Source: Candidatus Cloacimonadales bacterium (GTDB lineage: Bacteria; Cloacimonadota; Cloacimonadia; Cloacimonadales; JAFGVF01). Taken from it: 64,000 nt of DNA. The notes beneath the pieces are model-generated. The model was not told where the DNA came from. It worked only from the letters and a program-made list of their open reading frames with translations, and ran no database searches. The stretch is from positions 2,016,001-2,080,000 of the forward strand of contig CAXXJV010000001.1 of the NCBI GenBank assembly GCA_963663475.2, in the 5' to 3' direction. Position 1 is the first letter of the stretch; each line of letters opens with the position of its first letter. Below, one piece after another: positions 1-64,000 of the stretch. The position numbers and the translations under genes were made by a program.

Positions 1-3000
1 TAAGCCATTGAGTGTATTTCTATATACAGAAATGACTGCCCAATAATAATCACCATTTTCTAGTTGGGTAACATTATCTTCAATTGCACTTTCGCTTACA
101 AGTGTATCAATTACAGTCCATGTATCTGTTTCTGATATCTGGTCAGCTGTTAATGAATAAACATTATATCCTACTAAACCATAAGTGTCTTCTGCTTGAA
201 TCCAAGAAATCTCAGGAAGAGGATTAGTAAAGTTCACATCAACAGAGATTACTTGATGAGGTATTAACTTAAGATAATCAGGGGCAAATAATGTCTCAGC
301 ATATTCAGAAGTCGAATAATTAGCTCTCAGTGAGAAATCATAAACACCATTATCAGCATTAATTATAGTATAACTTAGAGAATTAGTCTCAGTAATTACT
401 TCCTGGCCATTTAGTAGGGTAAAGCTCTCTAATCCATATACATCTGAAGGATTATCCCAGCTTATAATTATATCGTTATCAATTGTTTCAATAGTTGAAT
501 TTTCTACAGGATAAGCTATAATTAATGTGTATTCAAGATTTTCAGATGCAATTTCGTTATCATCTATATAGATAGATTTAACCATGAATGAGTAGAGGCC
601 ATTTACCTGATCAGTAAATACATAACTTGTATCTTCAGTTGAATCAACAAAGACATTATTCTGATAAACTTCATATGATACAAAACCAAAAGTATCTTGA
701 GGTTGATCCCAACTTAAGGTTAAATCATTGCCTATAGATGCTATGTTAAGATTAGTAACAGGGTAGGCATTATAGATCATAACATTAGATATATCAACTG
801 TTTCATCAGCTTCAATTTCAGAATTGTAATTTGCTGTGATAGTGTAATCATATATTCCATTAGCAATAGCTTGATCAAGATATGTAGTAGTATTTGCTTC
901 TAGGACTACTTCAAATCTAGCGAGCTGACTAGTTTCTCTGGTAAGAGTAATAGATTCCAGACCGAATGTATCGGCAGGTAATTGCCAAGATATTTCTAGA
1001 TCACTAACAATCAATTCATAGCTAGTATCTGTTACTGGATAGGTCTTGATTAATTCATAAGCAAGTATCTCACTAGCTTGTGACTGACTTGAACTATAGA
1101 TTGTTTTTACAGAGAAATTATAGTCTCCATTGGCTAAGTCAAGACTGTAAGTATTTTCACTTGTTGATGCTAAAAGCTCACTATCATTATATATCTCGAA
1201 GGATATGAAATCATAATCGCCACCAGTGTAATCCCATATTAGACTGGTATTTTCCTCTGAAGATGAAATAGCTAGGTTTGTAGGACTTACTGGAATAAGT
1301 AAACTGATAGCTTGACTATTTACACTTTCCTCATTTCCGCCTTGATAAATAGATTTAACACTATATTGATAAAGGCCATTTTCAGGATTTATATCAATAT
1401 AATTACTCTCAGAACTTGCTAAATCTGTTATAAACTCATCATTTCTATAAATAGCATAGTTAAGTAAACCATAAGTATCATTAGGCGCTAACCAAGATAG
1501 AACAATGTCCTCAGCTTCAATTGAAGTTGTTAGGTCTTGAACAGGATAGGCTAAGATATAAGTTTGATTTACAGCCTCTGTTAGAGGATTTTCTACACTA
1601 TCATTGTAGTAGGTCATAACCTGATAAGAATATTCACCATTGGCAAGATTGACATCAAGGAAATTATTAGCTTGAGTTTGGCCAACAACTATATCATTTC
1701 TTAATATCTTGTAAGCAGAGATTAATCCCAAGTCTTGCGGATAATCCCAGTTCAATTCAATACCATTATCAGTGATTGAAGTGGTTAAATTATTAACTAA
1801 TTGAGGCTGAAGAATGTTAAAGGTAACTGGTTGAGATTGCTCAGAAGAAGCAAAATCATAGTTTGCCTTAACACTTAGCTCATAGATACCATTAGCTAAA
1901 TCACTTTCATTGTAGTAAGTATTACTAGTGGTTGTTACTTCTTGGCCATTCTTAAATACACTGTAATCAACTAACCTACCCCAAGCAGAATAGTCTTCCC
2001 AAGTAAGACTTATACTGTCATCATTAGATTGATAATCAACTATAAGAGGTATGTGAGCTTTCATGACATCTGCGTAAGCAGGATTACTAAGCTCAGAAAC
2101 TAGATTGTTATATACTGCTCTAATTGTATAAGTGTGTTGAGCATTAACTAAGTTTTCATCTGTATATTGATTTTGACTTACATCACTTAAATAAGCTATT
2201 TCTTGGCCATTTCTATTGATAATGAAAGCAGTTTCTCCATTACTAGGATTATCCCAAGTTAGGCTTACATCATTCTCATTAACTATAGTAGCAGTTAAAT
2301 TGCTAGGAACATCAGCTGATGCAATATTAGCAACAACACTTAGGGATGGGGAAGATATACCTTCGGCATAGATAGCTTTTACATAGTATTGATAAGTTCC
2401 ATTAGGGAGAGAATAATCCCAGAAGAAGTTATCAGTAATACTTGTTACAAGCTCATTATTCCTATAAATCATATATCCTGTTGCTAATTCAGATGGAATA
2501 TCCCATGTAAGCTGAACATCACTATCATTTTCAACAAATACTTGTAGATTTGTTGGTGCTAGAAGTTCAGGAGCAAGATAGATATTTACAGAAACAGTGT
2601 TTGATTCGATAGATATTCCAGCATCATAAACAGCTTTCACATAATAATCATAATCTCCATTAGCAAGGGCATAATCTGTCCAGGTAAGAGTCTGTGGATT
2701 ATCTATAAGAGTAGCTATTGCTCCATTTCTATATATAAGGTAACCTCTAAAAGTTCTTATTTGAGCACTAGTTGCAGGTAATTCCCAAGTCAAACTTACA
2801 TTATTATCTTCTACTTGAGCAATTAAAGAACTTGCAGGATAGGTGATTTCAATTTCAAAATCTAAAGTATTTGTAGGAATTGATTCACCTCCAGAATAAG
2901 CAGCTGTCACATAGTAATTATAAGAACCATTGGCTAGAAAAGAATCAACATAAGAAAGATCATTGCTTGATGCAATAAATTGGTCATTTCTATAGATATT

Positions 3001-6000
3001 ATATCCTATTAGACCCCTTGCTTCACTAACAGGTGCTTGCCAATTGAGACTTATCTCATCTCTATCAAGAGAGCCAACCAAAGTATGAGCAGGATAGAAA
3101 ACTTCAACAAAAGCTTCTACATCATTACTGGCTGGAGAAAGTCCACTAGTATAATTAGCTTTTACATAGTAGTTGTAGCTACCGTTGGCCAGATTTTCAT
3201 CTGTATAAGTTAAATCATTAACTTGAGCAATTTCTTCCTCATCACGATAAATAACATAATTTAGGAAACTTCTAGGATAAGTAATAATTTCATCCCAGCT
3301 AAGAATAACATTACTAGAATCTACACTTGCAAGTAAATTCTCTACTGGATAAAGAACTTCTACTAATAGATCAACACTATTGGAAGCTTGAGATTCACCA
3401 GCATCATAGAGGGCAGTTACATAGTAGCTATAGTTTCCATTAGCCAGGGCAAGATCTCTGTAAGTTAAATCTTGAGTCTCTGCAATTACTTCATCATTAC
3501 GATATATATTATATCCTAGAAGAGCTCTTGGAGAGTTAGCTGGCATATTCCAAGCTAAATCAACATAATCATCTGTTACTTGACCTGTGAGATTTGTCAC
3601 TGGGTAAGTTATTTCTACATTGAAATCTAAGACTTGACTAGCAGCAGAGGAAGCAGAAGCATAATCAGCAATAACATAATATTCATAACTACCGTTAGCT
3701 AATCCTGAATCAATGTAGCTTAAATCAGTTAGGTTAGCATATAGGTCGCCATTGCGATATAAAGAATAAGATAAGATAGATTGTCCTACATTTTCATTAA
3801 CATCCCAAGTTAAAGTGATTTCAGTATCATTTAACTGGCCTGTGAAATTAACAAGTGGATAAAGAACTTCAACAACTACATTTGCATATTGAGCTTGAGA
3901 AATACCTGTTGAGTAAATAGCTTCAAGCTTATAGTCATAAGTATCATTTATTAGATTCTCATCATAATATGATAAAGCACTAGCATCAAAGAAAATCTCT
4001 TCTTCATCACGATAGACTTTGTAGCCTAAGAATGATCTGCTAGAAGTAGGAGCAGCATCCCAAGTTAATAAAACATTATTACCTTCAACATTATATGTGA
4101 AATTTTCAGGTGAGTAAGGAACTTCAACTAAGGCTGATTGAGCTGGGCATAATTCTGAACTACCACTCTGATAGTTAACTCTTATGCTATATTCATAGTT
4201 GCCATTAGCAAGGGCTTGGTCTAAGAACTCATTTTCAATACTGGAAGCAATATCTTGACCATTCCTAAATATTGAAAAGTCAATAATAGAACTAGCAGAC
4301 ATTATGTTTTCATTCCAAGAGAGAGAAATATCATCTTCAAAAACACTTAGCTGAAGATCTTGTGCTGGATAAAGAACTTCTACAAGTGCTTCAGCATTAT
4401 TAGAAGCTTGTGAAATTCCTGTTGTATAATTAGCTTTTACATAGTAGTTGTAGCTACCGTTGGCCAGATTTTCATCTGTATAAGTTAAATCATTAACTTG
4501 AGCAATTTCTTCCTCATCACGATAAATAACATAATTTAGGAAACTTCTAGGATAGGTAATAATTTCATCCCAACTAAGAATAACATTACTAGAATCTACA
4601 CTTGCAAGTAAATTCTCTACTGGATAAAGAACTTCTACTAATAGATCAACACTATTGGAAGCTTGAGATTCACCAGCATCATAGAGGGCAGTTACATAGT
4701 AGCTATAGTTTCCATTAGCCAGGGCAAGATCTCTGTAAGTTAAATCTTGAGTCTCTGCAATTACTTCATCATTACGATATATATTATATCCTAGAAGAGC
4801 TCTTGGAGAGTTAGCTGGCATATTCCAAGCTAAATCAACATAATCATCTGTTACTTGACCTGTGAGATTTGTCACTGGGTAAGTTATTTCTACATTGAAA
4901 TCTAAGACTTGACTAGCAGCAGAGGAAGCAGAAGCATAATCAGCAATAACATAATATTCATAACTACCGTTAGCTAATCCTGAATCAATGTAGCTTAAAT
5001 CAGTTAGGTTAGCATATAGGTCGCCATTGCGATATAAAGAATAAGATAAGATAGATTGTCCTACATTTTCATTAACATCCCAAGTTAAAGTGATTTCAGT
5101 ATCATTTAACTGGCCTGTGAAGTTAACAGGTGGATAAAGAACTTCAACAATTACATTTGCATAAAGAGCTTGAGAAATACCTGTTGAATAAATAGCTTCA
5201 AGCTTATAGTCATAAGTAGCATTTATTAGATTCTCATCATAATATGATAAAGCACTAGCATCAAAGAAAATCTCTTCTTCATCACGATAGACTTTGTAGC
5301 CTAAGAATGATCTGCTAGAAGTTGGAGCAGCATCCCAAGTTAATAAAACATTATTACCTTCAACATTATATGTGAAATTTTCAGGTGAGTAAGGAACTTC
5401 AACTTGACCAGTTATGATTTGTGAAGCTACTGAAGAACCAGACTGATAATTGGCTATAATATAGTAATCATAAGAGCCATTCGCAAGGGCTTGGTCTAAG
5501 TAAGATAGACTATTTACTCGTGTAAGCTCTTGATTATTTCTGTAAATAGTAAAATCAAGTATGGAATTAGCAGCCATTGGATTAGGGCTCCATGAGACTA
5601 AAACATCATCTTCATTAATATCCAAAACAAGACTATTAGCAGGATAAAGTACTTCAATTTCAGCCTCTACTGCATTACTTGCTTGAGAATCACCAGAAGA
5701 ATATTCTGCTTTAACATAATAGCTATAAGTACCATTAACTAAGTCAGAATCACTATAAGTTAATTGAGTTTGAGAACTAATAAGCTGATTATTTTTAAAG
5801 ACTTTATAAGCTAAGAAACCTCTGTACATTTCATTAGGTTCATCCCAAGTAAGATTAACATTATTGTCCTGCAAACTTAGTGTAAGATTGTTTGGTTCAT
5901 ACAATACTTCCACTTGCACAGGTAAAGGACTTGATAATTCTGATAAACCATTTATATATACTGCCTGCACTTGATAGTCATATTGACCATTTGCTAGGTT

Positions 6001-9000
6001 GCTATCAATAAAGACTTCTTCAGAAATAGTCGCAATTAACTCACTGTCTTTTAATACATTATATTCAAGAACATTGTTAGCAAGACTATTTATATCCCAA
6101 GTTAAAGTTACAACATTACCTTCTACAGATCCAGTTAAATTATGGACTGGATAATGAACATCTATAACTGCCTCAACTTCTTCACTAAGGTCAGATTGAC
6201 CTGTCTCATAGATAGCTTTAACAGCTAAGTCATATCTTCCATTAGGATTATCAGTGAAGAGATAGCTAGTGTCAGAACTTGTTGCAAGAAGTTCATCTGC
6301 CATATAAATATTATATTCTAGTATGCTAGATCCAGCTAGTGGATTAGCTTGCCAGCTTAAGGTATAATTGCTGTTATCTACTTCTACAGCTAAGTTTGTT
6401 ATAGGATAGTGAAGATCTATTAAAAGGTCTTCTGAAACAAGGGGAGCTGATTGTCCATTAGTATAATTTGCTCTAATTGCATAAGTATAAGTGTCATTGA
6501 TTAAAGCATTATCATTATAAGTTAAATCGCTTGTTTCTGCTAAGAAAGAAGCATTTCTATATATGCTATAAGAACTAAGACCTAATTGGTCAATTGGTGA
6601 TTCCCAAGCTAACTCTACATTGTTATCTTGATTAGTCACTGTGATATTTACTGGTGAATAAGCAACTTCCACATAAGGATTAACTATATTAGAAGGTTGA
6701 GAATCTCCATTTGTATAATTCGCTATCACATAGATTGAATAAGTTCCATTAGCTAAGTCAGTAAGAGTGAAAGACTCTTGATTAATCTCTGCTTGTTCTA
6801 AGCTTTCGTTTACATATAGAGAATATGCTGAAAAAGCTCTACTAGCTATAGCTGGTCTAGTCCAAGTTAACTCTATGCTATTGTTTATTACATTTGCTTC
6901 TAAGCCAGTGACTGGATAAGTTACACTAACTTCAGCTGAAACAGCATTACTAGCTTCTGAATCACCTGAATCAGAATTGTTACTAGTAATAATATAATAG
7001 GAATAATCACCATTAGCAAGTCCCTCATCTGTGAAAGAAACTTGATTAGTTTGGCTTAAATAAGAACCATTGCGATAGATTTTGAATATGGGGTTACCAC
7101 TATAAGGATATTCCCAGCTTAGATTGATATCGTCATCACTAACAATGGCTTGAAGATTATTAATCAAGTAAGGATACTCAATCTGGATTTCATCACTATT
7201 TACAGGCTGAGAATCTCCATTAATGTAAGAAGCGATTATACTATAGGTGTAGCTTCCATCTGCTAAATCACTGTCAGTATAGGATGTTTCATTAATAGTA
7301 TCTATAAGCAGACCATTTCTCAATACTTGGAAATTCTCAATTGTGTCTCCACTATTATAATCCTTATACCAATTTAAATTAATATTGTTTTTGTTTTCCA
7401 CTTGGCTGGTAAGTTCAGCAATTGGATAGTTTATTATTAAGCTAATATCCTGAATCTCAGAAGATTGAGAAGTTCCACTTGAATAATGTACAAGAACATA
7501 ATATTCATAACTTCCATTAACTAAATCTGAGTCAGTATAACTTAGATCTGTGGTATTGGCAATAGATATGTCATTACGAAATAGCTCATATTCAATTAAA
7601 GATCTCTCGTTTTCTGCCAGAGTAGGTCTTTCCCAGTCTAAGATAATATCATTTCCACTTATCTCATAGTTAAAAGTTGTTACAGGATAAAGGATTTCTA
7701 ACTCAAAGCTTATGGGTGAAGTTTGTTCAGATAATCCACTAGGGTATTCAGTTGCTACAGAATACTCATAATAACCATTATTTAAATTTTCATCTGTAAA
7801 AGATGTTTCACTTGTGTTGGCATACTCAGAACCATTACGATAGATTCGATAGAGAAGATTAGTCCCAGAATTTGAATCAGCTTGCCAATCGAGACTTACA
7901 CTGTTACCTTCTAAAGTATAAGCTAAATCGTAAGGTGGATAAAGAATTTCTATATCCACTTCAACCTCCACTATTTCTGATAAACCAGAATTATAGAGGG
8001 CTTGTAAACCAAATGTATAGCTAGAATTTTCTAGATTAAATACAGTATAGTTAGTAATTCCAGTGTTATATATATTACTTATAATCTGACCATTCTTGTA
8101 TACCTTATAGCCAATTAAATCACGAGAAGGTCCTCCCTGAATAGCTGGAAGATCCCAAGTAAGATTAACATTATTAGTTTGAATATCTGCTGATAAATTT
8201 CGTGGAGGATAAGGATAATCTATTACCACTATTTCTGTTTCAGAAAAGTCAGATTCAATTCCGTCATAGACTGCTGTTACCTGATATTCATAAGAACCAT
8301 TTGCTAAATTATAATCAAAGAAAGTAGGATTGCTTATATTATAAACTGAGGCAACAATCTGATTATCTCGATAGACTTTATAAAACTCTATCAAATCAGC
8401 ACCTAATCCATAAGACCATGATAATTGAACACTTACTTCATTGACGATAGAACTTACCAAGTTTATAGGTGCTTCCACATTCATAATATTAACACTTGCA
8501 GGAAGAGAAAATCCTGATGTTAAACTATAATAGACTGTTCTAATCTTATAGACATAAGACCCATTTTCTAAGTTTTCATCATTATAAAAATTGGTGCTTT
8601 CATTAGTAAGCACTGTTAATAATTCATTATTCCGATATATTTCATAACCAGTTGCATAATCAGAACTCGGTACAGTCCATACTAAATGAACATTATCATT
8701 ATCATAAACACTAGCGATCAGATTGCTTGGAGGGGCTATTGACCCTATAACTATTCTTAGAGAAGAAGAAGGAGAGGATTCAGTTCCTGAATACATAGCG
8801 GTTACATATAAAAGATGCTCACCTTCGCTTAGTGATAAATTCAATTGTGGATTAACTGAAGATGAGTGAAAGTTTCCATTAAGATAGATATTATAACTAT
8901 CAGGTGTTATATCACCTACTAGGGGAGATGGCGACCAAGTAACTTCCACTGTGTTTTCGTTAACTTGATTATAGCTTAGATTAGTAGGTGGGTAGAATAT

Positions 9001-10425
9001 ACTTAATTCTACAGTGGCAATATTTGAAAAGCTTGATACTCCCGTATTATAAATTGCCTTTACTGAATAATAATGGACTCCATTAGATACATTACCATCT
9101 GTATAGCTTATAACATTAGGATTGTAGGATCTAGTTAACTCAGAGTAATCCTTATAAATTATATAACCCTGTAAGTCTCTTTGATAACCTGCAGGAAAAT
9201 CCCAGTTCAAAGTAACAGTGTTTGATTGAGTAATCTGAGCAGTAAGATTTTGAGGTGGATTTAATGGTGTCTGACCATCAGGAAGATCAATAGCATCGAG
9301 ATATATTGTATCATCTCCTCCAACAACAGACCCATCTTTAATGTATGACCACTTAAACTGATAAATACCAGGAGTGAGAGCATAGGAAGCATAAGTCCAT
9401 TCACCTTCTCCAAACCACTCATCTTGTTCTACACCATTAATATAGAAAACAGCTCTATCATATTGACCAATTGTTAAATACTCACAAGAAGGTTTAATGA
9501 AGAAAGATATATTGTCGTTTTCTGCAACTTCTAAATCAATTAACATAGAAGATGTCTGATTATGATTAATAAATAATGGTCTTGCTGAATGGGTTCCCTC
9601 ATAAGCTTCATTGCTAGCAATTGTCCAGCCTGCATTTCCTTGAAAATACCAGTTATTGTTAGTAAATCCAGATTCAAAAGATTCATCATATTCATTTAAA
9701 TTGCTGGGTATGATATTAATTAACATTTTCTGGTTATCAACACTAATCAAATGACCATCAATTATTAAATCTGTCAAATTAGTTGTATAATGTTCATAGT
9801 TTCCAATACTGGTAACATATGTGTAACGGTTATCAGCATTAAGTCCATCTATTATTATTTGATAATATCTGTCAACTGAAGGTGCATATCCTTGATATAA
9901 GACAGGCCTACCTAAAGCTAATTGTTGATTGATCATCTGTCTCCAATCAAAAATAGAAGTAGTAGCTAAATCATGCAATTCCATTGAATCAGAATAAGAG
10001 AAATTGTTCTGTAAAGCATCTTGGATATCTTCTAAATTTGAAGTTGTATAATCAATTTCCCAGTCTGATTCTATTGCATAACCTGCTATTGCAATCAATG
10101 CTTGAGTCTCAGGTCTAATTAAAATATTAGACATTCTTTCCCAGTCAAATGAGACTTGCAAATTCTGATTAATATTACCTAAATCATCATCATAATAAAC
10201 TGCTGTGCCATTTCCAATTGATGGATAGTTCCAGAACTTCATGATTTTTGCAGTAGCTAAAGCTCCACTTCCAGCATCAACTCTAGTAGATTGAATAACT
10301 GGACATTGGCCATTCCATGGACCATCAGTATTCCATTGTGATTGAATCATTGGTTCTACTTGCCCAAACAAAGAAGTAAATGCCATTACACAAAAAAGTA
10401 ATGGTAAAACTAAATTTTTTTTCAT
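1..10425 (-). CDS. Giant secreted protein (>3475 aa, 3' end outside window): signal peptide, peptidase C10-like domain lacking catalytic residues, beta-sandwich domain, ~36 FN3-like repeats
   Basis: Manual translation from ATG at 10425 (RBS GGAGG upstream): MKKNLVLPLLFCVMAFTSLFGQVEPMIQSQWNTDGPWNGQCP...AGSGALATAKIMKFWNYPSIGNG. The same frame is still coding at position 1 (...LENGDYYWAVISVYRNTLNGL). An LxNGxYxY motif recurs every ~255 nt. The frame was spot-checked, not read codon by codon. Confidence 0.9.
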   Translation of the reverse strand, partial: MKKNLVLPLLFCVMAFTSLFGQVEPMIQSQWNTDGPWNGQCPVIQSTRVDAGSGALATAKIMKFWNYPSIGNGTAVYYDDDLGNINQNLQVSFDWERMSNILIRPETQALIAIAGYAIESDWEIDYTTSNLEDIQDALQNNFSYSDSMELHDLATTSIFDWRQMINQQLALGRPVLYQGYAPSVDRYYQIIIDGLNADNRYTYVTSIGNYEHYTTNLTDLIIDGHLISVDNQKMLINIIPSNLNEYDESFESGFTNNNWYFQGNAGWTIASNEAYEGTHSARPLFINHNQTSSMLIDLEVAENDNISFFIKPSCEYLTIGQYDRAVFYINGVEQDEWFGEGEWTYASYALTPGIYQFKWSYIKDGSVVGGDDTIYLDAIDLPDGQTPLNPPQNLTAQITQSNTVTLNWDFPAGYQRDLQGYIIYKDYSELTRSYNPNVISYTDGNVSNGVHYYSVKAIYNTGVSSFSNIATVELSIFYPPTNLSYNQVNENTVEVTWSPSPLVGDITPDSYNIYLNGNFHSSSVNPQLNLSLSEGEHLLYVTAMYSGTESSPSSSLRIVIGSIAPPSNLIASVYDNDNVHLVWTVPSSDYATGYEIYRNNELLTVLTNESTNFYNDENLENGSYVYKIRTVYYSLTSGFSLPASVNIMNVEAPINLVSSIVNEVSVQLSWSYGLGADLIEFYKVYRDNQIVASVYNISNPTFFDYNLANGSYEYQVTAVYDGIESDFSETEIVVIDYPYPPRNLSADIQTNNVNLTWDLPAIQGGPSRDLIGYKVYKNGQIISNIYNTGITNYTVFNLENSSYTFGLQALYNSGLSEIVEVEVDIEILYPPYDLAYTLEGNSVSLDWQADSNSGTNLLYRIYRNGSEYANTSETSFTDENLNNGYYEYSVATEYPSGLSEQTSPISFELEILYPVTTFNYEISGNDIILDWERPTLAENERSLIEYELFRNDISIANTTDLSYTDSDLVNGSYEYYVLVHYSSGTSQSSEIQDISLIINYPIAELTSQVENKNNINLNWYKDYNSGDTIENFQVLRNGLLIDTINETSYTDSDLADGSYTYSIIASYINGDSQPVNSDEIQIEYPYLINNLQAIVSDDDINLSWEYPYSGNPIFKIYRNGSYLSQTNQVSFTDEGLANGDYSYYIITSNNSDSGDSEASNAVSAEVSVTYPVTGLEANVINNSIELTWTRPAIASRAFSAYSLYVNESLEQAEINQESFTLTDLANGTYSIYVIANYTNGDSQPSNIVNPYVEVAYSPVNITVTNQDNNVELAWESPIDQLGLSSYSIYRNASFLAETSDLTYNDNALINDTYTYAIRANYTNGQSAPLVSEDLLIDLHYPITNLAVEVDNSNYTLSWQANPLAGSSILEYNIYMADELLATSSDTSYLFTDNPNGRYDLAVKAIYETGQSDLSEEVEAVIDVHYPVHNLTGSVEGNVVTLTWDINSLANNVLEYNVLKDSELIATISEEVFIDSNLANGQYDYQVQAVYINGLSELSSPLPVQVEVLYEPNNLTLSLQDNNVNLTWDEPNEMYRGFLAYKVFKNNQLISSQTQLTYSDSDLVNGTYSYYVKAEYSSGDSQASNAVEAEIEVLYPANSLVLDINEDDVLVSWSPNPMAANSILDFTIYRNNQELTRVNSLSYLDQALANGSYDYYIIANYQSGSSVASQIITGQVEVPYSPENFTYNVEGNNVLLTWDAAPTSSRSFLGYKVYRDEEEIFFDASALSYYDENLINATYDYKLEAIYSTGISQALYANVIVEVLYPPVNFTGQLNDTEITLTWDVNENVGQSILSYSLYRNGDLYANLTDLSYIDSGLANGSYEYYVIADYASASSAASQVLDFNVEITYPVTNLTGQVTDDYVDLAWNMPANSPRALLGYNIYRNDEVIAETQDLTYRDLALANGNYSYYVTALYDAGESQASNSVDLLVEVLYPVENLLASVDSSNVILSWDEIITYPRSFLNYVIYRDEEEIAQVNDLTYTDENLANGSYNYYVKANYTTGISQASNNAEALVEVLYPAQDLQLSVFEDDISLSWNENIMSASSIIDFSIFRNGQDIASSIENEFLDQALANGNYEYSIRVNYQSGSSELCPAQSALVEVPYSPENFTYNVEGNNVLLTWDAAPTSSRSFLGYKVYRDEEEIFFDASALSYYDENLINDTYDYKLEAIYSTGISQAQYANVVVEVLYPLVNFTGQLNDTEITLTWDVNENVGQSILSYSLYRNGDLYANLTDLSYIDSGLANGSYEYYVIADYASASSAASQVLDFNVEITYPVTNLTGQVTDDYVDLAWNMPANSPRALLGYNIYRNDEVIAETQDLTYRDLALANGNYSYYVTALYDAGESQASNSVDLLVEVLYPVENLLASVDSSNVILSWDEIITYPRSFLNYVIYRDEEEIAQVNDLTYTDENLANGSYNYYVKANYTSGLSPASNDVEAFVEVFYPAHTLVGSLDRDEISLNWQAPVSEARGLIGYNIYRNDQFIASSNDLSYVDSFLANGSYNYYVTAAYSGGESIPTNTLDFEIEITYPASSLIAQVEDNNVSLTWELPATSAQIRTFRGYLIYRNGAIATLIDNPQTLTWTDYALANGDYDYYVKAVYDAGISIESNTVSVNIYLAPELLAPTNLQVFVENDSDVQLTWDIPSELATGYMIYRNNELVTSITDNFFWDYSLPNGTYQYYVKAIYAEGISSPSLSVVANIASADVPSNLTATIVNENDVSLTWDNPSNGETAFIINRNGQEIAYLSDVSQNQYTDENLVNAQHTYTIRAVYNNLVSELSNPAYADVMKAHIPLIVDYQSNDDSISLTWEDYSAWGRLVDYSVFKNGQEVTTTSNTYYNESDLANGIYELSVKANYDFASSEQSQPVTFNILQPQLVNNLTTSITDNGIELNWDYPQDLGLISAYKILRNDIVVGQTQANNFLDVNLANGEYSYQVMTYYNDSVENPLTEAVNQTYILAYPVQDLTTSIEAEDIVLSWLAPNDTYGLLNYAIYRNDEFITDLASSESNYIDINPENGLYQYSVKSIYQGGNEESVNSQAISLLIPVSPTNLAISSSEENTSLIWDYTGGDYDFISFEIYNDSELLASTSENTYSLDLANGDYNFSVKTIYSSSQSQASEILAYELIKTYPVTDTSYELIVSDLEISWQLPADTFGLESITLTRETSQLARFEVVLEANTTTYLDQAIANGIYDYTITANYNSEIEADETVDISNVMIYNAYPVTNLNIASIGNDLTLSWDQPQDTFGFVSYEVYQNNVFVDSTEDTSYVFTDQVNGLYSFMVKSIYIDDNEIASENLEYTLIIAYPVENSTIETIDNDIIISWDNPSDVYGLESFTLLNGQEVITETNSLSYTIINADNGVYDFSLRANYSTSEYAETLFAPDYLKLIPHQVISVDVNFTNPLPEISWIQAEDTYGLVGYNVYSLTADQISETDTWTVIDTLVSESAIEDNVTQLENGDYYWAVISVYRNTLNGL
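3149..5404. repeat. Near-identical intragenic direct repeat (3149-4129 vs 4424-5404, offset 1275 nt)
   Basis: Direct comparison shows long identical stretches with about a dozen substitutions. Confidence 0.95.
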
Positions 10426-10751
10426 AAATCCTCCGTAATTTATCATAAATAAGTCTATAATTACAAATATATTAATACTTATGCAAATTTAATTCCTTTA
10501 AATAATATATTTATAAATTATTTACATTAATAGTTAATATTTGTTAAGAAAGTGCTATTTATCTTAATTAGCTACTAACAAAATATCATCAAGTGATAGT
10601 TTAACCCAAAATGTTTAACCAACTATTTCAAATAATGTAATCTTTATCTACATTATTTTCTTTATAGTCTATTGGGGGTCTATTAGGGATTCATTATTTC
10701 TTTATTAGTTGTTCATTGGGTAGATGCATAATCGTCATGCACTAGTAGAAT

Positions 10752-10773
10752 AAAAAAGCCCCTAAAAAGGGGC
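10752..10773 (-). terminator. Intrinsic terminator
   Basis: GCCCCT-TTTT-AGGGGC followed by T6 on the minus strand, just after the stop at 10794. Confidence 0.8.
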
Positions 10774-10793
10774 CTTAGAGGGAAGCTTATTTT

Positions 10794-13433
10794 TTATTTG
10801 AGTAGTATCATTTTCTTGCTTGAAGAATATTTACCACTTTTCATTTTGTAGAAATATATTCCAGATGTAACTGTTTTATTCTTATCATCTCTACCATTCC
10901 AGATTACTGAATGATTTCCACTTTCTTGAACTTGATCAATGAGTGTTCTTACTTTTTGTCCCTTAATGTTGTAGATAATAATACTAACATTTTGACTTGC
11001 TTTAAGAGAATACTTTATCCTTGTTTCAGGATTAAATGGATTTGGATAGTTACCAGCAAGTTGGGTAATGGCAGATAAATCACTTACATCATTACTTACT
11101 ATATTTATCAGCAGACTATTTGATGAATCAGTATAACTACCATCTTCGTATCTTCCAACAAGCCAGAGACTTGACTCTCCTGCTGCAAGAGTTAAAGAAG
11201 TGAGTGGGTATTGGGTTTGACTAAGCGGTAAATCATGATAATATACCATGTTTGGCTCAGATTCATTTTCCCATGCTATACTATATCCTTCAAAGCTTTG
11301 TGTTGGTGAATCTTGAACATCAGAAGAACATGGATTCCACATTAATATATCTCCTACTAATCTTAAATTACTTGGGTATAAGAGATGACTTTCGGTCTGA
11401 TAAGCAATTTCTGTGTTTGCCTGAAGATTAAGAAGTTTTTCTTGGTTTAGGTTTTCTGTATATGAATTAATGCTTGCATAAAAGTCAGAATATTCTGTAA
11501 CACGAGGGTTAACTGATAGGGGAGAGATATCTCCAGTATATTCGTTCATCGTAGAAGTTTCCATATCCCATGGTGAATCAAGAATTTTCATAAGGACCTT
11601 CACCGCAATTTCTTGACCAGCTATATCTTTCCCATAAGAACCTAATACTTCACAAGCATTAGAATAGAGGTTGTAGGATCCATCAATGAAAGTAACTTGG
11701 TGGTTATCAAAAGTCTCACCAATTTGAGCATCGTTTTTCAAATAAAGGTATTCTTGATCGAAAGTAACAGTTTCCCAGCCACTAGGGCCATATTTTTGAT
11801 AGCCTACAAGCATTAGTTCATTGTTGTCATTCTCATAAACTAATTGCTTAACTTCTTCAGTAAAGAATTCATCCTTAAGAATAGGGGTAACATCATTCCC
11901 ATTTACCTCAATATTCTCATAAGTCTTAAAGACTTTTTCTCTAGTTTCAGAATTAAAATTAAGTGAAATTTCTTCATTCTGGTTATCATCATTCAAGGAA
12001 ATGATAGTTTGCTCATCAAAAGGACCATAATAACAATGACCAAAATAATATTGACCATCTAATTCATAATAACCTATGATAGTGAAAGTTATTGGATTCT
12101 CAAAGATTATTTCATAAGACTGTTCAATACTATCAAGATGATAGTCAGTCATTTCCATACTATTTAAGTCTCTAATTCTAAGACTGTAGGAAACTTGTTC
12201 AGTAATCTCACTAGTAATATTAACTGAAAGTGTGTATTCATCATTTTCACTAGCAATAGGAAGATAAACAACTGTTCCTAAACTAGGATTATCATTTGAA
12301 TCAAATATGGTCTCAGCAATTTCAGAAACATCACTAGTTCCCCAGTAATTATTCTTAGCTAAAATATTGATAGAAGAATTAATATTGTTCAATATTACAC
12401 TGTTATTGGCTCCATTAACATCAATATTATCTTGAATTGTATTTAATCCATAAGCATAGGGATGATTCATCTCAGGAGCTCCAATAACTGGTTGAGCTCC
12501 TACGGTAAGATAGATTCCACCATAATTACCTGAAATTAAGTTTCCAGCTATGTAAGGTGTTGCTCCACCTCCATAACACATAATGCCAGCTCCTGAATTC
12601 ATATCACCTTCAATATGATTATTGATGATTTGGTTATCATATAAGGTTCCTGAGCAATTATAGAAATAAACACCAGTATAATTTTCAGCAATAATATTAT
12701 CAAAGATTTGTGCATTAATACCATTTGAAGAGAACATATCTACACATGTAATACCTTGATAATGATTATTATGAATATTGTTTTCAGTGATAGTTGGAGT
12801 AACAGGCATACCAGTAGTTTGAATACTCACTTGGATAGCACCTCTAAATTGAGGACCAGTTCCATTGCCTGTAATCTCATTATTTATAATCATAACATTG
12901 CTTGATTCTGCTATCAAAATACCACTCTTGACACTGTTTTCTATCAAATTACCCTCGATATGTACTGCTGGTGGGTTTGTATTGCCTATAGCAAAAACAT
13001 GTATAGCTTCATCATTATATGTGAAATGTGAATTAGTAATATTGACTGGAGAATTGATAGAATTTATTCCATTCTCTGCATTTTGAAAAAAACAATAATC
13101 GAAAAGATTAGGGTCTTGACCCTCATACTCAAGTCTGATACCCTGGTGGCTAACACTAGTGTCATCACTACTAGCTTTAAAAGTTATCATTGAATCTTGA
13201 TTACCTAGAGCAATAATTCTGCCCTGAGCGGTAATTTGATAATCTCCTGAAAAGAGGACTTCAACTCCTTCTTCAATTTCTAAACTGGAATCAAGTGGAA
13301 TAGTAATATCACCAGTAACATTGTATGGCGAATTTGCAAGTGACCAGACGCCACTTTGATTTCCACTAACATCAAGTGCCTGCGAACATAAAGCAAGCAT
13401 TAATATAAATAAAATACCCACAAATTTCTTCAT
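10794..13433 (-). CDS. Secreted parallel beta-helix repeat protein with C-terminal T9SS-A-like/FlgD-Ig sorting domain
   Basis: Signal peptide MKKFVGIL (start 13433 preferred over 13469 because of RBS GGGAG), I.NN.I repeats, NYWG motif, C-terminal NYPNPFNPET...KKMILLK. Confidence 0.85.
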   Translation of the reverse strand: MKKFVGILFILMLALCSQALDVSGNQSGVWSLANSPYNVTGDITIPLDSSLEIEEGVEVLFSGDYQITAQGRIIALGNQDSMITFKASSDDTSVSHQGIRLEYEGQDPNLFDYCFFQNAENGINSINSPVNITNSHFTYNDEAIHVFAIGNTNPPAVHIEGNLIENSVKSGILIAESSNVMIINNEITGNGTGPQFRGAIQVSIQTTGMPVTPTITENNIHNNHYQGITCVDMFSSNGINAQIFDNIIAENYTGVYFYNCSGTLYDNQIINNHIEGDMNSGAGIMCYGGGATPYIAGNLISGNYGGIYLTVGAQPVIGAPEMNHPYAYGLNTIQDNIDVNGANNSVILNNINSSINILAKNNYWGTSDVSEIAETIFDSNDNPSLGTVVYLPIASENDEYTLSVNITSEITEQVSYSLRIRDLNSMEMTDYHLDSIEQSYEIIFENPITFTIIGYYELDGQYYFGHCYYGPFDEQTIISLNDDNQNEEISLNFNSETREKVFKTYENIEVNGNDVTPILKDEFFTEEVKQLVYENDNNELMLVGYQKYGPSGWETVTFDQEYLYLKNDAQIGETFDNHQVTFIDGSYNLYSNACEVLGSYGKDIAGQEIAVKVLMKILDSPWDMETSTMNEYTGDISPLSVNPRVTEYSDFYASINSYTENLNQEKLLNLQANTEIAYQTESHLLYPSNLRLVGDILMWNPCSSDVQDSPTQSFEGYSIAWENESEPNMVYYHDLPLSQTQYPLTSLTLAAGESSLWLVGRYEDGSYTDSSNSLLINIVSNDVSDLSAITQLAGNYPNPFNPETRIKYSLKASQNVSIIIYNIKGQKVRTLIDQVQESGNHSVIWNGRDDKNKTVTSGIYFYKMKSGKYSSSKKMILLK

Positions 13434-13540
13434 TTTAAATCTCCCATTAATAGTCTTATAGTATTTCATAACAATAATAAAATCTAGATAAAAACTGTAA
13501 ATTAATTTTTTTAGTATTTTCGATAAATCAAAATATCAGC

Positions 13541-13568
13541 TTGACAAAGATCTTTAGTAGATTATCTT
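13541..13568 (+). promoter_or_regulatory. Putative sigma70-type promoter of the histidine kinase gene
   Basis: TTGACA-16 nt-TATCTT upstream of RBS GGAGG. Confidence 0.5.
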
Positions 13569-13596
13569 ATATTTAAGATTGGATATCGGAGGAAGC

Positions 13597-15513
13597 TTGG
13601 ACTATCAGAGATTATATAATGAATTAAATGATTATCTAATAAAACATGATAAAGATACTTATCTTAAAAGATATAATGAATTAATTAAATCTGTTCCTGA
13701 TAACAGTCAAGAATATGTGGAAATGCTCTTAATAAAGCTTTCTTATTCAATTATTTATGAGGCAGACTATCACGCAATCGAAGCCTTCATTAATAAAGTT
13801 GAAACCCAAGTAAAAAGCTATGGCTCGGATATCCAAAAGATAAAATTTTCCATTAATAAGGGTGTTGTTTATGGAAGATTAGAACAATTTGATAAAGCAC
13901 TTGCTGTATATAATCAAGTATTAACTCTCTGTAATGATAGTAAGTTTAATTCATATAAGGTTTCCACTTTAATAAATATTGGAGTTGTCTATAATAAGCG
14001 ATACCAATATATTAAATCATTGAGATTCTTTCTGACTGCCTACTCAATAAATGTTAACTCTGAATCTCCTGTTAAACATACATCCATTCTAGCTAATTTA
14101 GGAGTTATTTATCTCAATATTCAAGAATACGAAAAGGCTGTTTATTACTTCGAATTATGTTTAAAAACCTTAGCTGATTCAAGAAAATATACCCTTCCTG
14201 CCTTATATAATAACTTAATTCTAGCTTATAGTAAAATAGGTGATTTTGCCAAAGCTCAAGCAATAATTACTAAAGCTGAGCAATCCATAAATACCTACAA
14301 TCAAGTCAATTTACTAGCCTATAAAAGGTCTTTAGCAGAGTATTATTTTGACTCTGGAGATTTAGCATCATCAGCAGAATGCTATCTTTATCTAATAAGC
14401 AATTCAGAACCTAAGTTATCTAATGCTATAGCAGAGTATAAAATAGCCTTGGCTAAGACATACTTGCTACAGGATAAGCTAGACCAATGCAAAAACTTGC
14501 TAGATGAAATTACCACTATGGGTGACTTTAGTGAGATTCTTAAAGAACAAATTGATTTTTTACGTCTCCAAGCTGAATTTTATCAGAAACTTGGAGACTA
14601 TCAAAAAGCATATGAATTCTCTCAAGAAATAATAAAACTAAATGATGATAATTACTTAAATTTGCAGGCAGAAATTATGGATGGTTTAACAGAACCCATC
14701 GTCTCAGATGTTGAAGATATTTCTTCTGTCGCTTATAGGGAAAAAATTAATGATTTAGAAGCTATGAATACAGAACTTATCTCCAAAGAAAAGCTCTTAG
14801 TTGAATCCCTAAATGAGCTTAAAAAAGAATCTAATCTCAGAGAAAAAATAATCTCTATCATTACCCATGATATTAGATCTCCCATAGGTAATATTATCCA
14901 ACTTTTTGAAATGTTAGATGAACTTGATGCACTGGAAGAAGAAGAAACTCTTAAGGAAATTATTCAAGCTATGAAGCAAACATATGCCTTAACAGACGAA
15001 CTTGTACACTGGGCTAAAGATATTATTTCTCAGAAACAAGCCAGATTGGTAAATCTTGAAATTGAAAAAGTAATTGATAATTGCCAACAAGTCCTAAAGC
15101 ATCAACTGCAGAAGAAACATATTAGCTTAAATAAAGAAATTGCAACTAAAGACTTAATTTATGGACATCAAGCTACTATAGAAACTTGTTTTAGAAATAT
15201 CATTTCTAATGCTATTAAGTATTCCAATGAATTCTCAGATATTGATATTATTGCCGAAACTAAAGATGAAAAGATTTCTTTTATAATAAAAGATTATGGC
15301 AAAGGGATGTCACAAGAAGAAGTTGCTAAGATATTTGATTATAACAAAGTATCTACCCTAGGTACTAATATGGAAGATGGGATTGGGATAGGACTATTAT
15401 TAGTTAAGGAACTTGTTGATAAAAATAATGGAACTATTGAGTGTAAATCACAATTAGGCCAAGGTACAGTATTTACTTTAACCTTCCCAAAAGTAATAAA
15501 TAAAAACACCTAG
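13597..15513 (+). CDS. TPR-containing sensor histidine kinase
   Basis: TPR helices (NIGVVY, NLGVIY), H-box ITHDIRSP, N-box NIISNAIKYS, G boxes DYGKGM and GIGIGL. TTG at 13597 follows GGAGG (ORF track start 13579). Confidence 0.9.
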   Translation: MDYQRLYNELNDYLIKHDKDTYLKRYNELIKSVPDNSQEYVEMLLIKLSYSIIYEADYHAIEAFINKVETQVKSYGSDIQKIKFSINKGVVYGRLEQFDKALAVYNQVLTLCNDSKFNSYKVSTLINIGVVYNKRYQYIKSLRFFLTAYSINVNSESPVKHTSILANLGVIYLNIQEYEKAVYYFELCLKTLADSRKYTLPALYNNLILAYSKIGDFAKAQAIITKAEQSINTYNQVNLLAYKRSLAEYYFDSGDLASSAECYLYLISNSEPKLSNAIAEYKIALAKTYLLQDKLDQCKNLLDEITTMGDFSEILKEQIDFLRLQAEFYQKLGDYQKAYEFSQEIIKLNDDNYLNLQAEIMDGLTEPIVSDVEDISSVAYREKINDLEAMNTELISKEKLLVESLNELKKESNLREKIISIITHDIRSPIGNIIQLFEMLDELDALEEEETLKEIIQAMKQTYALTDELVHWAKDIISQKQARLVNLEIEKVIDNCQQVLKHQLQKKHISLNKEIATKDLIYGHQATIETCFRNIISNAIKYSNEFSDIDIIAETKDEKISFIIKDYGKGMSQEEVAKIFDYNKVSTLGTNMEDGIGIGLLLVKELVDKNNGTIECKSQLGQGTVFTLTFPKVINKNT

Positions 15514-15674
15514 AATAAATGATATTCAGTTTTATGACTTTGAACAAAATGACAAATTGGTGAAGAAAAGCCTGACTCTATAGATGTGATTAGATTCTAA
15601 ATATTGGTAATAAAACAGATAAGACAAGATAGATTACTTTTATAAATAATTACCCTGTCTTATCTACCCAATAA

Positions 15675-16526
15675 TTACCAACCCCTAGTTTTTTTCATCT
15701 GCTCTCTATTATATCTCTCTTGTTTTTCTTTCCACCTAGTCTGCTCTTCTGCTCTTCTTCTTGAATCATTAGTAATCTTCTGACTTGCAGAATTACTTGA
15801 AGTTGCTGAAGCTGATGATGAACTTGGTCCATCAGATGCCTTAATAAGAAAAGTCAATACCATTAATCCTATCACAAATGCGGCAATTATACCCAGAACA
15901 ATACCTAAACCTACAAGCAAATAAGTTACTGCTGTAGTAAAAAGAAAGGCTAAAACAATACCAATAATCGCATGAATTATTTGATAAGGAATAGTGTAAA
16001 GAGCCATAAGCTTGAAAACTATCACTTCTCTGATTATTGCCCAAATAGCACTTAATATTAAAAAGTTAAGGCATGACCACAAAAGCCAAGTTACCCAGTG
16101 TTGATTAAGTGGAAGCTCCATTAAGTTGAAATTCCCAAAAAAGTAATATAGTCTATCATACCAGAATGTGAAGAGAATCGCAACAATAAATGAAAAAATA
16201 ATCCAAAACAAATGATACCAGTTCTCCTTATCTTTAAGTTTATCTTCTATTGCTTTAGGAAAAGCCTCTCTTATCGAACCCTCTATCATAATGAAAGCAA
16301 ACCAGATAATAATCATGGCTACTACTGAAACCCAAAAACGCCAATGTTTCCAACTGACAAAATCTTGCAGATAATCAAACAACTGATTTATATTAGAAAT
16401 GCGTAAAACTTGAGTAAATGTGGGAAAATCTTTCTGACTCTCTACTAGCTTGTGAACAAGGCTATTCTCTGCAAAACAGGCAAATATACTTACTAATAAT
16501 ACAAGAATAATAATAAATTTTTTCAT
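15675..16526 (-). CDS. Hypothetical multi-pass membrane protein with Ser-rich and charged C-terminal tail
   Basis: ORF track; signal-like N-terminus and several hydrophobic segments. Confidence 0.7.
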   Translation of the reverse strand: MKKFIIILVLLVSIFACFAENSLVHKLVESQKDFPTFTQVLRISNINQLFDYLQDFVSWKHWRFWVSVVAMIIIWFAFIMIEGSIREAFPKAIEDKLKDKENWYHLFWIIFSFIVAILFTFWYDRLYYFFGNFNLMELPLNQHWVTWLLWSCLNFLILSAIWAIIREVIVFKLMALYTIPYQIIHAIIGIVLAFLFTTAVTYLLVGLGIVLGIIAAFVIGLMVLTFLIKASDGPSSSSASATSSNSASQKITNDSRRRAEEQTRWKEKQERYNREQMKKTRGW

Positions 16527-16971
16527 TAAATAGTCCTTTTGTTTTTTGCCAATAAGGCTAATTGATATACACCAAATTTTAGTATGTTAAATATTTTAGT
16601 TTTATAATATATGCCTAGATGCAATAGTGTCAAGTGAAAATAATCTTACTCCTATTCCATGCCCAAGGACAGACTGTTCAACCATCAAGCCATCTTCTTC
16701 ACTAGTTTATCCTTAAAGAAATAAAACATATTGCCCTTCTTTAGGGTATCTTGACATTATATCAGGATAGCTTTTAGTTAAGATTGCCTCTTCAATCGGA
16801 TGGGGGAGATTCTGTCAACACTCTGACATCCCTAGGGATTGATCTTGATTGGCCAATAATAGATAAAAACATAAAGATTAAGATTATTTATCACATTTCC
16901 CACTTTACTTTGGAGAGAACCCTATTTTATTTCACAAAAATTACTGAAAAAAAAACTATATTCTCCTCTAT

Positions 16972-17052
16972 TCATCCTTAATCCTTCCTTTACAGTCTTT
17001 CGATGAAACTGGGACTTTCATCGAAAGACTGTAAAGGAAGGATTAAGGATGA
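16972..17052. repeat. Long palindrome, REP-like family copy 1 (37-bp perfect stem, loop CTGGGAC)
   Basis: TCATCCTTAATCCTTCCTTTACAGTCTTTCGATGAAA, 7-nt loop, then its exact reverse complement. Confidence 0.95.
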
Positions 17053-17263
17053 TAAGGGTATTGATATGTAAGCCAATTTGCATATCATAAGCAAATTTAT
17101 ATAAAAAATGCAATAATTGAGCTCTTTTAAAATCTAAAGTATAAAATATCACTTGATTATTTTAAACAGTCTCTTAAAAAAGCCAAGAACTAAATTTTAT
17201 ATTGACAAGATACTTATCAGCATAATTATACTATACAACAAAATAATAGATTAGGAGTATAAA

Positions 17264-19054
17264 ATGGAAATGCGATGGTCTTTAAATGAACTATATGAAA
17301 GCTTTGATTCAAAAGAATATAAAGATGATCTTGATAAATTAGATTTATTAATCTCTAAAATAAATAATCACGCTAAATATTTAACCGATAATATGGAAAA
17401 ATTTGATCAAGATGATAAAGTTAAAGTTTTAGAAGATAAATTACAAAATGATTTAGAGGTTGATGATGTCCTTGAGAGACTTCACTCTTTTGCAGGACTT
17501 ACTAATTCAACTGATGTAGAAAACGCAGAATCTATAAAGTATTTGCAAGTACTTGATGATAAATTTGTTAAGATGACTGATGCAAATGTTAAATTTAATA
17601 AATGGATTTGCAGCATCTCTGATTTAGATCAGCTTATCCAAAAATCAGATTTCTTGAAAGAACATTCTTATCATTTGCATGAGATAGCAAAGAAGAAAGA
17701 TTATCTCTTGTCAGATGAACTAGAATTAATGTATGCAAAATTGCAACAATCTGGTTCTTCTGCTTGGGTGAGACTGCAATCAAATATTATATCAACTCTA
17801 ATGGTGGATCTTGAAGAAGATGGTAAAATAAGACAAGAACCTCTTCCTGTTATCCGTAATATGGCATATGATAAAAATGCTGACTTAAGAAAAAAAGCTT
17901 ATGAAGCTGAACTAGAATCCTATAAGAAAGTTGATCAGGTTATAGCAGCTTCTTTGAATGCTATTAAAGGTGAAGTAATTACTATGTGCCAACAAAGAGG
18001 CTATAAATCACCTCTAGAAATGACTTTATTAAACAGTAGAATGGAAGAATCAACTTTAAATGCTATGCTTGAAGCCATTAGAGAGTCTTTACCAGAATTT
18101 AGAAAATACCTGAAAAGAAAAGCTGAATTATTAGGTCATAAAAATGGATTACCATTCTATGATTTGTTTGCTCCCATGGGCCAAGCAGATATGACTTACT
18201 CTTATGAAGAAGCTAAAGATTTTATTGTAAAAAATTTCGCTAAGTTTAGTCAGAAGTTATCTGATTTTGCTAACCATGCTTTCAAAAACAACTGGATTGA
18301 CGCTGAACCTAGAAAGGGTAAACGTGGGGGAGCCTTCTGCTCTAGTATCCATTCTCTAGGACAATCAAGAATTCTATCTAACTTCACAGGTTCTTTTTCT
18401 GATGTTTCTACTTTGGCTCATGAACTAGGTCATGGATATCACAGCCATGTCTTAAACTCTCAAACCTCTTTAAACTCTGGTTACCCAATGCCTTTAGCTG
18501 AAACTGCTTCTATCTTTTGTGAAACAATTATCAATAACTCAGTCTTAGAAAATGCTAGTCCTGAACAAACATATACTTTGCTTGAAGGTAGAATTTCTGA
18601 CTCCACTCAAACCATAGTTGATATTTATAGTAGATTCTTATTTGAATCAGCACTTTTTGAAAAGAGAAAAGACTTTGATTTAACAGTAGAAGAACTCAAA
18701 AATACTATGCTACAAGCACAAAAAGAAGCTTATGGCGATGGATTAGATAATAATTATATGCACCCTTATATGTGGGCTTGCAAACCTCACTATTATTATG
18801 TCGAAGCTAATTTCTACAATTTCCCGTATGCTTTTGGCCAGCTATTTGCTTTAGGTTTGTATGCTGAGTATCAAAAACGCGGTCAATCTTTCTTGGAAGA
18901 TTATGATAAGCTTCTAGAAGCAACTGGTAAGAATGATATTTCAGACGTCACTAAATTAATGGGAATTGATGTTAATTCAGTTGAGTTTTGGAGATCTTCA
19001 CTACAAGTGATTATTGATGATATTCACAAATTTCTTGAGGTTAGTGAAAAATAA
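17264..19054 (+). CDS. pepF: M3B oligoendopeptidase F
   Basis: GKRGGAFC, HELGH zinc motif, AETASIF, FYNFPYAFG. Confidence 0.93.
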   Translation: MEMRWSLNELYESFDSKEYKDDLDKLDLLISKINNHAKYLTDNMEKFDQDDKVKVLEDKLQNDLEVDDVLERLHSFAGLTNSTDVENAESIKYLQVLDDKFVKMTDANVKFNKWICSISDLDQLIQKSDFLKEHSYHLHEIAKKKDYLLSDELELMYAKLQQSGSSAWVRLQSNIISTLMVDLEEDGKIRQEPLPVIRNMAYDKNADLRKKAYEAELESYKKVDQVIAASLNAIKGEVITMCQQRGYKSPLEMTLLNSRMEESTLNAMLEAIRESLPEFRKYLKRKAELLGHKNGLPFYDLFAPMGQADMTYSYEEAKDFIVKNFAKFSQKLSDFANHAFKNNWIDAEPRKGKRGGAFCSSIHSLGQSRILSNFTGSFSDVSTLAHELGHGYHSHVLNSQTSLNSGYPMPLAETASIFCETIINNSVLENASPEQTYTLLEGRISDSTQTIVDIYSRFLFESALFEKRKDFDLTVEELKNTMLQAQKEAYGDGLDNNYMHPYMWACKPHYYYVEANFYNFPYAFGQLFALGLYAEYQKRGQSFLEDYDKLLEATGKNDISDVTKLMGIDVNSVEFWRSSLQVIIDDIHKFLEVSEK

Positions 19055-19071
19055 TTAATAAGAGATTTTAC

Positions 19072-19114
19072 AGGATGCAGATTTTTAACTATATCAATTG
19101 TCTGCATCCTTTTT
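19072..19114 (+). terminator. Putative pepF terminator
   Basis: AGGATGCAGA...TCTGCATCCT stem with a long loop, followed by a T-run. Confidence 0.6.
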
Positions 19115-19143
19115 GTTTGTTCTTTCAAAGGTAAATAAAATAA

Positions 19144-19218
19144 TGGAGCGGGTAATGGGGATTGAACCCACGACTCCAAAGTTGGGAACCTTGTGCTCTA
19201 CCACTGAGCTATACCCGC
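19144..19218 (-). tRNA. tRNA-Gly(CCC)
   Basis: Cloverleaf GCGGGTA...CCA; anticodon arm CAAGG-TTCCCAA-CTTTG. Confidence 0.95.
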
Positions 19219-19228
19219 TCTGATAAAG

Positions 19229-19253
19229 AAAAAAAAGCCGACTTTCGTCGGCT
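19229..19253 (-). terminator. Intrinsic terminator inside the tRNA cluster
   Basis: AGCCGAC-GAAA-GTCGGCT followed by a long T-run on the minus strand. Confidence 0.8.
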
Positions 19254-19258
19254 AAATA

Positions 19259-19333
19259 TGGAGCGGGAAATGGGGTTCGAACCCACGACCCCAACGTTGG
19301 CAACGTTGTGCTCTACCACTGAGCTACTCCCGC
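19259..19333 (-). tRNA. tRNA-Gly(GCC)
   Basis: Anticodon arm CAACG-TTGCCAA-CGTTG, T-loop TTCGAA, CCA end. Confidence 0.97.
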
Positions 19334-19345
19334 TTTAAAAATATA

Positions 19346-19432
19346 TGGTACCAGAGACCGGACTTGAACCGGTACGGTATTGCTACCGAGGGATTTTAAG
19401 TCCCTTGTGTCTACCATTTCCACCACTCCGGC
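19346..19432 (-). tRNA. tRNA-Leu(TAA)
   Basis: Anticodon loop CTTAAAA, long variable arm, CCA end. Confidence 0.97.
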
Positions 19433-19494
19433 ATAATAACTTCTTAAGAAAAGTAATTATTGATTACATGGAAGAATATGAATTAAATTAAGAA

Positions 19495-19569
19495 TGGAGC
19501 GGGAAATGGGGTTCGAACCCACGACCCCAACGTTGGCAACGTTGTGCTCTACCACTGAGCTACTCCCGC
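19495..19569 (-). tRNA. tRNA-Gly(GCC)
   Basis: Identical to 19259-19333. Confidence 0.97.
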
Positions 19570-19583
19570 TTTAAAAAAATATA

Positions 19584-19670
19584 TGGTACCAGAGACCGGA
19601 CTTGAACCGGTACGGTATTGCTACCGAGGGATTTTAAGTCCCTTGTGTCTACCATTTCCACCACTCCGGC
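19584..19670 (-). tRNA. tRNA-Leu(TAA)
   Basis: Identical to 19346-19432. Confidence 0.97.
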
Positions 19671-19690
19671 ATATAATTTATTTTGAAAAA

Positions 19691-19764
19691 TGGAGGCGAC
19701 ACCCAGATTCGAACTGGGGATGGAGATTTTGCAGACCTCTGCCTTACCACTTGGCGATGTCGCC
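19691..19764 (-). tRNA. tRNA-Cys(GCA)
   Basis: GGCGACA...CTGCAAA anticodon loop...TCCA end (U73). Confidence 0.97.
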
Positions 19765-19808
19765 TTAATTTAATTCATATATCACACTATTAACTGTTTT
19801 AATGATAA

Positions 19809-19883
19809 TGGAGCGGGAAATGGGGTTCGAACCCACGACCCCAACGTTGGCAACGTTGTGCTCTACCACTGAGCTACTCCCGC
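19809..19883 (-). tRNA. tRNA-Gly(GCC)
   Basis: Identical to the other GCC copies; first gene of the operon. Confidence 0.97.
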
Positions 19884-19900
19884 TCGACCATGTGAAAAGA

Positions 19901-19929
19901 TAAATATTATCTACTGCATTTCTTGTCAA
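19901..19929 (-). promoter_or_regulatory. Putative tRNA operon promoter
   Basis: TTGACA at 19929-19924 and an AT-rich, imperfect -10 about 17 nt downstream. Confidence 0.45.
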
Positions 19930-20046
19930 TATCTTTTTTAAAATTTTATTTTCTTCATCCTAGTAAGCTTGTAGGCATTTATTGAGTAATCAATAAGTTA
20001 GTTAATCTTTATTTTCCTTTAAATTTTTTAACGCAGATGTAATTTA

Positions 20047-20187
20047 ATCCGAATAATGTAGTAGATCTTTGATAGTAGCAGGTTATTGATCTACAAAAGT
20101 CAGCTAGATAATTTATTGAATATACAAATTCTATACAGTCAAGTAATGAAAGTGATTTCGCTAGAAGATTATCTGCATTTCCCTAAA
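20047..20187 (+). mobile_element. Degenerate MITE-like element (left end and body; right end eroded)
   Basis: ATCCGAATAATGTAGTAGATCTTTG left end; body aligns by eye with 62646-62809. Confidence 0.65.
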
Positions 20188-20437
20188 AATAACAGAACAA
20201 CTTAAAAAATGAAATTTTGAGAGGGTTTTCAATCGCTGGATTCCTTTTACTATCCTTGTATCTTCATTTACGGTATTTTGATATAACTTGGCTGATATCT
20301 AGAAATAGTTAAAGAAAAATTAAAAAAACATCAAAATCTCAAGATTAAAAAGTAGACAATTAAAAAAAGGTTGACTAAAAAATGAATGTTATTCAGTTTT
20401 GCTATTACGTAAAACAAAAAATAATAATGGAGATTAT

Positions 20438-21757
20438 ATGAAAAAAAGTTTTATCACACTTATTTTTTTAGCAATGATTATTGCTTTAGTCGGTAACGGG
20501 ATTAGTCTTAACTCTATGGGTCCTAAAGCAGGAGCTATGGGTGGTGCCTTTGTAGGTCAAGCAGATGATGCAACAGCCGTATTTTGGAATCCAGCTGGTC
20601 TAGTAGGCCAAAGAGCTTCTTTTACTGCTTCAATGGTTGATGTTACTTTATTTCCAACTTACAAAAATGATGATTATGCAATTGATGCTGAAGCTGATGA
20701 TGTTCGTTTTATTTCCCCTCATATTTTTGCTAATTACTCTAAAGATAAATTTGCTTGGGGTTTTGGATTTTATGTACCTCATGCTTTAGGAGTTGAATGG
20801 GATGGTCAAGATTTATTAGCTTTCAATGGACCTCAAACTTATGAAGCAGCACCAGGAGTAAATCTCAATAATAATTCATATGGTAAAGTATTTGATTGGA
20901 AATCTCAGATATCCATGATTACTGTAAGTTCTTCTGCTGCCTATGAAGTTACTGATAAATTCAATGTAGGAATCTCAGTAAATATTCATCATGGCTCAAT
21001 GGAGTTAAAAAGAGGTGAAAATAGAGTAAATAATTTTACAGGCGCAATGGGACCAGATAGTCAAGGAATGCTTGATACCCAATATAGTGAAGAGGTAACT
21101 GGCTCAGGAACTAGCTTTAGTTTTGGTCTTCAATACCAAGCAATAGAAAATTTATCTTTTGGTATTTCTTATAGATCACCATCAATAGTAGCTTTCTCAG
21201 GAGATGCTGAATTTACTCATATGCCTTATGTTACTGAAGATGGAAATTTGATAGAAACTTCACACGAACTTTATGTTAGAAGAGATTTTGAGATTCCTTT
21301 CTGGTTGGGAGTTGGAACTTCTTGGAAGGCTAGTGATAGATGGACTTTTAATTTAGACGGTCAGATGACACGTTGGTCAACTTATGATAAACTAGTTTCT
21401 CAGATTGTCATGGAAGAAGGTGTTGAAAATGTTATTACTCATATGGAATGGGAGGATGCAATTCAAGTTAGATTTGGTACAGAATTTAAAGCTACCCAGT
21501 GTTTAGCTTTCAGAGCTGGTTATTTTTATGATCCTGCACCAGCTCCAGACGAAACACTTAACATCCTTTTCCCATCTTCAACCAATCATAATGCTACCTT
21601 AGGTTCTGGTTATACTTATAATAATTTCTCAATCGATTTAGCCCTTGAATACTATTTTGGCCAAGAAAGAGAAGTTGAAGCAGAGGCTCACAATATGGCT
21701 GGTAGTCATCAAATGGATATATTTGCCTATATTCTAGGATTGACATATAGTTTCTAA
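20438..21757 (+). CDS. FadL/TodX-family outer membrane hydrophobic-compound channel
   Basis: AMGGAFVGQADDATAVFWNPAGL, WEDAIQVRFG, FRAGYFYDPAP, terminal Phe. ATG 20438 follows GGAG (ORF track start 20399). Confidence 0.88.
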   Translation: MKKSFITLIFLAMIIALVGNGISLNSMGPKAGAMGGAFVGQADDATAVFWNPAGLVGQRASFTASMVDVTLFPTYKNDDYAIDAEADDVRFISPHIFANYSKDKFAWGFGFYVPHALGVEWDGQDLLAFNGPQTYEAAPGVNLNNNSYGKVFDWKSQISMITVSSSAAYEVTDKFNVGISVNIHHGSMELKRGENRVNNFTGAMGPDSQGMLDTQYSEEVTGSGTSFSFGLQYQAIENLSFGISYRSPSIVAFSGDAEFTHMPYVTEDGNLIETSHELYVRRDFEIPFWLGVGTSWKASDRWTFNLDGQMTRWSTYDKLVSQIVMEEGVENVITHMEWEDAIQVRFGTEFKATQCLAFRAGYFYDPAPAPDETLNILFPSSTNHNATLGSGYTYNNFSIDLALEYYFGQEREVEAEAHNMAGSHQMDIFAYILGLTYSF

Positions 21758-21778
21758 CAAGAAGTAAATTAATAACTT

Positions 21779-21810
21779 AAAGACCTGATTATGTCAGGTC
21801 TTTTCTCTTT
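21779..21810 (+). terminator. Intrinsic terminator
   Basis: AAAGACCTGA-TTATG-TCAGGTCTTT followed by a T-rich tail. Confidence 0.85.
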
Positions 21811-21905
21811 TTTACTTTTTTAATCAGGTAACTTTGAATAGTGGTTACAATAAAATACTTGACTAATCTATAAGGATAAAAAAAATCACATTAACGAGGT
21901 AATTA

Positions 21906-22322
21906 ATGTTAGAAATTGATAATCAAAGTGATAGATGTATCGATACTGATAGTCTTGAATCTATCTATAACTTAATATTAGAGAAAGAGAAGAGAGAAAA
22001 AAAAGAACTTGCTTTACTCTTAGTTGATAATGGGAAAAGTAAGTTTTTTAATAAAAAGTTTCGCGGTAAAGATAGTGAAACTGATGTTATTTCTTTTTCC
22101 TCAGAACTAGCATTTTTACCAACCTATGGTGATATGATAATTGACCTTTCTGTTGCTGATAGACAGAGGGGGGAGAATACTTTAGATTATGAAGTTATTG
22201 TCTTGTTTATTCATGGACTACTTCACTTGTTAGGTTATGACCATTTGGCAAAAAAAGACCAAGATGTCATGAGCAAAAAAGAAAAAGAATATATTAACTT
22301 ATTTAAAAAGGAGATACTTTAA
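21906..22322 (+). CDS. ybeY: rRNA maturation endoribonuclease YbeY
   Basis: FRGKDSETDVISF and HGLLHLLGYDH. Confidence 0.95.
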   Translation: MLEIDNQSDRCIDTDSLESIYNLILEKEKREKKELALLLVDNGKSKFFNKKFRGKDSETDVISFSSELAFLPTYGDMIIDLSVADRQRGENTLDYEVIVLFIHGLLHLLGYDHLAKKDQDVMSKKEKEYINLFKKEIL

Positions 22323-22324
22323 TA

Positions 22325-23617
22325 GTGGACGACTCGCTTCCATATCTGACATTATTGTTGTTATTAGTGTTATCCGCGTTTTTTTCAGGTTCAGAAACTG
22401 CTTTTTTTTCTATAAATAAATTGCAGATTAAAAAATTAGAGAGTAATAAAGATAAAAGCTCTAAAAGAATCTTAAGATTAATTAAGAATCCAACTTATTT
22501 GTTGATTATAATTTTATTGAGTAATACTCTTGTTAATATTGCTGTTTCGTCTATTTCGACAATTTTAGCAATAGAACTCAATAAAACTTATCACTGGTTT
22601 GCTAATAATACTAGCCCAGTTTTAATTGCAATTCAAATTGCTATAACTACTATTGCCCTACTTACCATGGGGGAGATTATACCTAAACTCTTTGCTTTCG
22701 GTAATAGTGAAAAATTTGCTGGTTTTTCAAGTATTATATTACTTCCCTTAAGCTATATTTTATATCCACTTTTAAAACCATTAGAATGGATTATTACCCT
22801 AGTCTCAAAAAAGAATGTAATTTCTGATAATGATAATTTGAGTATTACTTCTGAAGATTTTAAGAATCTCATTAAATCAGAATCAGCTGACCATCCTCTT
22901 GAAGATAATGAAAAAGAGATAATTGCTGGAATCTTTAGATTCTCCAGTACAGAAGTTAGAGAAATTATTATGCCAAGAGTTGATATTGTAGCTGTTGAGG
23001 AAGAAGAATCTATTGAAGACTTAAAGGATAAGATTAGAGATTTTGGTTATTCCAGAATACCTGTTTATAGCGAAACAATAGATAATATCACAGGTATTAT
23101 TAATGTAAAAGACTTAATTATAAATAATGGCTATAAGGACATTAAAGAATTAAAGAGACCTGCTTTCTTTGTCACTGAAAATACTAAGATTCAAGTTCTT
23201 TTCAATCATTTCCAGGCTAATAAAATGCAAATAGCTATTGTTGTTGATGAATATGGTGGAACAGCAGGTTTGGTTACTCTTGAAGACATTTTAGAAGAGT
23301 TAGTGGGTGATATTCTTGATGAATATGATGCTGACGAACCTAAAGAAATTGACGAAATTGAAGATAACCTCTACATCCTATCTGGTAAACTTAGTATTTC
23401 CGAGATTAACGAGAAATTCTCTTTAGATATTGATTCTGAAGAATATGATAATTTAGCTGATTATCTCTTATCAGAGCTTAATCATATCCCTCATGAAGGT
23501 GAGATTTATGAGTTAGAAAACCTAGCTAAATTCACAGTTACTTCTATTAATGGTCAGAGAATTGAATTTGTAAAACTTGAAATTATTAGTGAAGACGAGA
23601 ATGATGAAAAGAGTTAA
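22325..23617 (+). CDS. CNNM/HlyC-CorC family (DUF21-CBS-CorC) membrane protein
   Basis: SAFFSGSETAFFS, GEIIPK, VVDEYGGTAGLVTLEDILEELVG. Confidence 0.92.
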   Translation: MDDSLPYLTLLLLLVLSAFFSGSETAFFSINKLQIKKLESNKDKSSKRILRLIKNPTYLLIIILLSNTLVNIAVSSISTILAIELNKTYHWFANNTSPVLIAIQIAITTIALLTMGEIIPKLFAFGNSEKFAGFSSIILLPLSYILYPLLKPLEWIITLVSKKNVISDNDNLSITSEDFKNLIKSESADHPLEDNEKEIIAGIFRFSSTEVREIIMPRVDIVAVEEEESIEDLKDKIRDFGYSRIPVYSETIDNITGIINVKDLIINNGYKDIKELKRPAFFVTENTKIQVLFNHFQANKMQIAIVVDEYGGTAGLVTLEDILEELVGDILDEYDADEPKEIDEIEDNLYILSGKLSISEINEKFSLDIDSEEYDNLADYLLSELNHIPHEGEIYELENLAKFTVTSINGQRIEFVKLEIISEDENDEKS

Positions 23618-23689
23618 GTTCTCTCATTTAAAAAGAGTAGTGGGTAGAGAAATTATCTATAAAAAATAATAATAAAGAAGATTGATACT

Positions 23690-24073
23690 ATGAATAAAAT
23701 TAAAATATTTTATGGGATTTTACTAGCTTTATGGTTTGTCGCCAGTGTGATTACTTCTATTCTACCATCTGAGTCAATCCCAATTGATTATATATTTGGT
23801 TATGATAAGTTACTTCATGCTATTAAATTTGCTATATTTTCCATTATCCTTTATAATTTTTTGCACTATACAAAGCTGAAGTATGCAAACAAATTATTAA
23901 TTTATATACCACTCCAGTTTTATCCTATTATAGATGAATTGCTACAATTACATGTCCCAAGTAGGTCTTATAGTGCCTATGATATTTTAGCTAACTATGT
24001 AGGCTTATTGATTGGATTAATTGTGGCTATATTTATTAGATTGTTTATTCATGGTAAGGGAATATTAAAATGA
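23690..24073 (+). CDS. VanZ-family membrane protein
   Basis: DKLLH, DELLQLHVPSR, DILANYVG. Confidence 0.85.
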   Translation: MNKIKIFYGILLALWFVASVITSILPSESIPIDYIFGYDKLLHAIKFAIFSIILYNFLHYTKLKYANKLLIYIPLQFYPIIDELLQLHVPSRSYSAYDILANYVGLLIGLIVAIFIRLFIHGKGILK

Positions 24074-25284
24074 AACTAAAAAATATATCTTCAGCTGATA
24101 CTCAGAACTGGAGAAATGCTGAGCAACTAATTTATGATGTCATGAAATTACATGATTTTGAAGAAGTTAGATTATCATTGCTTCAAGAGAGCCAGATGCT
24201 GAAAAAGTGTCTTAAACGAGATTTTTATACTGATGAAAAGGATACTAGGAATCCAAATGTTATGATTGATTTGTGTTTGGATCAGAATATTAGTCTCCGT
24301 CCTGAAGGTACTATTAACTTGTTGTCTAATTTCCTTAACAACTATGATAATAGCAAAGCTCTTAAATACTATTATTTAGGAAATATGATTAGGATTGTTG
24401 ATAATGAAGTTGAGGAAACATATAGATTAGGAGCAGAGATTTATGGTGATGAGACTATAGTTTCTGATATTACAGTGATTGACACAGCATTAAAACTTTT
24501 AAATGCCTTTGGTTTTAAATCTACTCTAGTTGAGATAAATTCCTTTGGTTGTGAAGATTGTATCCTTACTCTGCCTAAGGTTCTTATGAAAGATTCTCTA
24601 GATAAGACACAGTCTCCTGAAAAAGAAACAAGAATTACCTCAAATTACTATCAGAATTCCTTAGAAAACTCTAATTATTGTCCTGAATGTCAAGCAAGAC
24701 TTCATAAGATAAGACATTTCCTTTCCAACCTAATGATAAAGTATAAATACAATCCAGATTTAACAAGAACTTACAATTATTATAATGCCATGGTTTTTAA
24801 CATCTATATTCAACAGGGAGATGAGAATATTCTTGTTGGTGGTGGTGGTAGATATGATCATTTAACTGAGTATGTGACTGGTAGAAAAATTCCTTCCATT
24901 GGCTTTGATCTAAATCTTGATACTATATATGAGCTGGTAAAAAAGAATAATCTTTTCCCAGATAACAGCTTTGAATTCAAAGTCTTTATATGTTCAGAAT
25001 CTGAAGATCTTTTACTCAATGAAATGCAAATTCTCCAAGAACTCCATAAAAAAATGATTTATACAATCCAGGGAAAAGTAACTCCTAGCTCTCATAAAGC
25101 CTTAGAATTAGCTAAGGAAGAAAGCTGCTCTGTCATGATTTATATTGATAATGAATCACTCTATAAAGGCAAAGTTGAAGTTGTTAATCTACACAAAGAA
25201 CATGGTTATCATGTATCTTTAGATGCTATTATTGATGAATTAGAAATTATTAAAAAATCTATAAAACAACAGTTGTTTATATGA
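24070..25284 (+). CDS. Degenerate histidyl-tRNA synthetase paralogue (HisS/HisZ-like)
   Basis: LRPEGT, INSFGCEDC, GGGRYDHL, SIGF and a C-terminal anticodon-binding-like domain; motif 2 is eroded. Confidence 0.75.
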   Translation: MKLKNISSADTQNWRNAEQLIYDVMKLHDFEEVRLSLLQESQMLKKCLKRDFYTDEKDTRNPNVMIDLCLDQNISLRPEGTINLLSNFLNNYDNSKALKYYYLGNMIRIVDNEVEETYRLGAEIYGDETIVSDITVIDTALKLLNAFGFKSTLVEINSFGCEDCILTLPKVLMKDSLDKTQSPEKETRITSNYYQNSLENSNYCPECQARLHKIRHFLSNLMIKYKYNPDLTRTYNYYNAMVFNIYIQQGDENILVGGGGRYDHLTEYVTGRKIPSIGFDLNLDTIYELVKKNNLFPDNSFEFKVFICSESEDLLLNEMQILQELHKKMIYTIQGKVTPSSHKALELAKEESCSVMIYIDNESLYKGKVEVVNLHKEHGYHVSLDAIIDELEIIKKSIKQQLFI

Positions 25285-25745
25285 AGATAATCAATGCGAC
25301 TTTATGTTATATTCAAAAGAATGATAAAACCCTAATGTTGCATCGGGTAAAAAAAGAAAATGATATACATCAAGACAAATGGAATGGTTTAGGGGGTAAG
25401 TTTGAGTCAGGAGAATCACCAGAAGACTGTTTATTGAGAGAAGTAAAAGAAGAGAGTGGCCTTACTTTAACAGATTTTAGACTAGTAGGTTTACTTTCTT
25501 TTCCAAAATTTGATGGTTCGAATGATTGGCAAGTATTTCTCTATCAAGCTAGTGATTTTAAAGGTAACATAATTGAGTCTGAAGAAGGAAACTTAAAGTG
25601 GATTGCTAATAAAGAGCTTCTAGATTTAAATTTATGGCCAGGAGATAAAATATTTTTAAAATGGATGTTAGAAGATAGATTTTTCTCAGCAAAATTTATC
25701 TATCATAATAAAGAGTTACAAGACTATTCAGTAAAATTCTATTGA
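25281..25745 (+). CDS. Nudix 8-oxo-dGTP diphosphatase (MutX/MTH1-like)
   Basis: WNGLGGKFESGESPEDCLLREVKEESGL Nudix box. Confidence 0.9.
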   Translation: MKIINATLCYIQKNDKTLMLHRVKKENDIHQDKWNGLGGKFESGESPEDCLLREVKEESGLTLTDFRLVGLLSFPKFDGSNDWQVFLYQASDFKGNIIESEEGNLKWIANKELLDLNLWPGDKIFLKWMLEDRFFSAKFIYHNKELQDYSVKFY

Positions 25746-25750
25746 AATAA

Positions 25751-28700
25751 ATGAAGAAATGCCTAACCCTTATTTTTCTCCTTTTTATAAGCATTTACCA
25801 GGGTGAAGATCTTAAATACTGGATTAGTGAATATTTTTCTCCTCAAGATACACAAATTCAATTAAAACATAATCAACTGATAACTTATTCAGAGACGGTA
25901 CTTTCAGATAGCTTAGTTTTTACAAGAAATCTGGATTATTCTATTGATTATCAAGAGGGTAAAATTTGGCCAATTTCAGACAAGATAAAAAAAGAAAGAC
26001 AATTAAAAATTGACTATAAAATTATTCCTCAAGATTTCTTAGAAGCCTTGTATTTATATAAGATTGAAGTAAGGGATGACTCAACTTATGTTGTGGAAAA
26101 AAGAGAAAGGAAGGCAACATTTTTAGAAAACAATAAGTTATTAATCAATGGTTCAAAAACATTTGCCCTTTCTTTTTCAGAAAGCAAAGACTTTGATGTT
26201 AATCAATCTCTCTATCTAAAACTTTCTGGTGAAATAGCTTCTAATCTCTTTGTTGAAGCTCAATTATCAGATAGTAATTCTCCTATATCTGTGGAAGGAG
26301 GTTCACAAGAACTTAGTTCATTGGATAAAGTCTTTATTTCATTATTTAATGATAATTTTGAACTTTCTTTTGGTGATTTATCACATGAAATCAAGAATAC
26401 TAATTACATCAATTATTTAGCTCAGTTTGAAGGATTGAAAATAGGCTTATTTCAAGATAAAAATGCTATTTATACTGGTTCTTTTGACCAGCAAAATAAA
26501 GTCTGGGCAGCTTTAGCTGTTTCTAAAGGTAAAAATAGCTCTTTTAGATTTACTTGCCTTGAAGGTAAACAAGGACCTTATTATATTTATGTTAATGATA
26601 ATGATCAGAATATTTCTATTATTGCCAATTCAGAAAAACTCTTTATTGATGGAATTAAAGCTGAAAGAGGTATTGATTACTTTATTGATTATAGTGAAGG
26701 TTCAGTTACTTTTGAAAAATTAGTTACTTCTGAAACAGAAATATATATTACATTTGAATATAGTGATGAAAAGTACTCAAACAACCTTTATGTAAGTTCT
26801 TCTCATTATAAAATTACAGATTTTTTAAATATCTCCTTTCACGCTATCCATAGGGAAGACGATAAAGACAACCCACTAGAAGATATCCATACCCCTGAAG
26901 ATATCCAAGCTTTTAAAGTAGCTGGAGATAGCATTATTTTTGTTAATGGGGTATATGAAGTTGAGCTAGGCCAAGGTAATTATATAGCAGAAACAAATGC
27001 TCAAGGTGAAACTATCTACTCTTATGTTGGTGAGGAAGGACAAGGAAACTATAATATATACTTTTCTTACATGGGACAAGGTCAAGGCTCTTATAGCCAA
27101 AATCTACCTAACCAGTTTGAATATGTCGGGAGTGGGAATGGAGACTATGAAGCAGTTAGAAAGTTAAATCCTCCACAAAGACTTAGTAACTATGATCTAT
27201 TAATTAGATTTGGTTTAGAATCTTTCTATTTAGAGCTAGAAAGCCTACTAACAGAGTATGACCAAAATACTTTTTCTGCAAAAGATGATTCTGATAATCA
27301 GGGCTCTATCTCCAAAATAGCCCTGAATCTCAAGCAAGATTTTTCCAGCTGGTCAACTAATAATGTTGCCTCTTATGAATATAAGTCAAATAACCTTAAT
27401 GCAATCAGTGATTTAGAAAATCCTTTGGAGCTTAGTTATGGGGGGGCTGCTACTAGCTATGATTCTCTGAAATCAAAAATACTAGAACTTACTAGTGACT
27501 TTCAGTTAACAGACTATTTCAGGACAAGACTAAACTATAAGTCGCAAAAGATTAAATCTTTCTATGATAGCAATTTGCTTACAACAGATTTTAGCATTTA
27601 TGAGCATTACTATTCTCCTCAAGTAGATTATACTTATACCAATAAATCAATAGACTATTCTTTAGAGAATATTGATAGCTTCAATTATACAAATAAGACC
27701 TTGCAACTAAGCAAAAAAATATCTTTCCTACAAGCTAGATTTAACTTTCTAAAGGAAAGAAGCCAAGAAAATTTTACACCAAACTTTAAAACAGCTTTTG
27801 ATTATCAGAAATATACTTATTCCTTAAATACAATTAATCTTGCTAATATAAATATTGCTAGTTCATATTGGCAAGACCACAGAAAAAATCTAAACAATGA
27901 AGAATGGCAAGATATTAGCCTTACCCAGACATACAATAATAATCTTTTATTAAGTTTTAAAAAGTCAAATACTAATGTTGAATATACTCTTAGAAAAATT
28001 GATGGTAAAGATGATAATGTTGAAGACAATACCTTTAATAAAATCACTATTAACTCTAACCACTCCCTCTTTAATAATGGCTTAGATCTAAATTATAACT
28101 ATAAAATTAATAATCTTGAGTTTTACCCTAAAGTTAGAGAATTACAATACATGGGAGAAGGCGGGGGAGCTTATGATTCGCTTGGTTTTTATCAAGAAGA
28201 CGGAGACTGGGATTGGCTTTATGTTAATTCTGGCCAACCCCAACTATCTACAGAGTTAAATTTTAGCTTTAATGGTTATCTCAGACTCAGTAGCTTTACA
28301 CAAACACCCTTCTGGAGAAATCTAACAGCAGATCTCAGAACAATTATTACAGAAGATAGTAAAACTAGTGAAAAATTAAAATTATATCTTCTAAATCCTC
28401 AAGTCCTGATGAACAATAATACTAGCCTTTATGGCAGACAAAACATTCTTACTCGCTATGGCTATACTTCTGATGGGAAGAAGTTTAACTATAGTCTAGC
28501 TTTGGAATGGGATAAAATCTTAGATAATCGATATCAAGATGATAATAGAACAAGAATTAAAATTATAGATAATGAATTTATGTTGAGAAGAATGAGCTTT
28601 GGTAACCTAGGAACACAATTGACTTATAGGGAAGAAGATGATTCAAGATATCAACAGATAACTAAAGAATATTCTTCAACCTTAAAGTACCAAAATGGCT

Positions 28701-29059
28701 TTTTAAAGAATTACCTCTATAATGGTAATCTGAAGATTAAACTTGAAAATGGTGAAACACGTAATGAACTTAACGATTATGAAATTTGGCTTGCTGGTTT
28801 GAATAATATTATTACAGCTAACTTAGCGCGAAAATATACTTTACAGCTTAATAATGATTTTATCTATACTTGGGATAAGAGTCAGACTGATTTTATATTT
28901 TTACCTGAAAAAAGACCAGGCTTTTCTCTCAAATGGAATATTTCAGCTAAATATAATTATAATCAATATATAACTCTGAATCTTTCATATTTTGGTAATA
29001 AGTATCCTCAAAATCCGATGGAAAATAATTTAAATATAGAAATAAAGGCAGAATTTTAA
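25751..29059 (+). CDS. Large hypothetical outer-membrane protein, probable beta-barrel
   Basis: Signal-like N-terminus, alternating aromatic beta-strand pattern, C-terminal ...EIKAEF, two DY.IDY.EG repeats. Confidence 0.7.
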   Translation: MKKCLTLIFLLFISIYQGEDLKYWISEYFSPQDTQIQLKHNQLITYSETVLSDSLVFTRNLDYSIDYQEGKIWPISDKIKKERQLKIDYKIIPQDFLEALYLYKIEVRDDSTYVVEKRERKATFLENNKLLINGSKTFALSFSESKDFDVNQSLYLKLSGEIASNLFVEAQLSDSNSPISVEGGSQELSSLDKVFISLFNDNFELSFGDLSHEIKNTNYINYLAQFEGLKIGLFQDKNAIYTGSFDQQNKVWAALAVSKGKNSSFRFTCLEGKQGPYYIYVNDNDQNISIIANSEKLFIDGIKAERGIDYFIDYSEGSVTFEKLVTSETEIYITFEYSDEKYSNNLYVSSSHYKITDFLNISFHAIHREDDKDNPLEDIHTPEDIQAFKVAGDSIIFVNGVYEVELGQGNYIAETNAQGETIYSYVGEEGQGNYNIYFSYMGQGQGSYSQNLPNQFEYVGSGNGDYEAVRKLNPPQRLSNYDLLIRFGLESFYLELESLLTEYDQNTFSAKDDSDNQGSISKIALNLKQDFSSWSTNNVASYEYKSNNLNAISDLENPLELSYGGAATSYDSLKSKILELTSDFQLTDYFRTRLNYKSQKIKSFYDSNLLTTDFSIYEHYYSPQVDYTYTNKSIDYSLENIDSFNYTNKTLQLSKKISFLQARFNFLKERSQENFTPNFKTAFDYQKYTYSLNTINLANINIASSYWQDHRKNLNNEEWQDISLTQTYNNNLLLSFKKSNTNVEYTLRKIDGKDDNVEDNTFNKITINSNHSLFNNGLDLNYNYKINNLEFYPKVRELQYMGEGGGAYDSLGFYQEDGDWDWLYVNSGQPQLSTELNFSFNGYLRLSSFTQTPFWRNLTADLRTIITEDSKTSEKLKLYLLNPQVLMNNNTSLYGRQNILTRYGYTSDGKKFNYSLALEWDKILDNRYQDDNRTRIKIIDNEFMLRRMSFGNLGTQLTYREEDDSRYQQITKEYSSTLKYQNGFLKNYLYNGNLKIKLENGETRNELNDYEIWLAGLNNIITANLARKYTLQLNNDFIYTWDKSQTDFIFLPEKRPGFSLKWNISAKYNYNQYITLNLSYFGNKYPQNPMENNLNIEIKAEF

Positions 29060-29060
29060 T

Positions 29061-29834
29061 ATGGGAATGTTAGAAACTTATGGAATGGCTATTATTTTAC
29101 CTGCTATTTTCTTAGCAGGTCTTGTTGATTCAATGGCAGGTGGGGGAGGTCTAATCTCAATTCCTGCCTACTTAGCTGCTGGTTTACCACCTCATTTTGC
29201 TCTGGGAAATAATAAATTTTCTTCAGCAAATGGAACTATCTTTACAACTATTAGGTATTTCAGAAATAATCTAATAGATACTAAAGTTGCACTATTCAGT
29301 GCCTTCTTTGCTCTAATCGGTTCTTTTCTTGGCACTAAAACAGTTTTATACCTATCTCCTAATTTTTTAAATATTCTCTTGATAATTGCTCTTCCAATCA
29401 TAGCTACTATCTTGATAACTAATAATAAACTAGGTAAGATAAATAATTCTCATACTGTAAGTTTAAAAAAGAAATTAGTTACAGCCGTTATAGCTGGCTT
29501 ACTTATTGGTTTTTATGATGGTTTCTTTGGACCAGGAACAGGAGCTTTTCTGATTTTAGTATATACCTCAGTTTTAAGTTATGACTTTGTAGTTGCTAAT
29601 GCTAATGCTAAGGTTGTTAACTTAGCCTCAAATCTGGCAGCAGTGGTAACGTTTATTGCTAGTGGTAAGGTTAATTATGAAATTGCAATTCCAGCTGCTA
29701 TTTGTGGTATCTTGGGTAATTTAACTGGATCTCATTTAGTAATTAAAAAAGGAAATTCTTTTATTAAACCAGTTTTTATAATGGTCTTAATTTTACTTTT
29801 GATAAAAGTGGTTTGGGATCAATTCCAAAACTGA
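29061..29834 (+). CDS. TauE/SafE (TSUP) family transporter
   Basis: AGLVDSMAGGGGLISIP and GFYDGFFGPGTG. Confidence 0.93.
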   Translation: MGMLETYGMAIILPAIFLAGLVDSMAGGGGLISIPAYLAAGLPPHFALGNNKFSSANGTIFTTIRYFRNNLIDTKVALFSAFFALIGSFLGTKTVLYLSPNFLNILLIIALPIIATILITNNKLGKINNSHTVSLKKKLVTAVIAGLLIGFYDGFFGPGTGAFLILVYTSVLSYDFVVANANAKVVNLASNLAAVVTFIASGKVNYEIAIPAAICGILGNLTGSHLVIKKGNSFIKPVFIMVLILLLIKVVWDQFQN

Positions 29835-30038
29835 TTGTTGTCTTAAATAATTAAGTAGATTTCGGGTTAAAAGTTTTTTACGGCCTATTGGACCTCTATT
29901 GGGGGCTATTAGGCCTTTATTAGTTTTCCCTTAGCTTTTGACCCAATGAAGGCATGATAGACAGGTTAGAGAAGTCAATCAATACCAGTACAAGAATTGA
30001 AGAAGGTGAAAATATCTTGCTATTGATCATTAAGTTAT

Positions 30039-30058
30039 TCTACTGCACCATTCGGGTT
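30039..30058 (+). mobile_element. Isolated right end of the MITE-like family
   Basis: TCTACTGCACCATTCGGGTT. Confidence 0.7.
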
Positions 30059-30060
30059 TA

Positions 30061-30086
30061 AAAAAAGCCCTGAGAACAGGGCTTTT
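30061..30086 (-). terminator. Intrinsic terminator, possibly bidirectional
   Basis: AAAAAAGCCCTG-AGAA-CAGGGCTTTT between convergent genes. Confidence 0.85.
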
Positions 30087-30119
30087 ATATGTATTGATTC
30101 TTAATTTCAAATTATGATA

Positions 30120-33100
30120 CTATTTCATTAAAATCATTTTCTTAGTAAGAGTTTGATTTCCAGTTTCTAATTTGTAGTAATAAACACCACTTGCAACTGC
30201 TTGTTCAGAACTATTAGTTCCATTCCAAACAAGAGAATGGCTACCAGCTTCTACATTACCTTTAAGCAGAGTTTTTACAAGTTGACCTTTAACATTATAG
30301 ATATTAAGTTCAAGATCCTTGCAAGCTTCTTTTAAAGCAAAGCTAATAGTAGTTTCTGGGTTAAATGGGTTTGGATAATTTTGTAGTAAATAGCTTTGAG
30401 GACTATTTACTTGATTATCGTTACTTACAAAAGTATCTGGTGGGGTTTTAGTGAATTTGATAGCAAAATTAGAGTCAATTACTTGAGCAGATTCTGGATA
30501 TATTCCTGCATAAGTATATTGAATACCATCATTTCTTTGGCCGTTCATGATACCAACTGTTGTGAAGTTACTTGTAACTGAAGGATTTGAGAAAGTATGG
30601 TATTGGAAAATAATATCACCATCTTCATCTGCTAGAGGTTCAAGGATAACTTGGAACTTCTGTAAAGCAGCATTTTCAAATTCATCTATTGTAGATTGAG
30701 TATATGTATCATTCCATTCAATAATGAATCTATTATTAGCTTGATCATGATAAGTTGAAATTCGCATATCAGCAAAAACATTTTGTTCAGTTTGCAGACC
30801 TTTTAAGTCATCCCAGTTAGGACAAACTTGATATTTAGGTCCAAGGGCAGATGGTATAGCTGAGTTGGTAAAGTTAACATACCATGTTGAACCAAAACTC
30901 ATCCATCCATTTGAACAAATAGTAACTTCATCAAAATCTTGTCCATAATACCTAAAAGTGAAAGGTAATTCTGTAACAAATGAATCATCATCACCTACTA
31001 TCTGAAGATTACCAGCTCCACCTTGACTTGGGTCAATATCTAACCATTCATAAGTTGGGGCAGAAGAGTAGCCTGTATCATTACTAGCATAAGCATAATA
31101 ACCATAGGCATCTGGTCCAGTAGGATGACTTGTCTCAACACCACTAATAGGGATAATAACAAATTTGGTTATTGTGTAGCCTGATACAGATTCTGTAAAA
31201 TCGAATCTAAATGGTATTTGAGCACCTGGAGTAGCAAGAGCATCAATTTGAGGAGAGAAACTTACAGTAGTTGTATTATTAACTACTGCCATATCATAAG
31301 CTACTTCTATATCATTATTAGTAACTCCTGAATGAAGAGCTCTAACTCTTACATTTCCAGAAGCTAAATCTATGTTTCCTATGTTTCTAAAGGTTACTTG
31401 AATTTCATTGGACTGTCCTGCTATTATTTCCCCATTATGGAGGATATAAGAAGGGTTTCCACCTGTTAAATGAAGGTTAAACTTCTCTGTATTTCCTGAT
31501 GGGCTCAAAGCAAGTTCAAAATCTGCTATTTCAGCAAACTCAGCATTACTTGATACTTCTACAGTGAAACTTACACTAGCGTTTGCACCTGAAGCTATAT
31601 TGCCTGCTGTTTGAACATTATTACTAATGATAATGTTAGGGTTTTGAGATGTAAGAGTCGCTTCTACATTATTATAATCACTAGCATAATTAGTGAGTTC
31701 AAGAGTAAGATTAGAAGTATAACCTGCTTGTAATTGCTGGTCTAAAGTTAAATCTGTAATAGCAATGTAATTACTTTGACTAACAGGAATCTCAGCTATG
31801 AAAGGTTTAAAGTTTTGTCTGGAAACAGTAATAGTAACTTCGTCACCTTCAGCTTCTGTATCTATAGGAATAATGGCTGAGCCATTAAGCACTCTAGTGT
31901 AATTATAGTTAATTCCATCTTTAGTACTAGTAACTATAGCATTTTCATGGTTGAGTGGGAAGTCAAGTTCAAGAGAACTTGTTCCTCTATCTAAGGAATT
32001 TGGTATTCCTGTTACATTAATTGCTGCAGGAACTTTAACCCACATTTTTAAAGATGGGTCGCTGAGCATGTTGTAAACATGGAAATAGAACTGAACATAA
32101 CCACCATCTTCTCTATCAAGTGGATAATTCTGATAAAGTTCAATTTTACCATCTAAAACAGTTGAACCAAAAATTCTTGTATGATTGTCTAAAAGACTAG
32201 CAAACATACCAGTTGAAATTGCATTATTAAATTTAGTTTTAGTGTGTAAATCAGAAGGTCCTACAAAGGCAATAGCACCCTTAGGGTTAGAAATAGAACC
32301 CATTCTCATCCAATATTCACCAAAACTAGGATTAACTGAATTGGCAAAATCACCAGTGTTACACACAATAGAGTAAACTACAGGAAGCTTATTAACATTA
32401 TTAACTGTAGCTAAATCACCCATATGGAAAAGAGGATAATGCCAGCCGTTTGCATCGCCCCAACCACGATAAGAAATATACTGAACACCATTAGTAATAG
32501 CTGAAGCTATAGTAGTGTTTCCAGGATATGTTGGAGGATAATAAACTGTATCTACTTGAGCAAATCCATTCTCTAAGAATCTTTCACGTACCCAACGTGA
32601 CATTCTAACAGGGGTTGAAGGCTGAAGATTATTCTCAGCATAATTACCTGCTACTACAAGGGCTTTATTCATCCAAGCATTATCAGAACCAGCTTCTATA
32701 GCAGGATCTCTTTCATAAACAATAGTTTTGTTTGTTTGCACAGCTAAGCTAAGTGGATCACCAATTGAAAATCTACCAATAAGTGCTTCAGGGAAATAGT
32801 CATCATCATCACCCTCGAGTAAGGTATAAAAATTATCATCTGCATCATTTTCTGTTCCATCTGGTGAAATAAACATGTTAGTAGGAATTATAAAAGAACC
32901 TGAAGTATCACCAACAAGAAGAATATAATCTGGCTTGTGTTCTTCGTAATAAGCAGCAATGTTCTGTTTAACTATAGAAGCAGAAGTCCAAGAAGGATCT
33001 TTTAACATCGTGTCAACATGGAATCCTGCAGATCTTTTCCAATTAACAAAGATATTTAAAAATGCATCTAAACTATTAGAAGGATAGACAATTAACATCT

Positions 33101-33602
33101 TTGGTTGTGAATAAGGAAGAGATGCTAAGTAAGAATCATTATAGTTGAAAGCTAGTTTTTGATAAGCTGATACAAATGCTTCAGAAATTGCTTGTGGCAT
33201 TTCAATATTATCAGTAGCTCTGATTTCAAAATCCAGGGCTTGTAAAACCTGTCTTCCATTTCTAACATTATTATTTACAAGGATATCAACAGTAAAACCA
33301 TGCATTTCTCTCATTTGGAAAGAGTGAGAAAGAGTAACGATGTTTTGATTAAAATTTCTTGTTGATTCAATAACGTTGTTATTTTCATCATAAGTTACTA
33401 GAAGGGCTGAATTAATATGTAATTGAGCTTGGCTTGCAGGTAGAGCAAATGTTCTACTAACAAATTCTGGTAAATTATCAGTTCTCGTCAATTCATAGGA
33501 GTAGTTAACACTACTTCCAAAGGTGTTTGCTTGTTCATTACCTAAAGCAAAAATGCTAGTAAATAGCATTAAGGCAATAAGCGTATAAAAAAACTTCTTC
33601 AT
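30120..33602 (-). CDS. Peptidase C25 (gingipain-family) protein with C-terminal sorting domain
   Basis: YILLVGD, D.FY.LLEGDDDDYFPEALIGRFS, SIVCNTGDF, FGEYW, GAIAF, YNMLSDP, C-terminal NYPNPFNPET. Start 33602 follows GGAGG. Confidence 0.9.
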   Translation of the reverse strand: MKKFFYTLIALMLFTSIFALGNEQANTFGSSVNYSYELTRTDNLPEFVSRTFALPASQAQLHINSALLVTYDENNNVIESTRNFNQNIVTLSHSFQMREMHGFTVDILVNNNVRNGRQVLQALDFEIRATDNIEMPQAISEAFVSAYQKLAFNYNDSYLASLPYSQPKMLIVYPSNSLDAFLNIFVNWKRSAGFHVDTMLKDPSWTSASIVKQNIAAYYEEHKPDYILLVGDTSGSFIIPTNMFISPDGTENDADDNFYTLLEGDDDDYFPEALIGRFSIGDPLSLAVQTNKTIVYERDPAIEAGSDNAWMNKALVVAGNYAENNLQPSTPVRMSRWVRERFLENGFAQVDTVYYPPTYPGNTTIASAITNGVQYISYRGWGDANGWHYPLFHMGDLATVNNVNKLPVVYSIVCNTGDFANSVNPSFGEYWMRMGSISNPKGAIAFVGPSDLHTKTKFNNAISTGMFASLLDNHTRIFGSTVLDGKIELYQNYPLDREDGGYVQFYFHVYNMLSDPSLKMWVKVPAAINVTGIPNSLDRGTSSLELDFPLNHENAIVTSTKDGINYNYTRVLNGSAIIPIDTEAEGDEVTITVSRQNFKPFIAEIPVSQSNYIAITDLTLDQQLQAGYTSNLTLELTNYASDYNNVEATLTSQNPNIIISNNVQTAGNIASGANASVSFTVEVSSNAEFAEIADFELALSPSGNTEKFNLHLTGGNPSYILHNGEIIAGQSNEIQVTFRNIGNIDLASGNVRVRALHSGVTNNDIEVAYDMAVVNNTTTVSFSPQIDALATPGAQIPFRFDFTESVSGYTITKFVIIPISGVETSHPTGPDAYGYYAYASNDTGYSSAPTYEWLDIDPSQGGAGNLQIVGDDDSFVTELPFTFRYYGQDFDEVTICSNGWMSFGSTWYVNFTNSAIPSALGPKYQVCPNWDDLKGLQTEQNVFADMRISTYHDQANNRFIIEWNDTYTQSTIDEFENAALQKFQVILEPLADEDGDIIFQYHTFSNPSVTSNFTTVGIMNGQRNDGIQYTYAGIYPESAQVIDSNFAIKFTKTPPDTFVSNDNQVNSPQSYLLQNYPNPFNPETTISFALKEACKDLELNIYNVKGQLVKTLLKGNVEAGSHSLVWNGTNSSEQAVASGVYYYKLETGNQTLTKKMILMK

Positions 33603-33852
33603 ATGTTTCCTCCAGATTAATTTCAATATTATATCATTTCTTCTTTAAAAAAATCTTCCACAATCATGTCAAAGCTATTAAAACTTTAATAATTACCTAT
33701 GCAATTTATATTCCTATGGCTTTGTTATCTTAAATAATAATAAAAAAGTTTATGAAATTAAAGTCAAGATTGGAACAAAAAATGTATAACATTAACTTAC
33801 ATGCCCAGAGAAAAGATTTTAAATAGATCAAAACACAATTAAGGAGTTAATT

Positions 33853-36800
33853 ATGAGTAAAAAACTGTTTTTTACAACACTTATTTTACTGTTTTTAGTT
33901 TCTATTTCTGCATTACATGTAGAAATTGGAACACAAGATGGCACTTCTAGTTATATTCCAGCTTATGGATTTTATGACTATGGCTGGAGTAGAGTAGTTT
34001 ATACTAGTTCAACTATTGGTACTTCTATGGATATTGATGGGATTAGTTATTATGTAACAAATGAACCATCTAATTACACAATGCCTAACCAACAAATTTA
34101 TCTTAAACACACAAGTGAAAATGGCTTCACTTCTGCTACATATCTTGATCCAACAAGTGATGAAAGCTATGAATTAGTTTATGATGGAGAAGTTACTTAC
34201 TCAGGCTCTGGCTGGGTACAGATAACTTTTGATAATGAGTTCTCTTATAATGGACAAGATAATCTTGAAGTATATTTCGTCAATAATGATGGCGATTATG
34301 CATCAGGTAACCCAACTTTTGCAACTTCTTCTGTTGCAGGAGATGTATCTTATGCAATTTATAAGTATGCTGATAATAACTTTCCTGCTGTAGAAGGTTC
34401 TTTAGCAAGCTTTATTCCGCTAACTCGTCTGCATTATACTGCTGAGGGAGCTCCAACTCCTGCAACTTTAACTGCACCTGAGAATGCGAGTTTAAACATA
34501 ACTGCTCCAGTTACTTTAGAGTGGACTGCAGGAGAAAATACAGAAACATATGATGTATATTTCTCAAATGATTTTGCCTTAGTTAGCAATAATGATCCTT
34601 CTGTTTTAGTAGCACAACAATCTGCTACTAGCTATAGTGTAGAAGAACTTGCTACATTAACAAACTATTTTTGGAAAGTAGTTTCTCAAACATCTGCATC
34701 TGAATATTCAGCTACAAGTCCTGTTTTTTCATTCACCAGTGCTGCTAGTGATGATACCATTATTCTTGGTTCAGGACAAGAAATCAATCAAGGCTTACCA
34801 ATGGAGCCATATTTTGGTTATACTATTTCCCAAACTATTTATCTTCAGGAATGGATTAATGTTTCCAACCAGGGTATAGAACAAATAGGCTACTATTATA
34901 ATGGTAATTCTGCATTTACTGAAGATAATATTCAAATTTGGATGGCTCATACTGATCTTGATGAATTTGCTGATGGTGATAGCTGGGTTACTCAAGACCA
35001 GCTCTTATTAGTTTATGAAGGTCCATTTACAGTACCTCAAGAGGAAGGTTGGGTAGCAATTACCTTAGATATACCATTTGCATATAATAATAGTCAAAAT
35101 CTTTTAGTTGCTTTTGAAGCAAACACTGAAGGTTTTTCTACATCATCAGATGAATTCTTTGCAACTAGTGTAACTAGTAACCAAAGTTTAGAAAAACATA
35201 ATGATTCTAATAATTATGACTTTATCACACCTGTAACAGGTACAGTTAGAACAAGTTATCCTAATACTATGTTTACTTTTGGTGACTTACCTACAGAACC
35301 TGTTTTGTTAGTTACACCTGAATCATATGCTTGGCAACCTGTAATTATGGGTACACAAAGTATTCCTACAGTATTTTCACTTCGTAATAGTGGTATAGGA
35401 ACTTTGACAATTAATAGTGTAGAAATTACTACACAAGATGAATTTATCTTAATAGATGATAACACTTATCCTCTTGCTATTAGTGGAAATACTGCTCAGT
35501 TCTCAGTTGTATTCCAGCCTGAAAGTGTTGGTGATTTCACAGCTGATATTACTATTACTGATTCTGATGGAAATGAAACAATTCTTCCTTTATCAGGTAG
35601 TGGTTATGATGCAACTATAACTGAATTTCCTCACTTTGAAGGCTTTGAAGATGTAGCTTCCAATGAGCTTCCACAAGATTGGAATGCTATTATTAATGCT
35701 TCTTCTTCAGCTGCTTATGCTGAAGTTGGTACTTTAAATCCTTATGAAGGTAATAAAGTTTTACGTCTTTATAATTCAGGAGATGCTAATCCAGAAGATA
35801 TTAAAGCAATTACTCCTCCTTTAGCAGGAATGAATACAAAGAGAGTTAAATTCTATGCTAGAGCTTCTTCAGAAAATGGAACAGTTCTAAGTGTTGGAAC
35901 TACTTCATCTAACACTAATCCTGCAATGTATAATGAAATTGTAAGTCTTGATTTAACTAATGAATACCAACAGTTCTATGTGCATTTTGATCAAATCTCA
36001 GAAGATGATAATATGGTATGTTTCGATTATATTGGTTCAGGTTCAACCTACACAACAATCTATATCGATAATGTCACTATTGAAGAGATTCCTACAGGCT
36101 CATATGCTGAGTTTAGTCCAACTGAATTTGATTTAGGTAATGTATATCTAAACAGAACAGCAAATGGTGAAGTTTATGCAGAGAACTGGGGTGCTACTGA
36201 TTTAGTTCTTGATTTAACTCCAGATGCTACTTTCACTTTTGCTGAAGAACAAGTTACTGTTTCTTCTGGTAATTCTGGTGTAGTTGAATTTACTTTTAAT
36301 CCTCAGGTGGAAGGTGAATTTACTGGCTCATTTACTATTGCAACCAATGCTGATAACTTACCAGAACAAGTTATTACAGTTACTGCTCAAGTACTTCCTG
36401 CTTTACCAGAAGGTCTTGCTATTATCGGAGATGGAACTACTACTGGCCAAGGACTTCCTTTTGAACCATTCTATCGTCATTCTTATTCTCAATCAATATA
36501 TCTAGCTAATGAAATTGGTATTGAAGGTCAAAGACTTGAAAATATTTCATGGCATTATAATGGTAATAGTGCTTGGGGACCAGATGAATTCAGAATTCTA
36601 CTTGGTCATACTGATGAAACTTCATTTGCTGATTCAGAATCATGGATTGATGCATCAGAACTTTCAGAAGTATTTACTGGTACTATTAATGTACCTCAAG
36701 AAGATGGTTGGATTGATATTCAACTTGATATGCCTTTTGTTTATGATAACAATCAGAATTTAGTTGTAGCTGTTTTCCATTCTGTACCAGATTATCATTC

Positions 36801-38871
36801 TTCAAGTGATGAATTCTATTGCACTGAAAGTCCTGATACTCGTTCAATTCTTTATTATAGTGATTCTACTATTCCTGATCCTACTGCACCTCCAACAGCA
36901 AACTATATGCGTACTGCCTATCCTAATGTTAAACTTCAGTTTGGTGAAGTTCCTGCTAGTGCTGATATGATAGTTTATCCAACAGCTAACACTTTCGAAA
37001 TGGTTGCTGTTAATGGTAGTTCTCAAGAAAAAACTATCACTATGAGATCTGTTGGTTTAGCAGATGTTACTGTTGCTGATGCTCCTGTTATCATTGGCGG
37101 TGATGCAGACCAATTTACAATCACAAGTGATGAAAATACATATCCTATAGTTCTTCCTTTCATGGAAACAGCTAGTATTGGCATTTCTTTCACACCTAGC
37201 TCTGAAGGTACAAAAACAGCTGTTTTAGAAGTTGTTGATAATGCTACAAGAGAGACTAGAACTGTTACTCTTAATGGTTATGCATATGCTGACGATGGTA
37301 ACGATCTTCCTGTTGATGCAACTAACTTGACACTACCTGTAAACGGTGATACCTATGCTATCATGCCTATTGGTGACATAGACTGGTATAAAATCCCAGC
37401 TATGGGCATTGGTGATACTTTAATGGTTTCAACTGAAGCTGCTAACGGATCAAGTATTTCAGTTAAAGCATGGCTATATGGTCCTGTAGATGATCCTGCA
37501 AATATCAGTGGCGGTAATTCTATCGCTAATGGTTATGATATTGAACATGTTTTACCTGCTAGTGGTGACTACTATCTTAGAGTTGCCCAATCTTCAGTTG
37601 CTCCGACTCAGGATAATTCAGATGTTGAAAGAAAGAACTTCAATGGTGAGAATAGCAGATTAACTCGTGATGATACAGGTCTTTATAATCTTTATGTAGA
37701 TGCAAATTACAACTATGATTATAATGCTCCATTTAACTTAGAAGCTACTAACAGTAATGGGTTTGTAGAACTTACCTGGCAAGAGCCAGAATATGAGAGA
37801 TATTTAGTGAGTTATAATGTATATAGAGATGATGTCCAAATCAATGACGATGCTATTGAAATTGGTACTAACTCATATAACGATGCTAATGTAATTGTTG
37901 GTCAAGAATACACTTACTATGTTGTAGCTGTTTATGAAGAACCTAATGGTCAATCTTTACCTTCTAATACTGTAGCTATTACTTACTTTAATTCAGGTGC
38001 TCCACTTTGGGGTGATAATTTTGAAGACCATGAAGATTTCACTATAAATCTTGGTAATTGGATTCAACATGATCTTGATGGTGAAGGTACTTATGGAATT
38101 AGTAATGTTGAGTTTGAAAATGCTGGTTCACCAATGTCATATATGGTATTTAATCCAAATACAACAACTCCACCTATCACTGATATGAATGCTTATGAAG
38201 GTGATAAATTCCTTGCTTCATTTGCTTCTTCTGCAGGAACAAATGATGACTGGATTGTATCTCCACTTTTAACAGTAGGAACTACAACTGTTGTCTCATT
38301 CTATGCTAGGTCATATACTGATGAATATGGTTTAGAAAAATTCAGAGTTAAAATGTCTTTAGGTGGTGATCAACCAAGTGACTTCCAATATTCACTTCAT
38401 CAAGGTGTTGATTATTTAGAAGCTCCAACACAATGGACTCCTTACTACTTTAACTTAAGTGATTTAGTAGGAACTAACATAAGAATAGCTATTCAATGTG
38501 TTAGTAATGACGCTTTTGTATTCATGGTAGATGATTTTAGAATTGATTCAACAGAAGATGGTGTTGATAATGATGATCCACAAGTTGCTCCACTTATGAG
38601 CACTTTAGAGCAAAACTATCCAAACCCATTCAATCCTGAAACATTAATTTCTTATACACTTAAAAATGCTGGTAAAGTTTCACTTGAGATTTATAACCTA
38701 AAAGGTCAAAGAGTAAAAACTTTAGTTAATAAGCAAGAGAATGCTGGACAGCATGCTGTTGTATGGAATGGTCAAGATGATAAAGGTAATGCTGTTTCAT
38801 CTGGCGTATATTTCTATAAGTTAAAATCTGGAAACTATACATCAACTCGCAAAATGATTTTATTAAAATAA
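33853..38871 (+). CDS. Large secreted adhesin-like multidomain protein (repeated beta domains, Ig-like, FN3, cleaved-adhesin-like, sorting domain)
   Basis: Signal peptide, three P..P(F/Y)Y.Y..S..IY modules, NDDWIVSP...AFVFMVDD cleaved-adhesin-like domain, NYPNPFNPET...KMILLK. Confidence 0.88.
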   Translation: MSKKLFFTTLILLFLVSISALHVEIGTQDGTSSYIPAYGFYDYGWSRVVYTSSTIGTSMDIDGISYYVTNEPSNYTMPNQQIYLKHTSENGFTSATYLDPTSDESYELVYDGEVTYSGSGWVQITFDNEFSYNGQDNLEVYFVNNDGDYASGNPTFATSSVAGDVSYAIYKYADNNFPAVEGSLASFIPLTRLHYTAEGAPTPATLTAPENASLNITAPVTLEWTAGENTETYDVYFSNDFALVSNNDPSVLVAQQSATSYSVEELATLTNYFWKVVSQTSASEYSATSPVFSFTSAASDDTIILGSGQEINQGLPMEPYFGYTISQTIYLQEWINVSNQGIEQIGYYYNGNSAFTEDNIQIWMAHTDLDEFADGDSWVTQDQLLLVYEGPFTVPQEEGWVAITLDIPFAYNNSQNLLVAFEANTEGFSTSSDEFFATSVTSNQSLEKHNDSNNYDFITPVTGTVRTSYPNTMFTFGDLPTEPVLLVTPESYAWQPVIMGTQSIPTVFSLRNSGIGTLTINSVEITTQDEFILIDDNTYPLAISGNTAQFSVVFQPESVGDFTADITITDSDGNETILPLSGSGYDATITEFPHFEGFEDVASNELPQDWNAIINASSSAAYAEVGTLNPYEGNKVLRLYNSGDANPEDIKAITPPLAGMNTKRVKFYARASSENGTVLSVGTTSSNTNPAMYNEIVSLDLTNEYQQFYVHFDQISEDDNMVCFDYIGSGSTYTTIYIDNVTIEEIPTGSYAEFSPTEFDLGNVYLNRTANGEVYAENWGATDLVLDLTPDATFTFAEEQVTVSSGNSGVVEFTFNPQVEGEFTGSFTIATNADNLPEQVITVTAQVLPALPEGLAIIGDGTTTGQGLPFEPFYRHSYSQSIYLANEIGIEGQRLENISWHYNGNSAWGPDEFRILLGHTDETSFADSESWIDASELSEVFTGTINVPQEDGWIDIQLDMPFVYDNNQNLVVAVFHSVPDYHSSSDEFYCTESPDTRSILYYSDSTIPDPTAPPTANYMRTAYPNVKLQFGEVPASADMIVYPTANTFEMVAVNGSSQEKTITMRSVGLADVTVADAPVIIGGDADQFTITSDENTYPIVLPFMETASIGISFTPSSEGTKTAVLEVVDNATRETRTVTLNGYAYADDGNDLPVDATNLTLPVNGDTYAIMPIGDIDWYKIPAMGIGDTLMVSTEAANGSSISVKAWLYGPVDDPANISGGNSIANGYDIEHVLPASGDYYLRVAQSSVAPTQDNSDVERKNFNGENSRLTRDDTGLYNLYVDANYNYDYNAPFNLEATNSNGFVELTWQEPEYERYLVSYNVYRDDVQINDDAIEIGTNSYNDANVIVGQEYTYYVVAVYEEPNGQSLPSNTVAITYFNSGAPLWGDNFEDHEDFTINLGNWIQHDLDGEGTYGISNVEFENAGSPMSYMVFNPNTTTPPITDMNAYEGDKFLASFASSAGTNDDWIVSPLLTVGTTTVVSFYARSYTDEYGLEKFRVKMSLGGDQPSDFQYSLHQGVDYLEAPTQWTPYYFNLSDLVGTNIRIAIQCVSNDAFVFMVDDFRIDSTEDGVDNDDPQVAPLMSTLEQNYPNPFNPETLISYTLKNAGKVSLEIYNLKGQRVKTLVNKQENAGQHAVVWNGQDDKGNAVSSGVYFYKLKSGNYTSTRKMILLK

Positions 38872-38913
38872 AATCTTATATTGCCTAGATGTAAAAATCT
38901 ACGATATAGAATT

Positions 38914-38938
38914 AAAGCCCTGCTAGCAGGGCTTTTTT
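38914..38938 (+). terminator. Intrinsic terminator
   Basis: AAAGCCCTGCTAGCAGGGCTTTTTT. Confidence 0.85.
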
Positions 38939-38950
38939 CATATTTCAAAT

Positions 38951-38974
38951 AAAGATCTACTGCACCATTCGGTT
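38951..38974 (+). mobile_element. Isolated right end of the MITE-like family
   Basis: AAAGATCTACTGCACCATTCGGTT. Confidence 0.7.
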
Positions 38975-39036
38975 AAAATATAAGTGTTTGCTCTTGTTCA
39001 ATCTAGGTGAATATACTAGTTCAGTGTCTCTTAGCA

Positions 39037-39111
39037 TGCTTATTCCTTCCTTTACAGTCTTTCGATGAAATACGGACTTTCATCGAAAGACTGTAAAGGA
39101 AGGATTAAGCA
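39037..39111. repeat. Long palindrome, REP-like family copy 2 (loop TACGGAC)
   Basis: 34-bp stem with one mismatch; core identical to copy 1. Confidence 0.95.
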
Positions 39112-39274
39112 AGGATAGGTTGAGGAGGAAGGGTGACCACCTATGAAACTTAAGGCTAGCTAATTATTGCCTATGATAATCTAATATTGAAAATTAAGCT
39201 GGTAATAAGTATTACAAGCAAACATATTGACAAAATATAACAATGATAAAAAATGATGCAATCAATAATAATAA

Positions 39275-39381
39275 ACCCGAATAATGCAGTTGAACTTTGC
39301 CAATAGCAGAATCTAGCACTCTTCACCTGTGATACCTAGCTTGAGCGAAGTATTATCAAAGTTTTACTGCACCATTCGGGA
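39275..39381 (+). mobile_element. MITE-like element with both terminal inverted repeats
   Basis: ACCCGAATAATGCAGTTGAACTTTG...CAAAGTTTTACTGCACCATTCGGGA. Confidence 0.75.
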
Positions 39382-39392
39382 TAAAGGTCAAT

Positions 39393-41279
39393 ATGAGTAA
39401 AAAAATAAAAATAATTAGTAGTAAGATTTTTAAGTATAAGACAAATTTAACTGTGGGAATCATAACAATGATTTTCTTTGCAATGTTCAGTGGTGCTACG
39501 ATAACCTTATTAGCCCCCTTATTTGATTATGTTTTCACAGATTTGGACAGACCTGTAATTTATACTTCTGGACAGGAAATATTCAAGGCAATTTCTCAAG
39601 AAACAGTTGATTTCTTTCAATCTGAATCTTTTAATATATTCAATAAAGATAGTATTGATATTCTCATAGATGGCTATAAGGGAGTTTTTAGAGACTCTTC
39701 ACCTATCCAGTTATTATATCTAGTTCTAGTAATAATTTTCATAGCCCTATTATTAAAGAACTTATTTTATCTACTCAATCGCTATTCTTTCACTGCTCTT
39801 AAATCAAAGGCAGTGAGAGATATTAGGAATGAAATATTTGATAGCTATCTGAAACAATCCGTTGCCTTCTTTAATAAGAATAGAGTCGGAGATTCTATTG
39901 TTAGAATGGTTAATGATGTCAATATGATTAGTGATCTTTATATTACCTCAATTTTTAATATCTTTAGGGATTTGCTAACAGTAATTATCTTTATTTTTAT
40001 TGCTATGTTTATTAATACTCAGCTATTCTTGATGAGTTTAGTAATTGTACCAATCTTTACCTATGGAGTTTCTTTTCTAGGTAAAAAGATAAAAAAGTAT
40101 GCTAAAAGAATCCAGGGACAAGCTTCAATGTTGTTTTCCAATATTGAAGAAGTATTATCTAGTATGAAAATAGTTAAAGCCTTTTCTAAAGAAGATTATG
40201 AGCAAGAGAGAATGGGTAAGATTAATGATAAATACATGAAACTCAAGATAAAAAGTCAGATTTATGCAGCTCTAAATGTTCCATTATCTGAACTAACTTC
40301 TATGGCTACTGGAATAATTGTTATTCTTTTAGGTGCTAGAATGATTGTTGATCATCAATCTTCATTTTCTTTAGGATCTTTTACAGCCTTCTTAGCTGCT
40401 ATTTTCTCTATGCTTCACCCACTAAAAGTTCTTACTAAGGCTTATACAGATTTTAAAAAAGCTAATGTATCACTAGATAGAGTAGCTGAAGTGATTCACT
40501 TGGAACAAGAGATTAGGGAAGTAGCAAAGCCAGTTGAGAAAAAGAAATTTACAGACAGGATAGAATTAAAGAATGTCGTCTTTGGTTATAAAGAAAATTT
40601 ACCAGTTATTAATGATGTATCTTTCACAATTAACAAGGGAGAAAGAATAGGGATTGTAGGGTCTTCAGGATCAGGAAAATCAACTATTATAAACTTGATT
40701 AATAGACTCTATGATTACAATAAGGGTTTGATAACAATTGACGGAATAGCAATAAATCAAATCAAGATCTCCGACCTACGAGCTTTGTTTGGTCTAGTTA
40801 CCCAGGAATCCATTCTTTTTAGTGATACTATTGCCAATAATATAACTTATGGGGCAAGAAAAACTGTAAGCAGACAAGATATAATTGCTGCTGCAGAAAT
40901 TGCATATGCTAGCGAATTTATAGAGAAATTAGAGGATTCATATGATCATATGCTTGATACAAAGGGTTCTAATCTGTCTGGTGGTCAAAAACAGAGAATC
41001 TGCATAGCTAGGGCTATTATTGATAATCCACCAATCTTAATTTTTGATGAAGCTACTAGTGCTTTAGATACTGATTCTGAAAATAATGTGCAAATAGCAA
41101 TTGAAAAAGCTACCAAAAATAGAACAGTTATTATGATTGCTCATAGACTTTCAACTATCATAAATAGTGATAAGATTGTGGTTATGGAGGCTGGAAAAGT
41201 GGTTGGTATTGGTAAGCATGAAGACTTATTAGTAACTTGTGAGAGATATAAAGAATTGTATGAACTACAATATAAGTAG
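39393..41279 (+). CDS. MsbA-like ABC exporter (TMD-NBD)
   Basis: N-terminal TMD, GSSGSGKST, LSGGQKQR, IFDEATSALD; located in an LPS-type locus. Confidence 0.9.
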   Translation: MSKKIKIISSKIFKYKTNLTVGIITMIFFAMFSGATITLLAPLFDYVFTDLDRPVIYTSGQEIFKAISQETVDFFQSESFNIFNKDSIDILIDGYKGVFRDSSPIQLLYLVLVIIFIALLLKNLFYLLNRYSFTALKSKAVRDIRNEIFDSYLKQSVAFFNKNRVGDSIVRMVNDVNMISDLYITSIFNIFRDLLTVIIFIFIAMFINTQLFLMSLVIVPIFTYGVSFLGKKIKKYAKRIQGQASMLFSNIEEVLSSMKIVKAFSKEDYEQERMGKINDKYMKLKIKSQIYAALNVPLSELTSMATGIIVILLGARMIVDHQSSFSLGSFTAFLAAIFSMLHPLKVLTKAYTDFKKANVSLDRVAEVIHLEQEIREVAKPVEKKKFTDRIELKNVVFGYKENLPVINDVSFTINKGERIGIVGSSGSGKSTIINLINRLYDYNKGLITIDGIAINQIKISDLRALFGLVTQESILFSDTIANNITYGARKTVSRQDIIAAAEIAYASEFIEKLEDSYDHMLDTKGSNLSGGQKQRICIARAIIDNPPILIFDEATSALDTDSENNVQIAIEKATKNRTVIMIAHRLSTIINSDKIVVMEAGKVVGIGKHEDLLVTCERYKELYELQYK

Positions 41280-41305
41280 TTTTTAATATAAAATAAGGAA
41301 AGTCT

Positions 41306-41704
41306 ATGAAGAAAATACTAACTTATGGGACTTTTGATTTGTTTCATTATGGTCATCTTAGAATTTTACAAAGGGCTAAGGCTTTAGGAGATTATCTGAT
41401 TGTAGCTGTATCAACTGATGAGTTTAATCATATTAAAAACAAAAAAAGTACTTACCCCTATGCAGAAAGAGCAGCCATAGTTGAAGCAATTAAGTATGTA
41501 GATCAAGTTATTCCAGAGAATGACTGGGAACAGAAAATTGATGATATAATAAAACATAAGATTGATATTATGGTAATGGGAGATGACTGGAGAGGAAAAT
41601 TTGATTATCTCAAAGACTATTGTCAGGTTGTCTATCTAGAAAGAACACCTAATATTTCTTCCACAGAGATAAAAGAAGATATCAGGGGAAATAAAAAAAG
41701 CTGA
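41306..41704 (+). CDS. tagD: Glycerol-3-phosphate cytidylyltransferase
   Basis: TYGTFDLFHYGH, MGDDWRGKFD, RTPNISST. Confidence 0.92.
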   Translation: MKKILTYGTFDLFHYGHLRILQRAKALGDYLIVAVSTDEFNHIKNKKSTYPYAERAAIVEAIKYVDQVIPENDWEQKIDDIIKHKIDIMVMGDDWRGKFDYLKDYCQVVYLERTPNISSTEIKEDIRGNKKS

Positions 41705-42753
41705 TGAACTTTAAGAAAGTACGTTACCTACCAATTTACTGGTTACTTTGGAATAGTAATAAAAAATCTTCTAATAATAAAGTAGTTGATTTCTATTGTG
41801 ATAATCTAACAGATTATATTTGCTTTAAGAAAATATTAAAAAAGTTTCCTAAGATTAGGCTTATTGCTAAAAATCAAGATCTGCAAAAAAAGTTATCAAA
41901 ACTGGGTATTGAATCAAAGCTTTATCCTTCCTATCCTGATGTGGTTATTATGTGTCGTCATTCAACATGGCGCTATCCTTTAAAAAGAATCAAGAAGATA
42001 GGAATGAGGCATGGACCTTATCACTTCAAAGATTTTATTAAATCAGATTATTATAATGAATTTGATCTCTTCATGTTTACTTCTCCAACTGAAGCTAGGC
42101 AAGCTATGGAAAGGGGAATTAATAATGGAGTAGGAGTAGGTTTTCCTAAATTAGATGATGCTTTCGATGGAACTATTAGCCAAGAAAATTTAGATTCCTT
42201 GATTGATAAGCTAAAACTCATGAGAGATAAGGCAACCATTATTTTCTCTGCAACTTGGAGTAAAAGCAATTACTCAGCAATTGATAAATGGTATGATAAA
42301 TTAGGTGATTTAGCAGATAAGTATAATGTACTAGTAACTGTACATGAGTGGACACCTGATAAGATTAAAGAAACAATAAAAAATACTCCTGGGATTAAAT
42401 ACATTGAAGATAAAGAAATTTTACCTTACTTAATGATATCTGATTTAATGATAGGTGATATTTCTTCGATAATAGCCGAGTTTATGGCTCTTAACAAAAA
42501 AGTAATTACTTTTAAAATTCCAGTAGGGGGAAGGATTAGTCAAGAAATAGTTCAGATGTTAGAAGAAACTAGCTATAGAGTTGAAAATTATTCTCAAATG
42601 TGTGCTACTATTGAATATGCCTTAAGTCATGATGATGTGTATAGAGATAAAAGAGCATACTATAATGAGAGAATGTTTGGTAAATTAGATGGTAAAGCCC
42701 ATGCCAGAGCTATAAAAGAAATTAATAAAATTCTTGGGCAATCTAATGACTAA
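41704..42753 (+). CDS. CDP-glycerol:glycerophosphotransferase family (TagB/TagF-like)
   Basis: VGFPKLD, FSATW, SDLMIGDISSIIAEF; adjacent to tagD. Confidence 0.8.
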   Translation: MNFKKVRYLPIYWLLWNSNKKSSNNKVVDFYCDNLTDYICFKKILKKFPKIRLIAKNQDLQKKLSKLGIESKLYPSYPDVVIMCRHSTWRYPLKRIKKIGMRHGPYHFKDFIKSDYYNEFDLFMFTSPTEARQAMERGINNGVGVGFPKLDDAFDGTISQENLDSLIDKLKLMRDKATIIFSATWSKSNYSAIDKWYDKLGDLADKYNVLVTVHEWTPDKIKETIKNTPGIKYIEDKEILPYLMISDLMIGDISSIIAEFMALNKKVITFKIPVGGRISQEIVQMLEETSYRVENYSQMCATIEYALSHDDVYRDKRAYYNERMFGKLDGKAHARAIKEINKILGQSND

Positions 42754-42908
42754 GATAAATTACTTGACTAAGAGACTCATTTCTAAAAATACTATTCTTT
42801 AAAAGTTTATTACTTGCAAGAAAGAACTTTCATGATTGATAGAAGAGAATATCAGCTTCTGAGCTGGAGAAAACTTCATAAAGAAAAACAAAAATAAGGT
42901 TGGATATA

Positions 42909-43856
42909 ATGAAAATAAGTGGATTTTCCTTTGTAAGGAATGGATCAAAACTTTATTATCCAGTAGTAGAATCTATTAAATCAATTCTACCTATATGTGA
43001 TGAATTTGTCATTGCTGTAGGTAAAGGAGATGAGGATGATGATACTAGGGAAAGAATTGCTGCTATTGGCGATCCCAAGATTAGAATTATTGATACTGAA
43101 TGGGAAGAAAAATATTATAAAAAAGGCGTAATTAATGGGATGCAAACAAATATAGCCAAAGAAGAATGCTCTGGTGATTGGCTATTTTATGTTCAAGCTG
43201 ATGAGGTCGTTCATGAAAAATATCTTCCAGTGATTAAAAAGCGTTGTCAAGAATTACTTAATGTTGATGAGGTTGATGGACTTCTCTTTAACTATAAACA
43301 CTTTTGGGGAGATTATAATCATTATCACACAGGCCACGGATGGTATCCACATGAAATAAGAATTATCAAAAATAAAGCAGATATCTATTCATGGCAATCA
43401 GCCCAGTCTTTTAGACGTTATGACTATTATGATAATCCCAGACAAGCAGAAGGAACTCATAAGATAAATGTTGCTAAAGTTGATGCTGAAATCTTCCATT
43501 ATGGTTGGGTTAGACCTCCTCATTTAATGCAAAATAAAAGAAAGGCACTAGATAGTGTTCATTGGGGAAAAGGCAGAGCTCAAGAATATTATGATAAAGC
43601 TCCTAAAGAGTTTGACTATGGTCCTTTAGATCGTTTAGGGACATTTACTGGTAGTCACCCAAAAGTTATGGAAAAGATGATTTCTGATTTTAACTGGTCG
43701 GATAAATTGCAAATGACAGGTAAACCAAATCCTTACCGAGAATTACATAAGCATGAGCTTTTTAAGTATAGGTTGCTTAGCTGGTTAGAGAAATACTTCA
43801 ACAATGGAAAACAGATTGGTGGATTCCGAAATTACAAGCTTCTGAAAAAATATTAA
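42909..43856 (+). CDS. Glycosyltransferase family 2
   Basis: KISGFSFVRNG, WLFYVQADEV, HYGWVRPP. ATG 42909 preferred over TTG 42900. Confidence 0.85.
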   Translation: MKISGFSFVRNGSKLYYPVVESIKSILPICDEFVIAVGKGDEDDDTRERIAAIGDPKIRIIDTEWEEKYYKKGVINGMQTNIAKEECSGDWLFYVQADEVVHEKYLPVIKKRCQELLNVDEVDGLLFNYKHFWGDYNHYHTGHGWYPHEIRIIKNKADIYSWQSAQSFRRYDYYDNPRQAEGTHKINVAKVDAEIFHYGWVRPPHLMQNKRKALDSVHWGKGRAQEYYDKAPKEFDYGPLDRLGTFTGSHPKVMEKMISDFNWSDKLQMTGKPNPYRELHKHELFKYRLLSWLEKYFNNGKQIGGFRNYKLLKKY

Positions 43857-44596
43857 TGATAAGTGTAGCAGTTATAGTAAAGAACGAGGAAAAAAACTTA
43901 CCTAGAATGCTGAAGAGTATTGCTTGGGTTGATGAGATAGTTGTTTTAGATACTGGATCTCAAGATTCAACAATGGAGATAGCTAGACAAGCTTCCTGTA
44001 AAGTTTATCAAAGCCAATGGTTAGGTTTTGGGAAATGCAAACAATTGGCAGTTGATTATTGTACGAATGATTGGATTCTATCGCTTGATGCTGATGAAGT
44101 TGTAACAGCTGAACTAAAAAAGAAAATTCAAGATATTATAAGTAAGGAGTCTAGCTTTGCAGGTTATAGGATTAAAAGAAAGTCTTTTTACTTAAATAAA
44201 CTGATAAATCATTGTGGCTGGAACCATGATTATACTCTTAGATTGTTTAAGAAAGATCAAGGTAGATTCAATACTAAACTTGTCCATGAATCTGTGCAAA
44301 TAGATGGTGAAATAGGCTATATTCAAGAACACTTATTACATTATACATACCCCACAATAAATAGTCATCTTACTAAAATGATGCTTTATTCTGATTTGGC
44401 TGCTACTTCTTTAAAGGCAAAAAACAAAAGAGTAGGGCTATTATCAGCCTACCATAAAGGGGTATGGAAGTTTTGGAAGATGTATCTCTTTCAATTAGGT
44501 TTCCTGGATGGGAAAGTTGGTTTCATTCTTTCTTTAAATTCTGCTATGGGAGTTTTTTGGAAGTATGCAAAAGTCTGGGAGGTTAACCAGAAATGA
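43856..44596 (+). CDS. Glycosyltransferase family 2, KdtX/WaaE-like LPS core glucosyltransferase
   Basis: IVKNEE, LDTGSQDST, WILSLDADE, VHESV, LGFLDG. Confidence 0.88.
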   Translation: MISVAVIVKNEEKNLPRMLKSIAWVDEIVVLDTGSQDSTMEIARQASCKVYQSQWLGFGKCKQLAVDYCTNDWILSLDADEVVTAELKKKIQDIISKESSFAGYRIKRKSFYLNKLINHCGWNHDYTLRLFKKDQGRFNTKLVHESVQIDGEIGYIQEHLLHYTYPTINSHLTKMMLYSDLAATSLKAKNKRVGLLSAYHKGVWKFWKMYLFQLGFLDGKVGFILSLNSAMGVFWKYAKVWEVNQK

Positions 44597-45666
44597 TATT
44601 TCATCTTGATACAGAGACTGAATGGCGGGGAGGACAGCAACAAGCTATATATCTGATTGAAGGGCTACTGAAAGAAGAAATTCCTCTTATGCTAATATGT
44701 AGAAAAGACTCAAAATTATATGATTATGCTCAAAAAAATCAGATTCCCACAGAGACACTAGCATTACGTTCTGAATATGATTTACTATCTGCTCTTGCTT
44801 TGAAAAGATTGATAGTAAAACACAAGGCTAAAGTTTTACATTGCCATAACTCTCATGCTTTAGGTTTAGGGATTTTAACAAAATTCTTTATAAAAATTCC
44901 ACTTGTCGCTTCCAGGAGAGTTGACTTTCCTCTTAAAAAGAACATTTTTTCTCAGTACAAGTACAGAAGTAAGAAGTTAGATAAGTTAATCTGTATTTCA
45001 GATAACATTAGACGAATAGTTAGACAATCCAAGATACCCAAGGACAAAATTATAACTATTAGGTCTGCTATTGATATAACAAAGGCAGATAGATTAGGTC
45101 ATAGGGAAAATGTTGAAAGTGAATTATCTGCTGGCGATTTTATTATCGGTACAGTAGCTGCCCTGACAGGACATAAAGATTATCCAACCTTAATAGAAGC
45201 TGCTGAAATTGTAATTAGAGAGAGAAGTCAGGTTAAGTTTCTTGCTATTGGAGATGGTAAATTAGCTGAAGATTTGCAATTACTAATTGCTAGTAAAGGT
45301 CTTCAGGATAAATTTATATTATTAGGTTACAAAACAAATGTTTATGATTATCTTAAGAGATTTGATATATTTGTGCTAGCTTCAAAACTTGAGGGCTTAG
45401 GAACAAGTGTAATAGATGCTTTAGCTTGTGGAAAAGCTATTGTTGCAACAAAAGCTGGAGGAATTCCTGAAATGATTGTTGATGGTGTCAATGGTTTATT
45501 AGTTGAAAAGCAAAATCCCCAAGCTTTGGCTAAGAGTTTAATTAAGTTAGTAGATGATTCTAATCTAAGAGATAAGCTTAGTAAAGAAGCCAAAGCCTCG
45601 GCAAAACTATTTGATATAACAAAATTAGTGGAAGACCATATCTCTCTCTATAAAAGGTTATCTTAA
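44593..45666 (+). CDS. Glycosyltransferase family 4
   Basis: WRGGQQQ, KDYPTL, EGLGTSVIDA. Confidence 0.9.
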   Translation: MIFHLDTETEWRGGQQQAIYLIEGLLKEEIPLMLICRKDSKLYDYAQKNQIPTETLALRSEYDLLSALALKRLIVKHKAKVLHCHNSHALGLGILTKFFIKIPLVASRRVDFPLKKNIFSQYKYRSKKLDKLICISDNIRRIVRQSKIPKDKIITIRSAIDITKADRLGHRENVESELSAGDFIIGTVAALTGHKDYPTLIEAAEIVIRERSQVKFLAIGDGKLAEDLQLLIASKGLQDKFILLGYKTNVYDYLKRFDIFVLASKLEGLGTSVIDALACGKAIVATKAGGIPEMIVDGVNGLLVEKQNPQALAKSLIKLVDDSNLRDKLSKEAKASAKLFDITKLVEDHISLYKRLS

Positions 45667-45668
45667 GA

Positions 45669-46703
45669 ATGATAAAGAAAATATTAATCGTACAGACTGC
45701 TTTTATAGGTGATGTAATATTGATTACCCCCTTGATTAGAGAAACCAAAAAAATCTTTCCCCAAGCTCAAATTGATGTTTTAGTTGCAAAAGGTAACCAG
45801 ACTATTCTTGAGAATAATCCTTACATAAATCAAATAATAACAAGTGATAAGAAAAGTATTAGTGATTATTTTAAATGCCTTTTTATACTCTTTAGAAATA
45901 AATATGATCTTGCTCTTACCCCTCATAGATCTGCTAGAAGTCTATCCCTGATATTCTTAGCTGGGATTAAGGTGAGAATAGGTTTTAACAGAGATATCTT
46001 TAGGCATCTCCTTACTTGTAAAATGCGACATCCTCAAAAGGTTCATAAAGCAAAGAAAAATCTAGAACTTTTATCTCCCTTTATCTCAGATAAATTTCCT
46101 AAGTTACAAGTTTCTGATTATCCTCTAACTTATGATGATCTTGATTGGTCCTCAGAGTTATTCCCCTCTGAAACAGATTGCCAGGCAAGTAGTCAATACT
46201 TAAAAGCAAAGAAAAATCTTGCTATAGCTCCTGGTTCTGTTTGGAATACTAAAAGATGGAGTAAAGAAAACTATATTAAACTTGTTAAGAAATTATCCAA
46301 GCATGGTTTTAATCTGATTTTTATTGGAAGTAAAGGCGAGAAAGACTTAGCACAGGAAATAATTAATCAAGCAAATATAGAAGCTTATAATACCTGTGGA
46401 GACTTATCAATTCTAGAATCTGCAGGCCTTATTGCCCAGTGCCATGCCCTTATATGTAATGATAGTGGAGCCTTACATATTGGTAATGCAGTTGCTACTC
46501 CCGTCTTTGCTTTCTTCGGACCTACAGTCAAAAGGTTCGGTTACTTCCCCTATAGAGAAAATGATTACTTATTCGAAATAGACTTAGAATGCCGTCCTTG
46601 TGGTATGCATGGTCATAAACAATGCCCTTTAGGACATCATAAGTGTATGAAATTGATTGATGTTGATTTCGTTTTTAAGAAAATATATGATTATTTAGCT
46701 TAG
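45669..46703 (+). CDS. LPS heptosyltransferase, GT9 (WaaF-like)
   Basis: FIGDVIL, APGSVWNTKRW, CNDSGALH, FGPT, CRPC...CPLGHHKCM. Confidence 0.9.
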   Translation: MIKKILIVQTAFIGDVILITPLIRETKKIFPQAQIDVLVAKGNQTILENNPYINQIITSDKKSISDYFKCLFILFRNKYDLALTPHRSARSLSLIFLAGIKVRIGFNRDIFRHLLTCKMRHPQKVHKAKKNLELLSPFISDKFPKLQVSDYPLTYDDLDWSSELFPSETDCQASSQYLKAKKNLAIAPGSVWNTKRWSKENYIKLVKKLSKHGFNLIFIGSKGEKDLAQEIINQANIEAYNTCGDLSILESAGLIAQCHALICNDSGALHIGNAVATPVFAFFGPTVKRFGYFPYRENDYLFEIDLECRPCGMHGHKQCPLGHHKCMKLIDVDFVFKKIYDYLA

Positions 46704-47545
46704 TTTCTAATCCGATAAATAGAAAGTTCATCATCATCTTTTCTATTATCAAGGCCATATTTACAGAAATAGTATCCAGACTGATATTTTTTTAGATTGT
46801 CCTGATAATACTTTTTATTTTTTCTGCTTCCATCATGATTCTCTGGATGATAGAGATGAATTGCATAGTCTTTCCTAAAGGGATAATAACCATGGATACC
46901 TATATTCGCAAGTCTTCTACCTAAATCATCATCTTCATTACCCCAGAAGACAAAGTTTTCATCAAAACCATTTATTTTTACTAAATTCTTTTTGTAAGTT
47001 GCAAAGCAACCACCTCTTAATTTAACACCTCTTTTTCTTAAATGAAGTTTGTTTAGAAAATAATAAAACTGCTCTTTTCTGAATTGTTTTTTTAACTTTA
47101 AAAACTGCTGGGTTGTAATAATATTTTTGTAATCAAAATTTGCTATTTTATCTAAGGAAAGTTGGTCAAGTTGTCTTTGGTTAGTCCTAACAGGAAGACT
47201 TACTAGGAAGTTGTTTTCCTTTAAATTTTTGCTAATAGTCTCAAGATAATTTTGAGAAGTTATAATATCTTGATCTAAAAAGACAATAAGGTCATTACTC
47301 GCTAATCTAATACCGTTATTCTTACAACTAGCTAGTCTAAAACCCTTATCAGCTTGTTGGCAAAAGATTAAAGAGAAATGATAATCATGGGCATTTTGAG
47401 ATACAATTGTTCTAATATCTTCTTGTGAACCATCATCTGTAAGAATAACCTCATCTGGTAATAGTGATTGATTATTCAAAGAAGTCAAGCACTTGAGCAA
47501 ATGACTACTGTTATTATAAACTGAGATGATTACAGTTATTTTCAT
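46700..47545 (-). CDS. Glycosyltransferase family 2
   Basis: TDDGS, FLDQD, INGFDENFVFWGNEDDDLGRR. Confidence 0.9.
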   Translation of the reverse strand: MKITVIISVYNNSSHLLKCLTSLNNQSLLPDEVILTDDGSQEDIRTIVSQNAHDYHFSLIFCQQADKGFRLASCKNNGIRLASNDLIVFLDQDIITSQNYLETISKNLKENNFLVSLPVRTNQRQLDQLSLDKIANFDYKNIITTQQFLKLKKQFRKEQFYYFLNKLHLRKRGVKLRGGCFATYKKNLVKINGFDENFVFWGNEDDDLGRRLANIGIHGYYPFRKDYAIHLYHPENHDGSRKNKKYYQDNLKKYQSGYYFCKYGLDNRKDDDELSIYRIRN

Positions 47546-47547
47546 GC

Positions 47548-48153
47548 TTATCCCTTTGTATTATAAGGTATTTCAATATCAGTTAACCGAGAATTACTTG
47601 GATCTAAGGCCCAATCCCAATTCTTAACAGGTATTCTCCAGTTTTCTCCATACTTGGTGATGATGTATTTTTCAGGATTCTCGGGTACAGAAACCCTAAT
47701 ACCTTGGAAGATAGATTGACTTAGCGAGAAAGAATCATAATAATACTTAATCATACGTCTGTATCTTTTACCATCTTTTTTAAAACCTTGCCAAGCAGCA
47801 TGCCAAAGTTTATCTCCTTCTTTATAGAAGAAAAAGAGGTCTATTTTATGCTGGTCTCTACTCAAGGTGAGTTCAAGCCCTAAATCTCTGAAACCTAGTT
47901 TTCTTACTAATTTCCAACCTTTATCTTCAAGGTGTACTAGTAAATCTGGTTTATAATCATCAATAAAGACGCCTAGATCCATATCCATATCATGTCCAAT
48001 AAAATCTTTTTCTCTATAATATCCTAATAGGGTTCCATCGGTTAACCAAGCTTGAATATTTTCCTGTTCAAGATCATGTAACATTTTTTCAAGAACTTTA
48101 ATTGCTATTGTTTTATCGAATATTGCTTTCTTACTTTTTTTAAATATGGACAT
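47548..48153 (-). CDS. LicD/fukutin-family phosphotransferase
   Basis: WLTDGTLLGYYRE.DFIGHDMDMDLG, IDLFFF, YGENWRIP. Confidence 0.88.
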   Translation of the reverse strand: MSIFKKSKKAIFDKTIAIKVLEKMLHDLEQENIQAWLTDGTLLGYYREKDFIGHDMDMDLGVFIDDYKPDLLVHLEDKGWKLVRKLGFRDLGLELTLSRDQHKIDLFFFYKEGDKLWHAAWQGFKKDGKRYRRMIKYYYDSFSLSQSIFQGIRVSVPENPEKYIITKYGENWRIPVKNWDWALDPSNSRLTDIEIPYNTKG

Positions 48154-48294
48154 ATTTTTTTCCTCATGATTTAATTATTTACCTAATAATATTGGTCCTT
48201 GAGCAGGTCAAGTAATTTTCATTCTTGCTAAGTAAGAGAAAGGTATTCTACAAAATTGTTGACATAAGCCTTGCAGGAGAAATAACTGTTATAA

Positions 48295-48360
48295 AGCCAA
48301 TAAGGCAGTAAATCTTTGAGTATATACAGTCACCTCTAAAGGTCTACTGCACCATTGGGA
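48295..48360 (+). mobile_element. Short MITE-like element with both ends
   Basis: AGCCAATAAGGCAGTAAATCTTTG...AAAGGTCTACTGCACCATTGGGA; internal TATACAGTCA is shared with the copy at 20047. Confidence 0.7.
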
Positions 48361-48429
48361 TAAAAAATGAAAAGGAATCTTGATAATGAGGCAATTAGCC
48401 TACAAGTATTTTCAAGGTGTCAAGTAGAT

Positions 48430-49173
48430 ATGTCAGAATTAATAGATATTCATTGTCATTTATATCAGGTTAATAAGCAAAGCTTAGATATAAGTAGCTA
48501 CCAGACTAATCCTAATATTATAGCTGTTTCTACTGCTTTAAATCAAGTAGAGATTAACTGGCATCTTGAGCAGAAGATAAAGTATTGGTTTGCAGGTCTT
48601 CATCCTCAAGAATGGTCTTTAACAGAAGATAAAATAAAAGAGTTTCTTGATAATCTTCCTTATGAAAAGCTTGTGGGAATTGGCGAAATTGGACTTGATA
48701 AAAGATATAAGAATTTAAAGAAACAGATTAATCTCCTTGCTAAGCAAATGCAAATATCTTTAGAAAGGAGACTGCCAAGTCTTTACCATTTAGTGGGTCA
48801 TGAGTATGAATTTATTAAAGTACATAAAGAAATGAAGCTAGATAAGATGAAGATATTACATGGTTTTCATTCATCATTTGAAGTATATAAAGAGTTGGAT
48901 AAATTAGGTTTTTATTTCTCTTTAAGTGAAAGGATTCTCTCTAATTCCAAACATAAAACTACAATAAATGAGATTATTAAGAGTAGAAGATATTTTTTAG
49001 AAAGTGATGCAGCAGATGGTGGATCTCTAATGCAGGTAAAAATAATTGCAAATCAGCTAGAAAGTACTTATAATATAAATAAAGAAGAGATTATGCAAGT
49101 TTCAATTATTAACTTTAGAAAACTTGTAAAGGAGACTAGTGAATCAATATCAGAGATCAAGTTTAATAATTAA
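48430..49173 (+). CDS. TatD-family hydrolase
   Basis: IDIHCH, GLHP, GIGEIGLD, ILHGF, LESD. Start at 48430 preferred (ORF track start 48367). Confidence 0.85.
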   Translation: MSELIDIHCHLYQVNKQSLDISSYQTNPNIIAVSTALNQVEINWHLEQKIKYWFAGLHPQEWSLTEDKIKEFLDNLPYEKLVGIGEIGLDKRYKNLKKQINLLAKQMQISLERRLPSLYHLVGHEYEFIKVHKEMKLDKMKILHGFHSSFEVYKELDKLGFYFSLSERILSNSKHKTTINEIIKSRRYFLESDAADGGSLMQVKIIANQLESTYNINKEEIMQVSIINFRKLVKETSESISEIKFNN

Positions 49174-49873
49174 CGAAGAATCCCTCTTAAGTTTTCAAGA
49201 CAAGACAATACTAGTGGTGGGATTAGGAGGAGTTGGAGGCTATGCAGTTGAGGGATTAGCTAGGGCTGGATTTAAGAAGTTTATTCTAGTAGATTTCGAT
49301 AGTATCAGCCTTAGTAATATTAATCGACAGATTATAGCACTTCATAGCACTATTGGAAGATTAAAGAGTGAAGTCTTTAAGGAAAGAGTACTTGATATTA
49401 ATCCTAATTCAAATGTAGAGATAGTTACAGGTTTCTTTGATGAAGAATTAAGGAGTAAGCTTTTAGATAGGGCGGATTATGTAGTCGATGCAATAGATAG
49501 TTTAGGTCCTAAAGTTGGTCTATTAGAAGATTGTTACAATAAGCAGATAAAGGTAATTTCTAGTATGGGAGCAGGAAATAGATTAGATCCTAGTAAGATA
49601 AAGATTGCAGATTTATCTAAGAGTAAAAATTGTACTTTAGCTTCTCGGGTCAGAAAGTACTTACGGAAGCGAGGAATTACCAAAGGAATTCCAGTTGTTT
49701 ATTCAGATGAGTTACCAATAAAAGATTATCTTAAAGAGGGAAGAGGAAAGGCTCAAGAGACAAACACCAGAGGAAGAGATAGGACATTAGTTGGTTCAAT
49801 CTCTTATTACCCTGCTATCATGGGCATGATGATGGCTTCCCATGTAATCAGATATTATATTGAAGAGAGATAG
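49139..49873 (+). CDS. tcdA: tRNA threonylcarbamoyladenosine dehydratase (ThiF/E1-like)
   Basis: VGLGGVGG, SNINRQ, VVDAIDS, SSMGAG, PVVYSDE. Confidence 0.9.
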   Translation: MNQYQRSSLIINEESLLSFQDKTILVVGLGGVGGYAVEGLARAGFKKFILVDFDSISLSNINRQIIALHSTIGRLKSEVFKERVLDINPNSNVEIVTGFFDEELRSKLLDRADYVVDAIDSLGPKVGLLEDCYNKQIKVISSMGAGNRLDPSKIKIADLSKSKNCTLASRVRKYLRKRGITKGIPVVYSDELPIKDYLKEGRGKAQETNTRGRDRTLVGSISYYPAIMGMMMASHVIRYYIEER

Positions 49874-49876
49874 ATT

Positions 49877-51067
49877 ATGCGAGAAGTTGACCTGTATTCA
49901 ATCTGGGCTAAGCAAAGTTTAAACCATGATTTGTATACAACTTCAGGTCAAGCAGTACGGGTTATTTATCCTGGAAATCTCAACACAGATAGGGGGGCAG
50001 ATTTTAAAGATGCTTTCTTGAGAATTGGTAATGAAGAATTTCATGGTGATGTAGAAATTCATGTAAAAAAAGGTGATTGGCTTCAACATAAACATCAAGT
50101 GGATCCAGAATATAATAAGGTTATCCTGCATTTAATTTGGGAAAATGATAATAGTCAGATTTTTACACAAGCTAAAAGAGAGATTCCCACAGTTTTATTG
50201 TCAGAATTTTTTCTTCCTAATCCAGAAGTTGAAGCAAAGCTAGCCTACAATTGCCATTTTTTTAGTGGCTTAGATAAGCTACAGTTAAACTATTTACTTT
50301 TTAGTTATGGTCGTAACAGACTAAGGGAGAAAGCTGATCATATCAGGCAAGCATCTTATCTTGAACCTTATGAAGATACTATTTATAGGGTAATTGCAGA
50401 GTCTTTAGGATCTCCTAATAACAAACTTGGCATGAAGTTGCTTGCTGAGAGAATAAAAAAAAGAGATTTACAGGCAATAAGCAAAGCAAAGTTAGAATCT
50501 TATATTGAAAAGATTATCAAAGAGATTGGCCTAGGTCCTGGGCAGGTAGGAGTAAAGGAAGTTTGGCAAAAGTTTAGAGTTAGACCAGCATCACAGCCAA
50601 TTAAAAGAGTCAGAGAGTTTATTAACATTAGGTGGTCTTTAAGGAATGATAACCTTGCCATTATTTTATGGGAGATTTATCTTAAATCAAATAGTATTAA
50701 AGAAGTTTTATTGGGGATAGATGAAATATTAAACAAGAACTTGCCTGCTAGCAAACTTGGTCAGCAGATTATCAGAATAATAACCTATAATTCTATCTTA
50801 CCTTTTTTATATTCCATGATTTATACATCTCAAGATAAAAAAAATCTTGCCAAAATTGACCACTATATAAAAGAATTTCCTAGGATAGGTAATAATCGAG
50901 TTATAAATACATTTATGAGCAAGATAAGTGCTTATCAGAGTAAAAACTTGATTTGTAGAGAAGTCTATTATCAAGGACTTTATTACTTAATGAATAATTA
51001 TTGTCGGAGGCATGATTGCCAATTATGTCATCAAGAGAAAGAAGAATACTTAACAATAAGAGAATAA
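49877..51067 (+). CDS. DUF2851 family protein
   Basis: GADF, GDVEIH, DWLQHKHQVDPEYNKVILH, FRVRPA, C-terminal C...C..C. Confidence 0.85.
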   Translation: MREVDLYSIWAKQSLNHDLYTTSGQAVRVIYPGNLNTDRGADFKDAFLRIGNEEFHGDVEIHVKKGDWLQHKHQVDPEYNKVILHLIWENDNSQIFTQAKREIPTVLLSEFFLPNPEVEAKLAYNCHFFSGLDKLQLNYLLFSYGRNRLREKADHIRQASYLEPYEDTIYRVIAESLGSPNNKLGMKLLAERIKKRDLQAISKAKLESYIEKIIKEIGLGPGQVGVKEVWQKFRVRPASQPIKRVREFINIRWSLRNDNLAIILWEIYLKSNSIKEVLLGIDEILNKNLPASKLGQQIIRIITYNSILPFLYSMIYTSQDKKNLAKIDHYIKEFPRIGNNRVINTFMSKISAYQSKNLICREVYYQGLYYLMNNYCRRHDCQLCHQEKEEYLTIRE

Positions 51068-51070
51068 TCA

Positions 51071-54000
51071 ATGAAAGAACTTTCGACTGGAAATAAGAAA
51101 AACGAACTAGTAGATATGCTGACAAGGTATTATGTTCATATTATCAGGTCAGATACCCAGATTAAGAAGAATGAAATAGATATTTTATATCCTTTGCTAT
51201 TGAACCTTTTCAAAGATCTACCTATTTCTTGGGAGGTTTATGTAAAAGAGATAATGAATGAGGATTATGATTTAGGTAAGGTAATAAGCTTTCTCAACCA
51301 TAATTTAAATCAATTAGATAAGATCAGGGTTATTTTAACTTTAATTATTATGGCCTTTTCTGATAGTGATTTTGAGATTTATGAAATATCATCTATTCAA
51401 TCAATGATGAAATTCTTCAAGATTGAAGGTTCTGGTTTTATGGATTTGATGAGAAATCTGGAACTAAGAACAACAGCTCCATTGCGAATTACAGATATAT
51501 CTTCTATTTTCCAGTTTGAAAATTCACTTTTTACTGATTATCTTGTGATTGGCAAGTCTCAACGTTGTAATATGCGATTTAAGGATCAGAATATTGCAAA
51601 TATAGAACTAGTTCTTTTTGGAATAGATAACAATTATTTTCTACTAACTGGGCAGAAACCAAGTGTTAAGTTAAGCGGTAATGAATTAAGAGCCAATCAT
51701 ATATATTATGTGCCAGCTGAAAGCACTCTAGAGGTTCAAAAGTTAAAGTTTAATACAGCATTTGTTAAGAAATTGATGCAGAATATAGATAATAGTGATG
51801 TGATTAACTTCACAAAAGCTGATTATGATTTTAAAATAACATGTGACCATAACAAATTTTACTTAAATGTAAGAAGGGGTTATCTTTACAGGAATGGAAA
51901 ATCTATATCCTATAATCGAGATGTCCAAATATTTTGGGATGATAAGTTAAGAATCAAAGGCTATGCAGCCTTTTCCCTGATAGATGTTTTAGATGAAAAA
52001 GAGAGAATAGGAATAGATGATATTGTACCTGACGTAATTTATCTGAATTTAGATAATGGATTTTACAGCTTAGTTAAGCACCCTAGCGATAAGGCGATAG
52101 CTCAAATTGAGAATCGGGAAAAGGGTTATCACTTTATCCCCTTGAAGAAGAACTTAAACTTTCTTATTAATGGAGAGATTCTTGTAGGTGAGAAGATTAT
52201 TCATCTGAATGAAGATATTATTACGATAGAGGATGCTAAGGGAAGTCATTTGAGTCTGGATAAGCTTTCTAAGACAAAGGATAAGAAACTTGGACGTCAT
52301 CTGAGAAATAAAGTAAAACATCAATTTAGGAATAGTAAAAACTTTAATTTTAGAATTAATAATTTCTTTGATTTAGTAGAGGTTCCTTTTGAAATTAATA
52401 ATCTTGAGATAACGGCTGTTAAACATTTCCATAATGATAACACAATAGGACTTGATAATATTTCCTTTAATGCTAAGAGGGGCGAGCTAATTGGTATTTT
52501 AGGTCCTTCTGGTTGTGGTAAATCAACCCTTTTGAAGGCGATAGTAGCAGAATTTCAACCTTCTCATGGAAAAATTGAAGTAGATGGGAAATTGTTGTTT
52601 AAGCACAGGTCAGAGTTAATGCAGTATTTTGGTTATGTTCCCCAGGAAGATATGATTTTTGCCAACTTAACAGTTTTTGAGAATATGTATTTTTATGGTC
52701 GTTTAAGGATGCCTAATGTTCCTCAGAATCAGTTAATACTAAAAATAGATAATATCCTTAATCAGGTTACTTTAGCTCATAAACGCAACACGTTAGTGGG
52801 TGATGATTCTAATAAGATTTTAAGTGGTGGCCAGAGGAAGAGGTTAAATATTGCTTTAGAACTACTTTTTGAGCCTATTGTTTTGGTCTGTGATGAACCA
52901 ACTTCAGGTTTATCATCTTTTGATGCAGAGCAGATTATTGAACTTCTTCATGAGCAGAGAAGGCAAAATAGAATAGTTATTATAACTGTACATCAGCCAA
53001 ATGCTTATATCTTTAAAAAGTTTTCCAAAGTATTATTGATGGATAATGGGGGAAAGGAAGTTTATTTTGGGTCACCTACCCAGGCTTTCTCTTATTTTCA
53101 AGAAGAGGTTGATATAATCAAGTTTCGTAAAACATTGCTTGAGCAAAAGGTTAAGGATGCTAATCCAGACTTCTTTTATGATATAATTCTCTTTCCAGAA
53201 TATGATACTAGAGGAAATATAAAATTTGAACAGATAAATCAACAGGTAGTAACTAAACGTAAGTTTTCTTCTGAGTACTGGCGTGATAAGTATAAACGGA
53301 AGATTTTATTTCAATTAATTACAAAAGAGGATAGTTTAGAAGACTTACAGATTGACAAGAAAAAAATTAAGTATAGGAAGAAGTTAACCTTTTATGCAAG
53401 ATTTGTTCAGTTTACTACTTACTTACACAGGAATTTAGTAAATAAACTTAGAAACAAAACTAATTTACTGATAACTTTTTTAGAAGCTCCTCTGCTTGCC
53501 CTTATTGTTGCTTATATTTTAAGGTTAGCTCCAACAAGCGAGACTTATTCTTTCTATGAAAATACTAATATTACTCTTTATCTTTTCGTGAGTATAATCA
53601 TTTTCATTTTCTTTGGTATGACTAATAGTATCCATGAAGTTCTAGAGGAAAGAAAGTTCATCCTAAGGGAGAAGGTCAGGAATCTGAAGATTTCTCATTA
53701 CCAAATATCAAAATTTATGGTATTAAGTATCTTTACCTTAGTACAAGCCCTCTTGTTTCACTTTATATCTGCAACAGTTTTAGATATTAAGGGTTTTTTC
53801 ATTTTAAATGTGGTTTATTTCACACTTTCAGGTTTGATAGGTCTTTCTATCGGACTCTTATTTTCCACCTTCATCAATGACACTAAGGGAATAATTAATA
53901 TTTTACCATTGATTTTAATCCCCCAGATTATTTTTGGAGGAGCCGTTATCCAATTTGACAAGATGAATAGGAACCTAACGATATTGAAACAAAATCCTAT

Positions 54001-54418
54001 CCCTGAGGTAGTTCAAACAATACCTTCCCGCTGGTTATTTGAGGGTTTAGTGACAGGTTATTCTACTGAAAGTGTAAATAATAAAGAATTAAAGAAAATT
54101 GATAAAAAGATGTTGACACTTGAGAAAACTTCTGATTTAAGTAAAACTGCCTTAAGAGATGAAAAGTATGAACTCTGGGAAGAAGTCAACATCAGATATC
54201 CTAAGAGTAAGTTTACCAATAAAGATATTAGCCTAATTGTCGATATGATGTATGGGCGATTCTTGAATCAGAAGAAAAATATTTTCATTTCTCCCTATAA
54301 GAAATTTGGGGGTTTAGAAGTAAAAACAGTTTCAATAAATATTGTGATTGTTTTGCTTTATATCATGATTATTAATCTTCTGATTGGTATTAGATTAAAA
54401 TATTATTATAATGATTAA
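51071..54418 (+). CDS. TerB-like/FHA-like domains fused to an ABCG-type (NBD-then-TMD) transporter
   Basis: N-terminal SD..I...E and AFSDSDFEIYE TerB-like motifs, beta-rich middle region, GPSGCGKST, LSGGQRKR, DEPTSGL, TVHQP, C-terminal ABC2 TMD (ILIPQIIFGG). Confidence 0.85.
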   Translation: MKELSTGNKKNELVDMLTRYYVHIIRSDTQIKKNEIDILYPLLLNLFKDLPISWEVYVKEIMNEDYDLGKVISFLNHNLNQLDKIRVILTLIIMAFSDSDFEIYEISSIQSMMKFFKIEGSGFMDLMRNLELRTTAPLRITDISSIFQFENSLFTDYLVIGKSQRCNMRFKDQNIANIELVLFGIDNNYFLLTGQKPSVKLSGNELRANHIYYVPAESTLEVQKLKFNTAFVKKLMQNIDNSDVINFTKADYDFKITCDHNKFYLNVRRGYLYRNGKSISYNRDVQIFWDDKLRIKGYAAFSLIDVLDEKERIGIDDIVPDVIYLNLDNGFYSLVKHPSDKAIAQIENREKGYHFIPLKKNLNFLINGEILVGEKIIHLNEDIITIEDAKGSHLSLDKLSKTKDKKLGRHLRNKVKHQFRNSKNFNFRINNFFDLVEVPFEINNLEITAVKHFHNDNTIGLDNISFNAKRGELIGILGPSGCGKSTLLKAIVAEFQPSHGKIEVDGKLLFKHRSELMQYFGYVPQEDMIFANLTVFENMYFYGRLRMPNVPQNQLILKIDNILNQVTLAHKRNTLVGDDSNKILSGGQRKRLNIALELLFEPIVLVCDEPTSGLSSFDAEQIIELLHEQRRQNRIVIITVHQPNAYIFKKFSKVLLMDNGGKEVYFGSPTQAFSYFQEEVDIIKFRKTLLEQKVKDANPDFFYDIILFPEYDTRGNIKFEQINQQVVTKRKFSSEYWRDKYKRKILFQLITKEDSLEDLQIDKKKIKYRKKLTFYARFVQFTTYLHRNLVNKLRNKTNLLITFLEAPLLALIVAYILRLAPTSETYSFYENTNITLYLFVSIIIFIFFGMTNSIHEVLEERKFILREKVRNLKISHYQISKFMVLSIFTLVQALLFHFISATVLDIKGFFILNVVYFTLSGLIGLSIGLLFSTFINDTKGIINILPLILIPQIIFGGAVIQFDKMNRNLTILKQNPIPEVVQTIPSRWLFEGLVTGYSTESVNNKELKKIDKKMLTLEKTSDLSKTALRDEKYELWEEVNIRYPKSKFTNKDISLIVDMMYGRFLNQKKNIFISPYKKFGGLEVKTVSINIVIVLLYIMIINLLIGIRLKYYYND

Positions 54419-54443
54419 AAGAGATATAAAAAAAGGAGATATT

Positions 54444-55265
54444 ATGCGAAGATCAATATCAGCGATTTTAGTATTAATTGTTTTATTTGCCTTTATTGGC
54501 TGTGGTGAAAAGAGCAAGAGTGATGAGGCAGTGACAGATCAAGTCAAAACTGAAAGTATGGATTTCCAAATTAGAATGGATCCTTTACCTTTCAAAAATG
54601 TACTTGAGAGTCTTAGATCTGTATCTAAAGAATTAGCTCAACAAACACCAACTGAAGCTTATAAGGTTAGTGAGAATGTTTATGAACAATCATTTGCTAT
54701 AGGTGTAATAAGTGCTGATGCTGTAATGGCAATTAGTTCAAGAGATGAATCAAAACTAAAAGCTTATACAGAACTATTAATTGAATACTCAAAAAACATT
54801 GGCTTAAAAGATGAAATTTTAAAAATGGCAGATGAAATTCAATATGTCTTAGGAAATAATGATGCCAATAAATGGGAATATTTAGAAAAGTTAATTTATG
54901 AGTACCAGACTCAAGTTGAACTCGCTTTCTATCAAGAAGAAATGCTTGATCAATACACTTTAATGCAACTTGGTGGTTGGTCTGAAGGACTTTATAGAAT
55001 TACTAATCTTTATCTTAACAATTGGGATCAAGAAGGTGCTAAAACAATTAATCAAAGAGGTATTGTTAATGCATTAATCAATAACTTAGACTTAATCCAA
55101 TCTTCTAAGATTAAAGAAGCTGATTATTATAGAATTTCTAAAGAAGGCTTTGCTATGATTAAGAAAATTATCTATAGTATTCAAGAAGATTCTTACTATA
55201 CAAAAGATGATATCAAGAAGATTAACGAAATCTCTGCTAAGATTGTTAACTCAGTTAGAAAGTAG
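54444..55265 (+). CDS. Hypothetical alpha-helical lipoprotein
   Basis: RBS AGGAG, MRR followed by a hydrophobic stretch and FIGC lipobox; motifs IGVISAD and LGGWSEGLY. Confidence 0.8.
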   Translation: MRRSISAILVLIVLFAFIGCGEKSKSDEAVTDQVKTESMDFQIRMDPLPFKNVLESLRSVSKELAQQTPTEAYKVSENVYEQSFAIGVISADAVMAISSRDESKLKAYTELLIEYSKNIGLKDEILKMADEIQYVLGNNDANKWEYLEKLIYEYQTQVELAFYQEEMLDQYTLMQLGGWSEGLYRITNLYLNNWDQEGAKTINQRGIVNALINNLDLIQSSKIKEADYYRISKEGFAMIKKIIYSIQEDSYYTKDDIKKINEISAKIVNSVRK

Positions 55266-55283
55266 AAATAATAGTTTAAAATT

Positions 55284-55313
55284 AAAACCCCTCGCTTTGA
55301 GGGGTTTTTGTTT
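55284..55313 (+). terminator. Intrinsic terminator
   Basis: AAAACCCCTC-GCTTT-GAGGGGTTTTTG. Confidence 0.85.
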
Positions 55314-55344
55314 GCCATAATTTCCCCTATTCATCCCTTACCCT

Positions 55345-55397
55345 TCCTTTACGGTCTTTCGATGAAAAGCGGACTTTCATCGAAAGACCGTAAAGGA
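55345..55397. repeat. Long palindrome, REP-like family copy 3 (loop AGCGGAC)
   Basis: 23-bp perfect stem carrying a compensatory A>G / T>C pair relative to copies 1 and 2. Confidence 0.95.
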
Positions 55398-55415
55398 TGC
55401 TATAAGGGAGGAAAG

Positions 55416-55445
55416 AAAAACAGGCCTTACTGGGAGTAAGGCCTG
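55416..55445 (-). terminator. glmM terminator
   Basis: CAGGCCTTACT-CCC-AGTAAGGCCTG followed by TTTTT on the minus strand. Confidence 0.8.
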
Positions 55446-55530
55446 AAGGATATTAAATGAAAAAAAAATAATATGATATTATTTAATCACTTTTTACATA
55501 TTATTTGTATTTAACTTTTGTCAAGCAGAA

Positions 55531-56877
55531 TTATACATTTGTTATTTTAGCAATTGCATCTTCGGCAATTTCTTTAGATCTAGCTAAAGATGGAGATTCT
55601 ACATAAACACGAATAATTGGTTCAGTACCAGATTTTCTGATGTGAATCCAGAAGTCTTGGCCAATAATTTTAAGTCCATCTTGCAGGTCTTTTTCATAAT
55701 CATTATAGACTTCATGAGCTTTAGCAATGATTGGGTCTAAAAGTTCAGCTTTAGTCTCAATTTTAGCTTTATGGAAGTAGTAGTGAGGTATATCAGCAAC
55801 AATTTCAGAAAGAGGTCTATTTTCTCTAGTTAAGAGCCCTAAGATAATTGCCATACCTGCTGGAGCATCACGAGTGTAGTGAACTTCAGGAACGATAATA
55901 CCACCGTTACCTTCGCCTCCAATAGGTGCTTGGATTTCTTTCATTTTCTTGCCAACATTGATTTCTCCAACTTTGGTCCTATGGACAGCTACGCCATATT
56001 TTTTAGCAATATCATCACTTGCCATAGATGAAGAAAGGTTTAATACTACATCCCCTTTTTTGATAGGGAGGATAAATTCTTCAGCTAGTAAGAGTGAGAA
56101 TTCTTCTCCTATATAATCGCCATTATTATCTACGATAGCTAAGCGGTCCACATCTGGGTCAGTGGCAAAACCAATATCAGCTTTATGTTTTTTTACAACT
56201 TGGCAAAGCTCTGTAAGATTCTCTTTGAGTGGTTCAGCTACGTGGGCAAAATGACCATTTGCCTCACTATTTATTTCAATTACATGGCAACCAAGAGCTT
56301 TTAGAAGTTTAGGAGAGATAAGTCCTCCAGCTCCATTAACAGAGTCTAAAACAACTTTAAATTTCTTACTACGGATTTTTTCTACATCTAAATAGGGTAT
56401 ATTGAGAATTTTATATAAATGTCTATCGGTACCATGATTATCTTCTTGGTAAGTACCCATTTTATCCCAAGATGCATATTTAACTTTTTTGTCTAAGCAG
56501 GCTTTGTAAGCTTCAGCTCTTTCAGGGAAGAAGAACATACCATTCTTATCAACTAATTTGAAAGCATTCCAATTTTGAGGGTTGTGGGAAGCTGTTATGG
56601 CAAGTCCACCCATAGCATCAGATTCTTCAACAGCCAGCAAGACAGTAGGTGTTGCCACAATACCAAGATTTACAACATCACAGCCAACAGATAGCAAGCC
56701 AGATACTATAGCATGCATGAGGGCTTGACCAGTGGTACGTGAATCTCTTCCGATAATAATTTTACCTCTACCGCAGATTATACCAAAATGGGCAGCAAAT
56801 TTAACAGCTAGGTCTGGAGTTAAAGATTCTCCGTATATTCCTCTAATACCTGAAACACTTATCATCAACTTACTCAT
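55531..56877 (-). CDS. glmM: Phosphoglucosamine mutase / phosphohexomutase
   Basis: SVSGIRG, ITASHNP, DPDVDR, GGEGNGG, RKSGTEP. Start 56877 follows AGGAG. Confidence 0.85.
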   Translation of the reverse strand: MSKLMISVSGIRGIYGESLTPDLAVKFAAHFGIICGRGKIIIGRDSRTTGQALMHAIVSGLLSVGCDVVNLGIVATPTVLLAVEESDAMGGLAITASHNPQNWNAFKLVDKNGMFFFPERAEAYKACLDKKVKYASWDKMGTYQEDNHGTDRHLYKILNIPYLDVEKIRSKKFKVVLDSVNGAGGLISPKLLKALGCHVIEINSEANGHFAHVAEPLKENLTELCQVVKKHKADIGFATDPDVDRLAIVDNNGDYIGEEFSLLLAEEFILPIKKGDVVLNLSSSMASDDIAKKYGVAVHRTKVGEINVGKKMKEIQAPIGGEGNGGIIVPEVHYTRDAPAGMAIILGLLTRENRPLSEIVADIPHYYFHKAKIETKAELLDPIIAKAHEVYNDYEKDLQDGLKIIGQDFWIHIRKSGTEPIIRVYVESPSLARSKEIAEDAIAKITNV

Positions 56878-56898
56878 AAATAATTCTCCTTTATATAT

Positions 56899-56924
56899 AA
56901 AAAAAGCCGATGTTTCCATCGGCT
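56899..56924 (-). terminator. Intrinsic terminator between the ppiD-like gene and glmM
   Basis: AGCCGATG-GAAA-CATCGGCT followed by a T-run on the minus strand. Confidence 0.8.
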
Positions 56925-56930
56925 GATTGT

Positions 56931-59234
56931 TTATTGAATCGCCATAAATCGTTTATCTGTGATTCTGGCTTCTTTTAATTTTTCTGCATACCATTTATTA
57001 AATTCAGTTTCTTTCTCTCTGTTGACTTTTGCTTCATAATCAGCTTCTTTAGTAGCATTGAATTTTTCCATATCAGCTTCAACACTGTCAATAACTTTAA
57101 GGATAAAGTTGCCTTCATCAGTAAAGTTTATTTCGGTTAATTGATTCATAGGAGCATTGAAGAGAATTTCAACAGCTTTTTCAGAATTACTTATTGGTGC
57201 TAAGTACTTTGAATTTTTGTTAATATTTCTTGCTTCATTAACAGCCATTTTGATATCAGCTACAATGTCATTTCCATCATTACTAAGGGTAACAAGATAG
57301 TAAGAACCAGCAGCTCTAACTAATCTTAGACCATCTAAAGATGATTTTTTAGCTGCATTATAATCAGCTTTTAACATGTCAGTATTAACTTCATCTTTTG
57401 GTAAGCTTGTATTAGGAATTTCATTGAACTTGATTTTAACTCTAACAGTATCTAAAGTTGATTTTACTAAAAGAGAATCAGTAATGAGATCTTGATAATC
57501 AGCAACTTTGTAGTTATTATTGAACTGGTCTAACATTGCATTAGCATATTCAATTTTCTTTTCTGATTCAAGTTTAGTACGGATAGTCTTTTTCAAGTCA
57601 TCGTTTAATTCTTTATAATCATCTTTCTTTTTATCATCAATCATTACAACAACATAGTTACCTTCCTTATCTCTGAAGATAGGGGAGATATGGTGTTTTC
57701 TAGAATTTTTAATAAATGATAAGTAACCATAGTTATAGTAAGAATTAGACATGTAAGCTACTTTATGATAAGCTTCTTGACCACTATTTTTGAAATCAGA
57801 AGCATCAGTAGATAACCAAGGAGATTGGATAATCCCAGCCTTATATTCTTGAGCTAAATCAGCAAAGTTACTGGCATCAGCTGCTTCAACAAAAGCTTGG
57901 CTATTAGATCTAATTTGTGATTTAGTAGATTCGCTTAATTCGATTTTTACTAAGATGTGACGAGCTTTAACTTGTTTTTCACCATCTTCTGTTTTAATAT
58001 CATCAAGTTTGATGATATGATAACCGAATTGAGTTTCGAAAGGTTCTGAGATATCGCCTTTCTCCATAGAGAAAGCAACAGAATCAAACTCAGTAACCAT
58101 TCTTCCTCTAGCAAACCAACCTAAGTCTCCACCGCGACTTGCAGTTCCTGGATCATCTGATTCATTTCTGGCTATACTAGCAAATGTTTGTGGTTTTTCT
58201 TTAACTTGGTCATAAAGAGATGAGATTTTTTCATAAGCTAAGGCTTTATCTTCATCACTTTCTTTAATTTCAAATTTTGCTAAGGTAAGTTTAACAGCAG
58301 CATCAAGCTTATAATCTTCTTTGTTATCTTGATAATATTTTTCAATATCAGATTGTGTTACAGCAGTTGAATCAACTTTAAATCTGTAAGAAGGGAAGGC
58401 TAAAACTTTAGCAGATCTTTTTGTATTGTTTTTAACATACTCTTCTTCAAATTCTTCCATTGTGGAAATAGAATCAGCTGTTACTTTATCTTGTAATTTT
58501 TGAATTTTAATTTGATAATTAACATTCTCTTTAAATTGGTTAGGAGTCAAACCAGTTTGCTGAAAATACATATTAAGCATATTGTCATTAAGATTGCCAT
58601 TTTCATCATATAAGAAAGAGTAGTTTTCAGTAACGAAATCATTATACTCTTTTTTAGAAACTTTAATTCTATGACTATCTAACTCTTCTCTAATAATCTC
58701 TTGACCAATATAATCAGCCCAAGTTCTATCTTCTAACTGCAATCTTTCTTGATCACTTATTGAACCATTATTCTTATATTGATTATAGTCAATATTGTAA
58801 GGCTTTAAACTCTCTTTTAACTGAGAAATTTGATTGTTTAATTGTTCAATCATTTGATCGTTGGAAGCTACATTGTCTTCTAAAGATTGGATTTCAAGAT
58901 TTAATTCTTCTGTTCTAAGTGAATCATCTGTAACTTTATCAAGCTGGAAGTTTAATCTTCTGATTTCAGAATTAATTTCCCTCTTTTCTTCATTCAGCAT
59001 GCTAACTCTATTTTCACTAGCATTAATGTTACTTAACATTTGTTGAATGTTGTTAAAACTACTGCGAAGGCTATTATTATAGGCTTCTAATTCGACTTCT
59101 GAACCATTAATTTCTCCGTATGTAGGTTTTGGCATAAATAGGCTTCTTAAACCTAAAGGTGCCATACCTAACACAAATACAATAGCGACGACATAAATAA
59201 TAATTTTCTGTTTTTCTCTAATTTGTTCAAGCAT
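56931..59234 (-). CDS. PpiD/SurA-like membrane-anchored parvulin chaperone
   Basis: N-terminal TM anchor, SDDPGTASRGGDLGWF, PFETQFGYHIIK, VKARHILVK. Start 59234 follows AGGAG. Confidence 0.88.
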   Translation of the reverse strand: MLEQIREKQKIIIYVVAIVFVLGMAPLGLRSLFMPKPTYGEINGSEVELEAYNNSLRSSFNNIQQMLSNINASENRVSMLNEEKREINSEIRRLNFQLDKVTDDSLRTEELNLEIQSLEDNVASNDQMIEQLNNQISQLKESLKPYNIDYNQYKNNGSISDQERLQLEDRTWADYIGQEIIREELDSHRIKVSKKEYNDFVTENYSFLYDENGNLNDNMLNMYFQQTGLTPNQFKENVNYQIKIQKLQDKVTADSISTMEEFEEEYVKNNTKRSAKVLAFPSYRFKVDSTAVTQSDIEKYYQDNKEDYKLDAAVKLTLAKFEIKESDEDKALAYEKISSLYDQVKEKPQTFASIARNESDDPGTASRGGDLGWFARGRMVTEFDSVAFSMEKGDISEPFETQFGYHIIKLDDIKTEDGEKQVKARHILVKIELSESTKSQIRSNSQAFVEAADASNFADLAQEYKAGIIQSPWLSTDASDFKNSGQEAYHKVAYMSNSYYNYGYLSFIKNSRKHHISPIFRDKEGNYVVVMIDDKKKDDYKELNDDLKKTIRTKLESEKKIEYANAMLDQFNNNYKVADYQDLITDSLLVKSTLDTVRVKIKFNEIPNTSLPKDEVNTDMLKADYNAAKKSSLDGLRLVRAAGSYYLVTLSNDGNDIVADIKMAVNEARNINKNSKYLAPISNSEKAVEILFNAPMNQLTEINFTDEGNFILKVIDSVEADMEKFNATKEADYEAKVNREKETEFNKWYAEKLKEARITDKRFMAIQ

Positions 59235-59590
59235 TGCGACTCCTTTCATGCTTAATATTTAATATTAATCATAATTAATCCAAATTCTCAAATCTTTACA
59301 TTTTGTTCAAGATATTTTTTTAAAAATTATTTTAGACAGTATTTAACATACTGCTATAAAATAAGATAAATATATATATTATTCATCATAATATAAGGAA
59401 AATGTTTTCATTTGGTAAATTAATTATAATTTTATTCTTAATTATGACATAGTTATTGTTGGGACTAAGTGAGGAATATGATCATTTTTATTGAGTGAGT
59501 TGCCAGCAATAGAGAGGAGATTTATTTTTTTTATTGCCAAATAGACAGTAAAAAATATTATTGATGCACTAAATATTTGGAGTTAATATT

Positions 59591-61225
59591 ATGAAACGTT
59601 TTTTAATTTTGATAGTTACTTTATTATCTGTAGGGCAGGTCTGTGGGCAGATTTTAACTCTATCTCAGAATGAAGTAAGCTTTGGGCAAGTAAACATTGA
59701 TACAGAAAGCTTTGTAGATATTGATGTTACTAATATCTCAGAAGAAACTGTTACTATAAATGTAGTGGAAAATAGTCAGGTCATTGATGTAGATCAAGTT
59801 AATTTTACTCTATCTCCTCAAGAAGTTACTAGTATTCACTTATCTGTTATTCCTGAAACAAATATAGTTTATGACCATACAGTATTTTTTAATATTGCTG
59901 AAAAAGAATATTCTCTACCTTTAAAAATTAATGTAGGTGGAAGATTCCCAGACTCAAGATACAATTCAACTTATAATAAATGGGATTCAGAATTAAAATC
60001 TGCTCTAGAATCTATTATTGATAATCATTATTCAATAAGTTATGAAGATGCAAGAGTTGAATTATTTGGCTATATTGCTAATGAATCTGGACAAGTTCGT
60101 TGTGTATATACTAATGAATGGTATGCCTGTTCTCCAGGTAACACTCCTAATTGGAATGTAATTAATACAGAACATACTTGGCCTCAATCAATGGGAGCTG
60201 AAGGTACAGCAAAGTCTGATTTACACCATTTATTCCCAACCAATTCCCAAGCAAATTCTATTCGAGGTAACTATCCATTTGGTATTGTAGAGAATGTAAG
60301 TTGGCAAGAAGGCGGTTCTAAAAAAGGATCAAATCTGGGAGGAGCAACTGTCTTTGAACCTAGGGATGACCATAAGGGAGATACTGCTAGAGCCATGTTC
60401 TATTTTGCCTTAAGATACAATAACCCAAATAACTTTTTGAACTCTGCTAATCAACAGATGGTATTAAGAGATTGGTATTATGAAGATCCTGTTAGTGATT
60501 ATGAAATTGACCGTAATGATGAAATCGTTGATATTCAAAATAAGCCTAACCCCTTTATTGAATACCCAATGTTACTTGATAGAATTGCTAACATAACTCA
60601 CAATGTCTCAACTCCAAGATTTCCTCAATTATATCTTCCTTATAATGAGTATCACTTTGCTCAAACTGGCTTAAATGAAACTTCAACCTTAGCAATACCT
60701 ATTACAAATACAGGAGATACAGATCTTACTATATCTTCTGTAACTACTACAAATTCAGCTTATGAAGTTATTGATTATCCTAGTAATTTAGCCATAGGAG
60801 ATTGGGCTCTAATACAAGTAAACTTTACTCCCACAGAAGAAAACACATATTCAGGTGATCTACAAATTTATAGTAATGCAGATTTCCAAAGTGTAAGCAT
60901 GATAGGCAATGGGTCAGCTACTCCAAATAGTAATGATGCTATAGAATTTAGCAATTTAATTGCAAGTAATTATCCGAATCCCTTTAATAATTCAACAAGT
61001 TTGAAGATTCATGGAATTAAAGAAAGAAAGGTTCAAATTGATATCTATAATATTAAAGGACAAAGAGTTAAAACTATTGATAATCTAAATGTTAAAGGTG
61101 GAAAGGCAGAAGTTTCTTGGGATGGTAAAGATGATAAAGGTGCGAAAGTCGCATCAGGTTTATACTTTGCAAAAATTAATTCAGGCAAGCAAAGTATTAC
61201 TCAAAAAATGTTAATAATGAAATAA
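59591..61225 (+). CDS. Secreted endonuclease I family nuclease with Ig-like domains and C-terminal sorting domain
   Basis: NTEHTWPQS, SDLHHLFP, RGNYPFG, FEPRDDHKGDTARAMFYFALRY, NPFIEYP, NYPNPFN. Confidence 0.9.
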   Translation: MKRFLILIVTLLSVGQVCGQILTLSQNEVSFGQVNIDTESFVDIDVTNISEETVTINVVENSQVIDVDQVNFTLSPQEVTSIHLSVIPETNIVYDHTVFFNIAEKEYSLPLKINVGGRFPDSRYNSTYNKWDSELKSALESIIDNHYSISYEDARVELFGYIANESGQVRCVYTNEWYACSPGNTPNWNVINTEHTWPQSMGAEGTAKSDLHHLFPTNSQANSIRGNYPFGIVENVSWQEGGSKKGSNLGGATVFEPRDDHKGDTARAMFYFALRYNNPNNFLNSANQQMVLRDWYYEDPVSDYEIDRNDEIVDIQNKPNPFIEYPMLLDRIANITHNVSTPRFPQLYLPYNEYHFAQTGLNETSTLAIPITNTGDTDLTISSVTTTNSAYEVIDYPSNLAIGDWALIQVNFTPTEENTYSGDLQIYSNADFQSVSMIGNGSATPNSNDAIEFSNLIASNYPNPFNNSTSLKIHGIKERKVQIDIYNIKGQRVKTIDNLNVKGGKAEVSWDGKDDKGAKVASGLYFAKINSGKQSITQKMLIMK

Positions 61226-61250
61226 TAAAAATATTTGAGAGGCTATAATA

Positions 61251-62528
61251 ATGACAAACCACAAAGAATTAGCTGTTGATTTAAAAGGATTTCTTGATAA
61301 AAGCCCTACTGCTTTTCAAGCTACAGACCTTATTGTAAAAGACTTGCTAGATAATGGATTTTCTAAACTTTCTGAAGGTGATAAATGGGATTTACAAGCT
61401 GGAGGAAAATATTTTGTTGTGAGAAATGATTCAGCTGTAATAGCTTTCATAAATGGTAAGGAAAAACCTGGAGAAAGTGGCTTTAAGATATCTGGGGCAC
61501 ATACTGATAGTCCAGCACTAAAAGTAAAAGTTGCTTCTGAAACAAAAGTTAAAAACTATCATAAAGTTTTTGTAGAAGTATATGGTGGACCTATCATCAA
61601 TACTTGGTTCGACAGAGAATTGTCTCTTGCAGGTAGAGTAAGCTATTTAGAAAATAATCAAGTTAAATCTACTAATATTTATCTTGATCGTCCAATTGGT
61701 ATTATTCCTAATTTGGCTATCCATTTAAATAGAGGAGTTAATAAAGGACTTGAAATAAATAAGCAAACTGAACTACCAGTACTTTTAGGTACTTCAGACC
61801 AAGATTCATTCTTAGACGATTTAATTGCAAAAGAATGTAAGATCGATAAAGTAAATATCTTAGACTATGACTTATTTTTCATTCCTTTTGAAAAAGCCTT
61901 AATTTATGGCATTGATGATCAGTTAATTTCATCAGGAAGACTTGATGATTTAGCTATGTGTCATGCTATTTTGAAGGCACTCTTGGCTACTCAAGATAAT
62001 AAATCAACTATTGTTGCAACCTTCTATGATAATGAAGAAATTGGTTCTCAAACTCTTCAGGGTGCAAATTCTTCCTTCTTAGAAATGATTCTTAATAGGA
62101 TTAACTTTGCCTGGGGTGGAGACCTAGAAGATTATGCGAGAGCTATTGCTAAATCTTTCCAAATCTCAGCAGACCAAGCACATGCTTTACATCCAAACTA
62201 TGTTAGTAAGCATGATAGTAATTATGCTCCTCAACTTAATAAAGGACCTGTTGTAAAATTCTCAGCCAATTACAGATATGCTACTAACTCTGAATCTTCA
62301 TCATACTTTATGAGTATTTGCAAGAAGTTGGATATACCTTGTCAGAAGATGATAAACCGTTCTGATATGCCATCTGGATCTACTATAGGTCCAGTTAGCT
62401 CTGCTACATCTAGTATTAAGACTGTAGATATTGGAAATCCAATGTTTGCTATGCATTCTACAAGAGAAACTATGGGTACTTTAGATCAATATTATATTGT
62501 GGAAGTACTTAAAGAGTTTAATAAATAA
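61251..62528 (+). CDS. M18 family aspartyl aminopeptidase
   Basis: AHTDSP, RLDD, DNEEIGS, SADQAHALHPNY, GSTIGP, MHS.RE. Confidence 0.93.
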   Translation: MTNHKELAVDLKGFLDKSPTAFQATDLIVKDLLDNGFSKLSEGDKWDLQAGGKYFVVRNDSAVIAFINGKEKPGESGFKISGAHTDSPALKVKVASETKVKNYHKVFVEVYGGPIINTWFDRELSLAGRVSYLENNQVKSTNIYLDRPIGIIPNLAIHLNRGVNKGLEINKQTELPVLLGTSDQDSFLDDLIAKECKIDKVNILDYDLFFIPFEKALIYGIDDQLISSGRLDDLAMCHAILKALLATQDNKSTIVATFYDNEEIGSQTLQGANSSFLEMILNRINFAWGGDLEDYARAIAKSFQISADQAHALHPNYVSKHDSNYAPQLNKGPVVKFSANYRYATNSESSSYFMSICKKLDIPCQKMINRSDMPSGSTIGPVSSATSSIKTVDIGNPMFAMHSTRETMGTLDQYYIVEVLKEFNK

Positions 62529-62559
62529 TAAATAGAATAATCTATTAGAAATTGCTAAT

Positions 62560-62595
62560 ATCCTCTTCTGTCTCGTGGGGTAGAAGAGGATTTTT
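62560..62595 (+). terminator. Intrinsic terminator
   Basis: ATCCTCTTCT...AGAAGAGGAT followed by TTTT. Confidence 0.75.
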
Positions 62596-62600
62596 CTATT

Positions 62601-62809
62601 AACCCAGATAGTGGTCTTCACCAAAGTTCTATTGCATTTGGGATTAACCCAATAATGCAGTAGATCTTTGTGAATAGCACTATATTATTCTGAAAAAGTA
62701 ACTTCCATAATTTTTCCGAATATATATGTTATATGCGTCAAAATTCTGTAAGCTATTTTGCTAGAATAATCTGCACTCTTCACTAAAGTTCTACTACACA
62801 ATCTGGGTT
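62601..62809 (+). mobile_element. Tandem MITE-like elements: short remnant 62601-62644 and longest copy 62646-62809
   Basis: AACCCAATAATGCAGTAGATCTTTG...AAAGTTCTACTACACAATCTGGGTT. The remnant shares TCTTCAC.AAAGTTCTA. Confidence 0.72.
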
Positions 62810-62837
62810 AACTCTACTGGACTATCTGTGATTAAGA

Positions 62838-64000
62838 CTATTTAACTTTGGGAATATCTTTCCAGGAAGTTGTATATTTAGGAGAAAGAAGATTACGTCT
62901 CATTTGCCATTTATTTTTGATTCCAAGGCTACCATAAAAGAGAGTATTTTCACCCATTGTATTGTTGATTTTATCTACAATGTCCATGATATCTTTTTGA
63001 GGTCTATCAAGATAAAGAGGATTAAATATATCATAAGGGACATTTTCTTCTGAGGAAATATCAGTTATCATTACCCCAGCTTTTTTATAGAAGAAACCTT
63101 TGCGATAAATTCTTCTTAATATTTTCAAAGCAGCTTCAATGAAATCAGGTGTATAGGCAGTAGGACTAGTAAACTTAAAAGAAGCATTGTTATTGTATTG
63201 AGGTGTTTCTTTGAACCTATTAGTTGATATAAAGACTGAGATAATAGAGGCAACAGAGTTTTGCTTTCTTAACTTCTTTACTGCAGTAGTTGTGTAAGTA
63301 GCAACTGCTTCTTCCATTTCTTGGAGGGTAGATACTGGTTTCCCAAAAGATTTTGAAGATACGATACCTTTTTTAGGTGCAATAATCATATCTAAGTCTA
63401 TACAGGATTGCCCTCTTAATTCTAAGACAGTTTTATGACCTACAGAAGTGAGATATTTATCAATCCATTCATCATTAGAATTTTTTAAATCATAAGCAGT
63501 AAAAATGTTATTATCTACAAGAAATTTTGAATACTGTCTGCCAATTCCCCAAATATCATCAACAGGTACCCTGACTAGCAATCTATCTATATCTTTTTCT
63601 TCAAGAAGATTAAAAACACCATTATACTGCTTGTTTTTCTTAGCTATATGATTAGCTATTTTGGCTAAAGTTTTGGTCGTGGCGATTCCAATAGATACAG
63701 GAATACCAGTTGTTTGTTGAATTTTTAATCTTAATTCCTGCATATAGGCAGTTAAGTCACGGTTACGAAATGAATAAAGTTGGACAAAAGATTCATCAAT
63801 AGAGTAAACTTCTATGTCTGGACAATATTCAGCAATAGTAGTCATTACTCTATTAGACATATCGGCATAGAGGGTATAATTTGAAGAAAATACTTTAATA
63901 CCATGCTTCTTAAAGAGATGGTCATTTTTAAAAGCTGGAGTACCCATGGGAATACCTAAATCTTTAACTTCTTGGGAACGAGCAATTATACAACCATCAT
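62838..64000 (-). CDS. umuC: Y-family DNA polymerase V subunit, 5' end outside window
   Basis: Frame stays open past 63947 to the window edge (DGCIIARSQEVKDLGIPMGTP); SSNYTLYADMS.R, YSIDE, WGIGR, LSPKYTTSW. Confidence 0.93.
   Translation of the reverse strand, partial: DGCIIARSQEVKDLGIPMGTPAFKNDHLFKKHGIKVFSSNYTLYADMSNRVMTTIAEYCPDIEVYSIDESFVQLYSFRNRDLTAYMQELRLKIQQTTGIPVSIGIATTKTLAKIANHIAKKNKQYNGVFNLLEEKDIDRLLVRVPVDDIWGIGRQYSKFLVDNNIFTAYDLKNSNDEWIDKYLTSVGHKTVLELRGQSCIDLDMIIAPKKGIVSSKSFGKPVSTLQEMEEAVATYTTTAVKKLRKQNSVASIISVFISTNRFKETPQYNNNASFKFTSPTAYTPDFIEAALKILRRIYRKGFFYKKAGVMITDISSEENVPYDIFNPLYLDRPQKDIMDIVDKINNTMGENTLFYGSLGIKNKWQMRRNLLSPKYTTSWKDIPKVK

Follow-up and report, generated by a model that had tools for sequence, protein, structure and literature searches.

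A C10 (streptopain)-like domain without its catalytic dyad heads a giant FN3-repeat protein in Candidatus Cloacimonadales

Results

Organization of the locus

We analyzed a window of 64,000 nt from Candidatus Cloacimonadales bacterium (JAFGVF01; assembly GCA_963663475.2, contig CAXXJV010000001.1, positions 2,016,001 to 2,080,000). Window positions 1..10446 code, on the minus strand, for residues 1-3482 of a protein of 3595 aa. It consists, in order, of a signal peptide, a Peptidase_C10 homologue, a MAM/CBM-like beta-sandwich, 36 FN3-like repeats, and a T9SS type A sorting domain. The final repeat, a linker and the sorting domain are located just outside the window. The features of the locus are as follows.

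1..9264, minus strand: FN3-like repeat array, residues 395 onwards, running off the window (self-built profile and PF00041)
9268..9684, minus strand: second head domain, residues 255-393, a beta-sandwich of MAM/CBM (jelly-roll) type by fold, for which no sequence family was matched
9691..10353, minus strand: streptopain-like domain of the C10 family, residues 32-252, judged below to be catalytically dead (PF01640, AlphaFold2, Foldseek)
9862..9864, minus strand: Tyr195 codon, at the catalytic His position (alignments)
10246..10248, minus strand: Lys67 codon, at the position of the Gln kept by intact C10 domains (alignments)
10267..10269, minus strand: Ser60 codon AGT, at the catalytic Cys position (alignments)
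10363..10425, minus strand: predicted signal peptide, Met8 to Gly28, ending in SLFG ahead of Q (hydrophobic N-terminus conserved in orthologues)
10430..10434, minus strand: Shine-Dalgarno-like GGAGG, 4 nt ahead of the ATG at 10425 (read from the sequence)
10755..10776, minus strand: terminator-like hairpin in the gap that separates the giant gene from the 891-aa gene upstream of it (terminator search and sequence)

Residue numbers count from the first ATG, at 10446, which is separated from the upstream stop by only 14 codons. Translation likely starts at the ATG at 10425 (Met8) instead, because the GGAGG site stands directly ahead of it, and the orthologues likewise start with MKK or MNK. From this start the protein would have about 3590 residues, with a putative signal peptide cleavage site after SLFG.

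Upstream of the giant gene, two overlapping terminator-like sites were found where 0.2 were expected. The hairpin between the two genes points to the giant gene being transcribed as a unit of its own. We also considered the upstream gene, encoding an 891-aa beta-helix T9SS cargo, as a functional partner. It is syntenic in only 4 of 23 loci, all of them near relatives, and a fifth match among these loci spans the sorting domain only. Since synteny is rare and the hairpin lies between the genes, this candidate was dropped. Two metatranscriptome-labelled runs from one study contain short contigs, at least 99% identical, over portions of the head and the upstream gene; the bins at 10314-10715 and some others are uncovered, and such contigs cannot show level, strand or absence. 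This weakly indicates that the giant gene is transcribed, with DNA carry-over also possible.

Homology of the first domain to streptopain and interpain A

The Pfam profile Peptidase_C10 (PF01640) matches residues 38-207 with 94.7 bits (E 1.1e-26, cut-off 26) over profile positions 1-179 of 194. A HMMER search against PDB sequences listed 12 matches, of which eight are streptopain or interpain A (E 1.2e-9 to 3e-8) and the remaining four are at chance level (E about 0.3). The NCBIfam search returned no family for the head. A search for homologues yielded 7440 in all. The AlphaFold2 model has pLDDT above 90 across the domain, and Foldseek retrieved SpeB and interpain A with E values of 5.7e-16 to 1.7e-12, TM-scores to the target of 0.56-0.81 and rmsd of 2.2-2.4 A. 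Against SpeB the TM-score is 0.77-0.81, and the model thus predicts a papain-like fold superposable on these enzymes. The core motif residues of the family are also retained (W38, P43, N45, C48-P49, G59, M69, P75 and D200). Streptopain and interpain are thus genuine homologues of the first domain and have the same fold.

The catalytic site has been lost

PMC9455582 gives C47 and H195 as the catalytic residues of SpeB. In our alignments, Ser60 stands opposite SpeB Cys47 and Tyr195 opposite His195, so that neither catalytic residue of an active C10 cysteine peptidase is present; the Ser60 codon, AGT, is a single base away from TGT. We compared the domain with 134 intact homologues, which carry the motifs W.Q..PYN..CP, GC, GH..DG and NWGWGG. 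The corresponding stretches of the window protein are WNTDGPWNGQCP, AGSGAL, DRYYQIIIDG and YVTSIG. The catalytic His is present in all 134 intact domains and the Gln at Cys+7 in 132 of them, the latter being Lys67 in the window protein. Gly186 and the NWGWGG loop adjoining the site are lost as well.

The C10 domain begins about 10 residues past the signal peptide, leaving no N-terminal inhibitory propeptide, nor do the 14 codons ahead of the first ATG offer room for one; in intact relatives, 120-190 residues lie ahead of the C10 domain. The 99%-complete genome holds no match to PF13734 (Inhibitor_I69) and no second C10 match, the giant gene being the only one. Since the Cys-His dyad, the otherwise kept Gln, NWGW and the propeptide are all lost, the domain, judged by its residues, cannot work as a C10 cysteine protease.

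These results bear out most of a preliminary description of this DNA, which had read the gene as a pseudoprotease lacking a propeptide. The peptides that it quoted are present in the translation, and the changes that it listed (Gln to Thr in W.Q..PYN, Cys to Ser, loss of the His and of NWGW) are real when set against the intact homologues.

Loss of the dyad is conserved, and the Cys-less forms share one origin

Cys and His are both absent in 19/19 Cloacimonadota loci of a first search and in 22/22 close loci from 201 genomes of the phylum, two sets that overlap. In both sets, positions 60, 67 and 195 hold Ser/Thr, Lys/Met and Tyr/Val/Ile/Leu, respectively, and none of the loci has a propeptide. 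Across the propeptide-less dead clade (n=34), position 60 is Ser or Thr in every member and position 67 is Lys in 32 and Met in 2. At the His position, Val (13), Tyr (9) and Ile (9) are commonest, with Leu also occurring, and no His is conserved anywhere across the domain. Asp86-Asp87, Ser106 and Thr114 are invariant positions specific to this clade, to which the nearly invariant Lys67 can be added. Outside the clade, seven further hit domains lack Cys or His, which makes dead C10 domains no rarity in the hit set.

The absence of Ala and Gly at position 60 may reflect a chemical role for this residue. Ser and Thr are also good helix N-caps, which offers a structural reading as well.

We found intermediates in the phylum with Cys/His and a propeptide, with Ser/His and a propeptide (P0017, 3335 aa, and P0156, 3285 aa, both with Inhibitor_I69), and with Ser, no His and a propeptide (G091, open frame of 3119 aa), next to the propeptide-less dead heads. 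The Ser-bearing intermediates, with or without His, are giants too and carry FN3 arrays and a T9SS tail. In the phylogenetic tree, a branch with SH-aLRT 99 separates 33 Cys-less rows from 37 Cys/His rows, and the propeptide-less forms cluster together with SH-aLRT 95; FastTree agrees. By this phylogeny the Cys-less forms have one origin, and the propeptide was lost only in lineages without the His.

Within the genus, the first ten FN3 repeats are 43-74% identical, whereas the C10 domain reaches 66-77% and domain 2 reaches 74-83%. By this measure the head is held under stronger constraint than the stalk.

Second head domain, stalk and export

Domain 2 directly follows the protease-type domain. 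The leads from the ESM Atlas were Cleaved_Adhesin (0.86-0.88) and MAM (0.86), whereas none of 20 domain 2 members matched the MAM, Cleaved_Adhesin or CBM families of Pfam, and a profile search of PDB sequences with this domain gave nothing significant. Among the 156 proteins searched, the domain 2 family occurs in 19, all of them in the dead clade and none with the Cys/His pair.

The stalk accounts for about 86% of the protein. Its 36 repeats of ~85 residues each (residues 395-3483) were found with a self-built profile at domain E values of 5e-11 to 8e-33, and PF00041 scores 213 bits on the tandem array, in agreement with the giant FN3 stalk that had been described. One recent five-repeat duplication lies within the stalk; the repeats are otherwise diverged, and Tandem Repeats Finder found no DNA-level array. 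Stalk length varies among the orthologues, whose open frames range from 2834 to 4311 aa where contig ends do not obviously truncate them.

The type A sorting domain is recognized by TIGR04183 (40.6 bits, cut-off 23), PF18962 (31.7 bits) and PF13860 (41.9 bits). The genome encodes PorU (NF033707, 571.6 bits, cut-off 420) and a PorZ-like gene that scores 143 bits, below the cut-off of 260. According to PMC11285876, PorU cleaves off the sorting domain and attaches only a subset of cargoes to the outer membrane, and many cargoes are released.

Discussion

Comparison with known systems

The window domain shares sequence family, fold and core motifs with SpeB and interpain A (MEROPS C10, PF01640), and differs from them in the changes Cys to Ser, His to Tyr and Gln(+7) to Lys and in the absence of NWGW and of a propeptide. 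It also heads an FN3 and T9SS protein of ~3590 aa, whereas the intact homologues are mostly 500-1700 aa, with some reaching about 2400. The same Cys-to-Ser change exists in the laboratory C47S mutant of SpeB (PDB 1DKI and 2JTC), the former entry being titled 'active site (C47S) mutant'. That mutant keeps His195 and the propeptide, whereas the change described here arose in nature, is shared by a whole clade and comes with further losses.

A papain-like pseudoprotease is known from Plasmodium, where SERA5 carries Ser at the nucleophile position. It keeps the clan CA fold for a non-catalytic role (PMC5500368). Unlike the window protein, SERA5 is a C1-like, soluble protein that a eukaryotic parasite places in the vacuole, and it has neither stalk nor T9SS signal. 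By its name, the family NF052323 (T9SS-dependent M6-like inactivated metalloprotease) is a precedent for an inactivated protease on a T9SS type A cargo, but it belongs to a different protease clan, and only its sorting domain matched the window protein (26.9 bits against a cut-off of 600). The MAM domain of meprin, the K1 domain of gingipain Kgp and the C-terminal domain of VesC share with domain 2 both the fold and the position after a protease-type domain; the likeness to MAM, cleaved-adhesin and CBM families is one of fold, with no match at the sequence level. A parallel in size is found among giant T9SS adhesins such as SprB of Flavobacterium, which has a type B sorting domain and works with the gliding machinery. 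Such cargoes are very large and repetitive and are regarded as displaying a binding function on the cell surface (PMC7056307). The window protein differs from it in its type A domain and in having a protease relic as its head. Our search of the full-text literature, in which subscription journals are thinly covered, found no description of an inactive C10 homologue or of this architecture.

Possible functions of the head

We favor, with a probability of roughly 0.55, a non-catalytic ligand-binding head (an adhesin or capture device) at the tip of a long T9SS-secreted stalk. This reading is suggested by the N-terminal position of the head opposite the sorting domain, by its conservation above that of the stalk and by the adjoining MAM/CBM-like beta-sandwich. 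An extended FN3 repeat measures ~3.5 nm. The protein would be exported by the type IX secretion system, and PorU would remove the sorting domain, after which the new C-terminus would be fixed to the outer membrane, if anchoring rather than release is assumed; many T9SS cargoes are released, and the PorZ-like gene scores below its cut-off. The two-domain head would then stand at the far end of the stalk, with a reach of roughly 125 nm if all 36 repeats were extended, and would bind its ligand probably through the former substrate cleft and the jelly-roll domain. Such a head probably arose inside the phylum from stalk-tethered C10 proteases by loss of the Cys, then of the His (once or twice), and then of the propeptide. 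The binding head on a long stalk of the preliminary description is thus confirmed for the stalk, while binding is the best reading of the data. A more specific and tentative version is a 'substrate-trap' adhesin, in which the dead cleft would work with the jelly-roll domain, ~125 nm out from the cell, to capture proteinaceous particles or partner cells, with living lineages preserving each step of the conversion. This version takes the Cloacimonadota as described, as amino-acid-fermenting, syntrophic bacteria.

Alternatively, the protein could be a structural surface fibre, a coat or spacer whose dead C10 and jelly-roll domains serve only as a folding or secretion cap and have no ligand. Our analysis pointed to no ligand or binding site, and a stalk that makes up most of the protein, varies in length among orthologues and has recently duplicated five repeats would fit a fibre. 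A mere cap, however, is not expected to be conserved more tightly than its stalk, and within the genus no part of the protein is better conserved than the head; the invariant positions of the dead clade and the restriction of the domain 2 family to it also speak against a fibre, which we regard as rather unlikely. Considerably less likely is contact between neighboring cells through homophilic binding of their heads, by analogy with the MAM domains of receptor phosphatases, as the likeness is of fold only, with 14-15% identity to two such chains, and CBMs and protease-appended domains score equally.

We give equally little weight to a domain that is still an enzyme, a hydrolase or transferase of changed chemistry with Ser/Thr60 as nucleophile and a new base such as Lys67. 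The unbroken Ser/Thr at position 60 (34/34) and the Lys (32/34) where intact enzymes carry Gln are in line with it, and basal relatives that retain Ser, His and the propeptide may keep some activity. But the domain has no conserved His, Ser and Thr swap freely even inside the genus, which is unusual for a nucleophile, and residues 60 and 67 are seven residues apart on one predicted helix, which by helix geometry would place them about 10 A from each other. Gly186 and the loop beside the site are gone, and the latency propeptide was lost only where the His is missing, as expected if nothing needs restraint. Least probable of all, and not supported by the data, is the decoy or inhibitor trap of the preliminary description, or a role in regulating an active paralogue of the C10 family, in which the head would bind protease inhibitors or a propeptide-like domain. 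C10 catalytic domains do bind I69 propeptides, going by Pfam names, and pseudoenzymes often regulate active paralogues, but the 99%-complete genome shows no match to another C10 protein or to an I69 inhibitor or propeptide domain, and a soluble decoy needs no 36-repeat stalk.

Implications

In NCBI one member of the family (P0003) bears the name 'C10 family peptidase, partial'; a second one (P0009) is a 'hypothetical protein' in another source. Counts of secreted peptidases in Cloacimonadota have been used to infer a protein-degrading lifestyle (PMC8542988). Because at least one family member carries an enzyme name in a public database, such counts may include a non-enzyme and so be too high. 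As a natural case of pseudoenzyme evolution in bacteria the clade is a clean one, since the order of losses can be read from living lineages. If the substrate-trap reading is true, these lineages would form a natural series in which the birth of a pseudoenzyme can be studied. Should the head be an adhesin, this uncultured phylum, which is common in digesters and in sediments, would have a candidate surface structure by which its cells attach or make contact with partners.

Architecture of the giant gene

The giant gene is a single open frame on the minus strand (window 1..10446) that extends beyond the window edge, and in the genome it spans 3609 codons from stop to stop, or 3595 aa counted from the first ATG, from which residues are numbered here. 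Since GGAGG lies 4 nt ahead of the second ATG (10425) and the N-termini of orthologues read MKK or MNK, Met8 at ATG 10425 is likely the true start. The layout of the protein and its surroundings is as follows:

N-terminus, minus strand: predicted signal peptide (...SLFG, cleavage, then Q29)
Residues 32-252, minus strand: C10-like domain
Residues 255-393, minus strand: second globular domain (domain 2)
Residues 395-3483, minus strand: 36 FN3-like repeats
Just beyond the window, minus strand: short linker and T9SS type A sorting domain (TIGR04183, 40.6 bits, cut-off 23)
10755-10776: terminator-like hairpin between the giant gene and the upstream gene
10794-13469, minus strand: upstream T9SS cargo of 891 aa, combining a type A sorting domain with a right-handed beta-helix (PF13229 51.4 bits, NosD 46.2 bits)
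13579-15513: TPR-containing histidine kinase
17264-19054: M3 oligopeptidase F-like peptidase
20399-21757: FadL/TodX-type outer-membrane channel

The upstream 891-aa gene is syntenic only in near relatives (four loci, L003, L004, L005 and L007, 60-81% identity), and nothing was seen to connect the histidine kinase, the M3 peptidase or the FadL/TodX channel with it. The plus-strand protein at 25751-29059 (1102 aa) begins with a stretch resembling a signal peptide and has no Pfam match at E <=0.001. RNA-labelled contigs of 150-540 nt (two runs of one study) covered parts of the head and the upstream gene at >=99% identity, at most a hint that the giant gene is expressed. The conserved sorting-domain motif NYPNPFNPET (11021-11055) is where many contigs of other genes converge.

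Within the genus, orthologue open frames range from 3160 to 3609 aa. The stalk contains a 300-nt direct repeat (window 3086-3385 and 4361-4660, 93% identity) spaced by 1275 nt. This spacing equals 425 aa, or five FN3 repeats, and the scores of the repeats show the same periodicity. The direct repeat marks a recent block duplication.

A C10 fold without the catalytic site

The preliminary description had read the protein as a streptopain (C10)-like pseudoprotease heading a long FN3 stalk, and this reading was borne out, the stalk by its 36 repeats and the head by both profile and structure comparison. The head matched Peptidase_C10 (PF01640) at 94.7 bits, and HMMER against PDB sequences recovered streptopain (SpeB) and interpain A, with E values from 1e-9 to 3e-8. 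The AlphaFold2 model, built from 76 sequences, has pLDDT >90 throughout the C10-like domain. Its best 13 Foldseek matches were all SpeB or interpain A (E 5.7e-16 to 1.7e-12, TM to target up to 0.81).

The catalytic residues of SpeB are C47 and H195 (PMC9455582). HMMER alignments placed Ser60 opposite Cys47 and Tyr195 opposite His195, in agreement with the proposed loss of both catalytic residues. The Ser60 codon, AGT, is a single base away from TGT, and the same Cys-to-Ser substitution is carried by the SpeB "active site (C47S) mutant" (PDB 1DKI). We then compared motifs between 134 Cys/His domains and 34 domains of the dead clade, that is, domains grouping with the query and lacking Cys and His. 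Gln at Cys+7 is present in 132/134 intact domains and replaced by Lys in 32/34 dead-clade domains. Beyond the dyad, Thr63 is changed to Leu, and Gly186 and the NWGWGG loop are altered, so the reported loss of NWGW also stands. Fold-core residues are retained (W38, P43, N45, C48-P49, G59, M69, P75, W102, W168, D200). We put the probability that the head is not a C10 cysteine protease at roughly 90%. A review of papain-like families describes C10 as functioning without a third triad residue, and lists inactive members in other families (PMC10318531). Full-text searches on C10, streptopain and interpain turned up neither an inactive C10 clade nor an architecture like this one.

The propeptide is missing as well, as had been claimed. 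Just 14 codons precede the first ATG in the giant open frame, the 347-nt gap upstream has no ORF >=80 aa, and PF13734 (Inhibitor_I69) has no match in the 99%-complete genome, with a match obtained in the control genome. The C10 domain of intact relatives does not begin until residue 120-190.

Distribution and probable stepwise loss among relatives

Exhaustive HMMER searching yielded 7440 homologues at E <=1e-3, only 12 of which reach E 1e-30. Among 155 domains from the best 150 of the 7440 matches, a sample biased toward relatives of the dead query, 131 have both Cys and His and 24 miss one or both. Seventeen of these 24 belong to the query's clade; the other seven are scattered (proteins P0075, P0076, P0093, P0108, P0120, P0129, P0145), which points to independent inactivation of C10 domains elsewhere in the family. 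One close relative of the query is named "C10 family peptidase, partial" at NCBI.

A scan of species-representative genomes gave 23 loci, 19 recorded as Cloacimonadota (35-77% identity) and four (26-28%) as Bacteroidales, Bacteroidota or "bacterium TMED198". In all 19 Cloacimonadota loci the C10-like domain directly follows the signal peptide, or the contig ends there (L021), and the three key positions are Ser/Thr, Lys and Tyr/Val/Ile/Leu. The other four keep Cys and Gln, preceded by ~150-180 residues, the length of a propeptide; GH is seen in three, and in the fourth (L024) the open frame stops early. Within the phylum, 132/201 sampled genomes have a C10 match at E <=1e-5, and by our own count the match reaches E <=1e-30 in 23, the genome of the window among them. 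The 29 phylum loci examined comprise 22 dead forms without propeptide, three with Ser and His (136-150 residues ahead of the domain) and four canonical Cys/Gln/His forms (138-189). Every close orthologue surveyed shares the loss. In one further genome, G091, an open frame of 3119 aa combines Ser and absence of His with ~170 residues ahead of the domain.

In a FastTree phylogeny of 179 domains, the 32 dead domains with Lys at position 67 form one group (support 100) nested in a 37-tip Cys-less group (support 100). A quick IQ-TREE run on 70 rows chosen to cover all classes (33 Cys-less, and 37 out of the Cys/His set) split the two kinds at SH-aLRT 99, and grouped the propeptide-less forms (Thr/Met/Ile type and Lys type) at 95 and the Lys type at 99. 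It gave no basal order of Ser/His and Ser/no-His propeptide forms, so His may have been lost once or twice. The direction of this series assumes a root among intact enzymes.

Giant relatives of 3285-3335 aa (P0017, P0156; loci L049-L051, genomes G193, G044 and G033) have an I69 propeptide and His, with Ser at the nucleophile position. Such Ser/His relatives, which match PF13734, might be Ser-His enzymes or the first dead stage. Loss of the propeptide is confined to lineages that lack His too, which fits a latency device no longer needed.

The giant architecture is common to all classes of the Cys-less group, and 9/10 scanned Cys-less relatives carry an FN3 array with FlgD_ig/Por_Secre_tail. 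The tenth, P0097 (715 aa), has FN3 and no tail domain; its C10 domain is identical to that of the 3119-aa G091 frame. Intact C10 domains of the phylum also occur on open frames of up to 2437 aa, so the dead forms are not the only ones tethered to long proteins.

A second head domain under constraint

Domain 2, folded alone with 20 orthologues, gave a beta-sandwich (mean pLDDT 80.6, pTM 0.81). No sequence profile matched it. Foldseek ranked meprin MAM (TM 0.55-0.60) and CBM61 highest, in agreement with ESM Atlas leads (CBM_4_9 0.90, Cleaved_Adhesin 0.86-0.88, MAM 0.86). The model suggests a binding-type fold often found behind proteases, although the fold alone shows no function. The domain-2 family occurs in 19/156 stored proteins, all Cys-less and none Cys/His. 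The clade members that lack it are P0004 and P0037, both short fragments, and two proteins with a different continuation, P0011 and P0013.

Against five same-genus orthologues, identity is 66-77% for the C10 domain, 74-83% for domain 2 and 43-74% for the first ten FN3 repeats; at a deeper level the values are 35-39%, 43-48% and 27-45%. By these figures, constraint on the head equals or exceeds that on the stalk, and the head is no relic in decay.

Possible function of the head

Could the head retain some chemistry through Ser/Thr60 and Lys67? Position 60 is invariably Ser or Thr in the dead clade. However, Ser and Thr exchange there within the genus, no His is conserved, the neighbouring loops are lost, and two helical turns separate positions 60 and 67 in the AlphaFold2 model. 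Ser and Thr serve as helix N-caps, which can explain the invariance, and residual chemistry is disfavoured. The preliminary description had also offered a decoy or inhibitor trap. Such a role, or regulation of an active paralogue, is unlikely because neither a second C10 gene nor an I69 domain was found in the genome.

We consider a binding head on a T9SS stalk a plausible function, and one we lean towards slightly. Gln29 (window 10360-10362) directly follows the predicted cleavage site (...G, then Q) in the query and the genus orthologues, which is reminiscent of the "Q-rule" of Bacteroidetes. For Candidatus Cloacimonas, a low Q-value (24%) is reported, with an annotation problem suspected (PMC5837995). 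The genome encodes PorU (571.6 bits, cut-off 420) and a PorZ-like protein at 143 bits, under its cut-off of 260. The sorting-domain end of the PorU model, and no other part of it, is matched by at least 50 further open frames, indicating a large T9SS secretome. Another T9SS cargo lies in the region G000:C1:98673-99092 of this genome, inside a 5716-aa open frame.

FN3 domains measure ~3.5 nm each, and the stalk would be an estimated ~125 nm long. One source counts Cloacimonadota as a phylum with a possible T9SS, and describes PorU as cutting off the sorting domain, with a subset of cargo receiving anionic LPS and staying on the outer membrane (PMC11285876). If PorU anchoring holds here, the C-terminus would be the outer-membrane anchor and the dead C10 domain the distal tip.
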